A stretch of 64,000 nt of DNA from Proteromonas lacertae (taxonomy: Eukaryota): NCBI GenBank assembly GCA_002245135.1, contig NGBS01000609.1:1-64000 (forward strand), given 5' to 3'. Positions within the stretch are counted from its first letter, which is position 1, and each line of letters starts with the position of its first letter. Below are positions 1 through 64,000 of this stretch, piece after piece. The notes beneath the pieces were generated by a model. It saw only the letters and a program-made list of their open reading frames with translations. It had not been told where the DNA came from and searched no databases. A program made the position numbers and the translations under genes.

Positions 1-689
1 CTTGGTGACATTGGAGGTGTAAAGGTAGGACTTTGGCTACTTAATAAATCATCAGCAGATGTTCTTGATTCAGTATCTTTCACAATTATACCCATTGGTT
101 CATCAACAAAATCAGAATCCTTAACAATCTTTCTTTTCTTTAAATGAATTAATTCATCATCACTATCAATAACTGCTTTTGTTTTAGGTTTCTTTACAGT
201 ATCAGTTCTTCTTTTATAAACTCTTTTAGGTTTTTGAGGTACAGTTGGTGGTGGTGGTTCTTGTTGTGGTTGTTGTTGTTGTTTTAACTGAGGTTGAATA
301 AAAGGTTTAATCGGTTTTACATTTGGTTTTACTATACTCTTCATCTCATCGTCACTAAAGTATAAATTCATATACTCATTTTGATCTAATGTTTCTAGAT
401 GTTTAATGGGAATTAACTTCTGATTATCAAACTTACATGAAAAGCAATAATAAACTGCTGTAGCTGACTTCTCTAATTCGATATAGTTGAATTGTGGTGG
501 ACTTTGCTTCTTCTTTGATTTTTTGCTGTCATCATAAGCCAAACTTTGAATATACATTTCGTCGCAAAATGTCTTTAAATGCTGGATGTTACGACTCACT
601 TTCTGATAGAACTCATAAGCCTGTCCCTTTAATGGGAGCTGGGAGCATAATTCTGAATTGGTTGGTTGTTTGACTCTGTCTGCTGGCAT
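1..689 (-). CDS. Intronless hypothetical protein, runs off window start (not in ORF track)
   Basis: Hand translation from ATG at 689 (MPADRVKQPTNSELC...) stays open to position 1; Pro/Gln/Lys-rich; no introns. Confidence 0.7.
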   Translation of the reverse strand, partial: MPADRVKQPTNSELCSQLPLKGQAYEFYQKVSRNIQHLKTFCDEMYIQSLAYDDSKKSKKKQSPPQFNYIELEKSATAVYYCFSCKFDNQKLIPIKHLETLDQNEYMNLYFSDDEMKSIVKPNVKPIKPFIQPQLKQQQQPQQEPPPPTVPQKPKRVYKRRTDTVKKPKTKAVIDSDDELIHLKKRKIVKDSDFVDEPMGIIVKDTESRTSADDLLSSQSPTFTPPMSP

Positions 690-871
690 TTTTGATTGAA
701 TGATTGAATAATTAATTTTCTATTAAAGTAAAAAAATGAAAAAAATAAAATACTGAAAATGAGTAAGAAAAGTGTGAATGAAAAATAAAACGGTTTTTCT
801 TTATGTAATATTTAAGGGGTACAAAAAATAACTTTCAAAAATCAAATACGAAAAAAAGACTATATATAAAA

Positions 872-1255
872 TTAAATATTTATGATTGGTTTTTGAATTT
901 CAATCTCAGGTTTATTAATAGGAATAATTTCTATTTCTGTTTCTAATTGCTCTTCATCTTCATTATCACTAGCATTTCTAGAATTTATTCTACTATTTTC
1001 AGGTGTTAAAGTAAATGGAATAGCAGAAACAATAGTAGATTTTCTTAATGCTAATTGAACAGCAGGTTCTGGCTCAGCTAATATTTCACTTAATTCTGGA
1101 GGACAGGCTTTATGATAACACCATGCACATATTCTCTTGCATTTATAAAGAACCCATAGAACTACACAACCTAATAAAATATACAGTTCTTGTTTCAAAC
1201 CATTTAAAGTATCTTTCATATCACCTAACATAACTATAGATGTATTATATGGCAT
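872..1255 (-). CDS. Intronless hypothetical protein with one hydrophobic segment
   Basis: 127-aa ORF; LYILLGCVVLWVLY segment; co-oriented with neighbours. Confidence 0.6.
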   Translation of the reverse strand: MPYNTSIVMLGDMKDTLNGLKQELYILLGCVVLWVLYKCKRICAWCYHKACPPELSEILAEPEPAVQLALRKSTIVSAIPFTLTPENSRINSRNASDNEDEEQLETEIEIIPINKPEIEIQKPIINI

Positions 1256-1320
1256 ATTATGTGAAATTGTTTATATATAAAAACGCATAGAAATATAAAA
1301 ATGAATTTTTAAACCAAAAG

Positions 1321-1905
1321 TTAATTAATTATACAAGTAGGTGATGTAGTTAGATCTACTGTAGCTACCCCCGGGATAGAACTTGTAGGTGTTTCTACTT
1401 TAGCAATATCTACCTTTGGTCGACCCTCGGCGGTAGAACTACTCTCTACTTTACGCTTCTTATCTTCTCCACTATTATCACTTCCTTTCTTTACTTCTTC
1501 ATATCTTCTCTTCTTCTTATTTCTACACTCTGTACAAGATTTATAGAATACACCTTCACTCTTATAACCAAATTCATCATTAGCTTTCTTCTTACCACAA
1601 GTACTGCATATCTGTGAATCTGGATCTGACTTTGTTATATCCTTTCTTTTTTTAGATTTAGATTCACTTTGTTTTTCTTCCTTCACTTCTTCTTCTTCCA
1701 TTGTTATATCAATATCATCACCTGGTTGTTCACTCCATTCTGGATCATCTTCATACTCTTCAATCACAGAATACATACCATCCAGCATATCCTTAAATAC
1801 TTTAATGATTAATGATTTTACTTCAGACATATCATTCTCATACATTTCACCTTTTTGTAAGTGTTTTTCAATACTAACATCGAGTTCATTTTGTAAATCA
1901 CTCAT
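1321..1905 (-). CDS. Intronless acidic protein with CxxC...CxxC zinc ribbon
   Basis: CSTCGKKKANDEFGYKSEGVFYKSCTECRNK motif; C-terminal VDLT. Confidence 0.7.
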   Translation of the reverse strand: MSDLQNELDVSIEKHLQKGEMYENDMSEVKSLIIKVFKDMLDGMYSVIEEYEDDPEWSEQPGDDIDITMEEEEVKEEKQSESKSKKRKDITKSDPDSQICSTCGKKKANDEFGYKSEGVFYKSCTECRNKKKRRYEEVKKGSDNSGEDKKRKVESSSTAEGRPKVDIAKVETPTSSIPGVATVDLTTSPTCIIN

Positions 1906-2033
1906 TTTAATTTATGTAAATTATTTCAAAAATCGCAAGAAATTTACGAATGAAAAGAATTATGTAATATTATGTTTATTTCTATTCAACCAATCAAAAA
2001 ACAAAAATTCAATTAAAACCAATGATTTAAGAA

Positions 2034-2387
2034 TTAGTTATGAAATCTTAGTCTTTCTTCAATGATGTTTTTTTCATCAATACCATAACGCTTTAACATC
2101 TTTGTTTTTCTGCGCTCTTCTTCAGGATCAACCCATTTTCTAGGACGTATGGTTGCTTGTGCTACTCTAGTTGGTTTATGAATTGCACGCCATTCTTCAT
2201 ACTTTCTGTCATCCTCATCAGCTGTATCAGAAATATACCACATTACTACTGGAGGTGATGGCGGTGGTGGTTGAGCTACTATTCTAGCTACTTCACTTTC
2301 AATGATTGCATAGATTCTTTCAAAGTCTTCATCTTCACGCTTATTTCTATCTTCTATATTAACATTCTCGATCCAAATTCTTGACAT
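2034..2387 (-). CDS. Intronless hypothetical protein
   Basis: ATG at 2387 (MSRIWIE...), poly-Pro stretch, charged. Confidence 0.6.
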   Translation of the reverse strand: MSRIWIENVNIEDRNKREDEDFERIYAIIESEVARIVAQPPPPSPPVVMWYISDTADEDDRKYEEWRAIHKPTRVAQATIRPRKWVDPEEERRKTKMLKRYGIDEKNIIEERLRFHN

Positions 2388-2657
2388 TCTTTTGAAATTA
2401 TGATTGATAAAAAACAATAAGAAAAAGTTAAATGAAATTATATACAAAAAACAAAAGAAAAATTTTAACCCATAAAATTACTCATACACTAAAATATATA
2501 AAGAAATTTAAATTCACCGCTTGCTCCAGTATAACCCGTACCAAAAACTAATTTACACTCAAATCGCTTATTCTTACCTGTAGAAGGCACCTAAGAATAG
2601 TCTGGTACGGGTTACCCACCTACAGTGATATTCTTACGGTTATACATATATTTTAAG

Positions 2658-4448
2658 ATGGTATTAACTTATAAAAAGGAGATAATAGATAAGATAGTTA
2701 ATTTAAGCGAAATAGAACTGGATGACACTAGTTCTAAATTACTTTATAGTGAAAAATTAAATTTAGAAGGTTGCACAGCTGAAAATGGAGTAGAATATAC
2801 TTTTTCGTATAATCATTTATTTTTATTGTTTTAATAGTGGATTGAAAGAAAAATGTCAAACAGCTAATGAAGTGGATAATGTATTAACTATAATACAATC
2901 TGCTAAAACAATAACCTGTAAGAAATATACATATTCAGAAGTTGATTTCGAAACTAAATGTTATATAAAAATGAATAACGACGACAAAGACTTTTATGAA
3001 GATCGTATATTTATATAGGTAATAACTATATTATAATTTAAATAGAAAGTTTAGAAGAAATTAATATCAAATTGAATAATGTGAAAGGAGATACATATGC
3101 ACCTGCATTTGGCACAACGATAAAAAATCCTGAATTAACATTAAAGATTGAAGAGAATAAAGTTAGTACAGTTAGTTATGATTTAGACTCTTTTAGTTAT
3201 TCTACTATTAGCGCAAAAGTAGTAAATGAAGGAAAATATTTAAAAGCTATAACAGATGGTGATATATATTTCTTATGTTTAGAAAGTAGCTGTAAGTATA
3301 TATGTCAAGTAGAAGATTATGATTCTGATTGGGGCATTTACTATAATCCATGTTATAGAAAAGCAAATTTTGATAGTGAGTTTAACACTGGTTATAATAC
3401 AGTATACAAATCTGCGTTAAATTATGATCCAAGTAAAGATAATCTAAGAAGATCATTATTAGAAGAAAAAGAAGAAGAAAACAAGAAAGAAGATAAAGAA
3501 GGAAAAGGATATTACTATGAAGATTTATCTAATAGTTACAAAGGTTATTTCTTAATTGGTGATGTATTAACAATAATAGAACAAACAGGTAGCAATGCAA
3601 AACAAATAAAATTAGTATTAAAACTAACAGATAGTATGTATATATATATATATAATATAGAATCTGTGAAACTTGAAGATATTGATGATGTAAAGAATGA
3701 AGGGAATGTTGATGTAACAGCAAGTGGAATTGAACCAAGTTACAACTCTAATAGTGAAGAGAAATGTAAATCTTTTGTATCATTGAAAAATTTAATAGAA
3801 AACACACAGTGCAATGTTATGGTTGATAATTTTTTTGATTACTCAAAAAGAGAATACAATATTACTGAAAGTGAGGGGAAAAAAGTCTTAACAATTTATG
3901 ATATGAGTGATTATGAACCTCATCCAATTAATACAATTACATTTGAAGAATATGATTCAACAAAATTGAGTGATATAATTAAAACAATAACATCATACAC
4001 CAGACCAATTCCTGATAATAAATGTGTAAAAGAAAATACAACATCAAGTGAAGGTGAAGATGTAAGAATTTCATTATATAATAAGGTTTTTTACATTAAT
4101 TCAAACAAAGCTGAAGAAAAATCAAAATCAATGAAATTCAGATTTAATGGAAAAAATGATGATACATTTTATAATAATATTTATAATAATTATTTTGCTA
4201 GTATCAATGATAATCAACAATATTTGTTTGGAAATACACAATATTTCTATCACAAATATGTCGATTTTAAAGGAAAAGATTATCCTGATTGTAATGAGCA
4301 ATTGAAAAATGATGCTCTTAAGGAATTTGAAAATAGAATTAATGAAATAAGAGAAGTAGATGGAATTCAAGATGATGGAGATAATGGAAGTGTAGAATAT
4401 ATGGTAAGTATATTCTTATTATCCTTATTATTGATTATATTCATATAA
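2658..4448 (+). CDS. Putative cell-surface protein with C-terminal hydrophobic anchor (spliced, 5' end uncertain)
   Basis: Exons joined by short GT-AG introns (e.g. 2807-2837); paired Cys; ends MVSIFLLSLLLIIFI. Confidence 0.6.
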
Positions 4449-4533
4449 ATCTCAATATATCACTTTTTTAATTATTGGGTTGTCCAAAAAATATTTTTAT
4501 ACCCCATTTTTATTCGTTTTATTTTTTTATTTT

Positions 4534-7500
4534 ATGAGTAATAACAACAACAAATCAGTAATACCTTATTAATATAATATAAAATAGAATAACAAAAGAT
4601 TAAGCAACGGTGGTAGAAATGTAATATCTCCTGAGCTAAAAGTTCCTAGTTTTGAATCTGATATCGTATTTATATAAATATAGAATTATACTTATGATAA
4701 ATAGAGTAATGGAAGTGAAAAAGCTATAAAATTATTAACGCCTGACAAATTACAGATGGACAGTCTACTGGACTACAAGAGTCTTTCTCAAAAGAAACCT
4801 CCCAAATCTCATATTCAAGAAGCAATAGAAAAGCCTTATCCCTCAACCTGTCTTTTAAATCCGTTTGAACCTAAACTGGTTGGTTTAAGTGATTATTATG
4901 TTCGTTATCACGAATTACGAAGTAAAAATGATAAAAAGGATGAGCCAAATTCTGCTCGAACTAATTACATCAAAGCTGTATATTAATTATCATTAATATA
5001 ATGAAATAGTGTGATAATTATGGGATAATTCCAGAACCACTAGCAATAATACCACATCCAGATGATTTAACCACTATAAATTTAAAGAATTACAATATAG
5101 GTGATAATTATGCAACTGCTCAATCTTTAGCTTTAAAATCCAATAAAACTGCAGTAAAATTAGATATATCCAATAACCGACTAACAAGTAAAGGAATCTT
5201 ACCAATTTTAGAAGAATTACCGAATAATATAAAAGAGGTTGATTTATCTGAAAATACTCTGTCGAAAAGTACAATTGATAAATTAACCAGTATAATTGTA
5301 GCACCTTATCACGGTTTAACGTATATATATATAATTATAATATAAATAGTAAATTATATTTGAGAAATACACATTTAGCTGATAATTGGGTGATAGTATA
5401 TAAATATATATATTATTATTATTATTAATTATAGAGTTTAATGAATACTCTTAAAGACCACGAATTACTGCAATATTTAGATTTATCTTACAATGAAATA
5501 TCCAATCGTGCAGCTGAAGTTATTGGTGAATGTTTAACTCAAAATCAAGGAATTAAAGGACTTTCATTAGCATGGAATCAATTGAGAGGAAGTGGAGCTG
5601 TAGCTGTAGTTCAAGTATAATAATAATTATTATAAATAGGGGATAGTAAATAATACTCAATTAGAAGTAGTGGATTTATCCTGGAATGGATTATCACCTG
5701 TGAATAAATCAATAGAATCAGCTGTACCAAAACTTTGTGAATTATTTGAAAAGAATCCAACGATATTACATTTAGATTTATCCCATAATCATTTCAGTAA
5801 AGAAGATATAGAGAAGATGAATGAATCATTAGCTACCAATCATACATTACTTGGTTTACATATGGAAGGAGAGAATTGTATAATTGATGCACAAGGTTAT
5901 ATTCAAGCGAGAGAAGAGACTGTAATCAATCCATTGAAAGGAGCTTATTATAGTTCAAATACAAGAACAAAACCATTGTGGGATTGTAGTCCAAGTATAT
6001 ATCTATAAAACTAACATTATTTATTTATCTTTTCTTCTTCTTTCTTTTTTTGTAACTTTTTATATTCATGTTATTTGTATTTATTTTATAGAGGATTGTT
6101 ATAGAGACAATGCAGATTGTTGGATATGTGGTGGATGGAGACAATATACAATCAAGTATACACCAGGTAAAAGTGGTCCAGAAGCAGATGATGTTCGAAT
6201 TTGTTTCTCTTTTGACGCATATGTTCCAATGTCAATGGATAAAGAAGATGGTGCATTTGTAATGACAAGAATGTTTCCACCAGGTAGATCAAATTTTGTG
6301 TTTTTATTGGTGAGTAATCATGAATATAAACCAGTAATCCATGCTCAAGATTTGGATAGAGATATATTGGGAATAGAAAACAGTATTTATTTTATTAACA
6401 TATTTATAGCAATTCCTGGAGTAGAAGGAATGTCATTTAGTGTTGCTAATTTCCTTGATAATGAAGTAAGATGTGAACCTTTATTAGATTATCCATTACC
6501 ACGAAGTAGAGAAGCTGCTAAAGCACCATTACCACCTCCACCACCAAAAGAACCATGGAAATTCCAACAATCAATATTCTTTGGCTATAATCGTGATAAT
6601 GATGAATTCTTAAAGAAATGTTTTGAAGCAGATTGGAGTCATACAAAATGTGCTAAATTTATAAAAAATGAGGAAGATTTAGAAGCTACAAAATTACTAT
6701 TAAAAACGAATTATAAGAAATTGAAAGATATTTATAAGTATTATACGGTGTGGGGAGAAGGAGATCCATTTTCAATGAGATGGAATTCTTTTACTGAGTT
6801 TTGTATGAATTGTCAAATTCCTGATGATGTTACTTGTGCTTTGAAGGATTTAGATACCATATTTATAGCTACAAATGTGTTTGTTGGAGCACCAGTATAT
6901 ATATTATTAATTATTAAAATAGAGACCAAAAAGAAACAATGAAAGAGCATTTATGAGGTATGAATTCTTAGAAGCTGTTACTAGAATTGCCATATCAAAA
7001 GTATTAATTATATTATCATTATTGTTGTAGTATATTAAATCACAAACTGTCTCTACTGTACATGATGCAGTGAAATTGTTATTAGAAAAGAACTTATCAA
7101 AAGCAAAGACATTTGATGTAGATGGATGGAGATGGAAGAGATTGTACAATGAAAAATGCGATTTGGTTTATAAAGAAAATAGACAACAAATTCAATCACT
7201 GTTTGATAGATATAGTGGAAGAGAAGCATTACCAGGTGAAAAGCCATTCATGTCACTTGCAGAATATACAGAATTAATAACTCAAGCCGGCTTATTGGAT
7301 GATGGATTAGTTCAAAGAGACTTGCAATACAGTTTTGTTAGATCAGAAGCAACACCATTAGATGAAGTCACTACATTTGAAGATACTAAAATGCATTTCT
7401 TGGAGTTTATTGATGCACTTGGACAGATTGCTGAATATAAGAAGTATCCAGATTTACCACAAGTATATATAATATATATTTATTTTCAATAGGAAACAGC

Positions 7501-7864
7501 ACATTTAGCAGTAAAATTAGAAAGAGTAATTCAATCATTATTACCACTATTAGATCGTAGAAGAAGTAGTGTTACTTCAGCATCAACACAAAGACAATCT
7601 GTTATTGGTGAAAATAGTCTTGATTCAGCAAGAAGAGCTTCAATTGCTAATGCTTCGCAGAATAGAAGATCAATGATAAATTTACAACCAATCAACACAG
7701 TTACAAATTCTCCAAGAAGAAGATCTGTAGCTCTTGATAGTGGAAGAAGATCAAGCATAAAAAGAAATTCAATAGTTAATCCTGGAAGTAAACAAAGATC
7801 ATTTGTTGGAAAGAATACTATGACTGGTATAAGAGAAACAAGTCCTCCTGATAATCAAAAGTAA
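4534..7864 (+). CDS. Leucine-rich-repeat (RNI-like) protein with long C-terminal helical region, multi-exon
   Basis: LRR motifs LDLSYNEI, LSLAWNQL, DLSWNGL, LDLSHNHF across exons; many ~30-nt introns. Confidence 0.8.
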
Positions 7865-8022
7865 TTAATGAATTATAATGGAATATTAATTTATTTTATT
7901 TTATTGTTGTAAATGTATATATGTATGTTGTTTGCTGGTAATTATAAATACATCAAATCATTAGAACAACAAGAAAAGATATTAGAATTAAATTATCAAC
8001 AATATTAAATGAGAATGATCTA

Positions 8023-8459
8023 TTATTCATCACCTAAACCTTCTTTAATTGTTACTGTAACTGAATCTGTACCAAAATTCTTCTTTATAAACTCACTTTT
8101 CACTTCTTCTGTTTTAATCTCTTTCTTCTCTTTCTTTGATTTGTCATTTTTGTTGTTATTTGGAATATTTTCAAACATATAATCGTATTTTTCTAATAAT
8201 TTTTTCTTTTCTTGTTCAATCTAGTAAAGTAGTAATCTGTTACAAATACTTCTTTTCTTTGTTCTTTTAAAAATTGTTCATGTTTCTTAGCTTTCTTTGC
8301 AACATATTGCTTCTTCTTTTCTACTTTCCTTTTATGAAATCCTGTCAAATATTCTCTAAAATATAATAAGATCATCTCATACTCTCTATCTTTCGCATCA
8401 AAAGATATATATAACTTTTTATTCTTTGTAGAAGTCTTCTGTCCTCTGCTTTTCACCAT
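8023..8459 (-). CDS. NOL12: Nucleolar protein 12 / Rrp17 (Nop25) family
   Basis: ISFD...REYLTGFHKRK signature once short introns are removed. Confidence 0.85.
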
Positions 8460-8513
8460 GCAAAATATTGTTTTCAAAAAAACTATTCGTTTCACATCCT
8501 TTTTCTTTTTTCA

Positions 8514-9912
8514 ATGAGTTCTGATTTAAGACAAAGAAATAAGCAACAGCGTAACCCAAATTCTGATGTGCCATCAAATGCTGAACCAAATGCACAAGTT
8601 ATAGATAACGAGAAGAAACCATCAACCATTTGGAATAGAATTATATTTGGTGCAGCAATGGCAATACCATTTATTCTTCTTTGTATTTACGGTGGAATAT
8701 GGGGGATGATCTTTTTAATTTTTGGAATAGAAGTAAGTATTTTATTATTTATGTATAGGTTTCTATGTATTATGAGTTAACTAATGTGCGTTACAAAGAA
8801 GCTAAAGAGAGAGAAATCCCTCACTTTCGTACTCTTGCTTGGTATTCTCATCATTTTTTTAGGTTATTCTTATACATATAGGGGTTTATTATTTACAACA
8901 ATGTTCAGCGTATATGGTGAAAGATTATTGACAGTGTTTGTCTCAAAGTATCCATTTTTAGATACAATTATTCAATATCACTCGTATAAATATAGATTTG
9001 ACGATCTCTTTATATAGATTTATATATACAGTAATGTATGTCGGTTGTTTTATGCTATTCGTCCTAAGTCTAAAGAAAGGTTATTACAAATATCAGATAG
9101 GTCAGTTAGCCTGGAGTACATTATCCATAGCATTGATTGTAATTCAAGCCAAAACCGTCTTTCATAACATATTAGAAGGGAAAATATGGTTCTTTATCCC
9201 AGCAGCATTAGTAATATTAAATGATATTTGGGCATATGTTGGTGGTAGATTATTTGGTAGAAAAATATTCAATACAAATCTTATCGATGTATCTCCTAAG
9301 AAAACATGGGAAGGCTTCTATGTAGGGTTAATTATGACTGTCATTTGTGGATTATTAATTGCAACTTATGCAGCTACAGTATATAAGTTATTATTGTTGT
9401 TGTATAGTTTCGCTCTTTAGTTTGTCCATATGATAATTACAACTGCATCTTACCAAATGTGTTCATTTATAGAGATTATAAAGTATTGGGATTTAATATG
9501 AAATTTATGCCTTTTCATGTATTTATTTTAATTTATTTATTGTCATGATTAGATGCATGTTATATTTTTAGCTTTGTTTGCTTCAATTTGTGCTCCATTC
9601 GGTGGATTCTTAGCTAGTGGTATAAAAAGAGCTTATGAAGTTAAAGATTTTGGTAATGTTATTCCTGGACATGGTGGCTTGATGGATAGGTTTGATTGTC
9701 AGTTCATTATGGCAATGTACACCACAGCTCATTATAAGACATTTGTAAAGTATATTATTCTGCTTAATTAATTATATTCATATAGACCATTAACAATGGC
9801 TTCAGTTTCTGATTTATTAACGAAAATAGTTTCATTAAGCCAAGAAGATAAAATTGTTCTTTATAATCAATTCACTGAGTATTTGAATAATTCTGGTCTA
9901 TTGAACCACTAA
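8514..9912 (+). CDS. CDS1: Phosphatidate cytidylyltransferase (CDP-DAG synthase), multi-exon
   Basis: SPKKTWEGF and [29 protein letters not shown] motifs; multiple TM segments. Confidence 0.95.
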
Positions 9913-10095
9913 TAATAATAAACTTTTATTATATTTCTATAATGTTGTTTAATTTTGGCATTTTAAAGCATATCAACCGATTGGGACATTAATTTATTTA
10001 TATCTCATACTAAGTTAAATAGAAATGTGCTTTAGATTTCGAGAAAATTGATATAGCTGTTTGTTATAGTTTGAATTTTTGAATTTTTGGTTTTG

Positions 10096-11306
10096 ATGTT
10101 TTCTAAATTTCTCTTTGTATTTTTGTTATTTCATTCAGCAATCTATGGTATACACAATAATGTCATTTAAATAGCTGGCTTCTATCAATATAATCCCAAT
10201 ATTCAACAAAGATTAGAAGATGGTAGACAATGGCATAGTAAGATCGAATCGGAACAATCAGACTGTTGGAAAGTATATATTACTAAATAATTTATAGAAT
10301 GTTGCCCAAAAAATTACTTCAAGCTGTAAAAGCATGGAAGTTTTTGAACAACGAAAACTAGCAGTTCAATTTACTATCTGTCATTTAAGAGCTAGTGGTA
10401 TATTGATGTTTATCTTATATTTTAATCAGATCGTTTAATTCCAGATTTTTCTGATGATGGTAACCTTGAAGAGTATGCAAGAAAGAATCTACAAGGTGAT
10501 GCGTTTAATTCTTATACTGCATTTTTCATTCATGTTGATAACTTATGTTTTTATTTACAAAATCAAGAATGGCAATCTAATGCAGAAGTAACAATTAATC
10601 GTTTATATGATACATCTAGAATTATGTCAACACAAATGTATATATATATATAATATTACAATATAGTTCATCTGTATTAAATAACCAAGAAGCAATTTTA
10701 GAACAACAAATCAAATCATTAGAAAATGAAAAACAAATGTTAGAAAATGAAGACCAAATGATTAACAAATTAGAACATACCAAAGAATTACTTGAAAGCT
10801 TTCAAACAGATGTAAGAGAATCATTTACAGTTGTAACATCCAAAGTAAAAGAACATAATGAAGAATTAGAATCAATTTTTTCAACAATTCATAAAGCAGT
10901 AACACATATTTATAAACTACAAGTTGGAATAACGAATGATTGGTTTAAAATCAAATCATTTTTATTTTATTTAACTATGATATTTATATGTTATATAATA
11001 TCAAGCCCTATTCAAGTTATCAAATACAGACCTCATTTTTATGCTTTAATCTCAATCAACTTTATTGTTGAATTGTTTATTAGTTCAATATGTTATGAAG
11101 TTAAAAATCCTGAGTTTGTTGATGAATTGACTCATTACACTAGAATGATATTGATAACACTTTGTTTTATAGCTTTTGGATATGCAATAATCAATTATGA
11201 AGATATAACAGCAAAGAATTATAACTTGTTATTGGATATTCAAGAGAAAATTGGAAATAAGAATGATATTGAAGAGAAAAATGAAGAAGAAATTAATGAG
11301 TATTGA
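10096..11306 (+). CDS. GEX1: GEX1/Brambleberry/Kar5-family nuclear fusion protein
   Basis: Signal peptide; Cys-rich domain (DCWK...CK...KLAVQFTICHLRASG...YTAFFIHVDNLCFYLQNQEWQ); coiled coil; three C-terminal TM segments. Confidence 0.85.
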
Positions 11307-11436
11307 ATATATATATATTAAGCGTTGAATTATTTATTTTGATTATCTTATTGTTTTTTTGTTTGTGTATTTTAGAAGAAGATTTAAAATATAAGAAAAA
11401 GAATAACAACAAAGGATATTATTTATTATTTATTAT

Positions 11437-12075
11437 TTACTCTATAGATTGTTTAGATTTTCGAATATGATCTAAATAATTATAATATAAATATATTTTA
11501 TACATTTAGGCATCATATATTGTCGATATTCTCTCTGTTTTATTTTTCTAACACCACTTACATCATTTCCTTCTACTTTTTTACCCTAATTTTTCTACAT
11601 TACATATACTTTGTATACTTTTGTTGAGTCAAAGCCTTCAAATCCCAATAACATCTTCATTTGTTCTTCTGAATCAAGATCTTGCAGTTTAGGATCTTTA
11701 AAATATAGTATATAAAGAAATAATACCATCTAAACTAATTAACTGTTCTTCTTTTGGTTTAACATCTTTCAAAGATTTTGTATCTTCTTTTCTATAATTT
11801 CATAATATTCATGAATTACATACTTCTCTAAATTATTCTTTACTTTCTTATCATTATCATCAGGACTTAATGATCTATTAGATTTTCTTCTGGATCGCTT
11901 TCGTTCCATTTCTCGTATTTCACGTTCATGAGAGTAGGATCTTGACCTAGATCTTGAATGAGAGCGAGGTGACCTAGAACTTGTGTGTTTTCTATAAATA
12001 AAAGGGCAAATAGTACTTATGAGATTTTCTCCTATTTCTACTTCTGCTTCTACTTCGACTTTTTGACCTTCCCAT
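11437..12075 (-). CDS. SNRNP27: U4/U6.U5 snRNP 27 kDa protein
   Basis: N-terminal RS repeats (MGRSKSRSRSR); MKMLLGFEGFDSTK and REYRQYM motifs across short introns. Confidence 0.85.
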
Positions 12076-12238
12076 TTTATAAAAATATATTCGTTTTATA
12101 TGTAAAATTCCCCCCAAATCCCCCAATTAAAATTAATGGTTCGAAAATTCGGCAAAATATATTCATTTATTGAATTAAAAAGGAATATATAAGACAATAT
12201 CATTAATAAACATATTCATTAAATTATTAGCATCTATA

Positions 12239-14327
12239 CTATTCTTTACACTTGTTATAATCATCTGGATTATAATCATAATAGTAATCATTATAATCTC
12301 TTGTAACACTTTTATGTTCAATAATATTTCTACGACAATAACATGGAATACTATTTCTAATGATTAATGAACATTTATCTCTGGGATTATACTTTCTTAT
12401 CACCGGATATTCATTATTCAAAATATCATCTAATTTATTTTCAACTTTGGAATAGAATTTTAATATTATCGCTGGATGTATATGCCATGTATTATCATAT
12501 ACCATATAATCATCAATTACACATGAACATATATCATTTACACATAGTTCATTTGTTACATTTATTATATGATAGTTTGGAATATTTAACATTGGAAAAT
12601 AGTTTATAAATGTTGAGTTTATTCCATTTATTGTATAACATCTTGGTAATTTTCTTGTTATACATTCTCCACATACACAAAAATCTTTATTCTTTCGAGA
12701 CATTGGATGGTTAGTAAATGTTATTATTATATCACTTCTTTTGCTTAATGAATAAACAAATTCTTTATATATTTCTACAAATGTGTCATATGTATTAGCT
12801 AGTACATATGTGTAAAAACTAAATACTGGAATTATAATATGAAAATATGAATTAATTTCTGTAAATTTTCTAACCACAAAATCTGCATTTGCAATAAAGA
12901 TAAATCTTAAAGTCAAATTTCTAACATAAGCATACTTTCTTAGAATCCATAACCATTGAACTGCATATGAATCTCCTATTACTAATACTGATTGTTTTGG
13001 ATTGTAATTCTTTGGATAATATTTACAAAAATCACATATAATATCTCCAAAATATTTAAATAATAAATATTGATCATATATATCAATTTTTGTATAATTA
13101 ATTGGTTTATCAAAATTGTGTAAATGTAATGGAATAACTCTTTCAACATAATCATCTGGTTTTGATATAATTGATAATATATAATCAGATATCTTGTTTT
13201 CTAATGAATTTACTAAGATAGGATTATATTCCAATAATTTATGATGATAATAATCATATTTTATAATAAATATATAAACATTTACAAAAGGTATTAAAAA
13301 CAAAATAGTATTCATCATTAAAAGTTGAATTTGAGATATTCTTAGCTTTTGAATTCTTTTATCATATATTTCATATAACAATATGCTTGAAATAAATATA
13401 ATTAATATTTTTAAATACTTATTATTTGTCGGCAATAATTCAATCAAAGGATAATGAACTAGATACATCACATAAGAACATTTGCCTATGTATTTAATTA
13501 TTCTGTTATTCATAATTATATTCTTCATCTCTTTATGACTGATTATTAATAAACTTATAATTATTATGCAAAATAACATAATCTGATTAACAATTACTTT
13601 TTCAATGTTTGATATAATCAAATCACCAACAAAATGAAATGCAAATAGAGAAATTGAAAACAATAAACATAATACATATTCATTTATGTTGTTTTGATAT
13701 TTGGATAGTTTTAACAATCCACCTATATTTAATTCAAACATACGATAAAATAATGAATAATATACACTAATATCATCATAAATAAACATAATTTTTAAAC
13801 CATAAGTAAATGATAAGAGTATCAACACAGTCATTAAATACACTGATGTTTTCTTCAATATAAACAAAATTATTGGATATATTAAATAATATTGAAACTC
13901 TATTGATAATGACCAATAATTTAATATAGCACTAGGATGTAAATTACTAAAATAATCTTGTTTTATACTTATGAAATACTGATTTGATAAGAATAACGAA
14001 CTATAATAAATATCATTGAAAATAATTGGATTTGTACTATTTTGGTGCATTTTATATATAAGATAAAATAATAAGACTACACAAGAACATGGTAATATTC
14101 TCTTCAAACGACTATTTATGAAATTAAAATATGAATTTATGGACATATCTATATTTGATTGCAGTGATTGCAGTTATGAAATATCCTGATATAAGAAAGA
14201 AAATATCTACTCCCATATAGCCATAATTGAAATATTTGAAATGAAGATGGAATAATAACACAAATAGTATTGAATATCCTCTCAATCCATCAATATGATG
14301 GATATACTTTTTATTTTTGTTTATCAT
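12239..14327 (-). CDS. Acyltransferase-3 + SGNH domain O-acyltransferase (OafA/OatA-like), intronless, one frameshift near 14150-14170
   Basis: IDGLRG...LFH, GYMGVDIFFLISGYFIT, RLKRILP, YWSLSIEFQYY, VIGDSYA, DNTWHI motifs. Confidence 0.9.
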
Positions 14328-14537
14328 TGCTGTATATTTCTTTAAAATAAAAAAAAATCAAATTAAAAAACGGATATAATATTGGTAAAGATAATAATGA
14401 AGCTAATGGTGTATTTTATACTGTAAACAGTTCTTAGTAAGTTCTATATTACAATAATTTCATATTAAGACTGTAAATGCATTATTTCATTTAGGCGAGT
14501 AATTTATCTCATCTTTGTTATATTAATAAATTACTAA

Positions 14538-15217
14538 ATGAAATATTCGATTATATATTTACTTCTATTTTTGTTTATCAAATTATCAGTTATGCAATCG
14601 AACATTGTATATAATCCATCCATTATATAACGAAAATATATTAGGGGCTTATAGATTTTTTGACACCTTAGTTAATTATTCAATTATCTGGAATAGAAAC
14701 ATAGATTTGCTTTTATAGATGTTGTGTGAAATATGAACCAATAGTGAATAATTATGCAATTAATACTTGGGAAGATAGATTTTATGATATTTTATTATAT
14801 TTGAAATATGAGGATTTAAACAAAACAAACGAAGGAAATAATCTATATAATGAGTTATCGAAAGATTATAGAATTAAAGTAATTAAGTATGGAAATTATA
14901 AGTTGAATGAGTTGTTTAAATATTCAAATCAATCAAAATTTGTTTTATATTTCTCATTTTATGATATAAATCCTTCTGCATTAATGGAAATACAAAATAT
15001 GGGAGTGTTTGTAATAACATTTCAAAATGAATTAATTGATAAAAATAATGGTATTTTTCTTCCAGAATTGGAGTATAATATTACAGAAGCAGTGAAGAAA
15101 ATAGGGATAATAACTCAGAGCAAATATGATAGTGTATATTTAGCTAACTATAACAGAAAGAAACATGATTGCATTAATTCGTTCAAAATGTTTTTAGATC
15201 AAGTAAATGTAAACTAA
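14538..15217 (+). CDS. Glycosyltransferase-like (GT-B C-terminal) secreted or membrane protein; 5' structure uncertain
   Basis: Hydrophobic N-terminus MKYSIIYLLLFLF; SKFVLYFSFYDINPSALMEIQNMGVFVI resembles the GT-B nucleotide-binding segment. Confidence 0.45.
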
Positions 15218-15440
15218 ATTTTCAGAGTATTCAATTGTATTTTAATAGAATATTTATATATCTCATCCTATTTTAAATATTAGAATAAATACATGTTTTT
15301 AATAGGAATATAGCAATTATGCAATATTATCGTTTTTATGTTATTTACTATGCGTGTGTGTAGGTGGTGGTAAAAAAAACATATTCTATTCAAATTAATG
15401 TAATTTAGTCAAAATGATATATAAATATATCAATTACTGT

Positions 15441-16160
15441 TTATCTCAACTGCTTTGAAAAATATTTATTAATTATATAATCCCTCTTCTTCTTTAGTGA
15501 ACAATACATACAATAACAACCATTCTCATAAGAAAATCTACATTTTGATCTGTCACATAAGCATCTATAGCAATGTGTTGGTATCTCTGGAGTAATATCC
15601 CAATCTCTTAACATTATACTGATTGGGATATTTAGAGAGCACCAAAAACAAATATATGGTTTGTTTTGAATAGTTGGTTTTGTATCCTCACTATATATAA
15701 ATAAATAGTTCTTGTCAAATTCATTATTACATTTATAACATGTCTCTTTTTTGCCATAATTCTTCATGCCTCTCAAAGCTCCTTTTGATTTTAATATATT
15801 TTCTCTTCTTTTTTTCGAATTATATCTTCTCTTGTAAATTAAACAACCATTCTTCTTTTTACTTACTTTATTCAGTTTTGATTTATTTTTTTTAACTTTT
15901 ACAGGTTGTAGATTTGGAACTGTTACTCTAAAGCTATGGCTTTGATCCAAACGTGAATTAGATTCACATAATTGGCTATTAAGTGCGTTTAATCCTTTCA
16001 GTTCATCTAATTGATTATTGTTTTCAAGTATATGTTGTTGCTCTTCTTCAGTTGGCTGATTATTAATTAATCTATTTGTAATTTCTTCAACTACAAAGTC
16101 TAAAGAGTTTTTACTAGGTATAATATCATCTAATAGTTCTAATATATCTGGCTTTGACAT
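15441..16160 (-). CDS. Intronless basic protein with several CxxC pairs (zinc-binding orphan)
   Basis: CYKC, CFWC, CYRC, CMYC motifs; Lys-rich middle. Confidence 0.65.
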   Translation of the reverse strand: MSKPDILELLDDIIPSKNSLDFVVEEITNRLINNQPTEEEQQHILENNNQLDELKGLNALNSQLCESNSRLDQSHSFRVTVPNLQPVKVKKNKSKLNKVSKKKNGCLIYKRRYNSKKRRENILKSKGALRGMKNYGKKETCYKCNNEFDKNYLFIYSEDTKPTIQNKPYICFWCSLNIPISIMLRDWDITPEIPTHCYRCLCDRSKCRFSYENGCYCMYCSLKKKRDYIINKYFSKQLR

Positions 16161-16621
16161 TTATAAGGGAATTTTAACCAATAAATATGTGGTTTTTAAA
16201 AAGTTCGCTTTTATTCATTCTATTTTTTTATCATCTAAATGTACATTAATTTAAAAGGTTTTGAAGTAATAGAATCTACTGATATATATATATTTCTATC
16301 TCTACAAGACTAGCTATTTTCATTGCTCCTTCAAGATATGATATTACCATTATCCCCATCCTAATTCATAGTAATATAGTAATCGAATATAATAACAAGG
16401 TAACTAACCACTGTAAGGGAGTATCAAGATATTCCTATTAATCTTTAAAAACTATATATAATTGTGTATATTTGATAATTGTTATTTTTATAAATGCTTA
16501 ACAAATGTTAATAGGATTAAAAATGATAGAATAAGTAATACATCGATACAATGTATTATCCTGTATTATCTATAAATCCCTATATACAAAGAATTATAAC
16601 AATAAAATAATAATAAAATTC

Positions 16622-19600
16622 TTAATTCTGATTTTGGTTCAAAATCCATTGGTATAACATAGTTGTCTTTTCATCATCGAGTATATAATCGTATTTCTGT
16701 AAATACTGCAATATTGAGACAATCAAAGGAATATTATGAGAGGATGAAAATGAAATAATAAAATGGTTTTCAAATTTCAACCTATTCTCAGGCAATACTT
16801 CATATCTTGAATTTAACGGAATTGTTGTTATTAATTCATTCAATTTCTCTACAATATATACATTAAATATATATATATATATACTATTAGCAAGACAAAT
16901 GAACCTAGAAAATATTCCAAATAACCTTTGATTTGTAGATTCAACACAATATAATAACTTCAATTCATTTCCATATTTCTTTACTGTATCTTCTAATAAA
17001 TTATATAATAAACATTCATTATCACTATATTCATATATTCTATTCTTATCAATTATTCTTTTGTATCTACAACTCTTATAATCATCTTCTGAGCCGAAAT
17101 AAGTAGTATTTACTGTTGAGACAATATTATTCACTTTATTTAATCCCTATTCATAATAAATAATAAATAATAAATAATAAATATATGATATTATATACTT
17201 CAACAATTCTATCTTTACTAATTATTGATTTTATTCCTCCTAATATTCCACTGTTTTTATCATCACTATTTCCTCCTCTTCTTTTTCCATGCTTCTTTTC
17301 ATAATATGATGGTGGAGGAGGTGGAGGAATGTTCAAAGATGATTGATTTCTTGATCTTGTTATTGAATTATTAATAGCTGAACTTAAACCATCTGTAAAT
17401 ACATCCACTGAATTCAATAATCCTTTTGCAGTAGAATGTAATAGTTTACCTGCACCTCTTGTTATACTTGTAGTTTTACCTATGAAAGATTTGTCTTTAA
17501 AATCATCTAATTCAGATCTAAAGTCTTGTACACCTTCTCCTATACTTTCTATTAAACTAACTGGATTTCCAATTAACGATAAACTTCCACCTAAACGGAG
17601 TAAACTCTTCATAACTGCGTGTAAGTAATATTTCTGTAAAGTTTTGTATATGTGAACACTTGTACAATATAAGTTTCTATTATCATAGGCTGTGAATGAT
17701 AATGAGCTTGATTTTATGTTTCCTAATAATGAACCACCAAATGATAAGAAGGATAAATATTTCCCCCAAAATGGTTCTTTTTTCAATAATAATTCAATAT
17801 TTGCATTTCCAATTGAACATGAGAATATTGTTTTGATTTCTTCAATCCTGAACACTTCAACAAACACATAAGCAATATCAAATGCTAGTGGATCAAGTAT
17901 AACATGCCTATTTATGCAAATAATAATAATAGTAATAATAATAATTAATACGGATCACTATATATAAGTAATTTATGGAATGAATCTTCTTCTATCATAT
18001 CGATGATATTTAAACTTTTGATATATTCAATGATATAAACAATGAATTCCCAGTTTATATTGACAATAATAGGCTATTTATACAATATAGTAATAATAAT
18101 AATATATACATTTATATTGACAAGAATCTTCTTAAACTTATTATTATTCAAATAAGAACAAATCAACTTAAAGAATGGTTCTTTAAATTTCATATTCTTA
18201 TGCAATAGCATAGGATATAATTTATTATCCCGTCGATTATCAGCAATTTCAATCGTATCAATTTCAGATTCAATTGTCAAAGTATTAGATTGAATTGTAT
18301 GTAATTTGAAGTTAGTAACCAAAATAGAAGCAACTTCTTGTGGTAAATTATCAATAAATGAAACACATATTTTTGGGATATTTATAGCTATATTTCTATC
18401 TTGAATATTTGGCTCACAATTTGTCTTAAAGAAATTTGTTTTTAGTAATTTCTGACTATTTCTTATAATACTTGAATAGATTGTTATTTGATAAATTGCT
18501 TGTAATTGTTTCATTTCAATTAATCCTTTTTCTTTATTTTCACATTTTATAAGTCTATAATATAACTGTACTGGTATTAATTGACAGTTATTTTGATCTG
18601 ATGTTAAATTTGGATTTAAATTGACTGTAAGTATTGAATTACTACTCTTTACATTGATTAAACCACTTAATACCTCTTTTCCATCTTTATTTTCAAAGAC
18701 TATTTTCATTTCATCATCATTACAATCTTCAATATAAATAATAGAGAAATAGAATAATCCGCTTTCATCAGATTTTATTTCATAAATATTCTCTTTGTTT
18801 ATTATTCTACATGTCAAATAATCATTACATAAAAATCCTTTGATTTGCAATAAATCAATAATTATATTCTTATATTCATTATTTCTACTTGAATAATCAT
18901 GAATATCTCTCGTCTTAAACTCATTTTTAATAATGAATATTTGTTTAGTGTAATTATCAATCACATTTTTTAATACTTTATTATCATGACTGTATTCTAA
19001 TGGTTCAATAAATATAGTTTGTAAATTCAATTGTATATCAGTTCTAATACGAATTGGATTTTTACCGCTATCATTATTATTTGTTGGAATATATTCATAT
19101 TGCTGTTTATTAATATCATATTTATAATGATATATAACATTACTACATATCTTTATCTTTTCATCCAATTCTATATTTATTGGATATAAGTAAATATCGA
19201 ATAAAATAGTGGATGAACTGAAGAAAGTGTAATGTTTTTGTTGATATGGGAATAGTAATTGACCTGGATCAAAACTTGGAGGTTTTATGTTATTCTCAAC
19301 AATATAAACATAATAATTGGGTAATAGATTATGAATAATTGTAGAAGAATCAACTTTACTACAAATATTCACATCTAAAACATTTGTACCAATCTTAGCA
19401 TAATATGTCAATCTACAATACATTTTGGATTTACTTTCATTATTATATAATCTTATAACTCTACTGATTTCAGGATGATTCAAATAATTGGATTTATAAC
19501 TATCACCACCATTCTTTACAGTTAATGAATTATGAATATTTTGTTTATAATATTGAAAACAATGATGTGCTTCAATCGCAGAAATGCTTTTTTCAGTGGA

Positions 19601-22600
19601 TATTTCAATAGGAATTGAGTTATTGTTGAAAACAGCATAATATGATTGAATAGAGATGATATAAGTAGAAGAATAAATACCTGGTCCTTTTCTACAGGAT
19701 AGCAAAACATCAAAATATTCTTTTCTTTTACTACGAAGTGTATATTTTTGAACAGAATTTTTAATATCTTTGATTTCCAATGGTTTTATATCTTTTAAGT
19801 CAATATTTTCATCTAATGTTAATGACAATAATTGATTCGATGTTTTAGGTAAATAATCACATAAACAAAGATTATTCTTATTGTTTAGCAAATGTCTCTT
19901 TTCTGGAAATTCATATTCATTTCTAGAATATACTTCAATATCATGAGATTCTAATTTAAAAACAGATTTCTTTTCAGAATGTTTAAAGACAATTGAATAT
20001 ATATCCAAACCACTATGATTCAATAATAACACTGGTGTGGTGATCTTTAGAAAAGGTGAATTAGAGAACAGCTTTTTTGACCATTTCAATCGTAATATGA
20101 AATTATTTCTTAATTTTGAACTATATAATTCACATATTCCATTCTTCTTTAAGAATTTAGTTGATACTTTTGATTCTTCAGTGAATAGTGAATAATCAGC
20201 AACTAATTCAGGACAACTTATACTCACTTGATAAGCAGCAGATGAGAATGATTTCAAATATAAAAGAGGTATTTTCTGTTCAGGTAAAATAATAATTTGA
20301 GTGATGATTTCTCTTGTTTTTGGATGTGCAATTCTTACATTCAACGGATATATAAATCCATTTTCAATACATATAATTGGTGATAATATGATTTTATACA
20401 ATACAAAACCACCTGTACAAGTTGTTCTATTCACTTCTATTGCAACATATCTTTGTGATGTAATTTCTGAATAATCTTCTTCTATAAAACTACTAATTAA
20501 ACTTAATTCATTCGGATGAATAATCACTTGATGATTCATTTCTTTCATTACTATTCTTTCTACCTGTTGTTGTATTAGTTGTAGCTGTTCCTGGAATTAA
20601 TAATTCTTCATAAGTCTCTGCTTTATTTCCTTTAATATGATAGTGATCAAATAATCCAATATAAGAAGCAATTGGTCTACGGAAATATCCATTTTCTAAT
20701 TCAAATTTAGCTGTATTATTCTTCGTATATAAGACAGGCATACCACATGAATGTAATGGTTCAATATTTGTTTCAATTGTTACAGTTTTCTTACCATAAA
20801 CACTACAAGTCACTTTTACTGGCTTTGTAAAATGATTTACAATAACATATTGACTAGTTAGGGTTAAGACTTTTCCATCTGGAAATGTATCGATAGATGC
20901 AAATATTGTTAAATGTTGATTTCCATACTTTAATGAATGTGAAGATGGTTGATTATCGTCTAATCCTATATATACATTTCTATTACCCATTATTCCACTT
21001 CTTTCTATTTCTTCTTTCTCTTTTTCTTCATGCTTCTTTATTATCACTTCTATAGGTAAATAACAACTTTCTATTATTGTAATAATTAGATTCAATTGAT
21101 TGAGATGGATAAGATAAACAGGGAATTGTGATTAATTGCCTTTCATTTATCAATTGCCAATCGTATGATGGATAATATGAATATTTTATTATATCAGAAA
21201 GTGGATTGAGATTATATGGAGGTTTTATAATGGAAGTTGAAATTGGTTTTTCTTTTGTTTCAAGTAATGGAATTATATTCTTTATAATGACACTTGTATC
21301 TTGAAAATCGAATATTTTTATATCAATTAATATTATTTCATCCTTTTTTCTATCTTTTTCTTCTTCTTCCTTTTTTCCCTTTTCTTCTATATCTCTTCTA
21401 CCATTTTCTATACAATGGAAATGTATTATATCATCCTCCCAATCTATATTATTAATTTCATACTCTTCAATTTCATTCAACATATAATTAGTGATAATCA
21501 ATCTATACTCATCAATAGTATATGTTATAATATAACTATAATCATTTCTATTGATTATTCCCCTTGAAGTATATACTTTCTTAGATATTCTAGATTCAGG
21601 TAAAAATCGAATTTCCTTCTGGAAATCATGTAAAATTCCATTCATTTCAGATAATGAACAATAAAGAGGAATATTCAATTGATTATCAACATGAATAAAC
21701 ATGTTTGGCTCAATATTATAATAACTATATTTATAATTCTTCTCCTTATCTTGAGTCAAAGAATGAATCAATGAGTTTGTTATATTTATATTGATTTTAT
21801 CAGTGATATTAAACACCACATCTAATTGATAATGTATTCGCTAAACTTTCAATATTACAATGACCAGAAAGTGGTGTTTTATCCACAAATGGTTCATATA
21901 TATTTTGGTTAGTGTTATAATAATAACAAGCAATAGAACAAAATATATTCAATGATCTTGATTGAATCATTGATAAAACAACTTCATTAATTGATATACA
22001 TACTGGAATATGAAGTGTTGGATAATATTGAATTACTATTCCAGGAGTGGTAAGTGTTAAAGACACTATAACATTACTATATCTATTAATAATTGGAATA
22101 AACTGATTGAATGTAGGTATTCCTGGAGTATTTAATGTTGGATTGGCATTATGATTATTATTAGAATCATTATTATTATTACTATTATTGTTAGATTTAT
22201 CGTATTTCGTTTCTATTGGAATTGTCATTGAATTTGATCTATTATATGTTTTAGGAGATGTTAATGGTGAAGCTAATTCAGGATTATTTGCATTTTTATT
22301 ATTATGTTTCTTTTTAGATGAATATCTTTGCTGCCATACATCATCTGGTATATATTCATGAATTAATTTCTTTAATATTGATAAATCATATTCGTTGATT
22401 AATATATCCAATTTATCACTACCTTCAAATGTTATATCGAAATGAGTTGAATCTGTTAATTCACTAGTTAGATAAAAGCCACATGGTTTTACTATATATT
22501 CAAATGAATTGTTATTATTATGGTGATGAGCAAATATTCTTCTACAATCCAATAAGAACAGTTCAATATATATTTTATTACTAAGTTTGGGATGGATTGT

Positions 22601-24032
22601 CATATTAGAACTACTGGTTAGTTTTATATCTAATGAATAACTACTTGCTGGGATAAGAATTGTTAACGATTCTAACTTATAATTAACATTAATTGTTTGA
22701 AAAGTTATAGCTTTTTTACTTTTCAATTTTTCTCTTTTTCTTCTTTGATAATTATTCACAAAATTGTATATTATCTCAACATTCCTATGATATTGGTAAT
22801 AAAATATTTCTGGATATGGCTTTGGAGTGAATATAATATTATTTATCCTTGCATCAACACTTAGAGTATTTTGAAGTGACTTGATAATTAACATTTTGAA
22901 GAATAAACTAAAATTATCTTTCTCACTACCAATGGTCAATATTTTGTCTTGATTATTTGCTAATAGACTGATATAACCTAATTGTAGTTGAGTGTAATAA
23001 GCAATATTGTTATTGTTATATCTACCACTAATACTATTACAATATACAATAAATAAACAATTATTCTGATATATTAATGAATTACTTGGAACTAAAGATT
23101 GAATAACAAAGTCTTTATTGAATAATGATAAATTGAGTGAAGATATTGTTAATTGATTTTCACTATCAATATGTAGATTTTTAATTGCTTTATCATATAA
23201 TATTTTCATATTTGCTTCATAGATTAATGAATAAGAATATAGTACAATTGGTAAATATGTTCCATTTTGAGTATTCTGTAATAATTCTGGAATAGATATA
23301 ACTATAGAAGATGAAGTAACTTCTAATTGCAATTGATTGTATGATTTCTTATATATTTTCATTTCTTTATGATCTTCACGTAAGTGTAAATAGATTTGTG
23401 ATAATAAAGTGTTGGTTAAACCATAGATGGGAGATGGAAAAACGAAATAATTGTATAAGAAAATATAATCATCAAATAATATTGATAGAGTTAATCCTCC
23501 AATACTATTAATATATATATATATATATATTATATACTTTACTTTAACACTATGAGCTGTACTGTCATTATTAGGATTGTCCTGATGTATGAATATAAAT
23601 GGAGTTTTGATCTTTTCATTATTATTATTATTATTTTGACCTGTTAGTATCATTTGATTACTTGAATTTTGTAATGAAATATCAAATAATCTTCCCCAAG
23701 TCTCTTGTGTTGATTGTTTATGATTGGCATAATATGAAATGTGATGTAAAGTTAATTGAAATGGATTATCACTTACTATAATATAATAATAATAATATAT
23801 ACGATTATCTTTATATAATTTAACATTTACACTTGGACAATATATATAAATTGATCTTTGAATGTCATTCTCTAAACATATTTCCCAATAACTTTTAGTA
23901 TTTAATGATGATTCATAGGATTCGTATAATTCTTTTTTCATTTCTTCAGACCAATGCCATTCTTCTTTTTCTTCGTTATTTTGTTGAGATGAACTTCCAA
24001 TAAACCAAGACCAAAGTGATACATTATTCTAA

Positions 24033-24076
<44 letters not shown>

Positions 24077-25652
24077 TTGAGGTCTATGTGATTGTTCAAT
24101 TTCAATTTCTTTTAATGCAATTTTTCCTATACACTAAAATCTCTTTTGATTCAAAATCATTTTCCAAATCTATCATTTGCAATTCTTCTAGTTTTGTCAA
24201 TGGATTTAACCATTCTACATTCTGTTTTCGTTTGTATAATGAAATATAATGATTTCTCTTTTCTTTATGTTCAATATAATTAATATTCTTAATCTTGGAT
24301 TTACAAGTCCTTATTTCTCTTATAACACTTTTTACAGCAAATTTCCACCATAAATGAGGTTACAAAACAAAACATTTAAATTAAAAAAAGCTTAGATAAA
24401 ATATAAAAAAGATATATTCTCTATAATACTAACATTTGGATGAAATAACACATACTTTTCTTTATGAATCAAATTACTTACATATAAAATACAATTCTGT
24501 ATTGAATTATAGACTGGTTGGCATATATATATTTCAATAGGAGATATATGATAAATCATTGTAATTGGCTGTAATATTCTATCTCTTATTATTATATACA
24601 ACTCAATTATTTCTATCGCTCTTTTTCTATCATATTCTTTATCTTTTTCATCAAATATTTTCATAAATTTTTGTTTGATTTGACTTGATGTCAGTGTTAT
24701 TACATTCTCAGGAATTGAAATGAGTGTTTAGTATATCGAATACAATTGTTTCTGTCATATTTGGCTGAATTATTCCTAATTCATATTGAATTGATGATAA
24801 TATGGTTTTGATAGTATGTTTTCGCAATTCTCTTTCATTATTATTCACCTTTATTAAACCATCGGCATGAATTGGACTAATTATTGGATATTGAATAGTC
24901 TTGGAAGGATTTGAATAAGACCTATTTATATAGAGAATAAATTAATTCAATTTATACACTTCAATATCAGAGACTTGAATTGACTTTATAAATTCATTGG
25001 GATTAGTTGATGGCTCATTATCAAGGGATAAAATTACTCAAAATACCACTGACAACATATGGATTTGAAGGATTTGAACTAAGTATGTATAATAACACAT
25101 TATTATATACTAATTATCTTCAAAATTAATAACAAAACTATGAACTGATATAGATAGGTTGTGTAACAAGTTAGTAAGAAAGGAACTCCAAAATGAACTC
25201 ATTTCTACTTCTTTTGAGGATTTGTAATACTGTTTCTCGTAACTTTCCATCGCTTCTAACTTGCTTCGTTTTAATTTTTGGTCTATATCTTCTTCACTAA
25301 CAAAATTATATGAAAAATGATCTTCCACAGACAATGTCAGTTCAATTTTGTCAATTTCTATACTAATACTCTGACTGCTAAAAATTCCCCAACTTATCTA
25401 TTTATATAACTCACTCTATATACTAGAACTTTCAGATTCTTTATTATTCCATATTTCACTTTAAAGGGAACATTCAGATCATCAAATAACGATTTTTTGA
25501 TTGTCTATTTAACATATACATGCAAAGTATACTAAACTAGGTAAATTAAGCTCTCCTGACAATATAGAAAATCTTAACTCTTCCTGTGTGATATTCTCAC
25601 ACAGAAACGATAGGAGAGATGATAGTTTAACACTTATATACTCTTCAAACAT
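16622..25652 (-). CDS. VPS13: VPS13-family lipid transfer protein (divergent, multi-exon, several apparent frameshifts)
   Basis: Chorein-N start MFEEYISVKLSSLL...LRFSILSGELNL; YYNTNQNIYEPFVD; C-terminal GGSLSLIGNPVSLIESIGEGVQDF. Confidence 0.85.
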
Positions 25653-26077
25653 TACAAGAATATTTTTTCATAGCCCCAATTTATTTTTGCATAACCCTAA
25701 TTTTAATTTCTATTTTTTAAGAATAAAAGAATTAAGGATAATAGAATATACAACCATTAATCAAAAGATTAAAAAATAATAAAATAATAATAATCATTAA
25801 AAGTGGATTAATAATGATATTCTAACCAAAATCCTTTAAACGAATAAAATGAGAAAGTCACAACATAAAATAAATAAGCAACAGAATGTTCCAAGCACTA
25901 ACAGCAATATTAATAAGCAAAGTAAATCAAAAGTTAAAACACATGATAATCACCTTTGATATTAGAAATTTTACTGAAAACTAATATTACATTGATTTAT
26001 GGTTTACTATTGATTAATGGTTTAATTTGCTAAACCCAAACTCTTTAAATTTCTCTTTTACCAATTAAAATAAGTAC

Positions 26078-26335
26078 TACACAATTCCAAAGAATAATGA
26101 TAAGATATTATATGTATTATTCTATGAATGGCCAAAACACAGTGATAGTAAATTGACATTAACCATTCCCAAAGCAACAGATAATACTAAGATTAGTTTA
26201 TTGGGAGATAAAAAAGGATATAAATTTACAATTGAAAATAGTGAAAGCGGTATGATAATTCATTTCCCAATATTTGAATTTGATGATATTCCTGATACCT
26301 TTGCTTATGTGTTGAAATTATAAAATGTGAATTAA
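26078..26335 (+). pseudogene. 3' fragment of the alpha-L-fucosidase gene (inverted duplicate)
   Basis: Near-identical to reverse complement of 45566-45823; GAA to TAA change in LKLENVN gives a premature stop. Confidence 0.9.
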
Positions 26336-26355
26336 TTTTCTAATAATAATGAGTA

Positions 26356-29300
26356 TTTCTTTCTATTTTTTATGTTTTATATCAAAAGCTTGATAAGGTT
26401 TGTGTTTATTGAAACAGCTATTTTTTTTGAAAAGCTTTACTCACATTCATTTTGATATTTGAAGAGACAAATTATCTATAGTTATGCAGTCAGAATCTAC
26501 CTTAGATCAGAGTGTGATAAACGAAATAAAACTAACTGAAGTTGATGTTATAAATGGCAAAGCTTTCTCTTATTGTAAGGATCCTTTTATTTTAGTCCGA
26601 GATTGCTTCCTTCGGATTTACTGTGAGATGAAGAGTGTTATAAGCAACAGTAGAGAATCTAAATATCAAAAATGTTTTTTAGTGTATGGCAATGAAGGAA
26701 TGGGTAAAACAATGTTAAGCTGTTTTCTTGCTCACTGTTTCAGCAAAGATAAATATTTCGAGGGATATAATATTGTTTTTTACTGTTATACACGAGAAAG
26801 AAGTAAAAAATACTGTTATTATTATCGAGAAGCTTATGGTGTTGGATATGAAGAAATAAAAGATCTACCCTATACAAAGAGAAAAACAATAGTGATTAGT
26901 GATAATTATCCAATTAAAGAAGATGATTACAGTAATGCTGAGATAGTGATTATGGTATCTTCACCAAGTGCAGATAAATACAAAGTTATGAGTAATAAAA
27001 GAGCTCCAGTACAATTCTATTTACTACCTCTCACATCAGAAGAAATCAACTTCTGTAAAAGAATAGAATATAGGTTGTCTGAAATAGAATATATATATGA
27101 AAATGAATTTGATCCAGAAAGAGATGGTTTACCATCATATATACCAGCATCATACAATGAAATGTATTATATATATGACACTGATAGAATCGATGTAATT
27201 CCAGAAAGAATAAAGTTTAAATCAGATGAAATAGAAAGAAAAATTTTAACAACATACTTCAATGAACCAAAAAGATTTAAATATTTATATCATGCATTTA
27301 AGGATCAAAGAAATGGAATGATATTTGAAAGAATGTGCCATATTATTATAAAAGATAGGTTGCTTGATAATCAGAATATTCTATATATAGGAGGTAATAT
27401 GTGTTATCATGATAATATGAAAGATTTTGTTGATAAATATCTTCACTCAGATGAAAAGATATACGGAAATAGTGATATTTCTAATACCATTATATGTTGA
27501 TTTTAGTGAAAATCAAGAATTTCCAGCAATTGATGGCTGTATAATTAATATATTCAATATTACATCTGTTCAAATGACAATTAAAGATGATCATCCCACA
27601 GAAGATACAATAATTGTATTTCTGAATGTATATTAATATATTATTATACTTGATTAGATGATATACAGTTACTATAAAGATGTGATGATAGGCTACATAT
27701 TAAATACTCCTACTAATCCATTTCCAGAAGGTATTTCACAAGCATCTTCACTTTATGATCTTGGTTATATACCAAGTAGTTTAAAGAAATATATAATATT
27801 CAAAATGGATCAACGTAAAAGAATTCTATGTGAAAGTTATGTATATTCTATTATTTCTTATATTATTTCTAGTTCTTAATCAATGAAATTAACTGCAGAA
27901 GATATATCGACTCTGATTTGATGAATATGTATAGTGCTGATAGACAGGCAGAATTCAAAGATGTTATGGATAGTGATAAGACAAAATTTGAAGAATTAGG
28001 TGATTGAATTATCAGCCTAAATGTATAATGAATATATTGAAATGCTATTCAAAGAAAATGAAATTTAAGTATATAGATAAACTTAAAGTTTTAATAAAAG
28101 AACAATTAGAAGCAATCAAACAACAATTAAAAGAAGAATATGATAGATATACTACACAATTGTTAAGTATTTCAGAACCAATTGAAATATTTAAAATGAA
28201 AGTCAGATTAGCCATATTTAACAATATCATAAATATAATTGATAGACAATTAGAAGAATCAGTAAATGATGAAGTATTTAGCACCCAAATGAATGATTTA
28301 AAGAATGCAAATAAATGATTATAAAGCAAAAATAGTAGAACAAATAGATGTAGTAGATGAGTCATTCGAAAGTCGATGGAGCGAATTACTAAACAAAGCC
28401 AGACGAATTGAATGAAAGAGTAAAGGAATTACATAACGAAATTGAAATGATAAAAGAGCAACTACAAGAATTGCTTGACAGATTGAATTATTTCCTTAAC
28501 CAGTTGAAAACAAATGAACCAGTTTTAGAATTAATTGATTTAGTTTCATCATTACAAAAGAATTTATCTGATATATCAAACAGAATAACCACATTATATG
28601 GTGGAATAACCGAATCACAAAATGATCCAGAAAAGTTAAATAAAATATGTGATAGTATTCAAGTATTGAAGAGTCACCTTTATATGATACATAAGCTGTT
28701 CCAATCATATTTACAGTTTAACTTGGACAATGATCTTGAAACATGTTTATCATATTTGAGACTTTTCCTTAAATATTTTAAAGCAGATATGGACATAGAA
28801 GATAATGATGATGATAAATCATCTATACCACCTTCATCAACTACTGAAGTTAATGGAGAATCAATAAGTGATAATGACAAGGAAATATCTACTGAAGAAT
28901 TAACCAATTTACATAATAAACTTCTTTCATTACAATATCAACTCCAATTGTTAGGTATATGCGATCTTGAAGTAGGAAATGAATTAGTGAAGAATAAAAT
29001 GAATTCTGAAATAGGAGAATATAGTGAAGATTACAAAAAGTTGTTGCATGATTTAGAAGATTATTTAATCGATGAATATTACATTGATTTAGATGATGAA
29101 GAGAGAGAAGATATGAAAAATGAAATTATTACTGTATATTATGTTATTATTATTATTATAGTCAATTGACAATAATAGAAGCTATGATCGTACTGAATTA
29201 AACAGATGTAATCCAATATTTAGAATTATATTTGTTACATATGATCATGATGAAGTTACAACAAAACTTGTAATAGGTGAAGAAGATTTTGGATATTATG

Positions 29301-32300
29301 GCAAAGAATTTAAAAATGAAATGATAAAAGAGATGAATAAGACATATATTTGGAATCTTTCAAAAACAGATGAAGAGAATATAATAGAAAACACAACAAG
29401 GTTAGTAAGACCAAATAAAAATATTCTAAATGAAGACCAAAAAAAAATAATCAGATCTGTAAAATCAAAAAGACTTAGATTTTCTACTTTAAATTTGACT
29501 ACAAAAGAATTATTAAATGTTTATAATCAAGAAACAACTCCTGAAAGATTTACTGCAAATACAACATTTAAATTCAAGCCAAAAGAATATTCCAATTTAC
29601 TTATAAAAGAACCTTCGAAAAAGCCAATTAATCCTGAAAAAGATATTAATGAGTTGGTTAAAGAATTTAACAACAACATTATTATGAATCAAGCTAATAA
29701 AACTGATAGTTTAAAAGTAATTATAGATGAATATAATGATTTTGTAAATGAATTAAATACATCAAATGGTGAATTGAAGTTAAATGAAGATAATAAAAAG
29801 ATAATAAATGGTATTGAAAATTTATGTAGGAGAATAGATGAACTTGTAGTACTGAATGAAACGATAGATGAAGTAATGCATTTGAAAAATTATATTGGAT
29901 TAACTGTTCCTACCAGAAACTATGTGAATAAATTATTATCAGAATTACCTATTGATGAGACTAAGAAGTGGATAGATGATAATTTATCTAATTTAGTCTT
30001 TCCTATTACTAAACAAGCTGAAGATAATTTACTTCATCGCTTATCTATTGTAAATGAAGAGAAAATTAATAAGTTTATACTGACATTACCTTACATTGTT
30101 ATTAAAGAAGGAATAGGTAAATTACTATGTGAATTACTATATGCTGTAAGTAAAAATTACATAGAAAAATTTTCATTTGAATTGCCTGTTAATGCTACTC
30201 AAAATGTAGTTGTTAAGTTATTAGCTGAATTACGTATTACAATTGATGAAGATTCTATAGATCAGTTTATATCTAAATATCCTGTTCCTAAAGAAGATGA
30301 TATTTATCAATTTTTATTAGCATTACCTGTTGATGGTACTAAAAAGCATATTGATAAGTTATTATCTCAATTACCTATTCCTATTAATGAAGATAATAAA
30401 GAAAAGCTAATATCAATATTATGTGTTGGTAAAGAAGAAGATATTCAGAATTTCATACCTGATTTAATTAAAGATGCTACTAAAGAGTATATTGACAAGT
30501 TAAAACCTGCCTATAATTTAATATCAATAATGAAAGGAAATTTAAAAGATTTTTGTTCTACCTGTACAAGTATATTTATATTAATATAATATTGTAATAA
30601 TAGAAACAAATGAATTATGTCGAATATTTGAAAAACCAGTGATTATAAACTATGATAATACAATAAGCATTGGATGTGATATATTCCAATATCCTGAAAG
30701 GAGAGTGTATATCCGAGATGTTTATAAAGATATATGGAATGAATTGAAATATTATATATTCTTTTTGAAAATACGAGAAGTTAAACGTGAAAGTTTTGAT
30801 GATATTAATGCTATTGTTGAAATAATAAATGAATGTATAAGAGAAGATAATGAAGAGAATAATAAAAGAAATATAAATATTATTAGAGAATATATTATAA
30901 AAGGAAAATGTTTTGAAGAGAAAATAGCTGTTCTAGATGATATGAACAATAAAATATTTAGAGGTAAAATCAGAAAGGAATATAATGGAAAAGAATACAA
31001 AGCAGTTAAATGCTTTAAAATTTTATTAAGAGGAAATCCAGGATGTGGTAAAACCTCCTTTATAATATTCATGCTGAAGAAGATCATTGAGTTAAATGAA
31101 AGAATTAGTGATGATAGATTAAAAATTGATGCTAAAGTATTTAAAAATGGAGGTGATCATGATTTCAATAAATATCGATTAGTAAAAGAAAATGTTCGTG
31201 AAGGTATTAATAATCCAAAACGCTCTGATATAGCTATAACAGATTCATATAACTTAGATACAAGAGATGCAAAAGCTTCAATTATATTATACATTACTGC
31301 TCCAGATTATAAGAATTATAAAAATTTTATAGTAAATAATCGTAATAAATTCTATTATTATATGGATGTATTTAGTAATGATGAAATAAAGGAATGGGAA
31401 GAAAAATGTTTAACAACTAAACTGACATATTCAATATATAAAAATGGATTCAATAGTAAATATGGAAATGTTCCAAGACATATCTATTATGCAGCAATAT
31501 ATGATGTATGTTATGGTAGAGATTATTGGGATGAGTTATACTCAATAGGTATTAAGAGAATAATTGGAGGTATTGGATATATGGAATTTCTAATGAAATA
31601 TCTATTTCCAAGTGAGTCTGCAGAAGATAAAATATCTAATTATAAATCAGAAAGATTTGATATTACATTATGTCATTTGATAGTGAAATATTCTATACCA
31701 TATAAAGATGAAGTGAATAAAATCAAATATTATGATAGAATCAATGAATATGAAATGGAGTTTATATCTGATGAAGTATTTGATTATATTTATGATAACA
31801 TAAAACACAAAGCTGAAAAAGCAGATATTAATGATATTCAAGGGATTTTTAGGAGTATTTATAATAAAAAAGATCATCAATTATTTCAATTACTATTTGA
31901 AGAACTAGTATTTTACAACTGCTTATATAATGGAGAAAAATTAAAATATAAAAATAATACAATAATAGAAACAATTGATAAGAATGAATTTGACACTTTT
32001 AAAGAATTATTCAATGTTGATATATATTCTACTAAAATGAAAGGTGTGTATTTAGTTCATTTAGCAACTGTTGAGAATAGAGAAATGATTTATTTGATGA
32101 ATAACTGTTTTATTCATATTATAAATGATCCAAGCGAAGCCAAAAGAGAATGTAATGAAATAATTGATGAATGTATTATTCAACTGTCAATGAAAATGAA
32201 ATGGTTAAATTTTCATTATATATTTGTTTCTTCAAAAGGCAAAACTTCTAAACAATTAAAAGTAGAGAAAAAGTTTATATCTCATTTAAAGCCAATAATA

Positions 32301-32578
32301 GATCTAACAACTAATGAACCTGGTATAGTGAGTCTTAAACCATCAAATAATGGAACATATTATTGTGTAAATGGAGAGAGGATAAAAGTTATTATATTAT
32401 ATTATCGATCAGAATTTGAGAAAGAAGTGTATGGAAAAGATTTTGGTTTAAAATTACTTTATTAAACCACTTTTAATGATTATTATATATTATAATGTTT
32501 ATATCTTTTGATTAAGGGTTATATACTTTATTATCAGTATTTCTTTTAATGTTATACATCACAAAAAGAAATTAAAAT
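26356..32578 (+). mobile_element. Putative NTPase-REase mobile unit A
   Basis: Flanked by direct repeat ATAATAATGAGTA at 26343-26355 and 32579-32591; 5' end conserved in copies B and C. Confidence 0.6.
26484..32465 (+). CDS. Crinkler/RHS-like tandem P-loop NTPase + REase-like protein, copy A (~1,950 aa spliced; several frameshifts)
   Basis: Walker A GNEGMGKT and GNPGCGKT; VIMVSSP; FPAID...SVQMTI; introns 27628-27657, 27841-27872, 29134-29161, 30570-30603 join the ORF-track pieces. Confidence 0.75.
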
Positions 32579-32745
32579 ATAATAATGAGTAATAAAGGGT
32601 TTTTGATTCAAAAAAATAGCCGTTTATGTGTTCTATTTCACCCTATAGTTTTTTCACCCTTAGAAACATAATTAGACAATAAAAAATACATCAATCGATT
32701 CGTAATATTATGCTGGGCTCAAATATGCCCTTAAAAAATCGATAC

Positions 32746-33313
32746 TGTTGATCCGCCGTTCAGCTAAATACGCCGTTGAGCGTTAAGAAGACTTTTTTCA
32801 ATTCTAATATCATAAACGTAACCTCTGCCCTTCAATATTACTAATCAACACTTTGTTTTCCAAAATAGTTACGTTGGCCTAATATCGTATAGTAGTGTTT
32901 AGGTTCCTGTACTGGAAACAATTTTTATTTTTATATTATTTTAAAAGCTTATAACAATAGCAGACATCGGGATAAAGGTTTTAAATAGAAAAGGAATACC
33001 TACTTATTGCATTTACCTACTTAAAATTTATTTTGAAAAAACAGGCTTGAATGAAGCTTGAATAGATTTTTTATTTTTTCGTTTTTAAGCGTCCTAACAT
33101 CTAAATATGTGTGATTTAATTGCTTAAACTAATGTATTTTTAACTCCAGTAGTGATTGAAGCAAAAAATTAAAAATATATATCGCAGATGAAGCTTATAT
33201 GACAAAGTAAGATTATATTTGCATATAACTCGCCATTAAACCACACACTATCATTTTAGAATTGAAAAAGTCTTCTTAACGCTCAACTGCGCATTTAGCT
33301 CAACGGAGCAACA
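32746..33313 (+). mobile_element. Non-autonomous TIR element (MITE), copy 1, TGTTG...CAACA
   Basis: ~55-60-bp imperfect TIRs; 5-bp TSD GATAC at 32741-32745 and 33314-33318. Confidence 0.9.
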
Positions 33314-33324
33314 GATACATATAT

Positions 33325-33368
33325 CATGATCACAATATGGTGCGATATGACACCATATGGTGATCATG
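33325..33368. repeat. Hairpin, 18-bp stem with one mismatch
   Basis: CATGATCACAATATGGTG ... CACCATATGGTGATCATG. Confidence 0.8.
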
Positions 33369-33463
33369 TCATCTCAAATAAAACGAATCTATTTTTCTAT
33401 TATTGAAATTTCTTATAAGACGTATATTACATATCAAAATAATGCTAATTAATTATGTAAATT

Positions 33464-33766
33464 ATGAACAACACCCCCACACAAAAAAAACAATCAAATC
33501 ATTTGAATCAATGGTATTTTGAGTTAACACACAAAATGATTAACATGATTATGAGTCAACGTTTGATATTAGTGTTTGTAGGTCCTTGTGACTTAGGAAA
33601 TAGAGATTATCCGAAAGTTACATACACACCAACAATGAAAAAAGTAATCATCAGAATGCCACAAAGATGTTTTAATGGTAAGATGCCAATATTCTTCAAA
33701 TGTACTCATATGGATACAGAGATGATAGAATATATTGAAACTCATACAATATTTCACCACACATAA
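33464..33766 (+). CDS. Intronless hypothetical protein in the virus-like centre
   Basis: 100-aa ATG-initiated ORF converging on the protease ORF. Confidence 0.5.
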   Translation: MNNTPTQKKQSNHLNQWYFELTHKMINMIMSQRLILVFVGPCDLGNRDYPKVTYTPTMKKVIIRMPQRCFNGKMPIFFKCTHMDTEMIEYIETHTIFHHT

Positions 33767-33791
33767 AAAAAATAATTAAGAAATAATTATA

Positions 33792-36700
33792 TTATATTAA
33801 ACCAAATTGTTTTTTCATTAACCTAATTTTTGCTTCACCCACTATTGTATTATAGTCAGTAGCCTTTTTGAAACTACACTGATCTCTTAAAATATTTTTC
33901 AAAAAATTAATAGCAAAAAAACCGCAGTTAGCAGTATTTGAATTTTGATTATGTACTCCATTGATTTTAAGTTCATACTTTTCATTATGATACTTCTTTA
34001 ATTTTTTCAAATTTTTTTTAAATTCTTCCAAGCGTTGAGGATCTTCACCAAATGAATCATAGTACAGGAATTGCTTCTTGATATTGTCAACTACTAAGGC
34101 CACCCAATGACCTATAGAATCAGGGCTAGCTTGTGTGGTGAGTGTATTGATTATGATTCCCCATTGATTCTTCTTTTTGGGTATAGGAAGTACAAGCTCG
34201 TCCCAGCAGAACACTCCCATGAACTTTCCGTGGAAATTATTGAACTCATTTTTCACAATTAACTCTATATCAAAGTTCGATAAGGCATCTGAAGTGATAC
34301 TGTTATACAAAACTTTCCTACGTGAAATTAATTTCTTTACTTTTTTATTATTTCCATTACCTATTCCAAAGTAACTCATAGCTTCACTGAGTTGTTTTGC
34401 TTGATCTAAATTACTCACTGCTCTACCAAAATTAGTGAGTGAACTTGGAATTGTTTGTTGTGAACGTCTCACGTAGTTATCCATTTTGATTGCATTCTTG
34501 TGTTGATATGGTGTTGGTTTTAACCAGTTTAATAAACCACCTGCATCTAGCAAACCAAAACAAGCAGTCAATGCACTGAATACTGTTCCTATACCTGCAA
34601 CAGTTTGTAATGTACCTGTTGGATCAGCTGCAACAACAGTTTTTGCCATTGATGGCATAGCTTTTGATAATTCACTAATACCTTTAACTGCTGCTGCAGC
34701 AGTTGTTGCATCACCTCCATTTGCAGCTGCAGCTACAGTTGCTGCTGTTTTTAATGTATCACCTACATTTTTTGCATCTATATTTCATATATTAGAAAAT
34801 TTGTAGAAGAATGGAACTAATAGAAATAAGTATCGAACATATGGATGAGTATTGAACATAAATGAAACACCAAAGTTATACAACAAGTCTACAGGTAACC
34901 ATGATTTTTGAATTGCTTCAGGTAACATTGACTTAACTTTTTCTGAATTACCATAATACAAGTCAGTGATAGCAGGTAATCTACCACCTGATAGCATACG
35001 AATTATTTCATAGTAGTCGAAAATGAAGTACCACATTACATACAAGAACCCTGATGTTGGTAGCTTGGATTTTTTCCATAACCAATAAGCCAAACATGTC
35101 ATTACTATTGCACGAACATATTTCATTGCATGATCTACTTCAAACATTTGAGGAGTAACTCCACCTACCAAATATGACTTCATTGTATAGTATATTTGTG
35201 GAAATATCCTAAATACATTCTCTACACACAGGAACAAATTACCAGCAAAACCCATAAAATCAGATTCACGTAATGAATCGAGTGCTTTTTGAAATTGTGA
35301 ATTTTCAAATTGTGCCCATGAACTACATGCAGTTTTCACTAAACCAATAGCTATTTCATATTTTTGTTTATTATCTGCATTCACCCACTCTTGAGGAAGT
35401 GAGTGACCTAACTTCTCTCTGTTATAATCAAAGTTAATGAAATCTCTACTATTTTGTGATGCTATTTCATTCAGTTCTCTATATTTATCTTCATTAATCC
35501 ATATATGCGGTTCTTTATCTATATCTATAGCACTATTCACTAGTTCTTGATTTTTTGGATCTAATGCCCATCTATAAAATTTTGATCTTTCTAATATCTC
35601 TTGATCATCCATATATCTTTGTGCCTTTTGATTATTCAATGCAATATATTCTTTTACTTTTTCAGCTCGATTCGGATCAAAATTATATGGATCTGAATAT
35701 TGATTGATCTTACTTACTCCATCAACTAATTCATTTTGCAAATACTCCTGCTGTAGTAATAGTTTGTTATAATATTCTATTGCATCTTTATCATTACCTG
35801 TTAATTTATCCCAAGTTGAGGTCAACCAATCTTGTCTATAATTTTTATACGCTGCTAATTGAGGATTCTTTTCTATTATCTCTTGTAATGATTTATAATT
35901 TTGTAATTTAGGAAATTTTTGTAACAAAGGATCTGTAACTCTATTCATTCCATTATCATATGCCTGAACATCTGCTTCTGTAACATATTCAGGCCAATTC
36001 AAAAGATAGCTTCTTGGATTAGATGTATCTAATTCTGCTAATGGGAATGTTCCTCTTAAATGTCCTTTTTTCTGTTCACGATCTAGCATATCATAAAAAT
36101 TAATATGATAATTGTTAGGCAACATTGAAGCATAATTATTAGTTAATGCATATTGAACTTCTTTTCGAGCTTGTCTATTCAAACCTGGACTAAATAATTT
36201 ATCATAATTCCAATTAAAATCATATCCTACCGTTTCTTTTGGTATATATGGTTGAATATATTCTGGTATTTGACTTGGCTGTAATTGTGATGTTCCATTA
36301 TAAGCAGCACTAGCAGTATCATACATTTGTTGTCTTGGATTAGTAATAATGACATGCTTATTAGGACCAACACTTTGACCCACTCTTAATGGTATAATAC
36401 CACTATTACCACCTAATTCCTTAGTAGCCAAGAGATGCCTCCGTGGGATACTCTCTAATTTTAGTTTATTTCTTCTGTGATGTTTCTTATGCTTGAAATG
36501 AACATGTTATCTTCTACCTGAACCTGTCTTTGGATATCCATCTAAAGACATGCCAAATAAACCATAATTTACTTTAGGCCATAAAACAAATTGTTTTCCC
36601 ATACCATTAATTAAATTACACACATCTGATCGTGCTTCTGGAGCATTACGACCACATTGATATTTGAAATAATGTAAATAATCTACTAATTGATCTATTG

Positions 36701-37291
36701 TTCCTCCATAGTTTGAAAACTTTGATATAATATCTAATGGCAATCCTACATTTTTACATACATTTTCTAAATCTTGTTTTGTATTATTCATAACCATTTG
36801 CTTAACTGATTCATAATCATATTGATTAATCAAAAATGGTTGTAATTTTTCCATAATAGCATCAACATTATATCTTTGTTGTTGTTGTTGTTGTAATGGT
36901 TGTGTGATATTTTGGAATGTTGGCTGGGCTGTTGCCTCCGTGGAGGCAGCAACACCTGCCATCATTCCGGCGTAATTTGCAGCATTTGAACTTTGATTAT
37001 TATAACCTGCACCAGTTGCAGGTATTGAAGTTGTAACATTAGAACTGGCCCCAGTTGTAGTACTATTAGTTGTATTATTATAACTGGTGCCAGTTGTAAC
37101 ATTCGATACTTGAATATTTGAAGTGGCCGGCGCACTCGTCGAATTTGTTGTTGTAGGAGTAGCACCAAATATACCTCTGAACCAAAATTGAAACATATAA
37201 TATAGTAGCCATTTAAAATATTTACTCAAAAGTATTTCAACTAGTTAGCGTTTAAAATACTTTGAACGACTTGGAATTTAGGCTCGAGCAT
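33792..37291 (-). pseudogene. Virus-like polyprotein with membrane segments and C-terminal adenain/Ulp1-clan (Polinton/virophage-type) cysteine protease, interrupted by two in-frame stops
   Basis: ORFs 36507-37229, 34785-36431 and 33792-34658 are in one frame, separated only by TAA (36507-36509) and TGA (34785-34787); IIINT...GHWVAL...YYDSFG...NQ...CGFF motifs; upstream ATG at 37291 is one base out of frame. Confidence 0.8.
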
Positions 37292-37599
37292 GACTTAATT
37301 TATTTTGTTAAATAGAAAGAGATATGGAATTTTATATTTTCAAAAATATATATTATGATGTATTTATTTATGATATATTAGAAAAATCAAATAAAAAACA
37401 AAAGAAAGTTAAAAAAAATGAATCGAACGTTCGAGTTAAATCGAATGATATAAATTGTATTTTTATATATTTTTAATTAATTGATTATTTGAAAACAAAA
37501 TTAATGGAGTAGAGATAATTTTACTTCAATATATTAGTTGTAATTATAGCAGTCAACAATTTAGCAATATTGTTTTTAATTTAAGAATATTGTCAAGTA

Positions 37600-38713
37600 A
37601 ACAAAATTATTTCAGCAGATACCAGTATACATATATTATTATTATTTTGGTGATTTCCAACAATACTGCAATAGCGTTATAAAATGCAGTATTATACATG
37701 ATCCAACTGATTTCAGAAATCAAATTAGATATTTCAAAGATATACTGTTATACCTATTTGATTACAATCCAAATTATAAGTAAAATATTGTATAATATAT
37801 TTTATAATATTAATAAATAGTATGATAGAATGTTAGATTGGATATATATCGATCTAAAAGTGATTGTATATAACCCGAGTGGTTACACAGATCAGAAAGG
37901 AACATATGATGAAATTGAAAAGCAATAAAAAGAAAAAGAAGAAAAAAAGAATCAACAACAAGTAGAGAAGAACAAAACCAAATCACCAGTAAAAAGAAGA
38001 AGAAAGTATGATGATGATCATGATGATGATGAAGATAAAGATGTTGTGCGCTGTTGAGCTAAATGCGCAGTTGAGCGTTAAGAAGACTTTTTCAATTCTA
38101 AAATGATAGTGTGTGGTTTGATGGCGAGTTATATGCAAATATAATCTTACTTTGTCATATAATCTACATCTGCAATATATATTATTTGAACTTTATCCCA
38201 ACATAATGAAAACAATTATAATTTTATTTTTAATTTTTTTACTTCGATCACTACTAGAGTTAAAAAAACATTAGTTTAAGCAATTAAATCACACATATTT
38301 AGATGTTAAGACACTTAAAAACGAAAAAATAAAAATCTATTCAAGCCTCATTCAAGCCTGTTTTTTCAAAATAAATTTTAAGCAGGTAAATGCAATAAGT
38401 AGGTATTCCTTTTCTATTTAAAACCTTTATCCCGATGTCTACTATTGTTATAAGCTTTTAAAATAATATAAAAATAAAAATTGTTTCCAGTACAGGAACC
38501 TAAACACTACTATACGATATTAGGCCAACGTAATTATTTTGGAAAACAAAGTGTTGATTAGTAATATTGAAGGGCCAGAGGTTTCGTTTATGATATTAGA
38601 ATTGAAAAAAGTCTTCTTAACGCTCAACGGCGTATTTAGCTGAACGGCGCACAACAAAAGATAAAGATGGCAGTGATGATGATGCAAGTCCAGTAGTAGA
38701 TCTGATAGAATAG
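37600..38713 (+). pseudogene. Spliced gene remnant interrupted by MITE copy 2
   Basis: Intron 37780-37820; internal TAA; frame ...KYDDDHDDDEDK|DKDGSDDDASPVVDLIE* restored by removing the MITE and one TSD; start approximate. Confidence 0.6.
38042..38656 (-). mobile_element. Non-autonomous TIR element (MITE), copy 2, inverted relative to copy 1
   Basis: TGTTGTGCGC...GCGCACAACA termini; 5-bp TSD AAAGA at 38037-38041 and 38657-38661; 47 bp longer than copy 1. Confidence 0.9.
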
Positions 38714-38821
38714 GACTGCTAATTAAGTCCTTAAAATTTATTTTTATAAAAATTCTCATATAAAATTATTTATATGCGTAGCTAATTATACGCAAAATTT
38801 TTATTGTCTAATAAAAATAAC

Positions 38822-38856
38822 TAAAGGGTTATAGCACACTGTGCTATAACCCTTTA
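38822..38856. repeat. Perfect 35-nt palindrome (17-bp arms)
   Basis: TAAAGGGTTATAGCACA-C-TGTGCTATAACCCTTTA. Confidence 0.9.
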
Positions 38857-38870
38857 TTACTCATTATTAT

Positions 38871-39007
38871 TTGTTATACAAAGATTTACCAGGTGATGAC
38901 ATTCTTGACAATGGAGCGCTTGGACTTCGATTCTTTAAAACTATTTTTGGAGAAGTAGAAGAGATAGAACTTAATTGATTTACAGAATACACTTTAGATT
39001 GGTTCAT
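38871..39007 (-). pseudogene. Duplicated 5' fragment of the giant coiled-coil gene
   Basis: Near-identical to 59222-59358 (MNQSKVYSVNQLSS...GKSLYN), then runs into TAA at the junction. Confidence 0.9.
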
Positions 39008-39441
39008 TCTATTATTTTATAGAAAATTTATTTTGTTTATACCTCAAGATGTTTATTTACTTTCTCTAATTACAAATATAAAATGATTAAAATTTAAAAA
39101 TGGCTTGATTGATTCAAATCTTTCAAAAATGATTTTGTTGATTTTTTCATAGAATATATAGTAAATTCAGCAATACCATCGATTTTCGAAGTATTTCATT
39201 TGAATTATATGAATAGACGAAATAACTAATAGAAAAGTATAAGTGAAGTCTCTTTAGTTGTAGAAGATGAATGTGATATTGAAATGATAAAGATCATATG
39301 TAAATGTGATAAAAAGAAATAAGAGTTTTAAATGCGTAGAGAATCCCTCATTTATGTTAGATTGTTATAACTCGAATATGAGTTGATTTAGAAAATATAA
39401 TCTTTATCAAGTAATGATATTTGAAAGATAACTTATTTTTG

Positions 39442-42400
39442 TTAGATTGTTGTTTTTTTTTCAGATGGTGGCTGTTTAACATCATTTGGTGAAGATGGTA
39501 GTTGTATATTTTTTAGAATAAAATCCTTTCCATACACTTCTTGCTCGAATTCTGATAAATAATACTTTAAATCAATTTTATCTTCTGATATTTCTATATT
39601 CTGTTTAACTGGTTTATAAGTTATTGGATCTAGTATTGGCTTTAAATGAGATATAAACTTTTTCTCTACTTTTAATTGTTTAGAAGTTTTGCCTTTTGAT
39701 GAAACAAATATATAATGAAAATCTAACCATTTCATTTTCATTGACAGTTGAATAATACATTCATCAATTATTTCATTACATTCTCTTTTGGCTTCGCTTG
39801 GATCATTTATAATATGAATAAAACAGTTATTCATCAAATAAATCATTTCTCTATTCTCAACAGTTGCTAAATGAACTAAATACACACCTTTCATTTTAGT
39901 AGAATATATATCAACATTGAATAATTCTTTAAAAGTGTCAAATTCATTCTTATCAATTGTTTCTATTATTGTATTATTTTTATATTTTAATTTTTCTCCA
40001 TTATATAAGCAGTTGTAAAATACTAGTTCTTCAAATAGTAATTGAAATAATTGATGATCTTTTTTATTATAAATACTCCTAAAAATCCCTTGAATATCAT
40101 TAATATCTGCTTTTTCAGCTTTGTGTTTTATGTTATCATAAATATAATCAAATACTTCATCAGATATAAACTCCATTTCATATTCATTGATTCTATCATA
40201 ATATTTGATTTTATTCACTTCATCTTTATATGGTATAGAATATTTCACTATCAAATGACATAATGTAATATCAAATCTTTCTGATTTATAATTAGATATT
40301 TTATCTTCTGCAGACTCACTTGGAAATAGATATTTCATTAGAAATTCCATATATCCAATACCTCCAATTATTCTCTTAATACCTATTGAGTATAACTCAT
40401 CCCAATAATCTCTGCCATAACTTACATCATATATTGCTGCATAATAGATATGTCTTGGAACATTTCCATATTTACTATTGAATCCATTTTTATATATTGA
40501 ATATGTCAGTTTAGTTGTTAAACATTTTTCTTCCCATTCCTTTATTTCATCATTACTAAATACATCCATATAATAATAGAATTTATTACGATTATTTACT
40601 ATAAAATTTTTATAATTCTTATAATCTGGTGAAGTAATGTATAATAATAGTAAAGAATTTGCTTGTCTTTCAGAAAGGTTATGTGAATCTGATATAGCTA
40701 TATCAGAGATATTTGGATTGTTAATACCTCTATGGATTTTTTCTCCAATTAATCGATATTTATTGAAATCATTATTACCTCCATTTTTAAATACATATAC
40801 TTCAATTTTCAATTTATTATCATTAATTTTTTTATTTAATTCAATGATCATCTTCAACAAGAATATTATAAAAGAGGTTTTACCACATCCTGGATTTCCT
40901 CTTAACAGAATTTTAAAAAACGTAACTTCATCGAAGTTTTTTCCATTATCTTCCTTTCTGATTTTACCTCTAAATATTTTATTGTTCATATCATCTAGAA
41001 CAGCTATTTTCTCTTCAAAACATTTTCCTTTTATAATATATTCTCTAATAATATTTATATTTCTTTTATTATTCTCTTCATTATCTTCTCTTATACATTC
41101 ATTTATTATTTCAACAATAGCATTAATATCATCAAAACTTTCACGTTTAACTTCTCGTATTTTCAAAAAGAATATATAATATTTCAATTCATTCCATATA
41201 TCTTTATAAACATCTCGGATATACACTCTCCTTTCAGGATATTGGAATATATCACATCCAATGCTTATTGTATTATCATAGTTTATAATCACTGGTTTTT
41301 CAAATATTCGACATAATTCATTTGTTTCTATTATTACAATATTATATTAATATAAATATACTTGTACAGGTAGAACAAAAATCTTTTAAATTTCCTTTCA
41401 TTATTGATATTGAATTATAGGCATGTTTTAACTTGTCAATATACTCTTTAGCAGCATCTTTAATTAAATCAGGTATGAAATTCTGAATATCTTCTTCTTT
41501 ACCAACACATAATATCGATATTAGCTTTTCTTTATTATCTTCATTAATTGGGATAGGTAATTGAGATAATAACTTATCAATATCCTCTTTAGGAGTATTA
41601 CTAGGATTAGGTATTTTTGACAAAAATTGATGAATATCATCTTTATTAGGAACAGGTAATGCTGATATTAACTGATCTATAGAATTTTCACTTATAGTGA
41701 TTTTCAATTCAGCTAATATCTTTTTAATATCTTCTTTTGTAACATCAACAGGCAATTCAGATAAAAACTGTTCTATGTAATTTTTACTTACAGCATATAG
41801 TAATTCACATAGTAATTTACCTATTACTTCTTTATTAACAATGTAAGGTAATGTTAATGTATATTGATTAACAACAGAAGACATGTAATTAAGTAACCTA
41901 TTTTTGTTATCTTCATTTATAGGAAAGACTAAATTGGATAAATTATCATCTATCCACTTCTTAATTTTATCAATAGGTAATTCTGATAATAATTTATCCA
42001 CATAGTTTCTTGTAGGAACAGTTAATCCAATATAATTTTTCAAATGTTTTACTTCTTCTTTATCTTTATTCAGTACTACAATTTCATCTATTCTCCTACA
42101 TAAATTTTCAATACCATTTATTATCTTTTATTATCTTCATTTAACTCCAATTCACCATTTGATGTATTTAATTCATTTACAAAATCATTATATTCATCTA
42201 TAATTACTTTTAAACTATCAGTTTTATTAGCTTGATTCATAATAATAGCATTGTTAAATTCTTTAACCAACTCATTAATATCTTTTTCAGGATTAATTGG
42301 CTTTTTCGAAGGTTCTTTTATAAGTAAATTGGAATATTCTTTTGGCTTGAATTTAAATGTTGTATTTGCAGTAAATCTTTCAGGAGTTGTTTCTTGATTA

Positions 42401-45400
42401 TAAACATTTAATAATTCTTTTGTAGTCAAATTTAAAGTAGAAAATCTAAGTCTTTTTGATTTTATAGATTTGATTATATTCTTTTGGTTTTTATCTAAAG
42501 AACATTTTCCTGATTTTGTTATTTCTGTTCTTGGCCTTTTTGCAGGATTTACAAAATCCCAAATATATGTCTTATTCATCTCTTTTATCATTTCATTTTT
42601 AAATTCTTTGCCATAATATCCAAAATCTTCTTCACCTATTACAAGTTTTGTTGTAACTTCATCATGATCATATGTAACAAATATAATTCTAAATATTGGA
42701 TTACATCTGTTTAATTCAGTACGATCATAGCTTCTATTATTGTCAATTGACTATAATAATAATAATAACATAATATACAGTAATAATTTCATTTTTCATA
42801 TCTTCTCTCTCTTCATGATCTAAATCAATGTAATATTCATCGATTAAATAATCATCTAAATCATGCAACAACTTTTTGTAATCTTCACTATATTCTCCTA
42901 TTTCAGAATTCATTTTATTCTTCACTAATTCATTTCCTACTTCAAGATCGCATATACCTAACAATTGGAGTTGATATTGTAATGAAAGAAGTTTATTATG
43001 TAAATTGGTTAATTCTTCAGTAGATATTTCCTTGTCATTATCACTTATTGATTCTCCATTAACTTCAGTAGTGGATGAAGGTGGTATAGATGATTTATCA
43101 TCATCATTATCTTCTATGTCCATATCTGCTTTAAAATATTTAAGGAAAAGTCTCAAATATGATAAACATGTTTCAAGATCATTGTCCAAGTTAAACTGTA
43201 AATATGATTGGAACAGCTTATGTATCATATAAAGGTGACTCTTCAATACTTGAATACTATCACATATTTTATTTAACTTTTCTGGATCATTTTGTGATTC
43301 GGTTATTCCACCATATAATGTGGTTATTCTGTTTGATATATCAGATAAATTCTTTTGTAATGATGAAACTAAATCAATTAATTCTAAAACTGGTTCATTT
43401 GTTTTCAACTGGTTAAGGAAATAATTCAATCTGTCAAGCAATTCTTGTAGTTGCTCTTTTATCATTTCAATTTCGTTATGTAATTCCTTTACTCTTTCAT
43501 TCAATTCGTCTGGTTTGTTTAGTAATTCGCTCCATCGACTTTCGAATGACTCATCTACTACATCTATTTGTTCTACTGTTTTTGCTTTATAATCATTTAT
43601 TTCATTCTTTAAATCATTCATTTGGGTGCTAAATACTTCATCATTTACTGATTCTTCTAATTGTCTATCAATTATATTTATGATATTGTTAAATATGGCT
43701 AATCTGACTTTCATTTTAAATATTTCAATTGGTTCTAAAATACTTAACAATTGTGTAGTATATCTATCATATTCTTCTTTTAATTGTTGTTTGATTGCTT
43801 CTAATTGTTCTTTTATTAAAACTTTAAGTTTATCTATATTTAAATTTTCATTATTTTGAATAGATTTCAATATATTCTTAACTTTAGGCTGTAATTCAAT
43901 CACCAATTCTTCAAATTTTGTCTTATCACTATCCATAACATCTTTGAATTCTGCCTGTCTATCAGCACTATACATATTCATCAAATCAGAGTCGATATAT
44001 CTTCTGCAGTTAATTTCATTGATTAAGAACTAGAAATAATATAAGAAATAATAGAATATACATAACTTTCACATAGAATTCTTTTACGTTGATCCATTTT
44101 GAATATTATATATTTCTTTAAACTACTTGGTATATAACCAAGATCATAAAGTGAAGATGCTTGTGAAATACCTTCTGGAAATGGATTAGTAGGAGTATTT
44201 AATATGTAACCTATCATCTTATCTTTATGGTAACTGTATATCATCTAATCAAGTATAATAATATATTAATATACATTCAGAAATACAATTATTGTATCTT
44301 CTGTGGGATGATCATCTTTAATTGTCATTTGAACAGATGTAATATTGAATATATTAATTATACAGCTATCAATTGCTGGAAATTCTTGATTTTCACTAAA
44401 ATCAACATATATGGTATTAGAAATATCACTATTTCCGTATATCTTTTCATCTGAGTGAAGATATTTATCAACAAAATCTTTCATATTATCATGATAACAC
44501 ATATTACCACCTATATATAGAATATTCTGATTATCAAGCAACCTATCTTTTATAATAATATGGCACATTCTTTCAAATATCATTCCATTTCTTTGATCCT
44601 TAAATGCATGATATAAATATTTAAATCTTTTTGGTTCATTGAAGTATGTTGTTAAAATTTTTCTTTCTATTTCATCTGATTTAAACTTTATTCTTTCTGG
44701 AATTACATCGATTCTATCAGTGTCATATATATAATACATTTCATTGTATGATGCTGGTATATATGATGGTAAACCATCTCTTTCTGGATCAAATTCATTT
44801 TCATATATATATTCTATTTCAGACAATTCACACTCTATACTGTTACAAAAGTTGATTTCTTCTGATGTGAGAGGTAGTAAATAGAATTGTACTGGAGCTC
44901 TTTTATTACTCATAACTTTGTATTTATCTGCACTTGGTGAAGATACCATAATCACTATCTCAGCATTACTGTAATCATCTTCTTTAATTGGATAATTATC
45001 ACTAATCACTATTGTTTTTCTTTTTGTATAAGGTAGATCTTTTATTTCTTCATATCCAACACCATAAGCTTCTCGATAATAATAACAGTATTTTTTACTT
45101 CTTTCTCGTGTATAACAGTAAAGAACAATATTATATCCCTCGAAATATTTATCTTTGCTGAAACAGTGAGCAAGAAAACAGCTTAACATTGTTTTACCCA
45201 TTCCTTCATTGCCATACACTAAAAAACATTTTTGATATCTAAATTCTCTACTGTTGCTTATAACACTCTTCATCTCACAGTAAATCTGAAGGAAGCAATC
45301 TCGGACTAAAATAAAAGGTTTTCTACAATAAGAGAAAGCTTTGCCATTTATAACATCAACTTCAGTTAGTTTTATTTCGTTTATCACACTCTGATCTAAG

Positions 45401-45417
45401 GTAGATTCTGACTGCAT
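39442..45417 (-). CDS. Crinkler/RHS-like tandem NTPase + REase-like protein, copy B (nearly intact)
   Basis: Same motifs and four introns as copy A; only break seen is a one-base poly-A difference near 42125. Confidence 0.8.
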
Positions 45418-45565
45418 AACTATAGATAATTTGTCTCTTCAAATATCAAAATGAATGTGAGTAAAGCTTTTCAAAAAAAATAGCTGTTTCAATAAACACA
45501 AACCTTATCAAGCTTTTGATATAAAACATAAAAAATAGAAAGAAATACTCATTATTATTAGAAAA

Positions 45566-47466
45566 TTAATTCACATTTTCTAATTTCAACACATAAGCAA
45601 AGGTATCAGGAATATCATCAAATTCAAATATTGGGAAATGAATTATCAAACCACTTTCACTATTTTCAAATGTAAATTTATATCCTTTTTTATCTCCCAA
45701 TAAACTAATCTTAGTATTATCTGTTGCTTTGGGAATGGTTAATGTCAATTTACTATCACTGTGTTTTGGCCATTCATAGAATAATACATATAATATCTTA
45801 TCATTATTCTTTGGAACTGTGTAAGCTATATTTTTATTTTTAGCATTATCAAATGGAACTTTATATGGTTTTGTTTTATAAATAGCTTCACCATTTATTT
45901 TCATAAATCTTCCAATATCTCTTAATCTTTCTTCATATTCTGGAGTTATTATTCCATCAGCTGTTGGACCAACATTTATTAACATATTACCACCTGTTGC
46001 TATCACTGTTATTAAGTCTCTTATTAACTCTTTTGAGGAATAAAAATCACTTAATCTTTTAGTTTTATCATAACACCAACAATCTTTTGTCATTGTAAAA
46101 CAACATTCATATTTCTCATCCAGTGTTGCATCAGGAATAAATCGATCACTTCCTGTTAAATAATCACCACTACCATCATATCCCCATCTTGAATTAGTTA
46201 CTACTGTATTCTTAACTGGACTTGATGAGTATAACCAACTTAAGAATTTTTCATTTTGATAATATAATTCTCGTTTATCCATTTCATCAGAACCATCTGA
46301 CCATATTAAATCAGGTTTATAATCATTAGTTATTTGAATCAAAGAGGGATGCAATACTTGTTCTGTATATTTCGTTGTTTTATCTTTCTTATCTTTTTCC
46401 CATAAGGCATTTCCCCATTCTTTTATACTGTGATATAAACCCATTTTCATTCCTGTTGCTTTTACTGCTTTGGTTAATTCACCTGTTAAATCTCTATGTG
46501 ATCCTCTTTCTACTGAATTATATAAGTAATGTTGTGGAGATGGATAATTACAGAATCCATCATGATGCTTTGTTGTTAATACTACATATTGAGCACCAAC
46601 ATCTTTAAACAATTCAGCCCATTCACTTGCATTGAATAATTGAGCTTGAAACATATCAGCAAATTGATCATAAGTGAATTTCTTACCATTACATGGATAT
46701 TTATCTTCAGCTATTCCACTACATCCATACATCTTGTTATGATATTGAACATAAGCTGCTTGACCATTATGAAGATATTTATAATACCATTCGCTTTTGA
46801 AAGCTGGAACACTGAATAAAGTCCAATGAATGAATATACCAAATTTGGCATCATCAAACCATTTTGGAGATGGTCTTGCAGCTAATGCAGCTGGCTTTTC
46901 TGGATATGGAGGTAAAGGACATGCTTTATCTTCATAGGTTGAATTACAAGCATAAGAAGTTGAAACTGTGAAATGATAGTTTATTTTTCTTCTTATTAAT
47001 ACATTGGTGATTTTTGCATCTGAGATTGATTTATCACAAACAAAATCCATTGAAAACATTTTCGTTACGATTGCACCCATCTTTTCACCATCTATATACG
47101 CTACTCTTGCTCCTTTGTCAGGATTTTTAATCTCGCTTGGTAGAATTATCTCGGTTTTGTTAATGCCTAATGACACACATACATCATTCTCTATTTTATA
47201 ACCTGTTGATGCTACAACGCTGTTACACTTTTCAGGAACATCAACAACATTACCTCCAACTAAGAATATAATTCAACAAATATACGTCGCAAAAAATAGT
47301 TAATCCCATCCTTCTCATATTGCATCGATTTCAACTCTGTTAGTCTACATAAATCATATCTGTAACAACCCTTCTCATCATTTGATGGAATTGACAAAAT
47401 ACATGAGTTACAAGTAACAAAAGCAAAAGCTACCACAAAAACAAACAAATAATTGAGTTTATTCAT
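45566..47466 (-). CDS. Secreted alpha-L-fucosidase (GH29) with N-terminal MRH-like domain
   Basis: WFDDAKFGIFIHW, LTTKHHDGF, PDLIWSDG, GGNMLINVGP; signal peptide; one short intron near 47260-47285. Confidence 0.92.
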
Positions 47467-48285
47467 ATTTTGTTATAAACCAATAGAATTTTTGTAATTG
47501 TGTTATTCAAAAAAGTGAGAATAAATATAGAAGAATGATAGATATAACAACAAAATTAAAATATAGGTAATGATTATAAACTAAAAAATAATAAGTGACT
47601 TCATTCAACAAATGTATAACATACAAACACAGAGTTTAATATATCTAATTCATTACTTCCAATTAATACTTTCAATTTATCAGCAAATATGTTATAATAA
47701 CTATATCTAAAAGCAGAAATACTATATTGTGAATGTATATTTCAATTAAGGCTATAAATAATAAAAGAGTATTTAATACTTAAAATACTGATTCAATTGT
47801 AGCCATAATCATGATAACTATCTGAATAATGCAGAATGATTTAAATATTGGTTAACTATTGCTCTTAATAGTATCTTTCTAGAAAATTCTTCATTTATTA
47901 TTAAATGCTTATGGCTTAACAAATATTAAATAAGTAAATGTATTATTTCATACTTTTAATATATCAAGTAAAGATGACCATAATTCTGTAAGATAGCCAT
48001 ATTGTTAACTTTTGTTGAATATTTCCATCTATGTTACAATATGTTGTAAAATAGCTAGTATAGTGTTATATATTTAACGATATATTTATTAGCAAATTAG
48101 TAGTTTTCAATACCCAAATTTAATACATGTTTTGTATATAATTTATTATTATCTATATTACCCTATGGTGTAAAACAATTTTGAGGAATTTATTTTGTAA
48201 ATAGTGTTTGATATAATGATATTTGATTTGCTATGGAATGACATATTTTATCAAGCCCATAATTCAAACTTGTTTTCTATTTTAA

Positions 48286-49204
48286 ATGATAATTAAAGAA
48301 GCATTTGTTTATTCATTAAAAAACCACAAGCATATAATTACTGTTATTATGCATACAGTTATAATAGTAGTAATAGTATATTATTCGTGGTTAAATTTCG
48401 AGAATAAATGTAATATGTCTGTAAATTTAAATGATTTACTAGAAATTACAACCTATATGTTTAACAGAAAAGGAATAGATTTTTGGATAAACTGGGGTAT
48501 ACTCTTAAAGTAATTTTAGGTGTTTTACTTGGTTATGTTCGAAATAATAATATCCTAAATGAAGATTATGATTTAGATGTGATAATAAATGGAAATGATT
48601 ATGATCGAATAATGTCTTTAAAGTCAGATTTTAAATCTTACGGTTATAGTCTTTATGGTAAAAACGATAAAATCCCTCACAACATATTAGGTAGAATGTG
48701 GCGTAAGAAGTTAGTTCGAGTGAGTGCGAGATTATATAACGATAAAAGTGGTTATTATATAGAATTCTTCGAAAATTATATAGTTCCTCCTGGTAAAGTA
48801 TAAATTTATATATACTTAAGAATTAGATAAATGAAATAAAAAGTAAATATCCTTCAGTAGAATTGCCTTCTCATATTTTCAATAACATTTCCTATGTTTG
48901 TATTGGAAGACAAAGTGAAAATCCAACAGCTACTGAAATATGTTTAGAATATGATGATATTTATCCTTTACAAAGAATTGAAGTATTTCCTCAACATTTT
49001 GACTTATTAGCTCCAAATAAGATAGAAAATGTATTAAAAGAAGAATATGGTGAGAATTATATGATTCCCGTATTGAAAGGATATAAAGCTTTAGTTTGTT
49101 ATACAGATCCTTTAAATGTGTCTTTATTGTTGAGTTTTTTATATTTATTATATGTGCTATATAATGTAAAGTGTAGATTTAGAGTAAGAAAACTAAAAGA
49201 ATAA
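48286..49204 (+). CDS. LicD/fukutin-family nucleotidyltransferase, membrane-anchored
   Basis: FWINWG|VLLGYVRNNNILNEDYDLD motif across an intron; YGENYMIP; TM segments at both ends. Confidence 0.85.
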
Positions 49205-49287
49205 TTTTTGTTAGAATTATTGGGTATTTGATTAATACAATTCATAATAATAATAATATATATACATATATTTATAAATTCAATTAC

Positions 49288-52200
49288 TTATTCTAAATCA
49301 TCATTATCATCATCTTCTTCTTCTTCTTCAACTTCTCCTTCTTCATGAGCTATCTCTTTAAAACTTCTCATTAATTCATCATTCTCTTTCATAATTCCAT
49401 CAATACTTGTTTCAGATGAAGAAGTGGATGATGAACCATTATTATCATTATCAATTACATTCATTAGTATTGGATCAGATAAACAATCATCTATTATTTT
49501 ATCCAATATCTCATCAGCTATTTCACTTTCAAAATTCTCTATTGAAGTATTTATATTATCATTGAAATCTTGTTGAATTGACATTAATAAAGGAGATATA
49601 TTACCTATTGAATATGAATCAATTCTATTTATTCTATTTGTAATCCATTGGCATATTTGAAATGGTTCATTTCGATTAATATTTTCACTTAATGCAAAAT
49701 TAACTCCTGTTGTTATTTGGTTGAATAAATCATATACTAAATCACAGTATACATTCAATTCCATGCATTTTATATCTTCTTCATATGCTTTTTCACCATA
49801 AAATAACTCTTTTACATCTTCTATACTATAATATTTAGTTAATAATAATATTAAAGTGACAAATGTTTGTTTACTAAGTACAATTGCTAAATAATTATTT
49901 GAAGGAACAAGTTCTAGTTTACAGATGGAAATTAATTCATTGATAGCTGATAGATTCTCAGTTAATTTAGTGATTTCTTTCTCTAAGTCTCTTTTAGTCT
50001 TTTTTGCTTCAAACATTGCATCTAATGCATACTTATTTGGACTATTTTTTATCTCTTCGATTTTATCAGACAATTCTAATAATTCTTTCCTTTTTTGATT
50101 TAAGTCATTATTCACTATTTCTGATTGTGATTTTATTTCTTTTAATTTATCTAATAATTCACCTGCTTCTTCATAAAGTGGTTTTATTAATTCTCTTTTT
50201 GATATTACATCATGAAGTATTAATTCTTTTTCATTTTTAAGACTTTCAATTTGGCTCTTTAATTCTGCTTCAGCGTTTGGATTAGTTGACCATTCTACTA
50301 ATTGAGATAATTCAATTTCAAAATCTTTTTCTAATTCTTTCAATTGATACATCTCATTCTCTTCTGATTCTAATTTATCTTTTTCATAATCACATTTTAA
50401 ACTGATCATTTGTTTCTGTGTATTACATTCTTCTATTTGGGCCATTAAATTACCATTTTCTTCGACTAGCTTATACCTTTGATTTGATTCATCCTCAAAA
50501 TCTTCAATTGTCTTTGCTAATTCTTCATTACTATTGATCTGTTCTTTTAATACTTTTATTTGATTATCTATTGCCATAATTCTCATTTTCACTTCATCTT
50601 TTTCATCAATATAAAGATATGTTAGTATTGGATATTCTTCATAGGATACTTCATCATTATAACTTATATTATTATCAATTATAAATGATCCAACACCTAT
50701 TTCATTGTTATTATCACTAAAGCTTGATTCTGGTTTGAATGATTGTAATTGTTGTTGTAATTTTGTTATGGTATTAATTTTCATTTTCATTTCCAATTCT
50801 AATCCATTTATATCGTTAATCTTTTCTTCTATTTCTAATTTATCATTTGCAATAATTACATCTTTATTCTGTAACTGCTCATGTAATAGTTTTACTTCAT
50901 TTCTCAACTTCTTTTTCTCATAATCAATTTCTTTATTATTTTCTTCATTTTCTTCTTCTTCTTCTTCTAATGATGAATCTATTTTATCTCTCAAACTATT
51001 TACTGTATTCTCCAATTCTTGTATCTTTGCATTCTTTATTATCATATCTTTTTCTATTTGTTTTTTCTTATTTTCTATATCTTCTAATAAGGATTTGGTT
51101 GCTTGATACATTTGATTCATTTTATCATATTTATTTTGTATTTCATTTATTTTACCATTTAATACCTCATTTTCTTCTTTTAATAACTTTATATTTTCTG
51201 GATTATCTTCTTTTTCTTCTTCTTCAGATGAATCAAAATCATCTCTCATACTTCTAACACTTGTTAATTGTTTCAATAGTTCATTCTTTCCTTCAGATAA
51301 AACATTAATTTCAGTTTCATATTCAGATACTTTTCTCTTTAAATCAAAGTTCTGTGATCTTAAATCAGATATTTTATTATTCAATTTATTGATTTCTGTT
51401 GGATAATCAACTCGAGGTGATATATCTTCATCATTTTCATTTTCATTATTATTGAAAATATATTCGTTATTAATATTGTCGTTACTAATATCAGAATCTT
51501 CAGTTAAATGTTTAATCATCTCTTTTTGATGTTCAATAGTTTTATTCAATTCAATAATTTCATTGTTTAATATAGACTTTTCATTTTCACTATTTCTTCG
51601 GATATCTTTGATTTTTTGTTGTAATGAATATTTCTCTTGATTTAAAGCATTTTGATCTGATTGTAAATAGAATAATTCTTCACTTATTGTAGTATTTTCA
51701 TCTTTTAACTCTTTTATTATTTTATTTAATCTATTAATTTCTTCTTGATCTTTCTTTACTATTTCTTCATTCTCTTCTTCTTCTTTTGTTTTTTCTATTT
51801 TATTATTAATTGTTATTGGATTTGTCATTTCTTCTATTGTTTTAACTAAATCTTCTTTCTCTTTTTCTAATTGTTCATTAGTTTCTTGTATTTCATTCAA
51901 ATTGTGTTTCATTTTATCCAACTCCTCTTGTTTAGATAATAATTGCAAATTCAACTCATTTACTTCACTTTCATTCTCATTATTATTGTTTGAATTATTA
52001 TTTGTTTCTATTTTAATTTGATGGTTTAAATCATCAATTTGTGATTTTAATCGATTATTTTCATTCTCCAATCTTTGAATTACCAACTCATTTTCATGTG
52101 ATTTATTCTCTAATTCTTCCATTTTTCTACTGTAATTATCTTGTAGATTCTTCATTTCATTCACATTCTTCTCAGATTGTTGTAATAATGAATTAATTTG

Positions 52201-53846
52201 AGTTGTTTTCTGCTTATTTGCATTGTCTAATTTTATCACTTTCTTCTTCAATTCTTCATTTTCATTACATAAATACTCTATTTCACTTTGTTTATCACTT
52301 AATTTGGCTGTTAATTCATTAATTCTATTCTCACTGATGGTTAAAACTACACTATTATCTGGATTTTGTTCAATGGATTGGTTTAATAATATACTTAATT
52401 GTTCATCATTTTTCATTTGTTCATTTTTATATTTTGAATTTTCTTCTTTTAATTTTTCAATTGTTTTTTCCTTTCATTTCATTCTGTTGTTCTAATAATT
52501 CAATTTCTTCAATTTTACTATTTAATTCAGATTCTAATCCTTGTAATAGATTTGTGTCATCATTCATTATGTTTCAATTCAGAGATTTGCTTTGTTCAAA
52601 TCATTTATTAACTCATCGGATTGTTTTTGTACACTTTTAAATGATTCAATTGTATTATTGATCTCATCATTCTTCATTTCTATCTCTTTTTTCAATTCAT
52701 TTATTATTTTATCCTTTTCTCTTACTATTTCTATATCTTCAACATCTTGTTTTAAGTCTCTAGTTGATGTTTTATATTCTGTTTCATAGGTTTCGAGTTT
52801 ATTTTGAAGGATATTTAATTTACTTTCTTGAGACATTATTTCTTTAATGAAATCATCATTCTTTTTGTTTAGTTTGTCAAGCTCATCCTCAAGCTTTTCA
52901 TTTTTGAGTTTTAATTCTTCTTTTTCTTTCTCTATATTATCATTTTCTTCTTTTATTTGTTGTATTTCTTTATTTAATTTGTCAAGCTTTTCTTCAAGCT
53001 CTTGCTTGTTCTGTTTCAATTCATTCTTCTCATTTTCTTTAATTTCTATCGTTTTTGTAGATTCATTCGACTCATTGGTTAGTGTCTCAAGCTTCCTTTC
53101 TAGCATTTCCCATTCTGGTTCAATCTCTTCTTTCTTATTCTCTAAATCTTCTTTTTCTTTTCTTATTTTCTCGAGCTCATTCTCAAGCTTTTCAATTTTT
53201 AATTTCATTTCTTCCTTTTCATTTTCATTTTCCTTTTTCAATTGTTCAATTACTTTCTGTGATTTCACAATCTCTTCATCTTTTCTTCCAACAGTACTTT
53301 CTAATTCATTCATTTTCTTCATCATCTCGTTATAACCATCATATCTTTCATTTGATTGGTTGATTTGTTGGTGTAAACTATCAATTTCCTCCTTTAATCC
53401 CTTTAATTGTATCTTCATTATCTTTAATTCTATTTTTTAAATTCTCAATAATTCTCTGTTTAGTTTCAATATTCATTGACATTTCACTATTTTCCATTGC
53501 AGTTTTTAGATAATTGATTTTCTAACTCACTTATTCTATCATTATATTCCTTAATTAATTCATTTCTTTCTGATTTTATATCATCATATTTATTGTTTAT
53601 ATCATTATAACATCCTATTTGTTGTTTAAGTGCTGAATTTTCACTGGAAAGTAAATTCATTTCACTTTGTAAAGTATTAATCTCCATTTCTGATTCTTTT
53701 ATCTTCTCTTTCAATTCTTTATTTTCATTTTCCATTTCATTTATTCTATTCTTTAATTCATCAATTTCTTTTTCTCTTAGTTTGATTGTTTCATCATAAT
53801 CAATTTCTACAACATCTTCACTATCTTCTTCTTCTTCACTTCCCTC

Positions 53847-53880
<34 letters not shown>

Positions 53881-56800
53881 GATTGTAATTCATTCAATCT
53901 CAATTTCAATTCTTTAATCTCCTCTTCTTTCATTATCAATTTATTCTCTAATTCGGTTTGAGTTTTAACTAATTCATCAACTATTGATTTAATATCATTA
54001 TTATTATCATCATCAGGTGTTGTCTTATTATCAATTAATCCACTTATCTCTTTCTCCTTCTCTACAATCTCTTTCTCTAATGACTGAATCTTATCATTCA
54101 ATTTCTTAATATCACTTTCTTTTTGTAGTAATAGACTATCATTCTCATTAACTTTACTCTTTAATTCATCTATTATTTCATCTTTCTCTTTAATTGTTTC
54201 ATCATATTGTATTTTATATCCTTCTACTTCACTGGCTCTTTGATTTATAGTATCAGATGCCTTCTTTATTATGTCAGTCATACTATCTCTCTCATCTTTT
54301 GCTGATCGATATAATGTCAATAATTCATCATATAATCTTTGTTGTTTTTGAATTTCAACGAAATCTCGTTGATGAGCATCTTCTGCTTCAGATATCTTTT
54401 GATTTAATTCATTGATTTGGTTATGTAAAGATTCAATTTCATGTTGTTGTGATTGTATACTTTTATTCAATTCATTTTTATTATTACCTCTATTTTCTTC
54501 ACCTTCTTCTTCTTCTTCTTCTTCATTCCACTCATAATGTGATAAACTCAAATCGTTTGATGATGATAATTGAATGCATTGTTTCTGTAGTTCCTTTATT
54601 TGATTTGATTTCTCACATATCATTTGATTGGAATTATTTAACGCTTTTAACATTTCACTTACTCTTTCTTCATATTGAGTTAGTAATAGATTAATATTGT
54701 CTTTTTCGGATATTATTCTATTATAATTGACAGTTAATTCTTCATTTTCATTTTCCAATTCTTTTATTCTGTCTTTTAATACTTCATTATCTTCTTCTAA
54801 TTCATTCACTCTTTCATTATTATTATCATTAATATTAAAAGATGAATTTGGATTAGTGATATGATTCAATAACTCCTCCAAAGTGGCTGATTTCCTGTTT
54901 AATTCTTTATTTAATTCATTTATTCTATTCTCATATTCTTCTTTCATCATTTCAATCTCTTCTTCTTCTTCATTATTATTATTATTATCAAAAGATATAT
55001 TTTTATTTTCCATCTCTCTTTCTAACATTTCCACTTGTGATTTCAATTCTTCATTGGTCTTTGTTAATATTTCATTATTACTATTTAACTCATTTATTTT
55101 GTCACTTAATTCAGTGATAGTATCACATTGTTTATCATTATCATTTCTACATATACTATATGATTCCTGTAGATCATTTAATGATGATTGTAATGATTTA
55201 TTTCTATTATTGGCTAGTTCTAATTCAGTCTCTAGTTTGGTTACTTTGCTATCTAATTCATCTATTTGTCTTTCATAATCATCAATTGCTAGTTGAGAGA
55301 TTGATTCATTATTATTACGATTATTACTTTGTAATTCTTTTATTTGTTGTTTTAATTCATTATTTTCTTTTTCTAAATCTGAAGTGTTGTTCGGATTAGA
55401 TTTAATCTCACTTATTCTACTAAACAACATATCAAATGCACTTGATTTTATCTCCAATTGTTTATTCAATTCATCACATTTCAATTGAAGTGATTTAGTC
55501 TCATCATTCTTCTCATTCAATTTTTCATTTAACAGTTTCATTTCTCCTTCTATTTCATTATTATTTGTGGAAGTATTTGTGGAAGTATATTCATCTAAAT
55601 GTGTTATTTCATTGCTATTATAAACACTCAATTGTCTTTCCAATAACACTTTCTCAGCAATCACTTGATTCAATTCATTCTTTATACTTTCAATTTCATT
55701 TCTATACTCTTCCTTATTTTTTGTTAATAATATTTCATATTGTTGGATATTCTTATTTAATTCATTAATTTCTTTATCTTTTTTACTTATAGATTCTATT
55801 AAATCATCATTTGTTTGCTTTTCTTGACTGATTGTATAGTTTAATGTATTGATAGCTGATTGTTTTGTTATTACATCTGATTCAAGGGTATTTATTTTAG
55901 ATTTATATTCATCATCTGTGTTGGAAGATTCTAAGATTTGAATTTTCTTTTTTAACTTCTCATTCTCTTGATGAATATTATCAATCATTATATTTTTACT
56001 ATTGATTTCATCTTCAAGAATTGTTATTTTACCTTCATATTTACTTTCAACAATCTGTTGGTTTGGTATTTCAGATTCATATTCAGTTATATTGTTTCTT
56101 AATTCAATTATTTGATTATCTCTATCAACTATATCTTGTTCAAGTTTAGAATTCTGCGATTGTAATTCGTCTATTCGTACTAATAACGACTTGTTTTCTA
56201 TATCTAATTTATCATATTTTGTATCAATTTCCATTATTTTATCATTCGCTTCATTTAATTGGATAGTCAATAAATTGATTTTTGTACAAGCCTGGGCTTG
56301 ATCTAATATTTCATTATTTTGATCAATCGATGTTGAGGTTGAAATCATTGAAGCATTTGTATTATTATTAAAATATGAAATAATAATATTTAAATTCTTT
56401 CTAATATTATCCATCAATTTCTGGATACTATCTATTACATTCTCTTTATTACTATTTATATTTATTATTTTACTCTTTATATCATCAGGTAAGTTATTAA
56501 ATTCATTAAATGATTCAATTATTGACTGTAAAGTAACTCGATAACTCTCTTGATCTTCTTGCAGGCATTCTAATTCACTTTGAAGTATAACAATTCTTGA
56601 ATCTAATTCTTCACTTATTTCAAATGATATTGTATCATCATAAATAGAGAGAATTGGATAATTTAAAAGTGTTAATTTTTGATATGATAAATCGAATGAA
56701 TCGTTACTTTCTCCTTCATCTCTTCTATTACGGATTGGTGTGATTAGAACATCTTCATTTTCATGGTTTATTATGGTAATTATATCTTTATTATTGACTA

Positions 56801-59358
56801 TTGCTAAACTCTTATCTTTTAGGAGTGATTCTAATTCTTCATTCTTCATAACCATTTCTTTAATTTTTTCATCTTTTTCTTTCATTTTCTTATCATTTTG
56901 TTGTTTTATTTCATTTATTTCATTCTCTAATTCATTATATTGTATTTGTATCTCTTCATATTTATCATTTATTATCTTATTATCATCTAATGATTTTCTC
57001 AATTGTTTGAGTAAGGTTTGAGTTCTTTCAGGTGAACCTACGTTCTTTGTAACGGCTACATCATGCAAATGTGAAATTTCTGCTTCCATTGTGGAGATTT
57101 GTAGTTGCAATTGATTAACTACATCATCTTTATCGTGAATTGAAGATTGTAATAGCTGAATACTCTTCTTTTGGTCTTTTATTAAGGATTTATTACCTTC
57201 ATTCTGCTTAATATAGTCATTATATTCATTCTTTAATATTCCATAAGATTCTTGAAGATCACTATATTGGGACTGAATTCGAGCTTGATTGGCTTGAAGT
57301 CGTTTCACATCCAAGTTTTGCTTGTTTATTAATTCCTCAAACTTTGATCGATCAATAGATATACGATTATATTGAGTTTGAAGTGTTTTATACTCTTCAT
57401 CTTTCATTTCTAACATTTGCTTCGCCTCATTTATCTCATTTTCTAAATCTTGCTTATTACTCTCATAATCACCTATCGAATCTTTAAGCTGGTCTAATTC
57501 ATTGTCTTTTAATTCATTCTCTTTATTAATTCTAGAAATTTGTTCAGTTAATTGTTGATTTTCTAACTCTACATTCTTCATATTTTTATTAATCTCTTCA
57601 TTCCTTTGTTCTTCTTCAGATAATTGGTTTTGTAACGCTTTCACTAACTCATGATATTCTTCTTCTTTATTTTGAGACTCTTTTACACTTTGTTTCATTT
57701 TATTTAACTCATTTTCTAACTTCTTTATCTTATTCTGATAGGTTGATTTATTATCCATTAATTGAGAATTATAATTGTGTTTTTGAACTTCAATTTCATT
57801 CTCTAAGCTGTGATTGGTTAGTTTTAATTGCTTTATAGTCGTTTCATATTCTTCATTCTGTAATTGCAATTCTTTCATTGCATTTTTATAAGCAATTTCC
57901 ATCTTCGATATTTCATTATTTAAACTCTTTTTATTATTCTCTTCTAGCTCTTTCTTTTCAATTTCAAATTTCTCTTTTATCTCATTTATATTCCTATCTG
58001 AATCTGATTTTATCTTATCTAATTCGTAATGCAAATCTTTATTTTCATCACAAACAATCTTATAATCATTTTCCACCTTACTGCACATTTGTTGTTGAGA
58101 TAATAATTTCTGTTGTAATTGGGTAAAATTTTCTTTCTTTATGTTATACTTTTCTATCAATTTTTCATGTTCTGAGACTAAATCATTATAATTATCTTTT
58201 AATATATTAAACTTCTTTTTAAACTCTTTATTTTGAGTATGAGTTTTTTGGCTATTTTCATATAATTCTTGTTTTTCTTTGTCTATTTTATTCATCTGTT
58301 TTGTAAGTTCAATTATTTGTTTATTGTAGTCTGATGTTGTTTCAATTCTTTGGTTTTTAGTTTTGATTTCTTCTTCTAGTGATTGTAACTTTGTCTGTAA
58401 ATCGTTGTTCAGATTCATAACATCATTGTATTTGTTCAATAAGTCCTTCTATATATATATTAATATATATATATATATATATATATACATTATTCTTATT
58501 ATTTTTTCTCAATTCAGCTATTTCACTAGTTAGTGTGTCTATTAATGAATCTGTTCTCATATCAATAAATGGATTCTATAACAAAATATAATAACAAAAA
58601 TAACTTATAAAAAAAAAATATATATAAGTAAAATAAAAAATAGATTTATATATATATACATTTATTGAAGTTTCTTGCATTACTGATCTTATTGTTTCTA
58701 CCAACACTTCAAAACATTGTTTATAATAATTCTGATAAGTATTTATCTGTCTATTCTCAGTCTGTAATGTAATTACTTCATCTCTTACGAGATTTATCAC
58801 TTTCATTATATTATCTTCACTCATTTTGAACATATTTCTGTTGGTTTGAATAAAGTCATAAATAAGATTCGATACAATGAATTCTACGACTTTGTTAGAT
58901 TTGAATTTGTCTTCATCTTCTTCTGCCATTAAAAAACTGATTCTACTTCTGATATTTCTTAAAATCTCTGCTAAATTCACATCCCCATATGTCGTAGAAA
59001 AACTCTTTATTTCTGGACTTCTACAAGTTAAGCATTGCTCAATTTTGTGTAAACTTTTCAACAGTACTATCACACACTCTCGATTCTCATATAAACTACT
59101 ACTACTATCTTTAAATAAAGTACGACTGATGTTGCTATCATTCGCACGACTTAGCAGTGATGAGTTCTGAGCTTTGGATGCAAACTTTGAAGTAAATGAG
59201 CTTTTTGACACAGAAGATTGGTTGTTATACAAAGATTTACCAGGTGATGACATTCTTGACAATGGAGCGCTTGGACTTCGATTCTTTAAAACTATTTTTG
59301 GAGAAGTAGAAGAGAAAGAACTTAATTGATTTACAGAATACACTTTAGATTGGTTCAT
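49288..59358 (-). CDS. Giant coiled-coil protein (>3,000 aa; few introns, apparent frameshifts near 52430-52580 and 53480)
   Basis: Successive E/K/N/L-rich heptad ORFs on one strand from ATG 59358. Confidence 0.75.
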
Positions 59359-60990
59359 TCTATTATTTTATAGAAAATTTATTTTGTTTATACCTCAAGA
59401 TGTTTATTTACTTTCTCTAATTACAAATATAAAATGATTAAAATTTAAAAATGGCTTGATTGATTCAAGTCTTTCAAAAATGATTTTGTTGATTTTTTCA
59501 TAGAATATATAGTAAATTCAGCAATACCATCGATTTTCGAAGTATTTCATTTGAATTATATGAATAGACGAAATAACTAATAGAAAAGTATAAGTGAAGT
59601 CTCTTTAGTTGTAGAAGATGAATGTGATATTGAAATGATAAAGATCATATGTAAATGTGATAAAAAGAAATAAGAGTTTTAAATGTGTAGAGGATCCCTC
59701 ATTTATGTTAGATTGTTATAACTCGAATATGAGTTGATTTAGAAAATATAATCTTTATCAAGTAATGATATTTGAAAGATAACTTATTTTTGTTAGATTG
59801 TTGTTTTTTTTTTCAGATGGTGGCTGTTTAACATCATTTGGTGAAGATGGTAGTTGTATATTTTTTAGAATAAAATCCTTTCATACACTTCTTGCTCGAA
59901 TTCTGATAAATAATACTTTAAATCAATTTTATCTTCTGATATTTCTATATTCTGTTTAACTGGTTTATAAGTTATTGGATCTAGTATTGGCTTTAAATGA
60001 GATATAAACCTATTCTCTACTTTTAATTGTTTAGAAGTTTTGCCTTTTGAAGAAACAAATATATAATGAAAATTTAACCATTTCATTTTCATTGACAGTT
60101 GAATAATACATTCATCAATTATTTCATTACATTCTCTTTTTGCTTTGCTTGGATCATTTATAATATGAATAAAACAGTTATTCATCAAATAAATCATTTC
60201 TCTATTCTCAACAGTTGCTAAATGAACTAAATACACACCTTTCATTTTAGTAGAATATATATCAACATTGAATAATTCTTTAAAAGTGTCAAATTCATTA
60301 TCATCATCTATTCTTTCTATTATTGTATTATTTTTATATTTTAATTTTTCTCCATTATATAAGCAGTTGTAAAATATTAGTTCTTCAAATAGTAATTGAA
60401 ATAATTGATGATCTTTTTTATTATAAATACTCCTAAAAATCTCTTGAATATCATTAATATCAGCTTTTTCAGCTTTGTGTTTTATGTTATCATAAATATA
60501 ATCAAATACTTCATCAGATATAAACTCCATTTCATATTCATTGATTCTATCATAATATTTGATTTTATTCACTTCATCTTTATATGGTATAGAATATTTC
60601 ACTATATAATGACATAATGTACTATCAAATCTTTCTGATTTATAATTAGATATTTTATCATTATAAGACTCACTTGGAAATAGATATTTCATTAAAAATT
60701 CCATATATCCAATACCTCCAATTATTCTCTTAATACCTATTGAGTATAACTCATCCCAATAATCTCTACCATAACATACATCATATATTGCTGCATAATA
60801 GATATGTCTTGGAACATTTCCATATTTACTATTGAATCCATTTATATATATTGAATATGTCAGTTTAGTTGGTAAACATTTTTCTTCCCATTCCTTTATT
60901 TCATCATTACTAAATACATCCATATAATAAAAGAATTTATTAGGATTATTTTTCTTAAAATTTTCATAATTCTTATAATCTGGTGAAGTA
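59222..60990 (+). repeat. Direct repeat of ~38871-40640
   Basis: Near-identical intergenic DNA and 3' coding region shared by copies B and C. Confidence 0.9.
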
Positions 60991-63010
60991 ACATATAATA
61001 TAATTGATGTTTTTGAATTTCTTTTGTGAAGGTTATATGAATCTGATATAGCTATTTCACATTTATTAGAATGATTAACTTCATTTACATTTTCTCCAAT
61101 TAATCGATATTTATTGGAAATATTATTATTGGCATTTTTAATTACTAATGCTTCAATTTTCAATCCAAGTGTATCTTCTATTAATTCCTCTGATTCTATC
61201 ATTTTAATTTTATCTTCATCCTGTTCATTCTTCATTCTTTCAATTCTTTTATTCAATTCAATGATCTTCATCAATATGAATATTATAAAAGAGGTTTTAC
61301 CACATCCTGGATTGCCTCTTAATAGAATATTGATAATTCTTGATATATTTTCTTTTAAGATTTTTCTTTTCAAAATTTTATCTTTCAAATCTTGTAAAAA
61401 GATTTCATAATCTGTATTACCATCATATTCTCTGATCTTAACATTTTGATCATCTTCATTTAAACATTCATTCAAGATATTTATTATTAAATTACTACAT
61501 TCTTTTTTTCGATAAATTAATAAGTTCTTCAATTTAACAAATAATATGATATATTTCAATTCATTCCAGATTTCTTTATAAACTTTTCGAATATACACTC
61601 TCTTTGTAGGATATTGATATGTTTCACATCCAATACTTATTGTATTATCATCATTTAGAATCACTGGATTTTCAAATATTCGACATAAATCATTTGTTTC
61701 TATTATCATTATATTTATATTTATATACTTGTGCAAGTTAAACAATAATCTGTTATATTACATTTCAATTTATTTAATGAATTATATGATGATATTAACT
61801 TTAATTTATAATCTTCACTAATAACAGCAGGTGATTCAATAAACTCTTTCAAGTGTTTTACTTCTTTATTTTCATCCAATTTTATATTTTCATTCACTTT
61901 CTTCCATTCATTTTTTATATATTTCATTAATTCTTTAATATCTTTATTTAACTCAAATTCATTATTACATTCATTTAATCTTTTTATTATATTATCATAT
62001 CTAATTATTGTATCTTTTAATAAACTTTCGTTATTAACATTATTTCTTTGATTAAAAACAATATCGTTGTTAAATTCATTAATCATTTCTCTAATATCTT
62101 TTTCAGGATTAATTTCATTTTTCAAAGGTTCTTTTATAAGTAAATTGGAATTTTCTTTTGGTGTTAATCTGAATGTTGTATTTGCTGTATATCTTTTCAT
62201 TTCTTTTTTAGCATCCATTTTACTTTTATCTTTATTATTGAAGTATCTATTTAAAATTTCTATTTCTATTTCTTTTGATGTAAACTTTATTCTTTCAGGA
62301 ATTATATCGATTCTATCAGTATCATATACGTAAAATCTTTCATTGTATGATGATGGTATGTATGATGTTAAAATATCTCTATCTGGATCAAATGTGAAGT
62401 TATTAACTTCACATTTTATTTCATACAGCTTATCCTCGCAGTAATTGATTTCTTCTTGTGTGAAAGGCAATAAATAGAATTGTATTGGACATCTTTTGTA
62501 TCTCATTTCTTTATACTTATCTGCATTGGGTGAAGATATCATTATCAATATCTCATAATTGTTGAAATCATCTTCTTTAATTTCACAATTATCACTAATT
62601 ACTATTGTTTTCCTGTTTGTATATGGCATATCTCTTGTTAGTTTATATTCTGTTCCATAAGCTTTTCGAAATAATTGCAACTTTTCTTCACCTTCAGATT
62701 TACTAACTATAACAACATTATATTCCTTAAAATCCTCATCTATATTCAAACAATAGCCAAGAAAATAGCAGAATGTTGTCTTACCTATTCCCCTGTTGCC
62801 ATACACTAAAAAACATTTTTGATAATTAAATTCAATTCCATTCTTAATATTACTCTTCATCTCACAATAAATCCGAATGAAGCAATCTCGGACTAGAAGG
62901 AATGGACTATCACAACTAAAGAATGCTTTGTCATTAATAATTTGCTTTTCAAGTTTTATTTTTCCTATTCCATCAAAATCAAAGTCGATAACACTAGTTG
63001 ATATTTCCAT
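59793..63010 (-). CDS. Crinkler/RHS-like tandem NTPase protein, copy C (shorter, diverged; lacks REase motif, coiled coil and repeats)
   Basis: GNRGIGKT and GNPGCGKT; one intron near 61700-61728; single-G deletion near 59880 relative to copy B. Confidence 0.75.
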
Positions 63011-63189
63011 AACTGAAGAAGGAAAGTTTGTAATAAGGAAATAAATGAGATTTGAAAATAATAACCGTTTCAATAAACACAAACTATATCAAGCTTTTGA
63101 ATATAAAACATTAAAATAGAAAGAAATGCTACTTCATTCGAGAAATAAATAGAAATATATAAAACATAAACAAAATAAAAAGTAATCAA

Positions 63190-64000
63190 TTATTTCTTCT
63201 GAATACTAAACAGACGAACTGCACTATCACCTCCACCAATCGCTAATAAACTTGGATCACTAGGAGAAAAATCTAAACTAAACACTCCTCGAGTTAAACC
63301 AGATATTGTTCCTATCAATTCATTTTTATTATCATGATCAAATATTTTTGTTTCATTTGAGCCACTACCACCAGCTGCAAATAAACAATCTTTACCTTTA
63401 CTGAATTCAGCTGTATATAATAAACAAGGTTCACCTTTATAACCACTCTGAAACCAAGGAACTGTTTCAATTAATTTGCCACTTGGATAATCCCATATCT
63501 GTAATTGTTCATCAGGTCGCCAAGAACCAGTTAAGATTTGATTATCTCGAATATCAACAGAATCTCCTGATATATGAGGTCCATAGAAACTTTGAACAGA
63601 TTCTTCCACTCTTAAATCCCAAATTTGTACAGTATTATCCCAGCCACCACTTATTAACACATTCTTATCGGTTGGATGGAATTTTAACGAAAATACACGG
63701 TTTGAATGTCCTGGTGCTGCTTTACCATAGCCTCCAGATAAGGTACTGATTAAAGCTTTACTAGACTCATCATATAATCTGACTTTATAGTCTTTACCTG
63801 CTGCTGCAAATACTTCACCATCTGGTCTATAATCTACACAAAGTAAGGGATTCTCTTTATCTGTTATAGTGTTTAAACATTTTCCTGAAGTTAAATGCCA
63901 ATGTTGAACATTACCGTCAGAATCTATTGTTTTTATATGAATTTATAAATATACCAACTGATAATAAAACATTCTTTGTTTTTGCACGACTGCCTTCAGG
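63190..64000 (-). CDS. WD40-repeat protein, 3' part
   Basis: GHSNRVFS, ISGGWDNTVQIWD, QLQIWD repeats; runs off window end. Confidence 0.9.

Follow-up and report, generated by a model that had tools for sequence, protein, structure and literature searches.

CR (Crinkler/RHS) proteins, which combine NTPase, HTH and REase modules (Zhang et al. 2016, as summarized in PMC5289972, PMC11064341 and PMC11342252), are said to descend from transposons (as outlined in PMC5289972 and PMC11342252). As far as those outlines go, the genes described here resemble them in encoding a P-loop NTPase, a helical region and then a putative REase, and in belonging to a family shuffled through recombination. They differ in having no Ubl/Crinkler header, with ~30 residues before the NTPase, in their size (about 1,950 codons), in encoding a second NTPase without the nuclease motif, and in that one copy has a 13-14-bp flanking duplication. 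In the open-access literature searched, no CR gene with a TSD or an insertion footprint was found. Long target duplications (>30 bp, proven by empty alleles) are described for prokaryotic restriction-modification genes in the relevant part of PMC2853133. Here, as there, a nuclease gene lies in a direct duplication without a transposase or TIR, but the duplication is of 13-14 bp, there is no methylase, and the empty site that had been described for this locus is a reconstruction from sequence.

We analyzed a window of 64,000 nucleotides (positions 1 to 64,000 of contig NGBS01000609.1 of Proteromonas lacertae). The host is an AT-rich single-celled eukaryote. An initial annotation had proposed that two CR-type units, A and B, were inserted independently at the same site, each within a long TSD. 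The locus possibly holds a new self-moving element, and the second apparent case (A) is likely to be a later copy of the first (B).

The four repeats were present as annotated: ATAATAATGAGTA occurs on the plus strand at 26343 and 32579, and as its reverse complement at 38858 and 45546. There are no other exact copies in the window, and the chance expectation is 0.029 per 128 kb (order-2 Markov model). For the pair around unit B, the match extends to 14 bp. The features of this unit are:

38871-45545, minus strand: unit B (6.7 kb), with a 128-bp leader, one CR-type gene and a 571-bp tail
45417 (ATG) to 39442 (stop), minus strand: gene of unit B, about 1,950 codons
44274-44245, 44061-44030, 42778-42751 and 41361-41328, minus strand: introns of unit B
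44269-45417, minus strand: exon 1, with P-loop NTPase, helical linker and putative REase
39442-41327, minus strand: last exon, with a second, paralogous P-loop NTPase (profile-profile 98.5%)
38871-39007, minus strand: captured start of host ORF H (137 bp), cut mid-gene at the repeat
38858-38871, minus strand: inner repeat, forming the first 13 of the 23 bp at the right end of segment E (see below)
45546-45559, minus strand: outer repeat (13-14 bp), 7 nt past the fucosidase stop codon
45566-47272, minus strand: intact α-L-fucosidase ORF flanking B (Pfam PF01120, 6e-104)

The gene has the architecture NTPase-REase-coil-NTPase and a single 1-bp frame break near 42129; its splice sites were inferred from GT-AG and phase continuity. 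In exon 1, Walker A (residues 76-83, ORF numbering) and the Walker B aspartate (D147) were conserved in all aligned rows with residues at these positions (G/K 12/12 and D147 12/12). Modeled residues 24-238 matched STAND, AAA+ and helicase P-loop structures, with no family standing out (best Z 9.0), and a viral structure library gave generic P-loop matches only. In the putative REase, E289 (13/14 aligned rows), P354 (14/14), D357 (15/15), Q370 (13/14) and T372 (14/14) form the motif E...PxxD...QxT, which we take to be that of CR/RHS REases. This motif sits on a helix-strand pattern; the structure matches covered the NTPase part only, and a profile of the putative REase part found no PDB match. 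No PxxD...QxT motif follows the second NTPase, and the last exon, modeled from its sequence alone, gave no usable fold (pLDDT 31).

A full HMMER search found 16 relatives of exon 1, and a word-based protein search found 0. The Atlas feature neighbors were a Crinkler-family cluster (0.96-0.97, with RHSP on 13% of members) and an RHS cluster (0.92). TIGR01631 matched one of 15 relatives (E 0.005), Pfam RHSP/Crinkler matched none of the window ORFs, and a scan of metagenomes with the NTPase-REase alignment gave no confirmed related locus. The proposed CR NTPase+REase identity is supported by the Atlas neighbors, the P-loop and the conserved putative REase motif. The N-terminal Ubl/LxLFLAK header is absent (ATG 45417 is ~30 codons ahead of the NTPase, with no PF20147 match), and by their sequence the units would not be Crinkler effectors in the narrow sense.

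A Pfam scan of 41 proteins (38 window ORFs and three relatives) found neither an RT nor a DDE transposase, as the initial annotation had stated. Its claim that there is no TIR holds for units A and B, where self-BLAST gave no inverted match between the two ends of either unit, but not for the locus, because segment E has 23-bp inverted ends. We rejected cut-and-paste DNA transposons (no DDE match in the unit ORFs, no terminal inverted repeats by self-BLAST), a Helitron (no RepHel match in the proteins scanned, and B is flanked by a duplication) and non-LTR or Penelope retroposition in cis (no RT in the proteins scanned, no poly(A), introns kept). Poly(A) was sought at the 3' junctions of both A and B and was absent.

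The ends of unit B were defined by comparison with a third copy, and a fourth is represented by a remnant:

59222-63127, minus strand: copy C, an internally deleted paralog without a TSD, and its downstream flank
25700-25837, minus strand: remnant D, with the final codons and 3' UTR left from an A-type copy (79% like the A tail)

Homology to C fixes both B ends independently (5' at 63127/26355, 3' at 59222/38871), and the 13-14-bp direct repeat abuts exactly both of them. Unit B thus carries a true duplication signature. The exact match to C begins at 26355/63127, which is the final base of the repeat, so that the common 5' boundary reported earlier is real. The B tail is a 99% copy of the downstream flank of C (724/731 columns), where host ORF H is intact from 59358 downwards, and the C locus is likely to be the source of this tail. 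The 3' end, described initially as variable, does extend into host flank in B. The 5' 5 kb of B is 73% identical to C, in which the first NTPase is fused in frame to the mid-region and the REase is missing. The best flanking duplication at C was 10/12, and a degenerate TSD was rejected, because random tails did as well in 59/300 cases (k=12), 98/300 (k=13) and 153/300 (k=14). Homology between the A tail and D stops at the same repeat boundary, beyond which D continues into other sequence; homology of this continuation to the ends of E was not significant.

Unit A could then be compared with B:

26356-32578, plus strand: unit A, the same gene as B, frame-broken and patchwise divergent from B
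26078-26355, plus strand: orphan fucosidase 3' end (265 bp) and outer 13-mer, probably copied along with the 5' junction of B

The reading frame of A is broken at 27490, in a cluster at 27998-28069, and at 28308 and 28398. All four introns (28-34 nt) are kept in both A and B, which supports copying at the DNA level, as first suggested. The 3' tails do differ: the last ~55 codons are unlike, and the tail of B derives from the C flank, whereas that of A (113 bp) is 79% like 25700-25837. Contrary to the initial annotation, the homology between A and B does not end at the outer repeats. It runs from 26078-32453 against 45823-39511 (94.7%, self-BLAST), continuing 265 bp into the fucosidase 3' end, with 260/265 identities in the fucosidase flank and 495/500 across the outer junction. 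The outer repeats are thus a single junction, duplicated. Inside the units there are 377 differing columns in 28 clusters; tracts of 100% identity alternate with patches of 76-87%, and A has many 1-bp indels. Such patchy identity, passing through the outer junction, is what conversion would be expected to produce. The inner repeats of A and B have 23 bp in common rather than 13, and because the 23-bp inverted ends of E account for the inner repeat of A, no TSD is required there. Since the outer repeat of A belongs to a copied junction and its inner repeat to the end of the central element, and no duplication flanks C, there is one independent case; among the three CR copies examined in this window, B only has an independent flanking duplication. 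Two independent insertions at the same site are therefore not supported, and of the proposed long TSD there remains the TSD-like 13-14-bp duplication around B, the pair around A not being separate evidence. Around the A block as a whole, a 10-bp repeat made of A and T only was within chance and was rejected.

Between A and B lies a segment, E, that had been overlooked in the initial annotation:

32579-38870, no strand: segment E (6,292 bp), with 23-bp perfect inverted ends, virus-like ORFs and two later MITE insertions
38760-38857, minus strand: hairpin array at the right end of E, with a perfect 16-bp stem 1 nt past the 13-mer
33792-34784, minus strand: adenain/Ulp1-clan cysteine protease ORF (Pfam C48, 5.6e-8; C5, 4.7e-5)
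32746-33313, no strand: Ginger/TDD-like MITE copy 1, with TGTTG...CAACA ends and the 5-bp TSD GATAC
38042-38656, no strand: Ginger/TDD-like MITE copy 2, an independent insertion with the 5-bp TSD AAAGA

None of 200 shuffles was as stable as the hairpin array (z -8.5), and the duplicated bases start with the first base of E and stop 1 nt short of the 16-bp stem. The protease has four relatives (47-64%). The other two long ORFs had no Pfam match, an Atlas search with the 573-aa ORF was blank, a PHROGs search of E gave one weak match of unknown function, and the Pfam and PHROGs searches revealed no integrase, recombinase or polymerase. Beyond 23 bp the ends of E are only weakly alike (score 46; 15/300 shuffles as high), so that what marks it as an element is the protease together with the hairpins and those 23 bp. 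No 5-6-bp TSD was seen between its inferred original flanks. Viral and metagenome contigs contained 0 matches to the exact 23-mer end, a protease scan of viral contigs gave no confirmed related locus, and there were no Rfam matches in 24000-48000. Three viral matches to the 16-bp stem were dismissed as chance, the palindrome of the window being in none of them.

With Polintons, adintoviruses and Polinton-like endogenous viruses, as outlined in 10.64898/2026.10.13.758929, E has in common an adenain-clan protease, inverted ends, a slightly higher GC content and intronless ORFs. It differs in being only about 5.1 kb minus the MITEs, in that no 6-bp TSD was seen, and in that sequence searches gave no pPolB, integrase, capsid or ATPase match. 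Both MITEs have the TGTNR ends, TIRs and 4-6-bp TSDs of Ginger2/TDD; the TIRs of ~50-68 bp and the 5-bp TSDs, as in TDD-4/5, agree with the features given in PMC2836005. The window contains no Ginger2/TDD transposase, so the superfamily is assigned from the ends alone. These two 565-610-bp inverted repeats each have their own TSD, and one large inverted duplication was rejected.

The explanation that we favor, tentatively and with a little less than an even chance, is a single templated insertion of the repair type at the hairpin-bearing end of E, followed by conversion of the neighboring A. Unit B would have been copied in once through repair synthesis, with template switching, and not by a transposase. 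E would first have inserted between the 3' ends of the resident CR gene (the ancestor of A) and the fucosidase gene, supplying the 23-bp ends. A stalled fork, or a staggered break, at the base of the hairpin array at its right end would then have been repaired by a switch to a CR promoter, the gene being copied and synthesis continuing into the flank now at C; a return 13-14 nt behind the exit point would have duplicated the terminal bases of E. Finally A and B, as a long inverted repeat, would have exchanged sequence, one tract moving the 5' junction of B and 265 bp of fucosidase to A and thus creating its apparent TSD. The CR gene would be cargo, a member of a probable nuclease-type conflict gene family spread via recombination. 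From the observed junction sequences and homologies we infer in what order the events took place, where the break arose and which way the copying went; the end of E is indicated as the source of the break because the duplicated bases coincide with its terminus and with the base of the hairpin array. A single insertion and a single conversion tract explain all four repeats.

Templated insertion by template switching is known as FoSTeS, MMBIR or SDSA. The present locus resembles its products in having an intron-bearing chimeric insert from nearby loci that ends mid-gene, and a short duplication beside a strong hairpin. It differs in that junction microhomology is slight (AATGA/AGTA-like on the 5' side in C, 1-2 nt on the 3' side) and in that the insert starts at the promoter boundary of a diverged paralog. 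In its present form C, being 73% identical and internally deleted, cannot have given the 5' 5 kb of B, and either a donor not seen here or two switches would be needed. The putative REase may still have had an active role, since its motif is intact in B.

Alternatively, the CR gene might mobilize itself, its REase cutting with a 13-14-nt stagger, perhaps at the ends of virus-like elements, with a fixed 5' start and a variable 3' end; A and B would then be two insertions, the flank of A having been overwritten later. We regard this as unlikely. The conserved putative nuclease motif and the TSD-like pair around B favor it, although that duplication is the single independent one, with none at C. 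Two unlike tails each end at the repeat motif, and the A-tail/D homology stops at the same boundary, but D itself runs into other sequence, and B has no defined 3' end because it terminates within a host gene. The 5' start in common with the 73%-identical C may be a mere promoter limit, as it lies 128 bp before the ATG and 62 bp from the adjacent WD40 stop in C. It also counts against this reading that exact targeting of the terminus of E would demand a specificity that is itself hypothetical. Parallels are the ties of CR NTPase+REase modules to transposons (as outlined in PMC5289972 and PMC11342252) and the insertion of bacterial restriction genes with long target duplications (as described in PMC2853133). 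It is similarly doubtful that the CR gene represents a eukaryotic mobile element without a transposase, which cuts an endogenous Polinton-like virus at its terminus, copies itself in and captures host genes at its own 3' side.

It is also improbable, to about the same degree, that the ends of E were themselves active, the 13-mer being the terminus of E and its outer copy what remains of an earlier end of E after a local hop or an adjacent deletion or inversion, so that the "TSD" of B is a by-product of two junction events. The fucosidase, the A tail and the host-gene fragment do all join at the first base of the motif, and both ends of E bear it, inverted; transposon ends can generate adjacent inversions and duplications. 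This route needs more steps than a single insertion, the searches of E gave no integrase, recombinase or polymerase match, and the exact stop of the remnant at the hairpin base and the CR 5' start are left unexplained. A partial assembly or polishing artifact in a repeat family (a chimeric B, homogenized A/B tracts) seems less probable still. It could produce the alternation of identical and divergent A/B tracts and the 1-bp indels in A, but an assembler would not place a 13-14-bp duplication where homology defines two ends, and a simple fold-back is excluded because the MITE TSDs differ, the ends of E differ and every junction is unique. Finally, a LINE or Penelope-like element might have reverse-transcribed an unspliced read-through CR transcript in trans, which would predict a 13-14-bp TSD, 3' transduction and a 5' end where transcription starts. 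The TSD length and promoter-proximal 5' end suit target-primed insertion, but the four kept introns, the missing poly(A) at either 3' junction, the full 6.7-kb length and the absence of an RT from the scanned ORFs make this route barely credible.

If B was copied in passively, by templated insertion and conversion as we favor, the locus would represent a single rearrangement and not a new class of element, and would be a clear case of a conflict-gene family duplicated and shuffled at the ends of a virus-like element. As an insertion footprint with an intact putative nuclease motif, B makes self-movement of CR genes a testable question. If the gene does mobilize itself, a CR element would parasitize or disarm a virus, and the locus would be a living instance of the mobile element that has been proposed as the ancestor of Crinkler/RHS effectors.

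The units, segments and genes considered here, and the other features of the window, are as follows.

1321-1911 (-) and 15441-16160 (-): a pair of uninterrupted ORFs containing CxxC pairs, neither matching Pfam, possibly of viral or mobile-element origin; the first weakly resembles a Lar-type phage protein (3e-4)
12239-14173 (-): unbroken 644-aa ORF, acyltransferase-3 plus SGNH, closest to bacterial/phage O-antigen acetylases (PHROG 6705, 1.2e-39); a candidate lateral transfer
16622-25650 (-): VPS13-like multi-exon gene (Pfam VPS13_VAB weak, 0.004), with D just upstream
24037-24075 and 58450-58487: (TA)n microsatellites, apparently intronic
25700-25837 (-): D, remnant of an A-type copy
26356-32578 (+): unit A, Crinkler-type (CR) gene copy
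30168-30445 (+): a tandem pair of 141-bp units in the helical mid-region of the CR gene, inside a patch where A/B divergence is among the highest
32579-38870: E, the central segment
32746-33313 and 38042-38656: MITE copies, 89% identical, inserted independently in E; the second breaks a short + strand frame
33325-33368: a strong hairpin (z -5.0) in the left subterminal part of E, just internal to the first MITE
38871-45545 (-): unit B, CR gene copy
49288-59367 (-): host gene H, very long, acidic, multi-exon and probably coiled-coil, its first 137 bp captured in B
59222-63127 (-): C, third CR copy with its downstream flank

The window is gene-dense, with a GC content of 25.9% and long open frames in the standard code, and all positional evidence is drawn from these 64 kb. 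The ORFs of each unit are exons of a single gene, which in B would comprise ~1,950 codons and four predicted, phase-continuous GT-AG introns of 28-34 nt, similar in size to the 30-bp introns of Blastocystis described in PMC12129017. There is one 1-bp frame break in B and there are several in A. Sixteen relatives of exon 1 were found, and 14 were aligned, two fragments of ~105 aa being left out; the Walker A and B motifs and E289, P354, D357, Q370 and T372 were conserved in 13-15 of the 14-15 rows that have a residue at the position. The Atlas neighbours were a CRN-family cluster (0.96) and RHS (0.92). In the predicted structure (pLDDT 70), matches to STAND/AAA+ P-loop proteins were confined to residues 24-238. 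The neighbours and conserved residues uphold the CR-type NTPase-REase identity proposed initially, with the REase putative; this is a CR-type gene without an effector header. The last exon encodes a paralogous NTPase (98.5%), from which the nuclease motif was missing in all six sequences. One Logan contig of 4,788 bp is the source of the closest relatives of both the first and the last exon, which suggests that the double NTPase architecture is conserved.

The 13-mer occurs at the four positions claimed for it, i.e., on the fucosidase side of the units (outer repeats, 26343 and 45546) and on the E side (inner repeats, 32579 and 38858), against 0.029 copies expected in 128 kb. When the 51-bp 5' boundary region was compared with random tails of 300, 1,000 and 2,000 bp, a 13-bp match arose by chance in 23, 76 and 106 of 3,000 trials, respectively, so that a tail would contain such a match somewhere in 1-3.5% of cases. 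The exact match between B and C sets in at the final base of the outer repeat (26355 / 63127), the shared 5' boundary that had been proposed, and identity of B to C's downstream flank stops at 38871, right against the inner repeat. Homology to C therefore fixes the two ends of B independently of the repeat, and the TSD-like 13-14-bp duplication reported around B is genuine. The B tail matches the C flank in 724 of 731 columns and carries the 5'-most 137 bp of a host ORF, the complete version of which lies at C (ATG at 39007 in B and 59358 at C). C itself has an internal deletion, and its flanks showed no duplication above chance (59/300 random tails were equally good). The A tail is 79% like D.

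The initial annotation had taken A as a second, independent insertion, and this was not borne out. A-B homology (26078-32453 vs 45823-39511, 94.7%) continues 265 bp beyond the outer repeat into the 3' end of the fucosidase. That gene is intact next to B (Pfam 6e-104), and what adjoins A is an orphan fragment interrupted by a premature stop. Identity is 260/265 in this flank and 495/500 across the junction; because it runs through the outer junction, the outer repeats are one junction, copied. The "empty sites" reconstructed at A and B do share the same sequence, but E's two ends and the copied flank account for it. Within the units, 377 differing columns fall into 28 clusters separated by near-identical tracts, as gene conversion, or polishing within repeats, would produce. 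By raw counts, non-synonymous changes predominate among the differences (26463-32297 vs 39634-45438), with 10 against 5 synonymous in 342 codons and 40 against 9 in 571.

The match between the inner repeats extends to 23 bp, and their opposed orientation makes them the inverted ends of the 6,292-bp E. Outside these 23 bp, the ends are only weakly alike (15/300 shuffles). A hairpin array occupies the right end, its start lying one base past the 13-mer (z -8.5; 0/200 shuffles), and at the left end folding was no better than chance (100/200 shuffles). E contains three intronless ORFs in one frame (33792-37244, -) with single stops between them (TAA 36507, TGA 34785), which may be the decayed remains of a viral polyprotein or of a run of genes. 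The last encodes an adenain/Ulp1-clan protease (Pfam C48 5.6e-8, C5 4.7e-5) with four unnamed relatives (47-64% identity); the others are of 573 and 245 aa. E resembles a Polinton-like remnant as described in 10.64898/2026.10.13.758929, the protease being its only recognised component. The 565-610-bp inverted repeats in E represent separate insertions of two MITEs, which have TGTTG...CAACA ends and 5-bp TSDs that differ from each other, resembling the termini and TSDs of Ginger2/TDD elements in PMC2836005.

The reading with the fewest steps, held tentatively at slightly less than an even chance, is one templated insertion of B at E's end followed by A/B conversion. E would have entered the locus first, with a resident CR gene on one side and the fucosidase on the other; a single templated insertion would then have added B next to E's right end and duplicated the stretch from E's terminus to the hairpin base; and conversion within the inverted pair of A and B would have taken B's 5' junction over to A. 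The duplicated bases match two structural landmarks of E, and this makes E's end the favoured origin of the break. Against the templated insertion, no empty allele was seen, the donor of B's 5' part is unseen in the window, junction microhomology is slight, and E has no TSD of its own at its inferred insertion in the window sequence. A link of CR modules with transposons, and of CRN expansion with helitrons, is described in PMC5289972, PMC11342252 and PMC11064341. The unit works like the nuclease gene inserted with target duplication in PMC2853133, yet falls outside that class's definition. No CR gene with a TSD was found described in the open literature searched. That the CR nuclease mobilises its own gene is unlikely. 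Rearrangements at E's ends that left a repeat remnant are equally doubtful, and an assembly artefact is improbable. The B tail stops mid-gene with no poly(A), and retroposition in trans is most improbable. The repeats are real and record one genuine duplication, which falls short of demonstrating a new mobile element.

What the first reader, a model, noticed from the sequence alone, without database searches (positions are those of the whole stretch)
33792..37291. Hidden ~1,150-codon virus-like polyprotein: membrane-active region fused to an adenain-type protease
Seen: three ORF-track entries form one reading frame broken only by TAA (...KTGSGRR*HVHFKHKKHHRRNK...) and TGA (...FSNI*NIDAKNVGDTLKTAATVAAAA...). 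It is intronless. It has a Thr/Ser/Asn-rich N-terminal part, several hydrophobic segments, an Ala/Gly-rich stretch, and a protease with intact His-Asp-Gln-Cys motifs. G-x-G motifs followed by basic tracts (GSG-RR, GNG-NNKKVKK) sit at domain borders. Established: Polintons, virophages and adenoviruses encode such maturation proteases, usually as small stand-alone genes cutting at Gly-containing sites. Inference: a self-processing virion core or entry polyprotein from an unusual endogenous virus. The stops are probably decay, because the likely ATG is also frameshifted, but readthrough is not excluded.
Basis: partly seen in the sequence, partly recalled or inferred. Interest (0 to 1): 0.8.

Follow-up and report, generated by a model that had tools for sequence, protein, structure and literature searches.

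The report
Virus polyprotein carrying its own protease
The genome of a likely single-celled eukaryote holds a broken copy of a gene, likely from a Polinton-like DNA virus, in which a protease sits at the end of one long protein that it is predicted to cut into virion parts; unbroken relatives show that the single long protein is real.

Summary
Observation confirmed: one minus-strand frame of 1,150 codons (37244-33792) has only two internal stops; shuffles give about 96. Two unbroken relatives (P0007, 1,354 aa, 43% over 932 columns; P0052, 1,068 aa, 38%) run through both stop positions in one ORF, so the polyprotein is real. Only the first 245 residues have no detected homologue. The C-terminal clan-CE protease keeps His-Asp-Gln-Cys. 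Its next relatives lie in Polinton-like contigs (A32 ATPase, pPolB, rve integrase). There too it usually ends a 440-900 aa ORF (12 of 15 bounded loci, some near-identical). A G-x-G lies just before the protease in 37 of 47 long proteins, against 26 of 493 background windows. In the window's subfamily, Gly sites fence a 36-39 aa basic peptide, a helical region and a hydrophobic/amphipathic region. Self-cleavage, virion role and membrane activity are inferred, not shown. The window copy is an orphan: no capsid, ATPase or polymerase gene was detected nearby. The stops are most likely recent decay; assembly error and recoding remain open, and two relatives also break at the second junction. Eight paper searches found no description of this layout. 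New variant of a known kind.

The parts
37241..37291 (-). Upstream ATG opening 16 codons, out of frame with ORF1; possible original start (inferred)
   Evidence: what the sequence shows
36507..37244 (-). ORF1, residues 1-245: amphipathic N-terminal helix, Thr/Ser/Asn-rich stretch, then a variable region; own ATG at 37196; no homologue detected
   Evidence: no significant match to P0007/P0052 N-termini; residues 125-245 were in the query and gave no match of their own
36516..36524 (-). G-S-G (241-243), predicted cleavage site 1; G-A-G in P0007, G-K-G in P0051, absent in P0052
36507..36509 (-). Internal TAA (codon 246); P0007, P0051 and P0052 are open here
36408..36515 (-). Basic His/Lys/Arg peptide (244-279, 36 aa, 12 K/R) fenced by G-x-G and G-G; 39 aa with 15-16 K/R in P0007 and P0051; predicted DNA-binding core peptide
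   Evidence: function inferred
36408..36413 (-). G-G (278-279), predicted site 2; a G-G lies just before the same conserved block in P0007, P0051 and P0052
35160..36407 (-). Region A (280-695), conserved, predicted mostly helical, 36-37% identical to P0007/P0052; fold unknown
   Evidence: (pLDDT 43.6)
35160..35165 (-). G-G (694-695) in L-V-G-G-V, predicted site 3; G-G-V-T in all 4 sequences that cover it
   Evidence: motif as described in PMC6048507
34788..35159 (-). Region B (696-819), aromatic/hydrophobic helices, best-conserved non-protease part (45-55% identity)
34785..34787 (-). Internal TGA (codon 820); P0007/P0043/P0045 and P0052 are open here; P0001 and P0049 appear frame-broken at the same junction
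34659..34784 (-). Ala/Gly-rich insertion (821-862) peculiar to this copy, upstream of the first ATG of ORF3
34359..34658 (-). Region C (863-962): hydrophobic Gly-rich helix (881-899) and linker, ending in G-I-G (960-962), predicted site 4; candidate membrane-active segment (inferred)
33792..34358 (-). Basic tract plus clan-CE cysteine protease (963-1150) with His1046, Asp1063, Gln1100, Cys1107
32746..33310 (.). Flanking short element with ~60-bp terminal inverted repeats and its own 5-bp target duplication (GATAC); an independent insertion, not part of the gene
38042..38656 (.). Second copy of that element (89% identical, inverted) with a different 5-bp target duplication (AAAGA)

Best explanation
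This is a broken genomic copy of a single long gene, likely from a Polinton-like DNA virus, whose product ends in a clan-CE (adenain/Ulp1-type) cysteine protease that is predicted to cut the precursor at conserved Gly sites into virion parts. Shown: continuity of the frame, unbroken single-ORF homologues, intact catalytic residues, conserved Gly sites, and Polinton-like gene neighbours for the more distant protease relatives. Inferred mechanism: the precursor is packaged into the assembling particle, helped by its basic tracts. The protease then cleaves after G-x-G(241-243), G-G(278-279), G-G(694-695) and G-x-G(960-962), releasing a short basic DNA-binding peptide, a helical core/scaffold protein, a hydrophobic/amphipathic piece for membrane passage, and the free protease. 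In the window the gene is an orphan and was likely inactivated recently by two nonsense changes.
For: Unbroken homologues P0007/P0043 (1,354 aa) and P0052 (1,068 aa) cover residues ~250-1150 in one ORF and extend ~200-490 residues further upstream. The 60 ATG-free codons after the TAA are as conserved as the rest (22 of 55 identical to P0007, 19 of 58 to P0051, 12 of 60 to P0052). The 102 ATG-free codons after the two stops would stay open with P about 4e-4 if non-coding. Gly sites are conserved and match the GG|X and GX|G motifs cut by the mavirus protease (PMC6048507). Family-wide: 37 of 47 long proteins have G-x-G at -40..+8 of the protease start, against 26 of 493 background windows. 12 of 15 bounded loci from a DNA scan with no length filter have >= 313 open codons upstream of the match. 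Neighbours there include A32 ATPase, pPolB and rve-chromo integrase. Tree: window + P0007, P0052, P0001, P0002, P0008 form one set at 100/100. No readthrough-type RNA structure after either stop (z 0.03 to -1.5). TAA and TGA end other long ORFs in the window.
Against: No cleavage, expression or virion data. No DNA context for the close subfamily (P0007, P0052, P0008), so its link to a capsid-bearing element is by protease kinship (30-40% identity) only. The subfamily's branch is long (1.17) and its placement among the Polinton-like rows is an open fork. The presumed capsid genes of those contigs were not verified as jelly rolls (no Pfam or PDB match). P0052 lacks G-x-G at sites 1 and 4. In 6 of the 37 G-x-G hits the motif uses the Gly that opens the protease's own first motif (read), and the 47 rows include near-duplicates. 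Pfam C48 scores above C5 (33 vs 24 bits). The window copy shows no excess of private changes (80 against 89 and 130), so decay is not independently shown. Both stops sit at domain borders, which random decay does not predict. Residues 1-245 have no homologue.
Confidence: 0.68

Rival explanations
1. The long N-terminal part is a permanent tether or scaffold: the protease stays fused and cuts other virion proteins only, and the Gly sites are flexible linkers.
For: No cleavage was tested. P0052 lacks G-x-G at two of four sites. In mavirus two further GXG sites gave no identified products (PMC6048507). N-terminal extensions of the wider family share little beyond a short basic N-terminal motif.
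Against: Gly sites of the cleavable type recur at the protease border across very divergent proteins and fence a short basic peptide of near-constant length. Separate small genes of the related contigs carry the same G-x-G / G-G sites before amphipathic peptides.
Confidence: 0.11
2. The breaks are assembly errors, and the host carries an unbroken, possibly expressed or co-opted, polyprotein gene.
For: The window shows error-like lesions elsewhere: isolated single-base gaps between the two arms of the inverted duplication, and three successive +1 frame junctions in a Vps13-like host gene. The gene has intact catalytic residues and no excess of private changes.
Against: Those lesions are indels. 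This gene has no frameshift across the 926 columns aligned to P0007 (one frame) but has two in-frame stops. Only 6.1% of single substitutions make a stop, so about 30 substitution errors without an indel would be needed.
Confidence: 0.1
3. The stops are functional: readthrough or frameshift-type recoding, or a very recent split into separately expressed pieces, limits how much protease-bearing product is made (Gag-Pro-like).
For: Both stops fall at domain borders. Only 3.3% of stop-making changes lie within 5 codons of the four Gly sites, and the TAA does (noticed after the fact). P0001 and P0049 also appear frame-broken within about 12 codons of the TGA (alternate-frame match 9 of 11 and 15 of 18 residues). 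The ORF from the ATG at 34658 keeps every conserved part of region C and the protease. A frameshift-linked Hexon-Adenain fusion has been suggested for adintoviruses (10.1101/2024.03.25.586562).
Against: P0007/P0043/P0045 and P0052 are fully open. The three lesions differ in kind. No stimulatory RNA structure. P0001 was found through a length filter that favours split forms. First ATGs at 60 and 43 codons are about what chance gives, and those Met positions are not conserved.
Confidence: 0.09
4. It is a cellular SENP/Ulp1-type protease gene of the host.
For: Pfam C48 is the top family. SENP1 and SENP2 appear among weak PDB matches.
Against: Intronless over 3.45 kb with higher G+C (30-35%) than the flanks (about 25%). 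Its relatives with context lie beside A32 ATPase, pPolB and integrase genes. Adenovirus proteases rank 1-4 in the PDB fold search, though on a poor model and with E about 1e-3.
Confidence: 0.02

Closest known systems
Protease-encoding Polinton-like viruses: Gossevirus (GKS1), VC20 and VC35 groups (Bellas and Sommaruga 2021, PMC7805220; bioRxiv 10.64898/2026.06.19.733378)
   Same: Adenain-like protease in 10-20 kb protist-virus contigs with A32 ATPase, pPolB or helicase, rve integrase and phospholipase-like genes. VC20 has relatives in amoebae, and distant relatives here come from Acytostelium and Cavenderia. One 377-aa protease with an extra N-terminal domain and a G-G before the protease is in Table S2 of PMC7805220.
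   Different: The passages read do not describe the protease as the end of a 500-1,800 aa precursor. I could not assign the relatives to a named group. The window holds no detected capsid, ATPase or polymerase gene.
Virophage maturation protease (mavirus MVP; Born et al. 2018, PMC6048507)
   Same: Clan-CE protease, packaged in the virion, cuts at GG|X and GX|G and frees basic peptides.
   Different: Stand-alone gene: the 13 virophage proteases seen in Table S1 of PMC7805220 are 143-239 aa. It acts on the capsid protein and MV13, not on a precursor that contains it.
African swine fever virus pS273R with polyproteins pp220/pp62
   Same: A clan-CE protease cuts structural polyproteins at G-G sites. 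pS273R is the second-ranked PDB sequence match, and a weak one (E 0.012).
   Different: The protease is a separate gene and the virus is a large nucleocytovirus. No similarity to pp220/pp62 was detected; none was tested directly.
Adenovirus adenain with precursors pVI, pVII and pX; adintovirus PLA2X/GasderminX
   Same: Gly-site processing; basic core peptides and membrane-active peptides as products (roles of pVI, pVII and pX partly recalled).
   Different: These are separate genes. Here protease and putative substrates are one chain.
'Cahain' of segmented bidnaviruses and suggested 'Hexain' fusions of adintoviruses (Buck et al., 10.1101/2024.03.25.586562)
   Same: [quoted passage not shown]
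   Different: Different virus groups. Hexain is a hypothetical frameshift product. No conserved self-cleavage sites are described in the passages read. Homology to the window protein was not tested.

Membership tests
Clan-CE viral maturation protease (adenain/vUlp1) | His-Asp/Glu-Gln-Cys catalytic order and C5/C48 profile match | tested here: met
   His1046, Asp1063, Gln1100, Cys1107; C48 33.3 bits, C5 23.6 bits, both above cut-off
Clan-CE viral maturation protease (adenain/vUlp1) | Fold closer to viral than to cellular clan-CE enzymes | tested here: inconclusive
   Model pLDDT 40; adenovirus proteases rank 1-4 but E ~1e-3, Chlamydia DUB and SENP rows close behind; viral Ulp1 rows E 2e-5 to 4e-4; wide VIA search filled by the N-terminal helix
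Clan-CE viral maturation protease (adenain/vUlp1) | Cleaves virion precursors at GG|X or GX|G | not testable with these tools
   Sites are conserved; cleavage needs an experiment
Polinton-like virus / Polintoviricetes element | Double jelly-roll major capsid and penton genes in the element | tested here: inconclusive
   None detected in the 64-kb window by tblastn with ORFs of the related contigs; in those contigs conserved 445-501 aa and 263-319 aa ORFs fit by size and linkage but gave no Pfam or PDB match
Polinton-like virus / Polintoviricetes element | A32-type packaging ATPase, pPolB or helicase, and integrase linked to the gene | tested here: not met
   Not detected in the window, so the window locus is not a complete element; met in relatives L002, L005, L011, L018; context of the closest homologues unavailable
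Polinton-like virus / Polintoviricetes element | Terminal inverted repeats with a target-site duplication bounding the element | tested here: not met
   The flanking inverted ~600-bp copies each have their own TIRs and different 5-bp duplications, so they are independent insertions
Gossevirus, VC20 or VC35 group | Group-specific major capsid profile | not testable with these tools
   Profiles not on hand; the fetched contigs were not found under their own names in the supplement of PMC7805220 (6 sample prefixes searched, 3 of 7 places shown, both rows other contigs)
Virophages (Maveriviricetes) | Virophage-type capsid, ATPase and protease by marker profiles (PMC9952930) | not tested
   Marker HMMs not available; no Pfam virophage capsid hit for 6 candidate capsid ORFs
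Cellular SENP/Ulp1 | Groups with cellular SENP/Ulp1 in a rooted tree | not testable with these tools
   No cellular sequences were obtainable as stored proteins; the tree has none; SENP1 match only E 0.017

The most novel reading that the evidence does not exclude
A lineage of small protist DNA viruses builds its core, entry peptide and maturation protease as one self-cleaving polyprotein, as RNA viruses and retroviruses do, and controls protease dose by a recoding or splitting point just upstream of the amphipathic-helix-plus-protease module, where three separate copies (window, P0001, P0049) are interrupted.
Probability: 0.1. Interest if true: 0.85.

Novelty: new variant of a known kind. Interest (0 to 1): 0.56.

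Why it matters
In adenoviruses, virophages, Polintons and asfarviruses the maturation protease is described as a small separate gene. A clade in which it ends a large precursor fenced by its own cleavage sites would be a self-processing structural polyprotein in a small DNA virus. It gives a direct one-gene test (express P0052 or P0007, with and without the catalytic Cys) of Polinton-like virion maturation. It also predicts core and entry proteins for a group with no isolated particle that I found, and may explain why large 'hypothetical' ORFs in such genomes go unannotated. The window copy itself is a broken orphan; its value is as the pointer to the family.

Tried and rejected
No whole genome is held, so other copies in the host could not be sought. 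No sequencing run was listed; that is no evidence either way, and no reads were laid. Scans for the close subfamily found no close relative in viral contigs (two searches gave only distant L001 and L023) or genome contigs. The one metagenome scan gave only distant relatives, 29-47% identical. ORF2 alone found no homologue of similar length. Both AlphaFold models were poor (pLDDT 40.1 and 43.6). Fold searches for the middle region gave no meaningful match, which does not show a new fold. ESM Atlas gave no usable hit for ORF2 and one 0.75 lead to an unnamed viral cluster for P0052 560-880. Rfam found nothing at 32400-39600. Rejected: the flanking inverted repeats as viral ends (each has its own target duplication). 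Rejected by inspection, not by a tool: a short in-frame GT-AG intron spanning either stop. Rejected: an alternative genetic code, since TAA, TGA and TAG all end long ORFs in the window (21, 11, 6). A PBCV basic adaptor match for the family's N-terminal motif appeared in only 2 of the 34 long proteins P0009-P0042, below cut-off; lead only. The leave-one-out decay test was uninformative.
Full report
Observation. The minus-strand frame from 37244 to 33792 holds 1,151 codons with TAA at codon 246, TGA at codon 820 and a final TAA. The other five frames have 64-136 stops and 2,000 shuffles give 95.6 +/- 9.3, so this is far beyond chance. The last 188 residues are a clan-CE cysteine protease: Pfam C48 (E 5.6e-8) and C5 (E 4.7e-5) both pass their cut-offs, with His1046, Asp1063, Gln1100 and Cys1107 in place. 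An ATG at 37291 opens 16 codons in another frame. Only one segment (881-899) is strongly hydrophobic; the others are amphipathic.

Setting. The window is about 25% G+C and gene-dense, with eukaryotic genes (WD40, a Vps13-like gene, cytidylyltransferase, fucosidase). I infer a single-celled eukaryote; no tool named it and no whole genome is held. The gene is 30-35% G+C. It lies in the unique spacer of a 6.3-kb inverted duplication, between two copies of a ~600-bp element that each have their own terminal repeats and 5-bp target duplication. These are therefore not viral ends. tblastn with all ORFs of 90 aa or more from the related virus contigs of at least 4 kb matched only the protease in the window: no capsid, ATPase, polymerase or integrase was detected, though a very divergent one could be missed.

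Is it one protein? A search for longer relatives gave 36 proteins. The best, P0007 (1,354 aa; cluster mates P0043, P0045), aligns at 43% over 932 columns across the second stop and continues about 490 residues upstream of the first. A search of 1.84 billion representatives with the non-protease part (residues 125-970) gave 4 hits. The cluster of one of them held P0052 (1,068 aa), a second unbroken member at 38% over 932 columns. The 60 codons between the TAA and the next ATG are as conserved as the rest (22 of 55, 19 of 58 and 12 of 60 identical). The two ATG-free stretches would stay open with P about 4e-4 if non-coding. So the frame was translated as one chain until recently. Residues 1-245 have no detected homologue; the N-termini of P0007 and P0052 are also unlike each other.

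Anatomy. In the subfamily, G-x-G at 241-243 (3 of 4 covering sequences) and G-G at 278-279 (4 of 4) fence a 36-39 aa peptide with 12-16 Lys/Arg. A G-G-V-T at 694-697 is in 4 of 4, and G-x-G at 960-962 (3 of 4; A-M-G in P0052) precedes a basic tract and the protease. The other Gly motifs are not conserved as such. Identity to P0007/P0052 is 37/36% in region A (280-695), 55/45% in hydrophobic region B (696-819), 36/34% in region C (863-962) and 70/62% in the protease. The Ala/Gly-rich 821-862 is peculiar to the window. Folding failed to give usable models (pLDDT 40.1 and 43.6). The protease model still ranked adenovirus proteases 1-4 in the PDB at E ~1e-3, with Chlamydia DUBs and SENPs close behind, and viral Ulp1 proteases first among viral models. 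The middle region had no meaningful match.

The wider family. A DNA scan by protease motifs, with no length filter, gave 22 loci. Of these, 7 run off the contig, 12 have 313-741 open codons upstream of the match (ORFs of 441-896 aa; L002/L004, L005/L006 and L013/L014 are near-identical pairs), and 3, among the weakest hits, are short. The longer contigs share conserved ORFs of capsid and penton size plus A32 ATPase, pPolB or helicase, rve-chromo integrase and a phospholipase-like gene. The capsid-size ORFs were not verified as jelly rolls. Across 47 long proteins (window, 36, P0052, 9 locus ORFs), 37 have G-x-G within -40..+8 of the protease start against 26 of 493 background windows. Six of the 37 use the Gly of the protease's first motif; the 10 misses show x-x-G or G-G there. 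In a tree of 50 protease domains the window, P0007, P0052, P0001, P0002 and P0008 form one set at 100/100 on a long branch; its place among the Polinton-like rows is an open fork, and the tree has no cellular rows. DNA context for the close subfamily could not be obtained.

Mechanism. Shown: one chain, intact protease, conserved Gly sites, virus-type neighbours for distant relatives. From print: the mavirus protease is packaged and cuts at GG|X and GX|G, like adenain and pS273R (PMC6048507). Inferred: the precursor enters the assembling particle and the protease cuts it into a basic core peptide, a helical core protein, a hydrophobic/amphipathic entry piece and free protease. In related contigs similar peptides follow Gly sites in separate small genes. 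I put this reading, with the window copy as a recently broken orphan, at 0.68.

Why the stops? Decay is simplest. TAA and TGA end other ORFs here, no structure follows either stop (z 0.03, -0.58, 0.12, -1.51), and two homologue clusters are open. Against a clean verdict: the window has no excess of private changes (80 vs 89 and 130; the test is weak). The assembly shows indel-type lesions elsewhere, although this gene has no frameshift over 926 aligned columns. Both stops sit at borders. P0001 and P0049 also appear frame-broken at the second junction (9 of 11 and 15 of 18 residues recovered in another frame; inferred from proteins, DNA not seen), though P0001 came through a length filter that favours split forms. 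No sequencing run was listed, so reads could not decide.

Comparison with print. Eight searches found no description of a Polinton-like or virophage protease as the end of a self-processed precursor; the library lacks most subscription papers. Seen: PMC7805220 (passages, section 5, supplement rows by search): Gosseviruses and 3 of 12 VC20 members carry an adenain-like protease; 13 virophage proteases seen are 143-239 aa; one 377-aa fused form is listed without comment in the rows seen. Passages only: 10.64898/2026.06.19.733378, PMC11161782, PMC10120064, PMC6048507, 10.64898/2026.10.13.758929 (59), PMC9952930, PMC4409740, PMC4642659, 10.1101/2024.03.23.586382 (111), PMC12721341. Passages plus one section: PMC8502044 and 10.1101/2024.03.25.586562 (113, 117), which names 'Cahain' and hypothetical 'Hexain' fusions, the nearest precedents. 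PMC3671162: search listing only. Supplements of the bioRxiv preprints were not seen and could hold annotated genomes with this layout. Roles of adenovirus pVI, pVII and pX and the label 'Crinkler/RHS-like' are recalled. Earlier scan notes (none) include Gly-Gly-fenced basic tails in giant viruses; these are an unchecked analogy, not support.

Verdict. It works most likely as a self-processing virion precursor of a Polinton-like virus. The window locus is not a complete element, and group membership could not be tested. New variant of a known kind; interest 0.56.

Noticed in passing
window 26078-32453 and 39511-45823; third, more diverged copy 59222-63130: A 6.3-kb inverted duplication (94.7% identical) of a cluster of P-loop NTPase-like genes (Crinkler/RHS-like by recall; weak NACHT match) surrounds the viral gene; each arm has different frame breaks.
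   Followed up: partly
window 32746-33310 and 38042-38656: Two copies of a ~600-bp non-coding element with TG...CA ends, ~60-bp terminal inverted repeats and 5-bp target duplications (MITE-like); the second interrupts a short acidic/basic ORF on the + strand.
   Followed up: partly
window 18074-24028 (-): A Vps13-like host gene (weak VPS13_VAB match) has three successive +1 frame junctions with no obvious intron: assembly error, decay or host frameshifting is unresolved.
   Followed up: partly
L001:4164-4655, L002:8703-9119, L010:6090-6605, L011:8706-9191, L013:6717-7640: Small genes of the related virus contigs carry G-x-G or G-G followed by amphipathic or Ala/Gly-rich peptides, resembling adenovirus pVI/pX-type precursors (resemblance recalled).
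   Followed up: no
P0009-P0042 N-termini; L001, L002, L005, L011, L013, L018 protease ORFs: 28 of 36 long protease proteins begin with a shared ~40-aa basic motif (RPPR ... GRY type; loose pattern) that the window's subfamily lacks; weak PBCV basic adaptor match in 2.
   Followed up: partly
P0008: 1,793-aa coiled-coil-rich protein ending in G-Y-G plus the protease; sister to the window's subfamily, on a 15.3-kb contig.
   Followed up: partly
L023:9722-10405: A 227-aa ORF with G-S-G plus this protease type sits among phage-like genes; possibly a chimeric contig or a transferred fragment.
   Followed up: no
P0031, P0040, P0042: Dictyostelid 'hypothetical proteins' carry the same G-S-G-protease; P0040 also holds a Ras domain and looks like a merged gene model.
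   Followed up: no
window 45566-47272 (-) and 12239-14173 (-): Host alpha-L-fucosidase (E 6e-104) and an acyltransferase-3 protein with a weak SGNH match.
   Followed up: no
window 33461-33766 (+): A 101-codon open stretch converges on the protease's 3' end; no Pfam match.
   Followed up: partly
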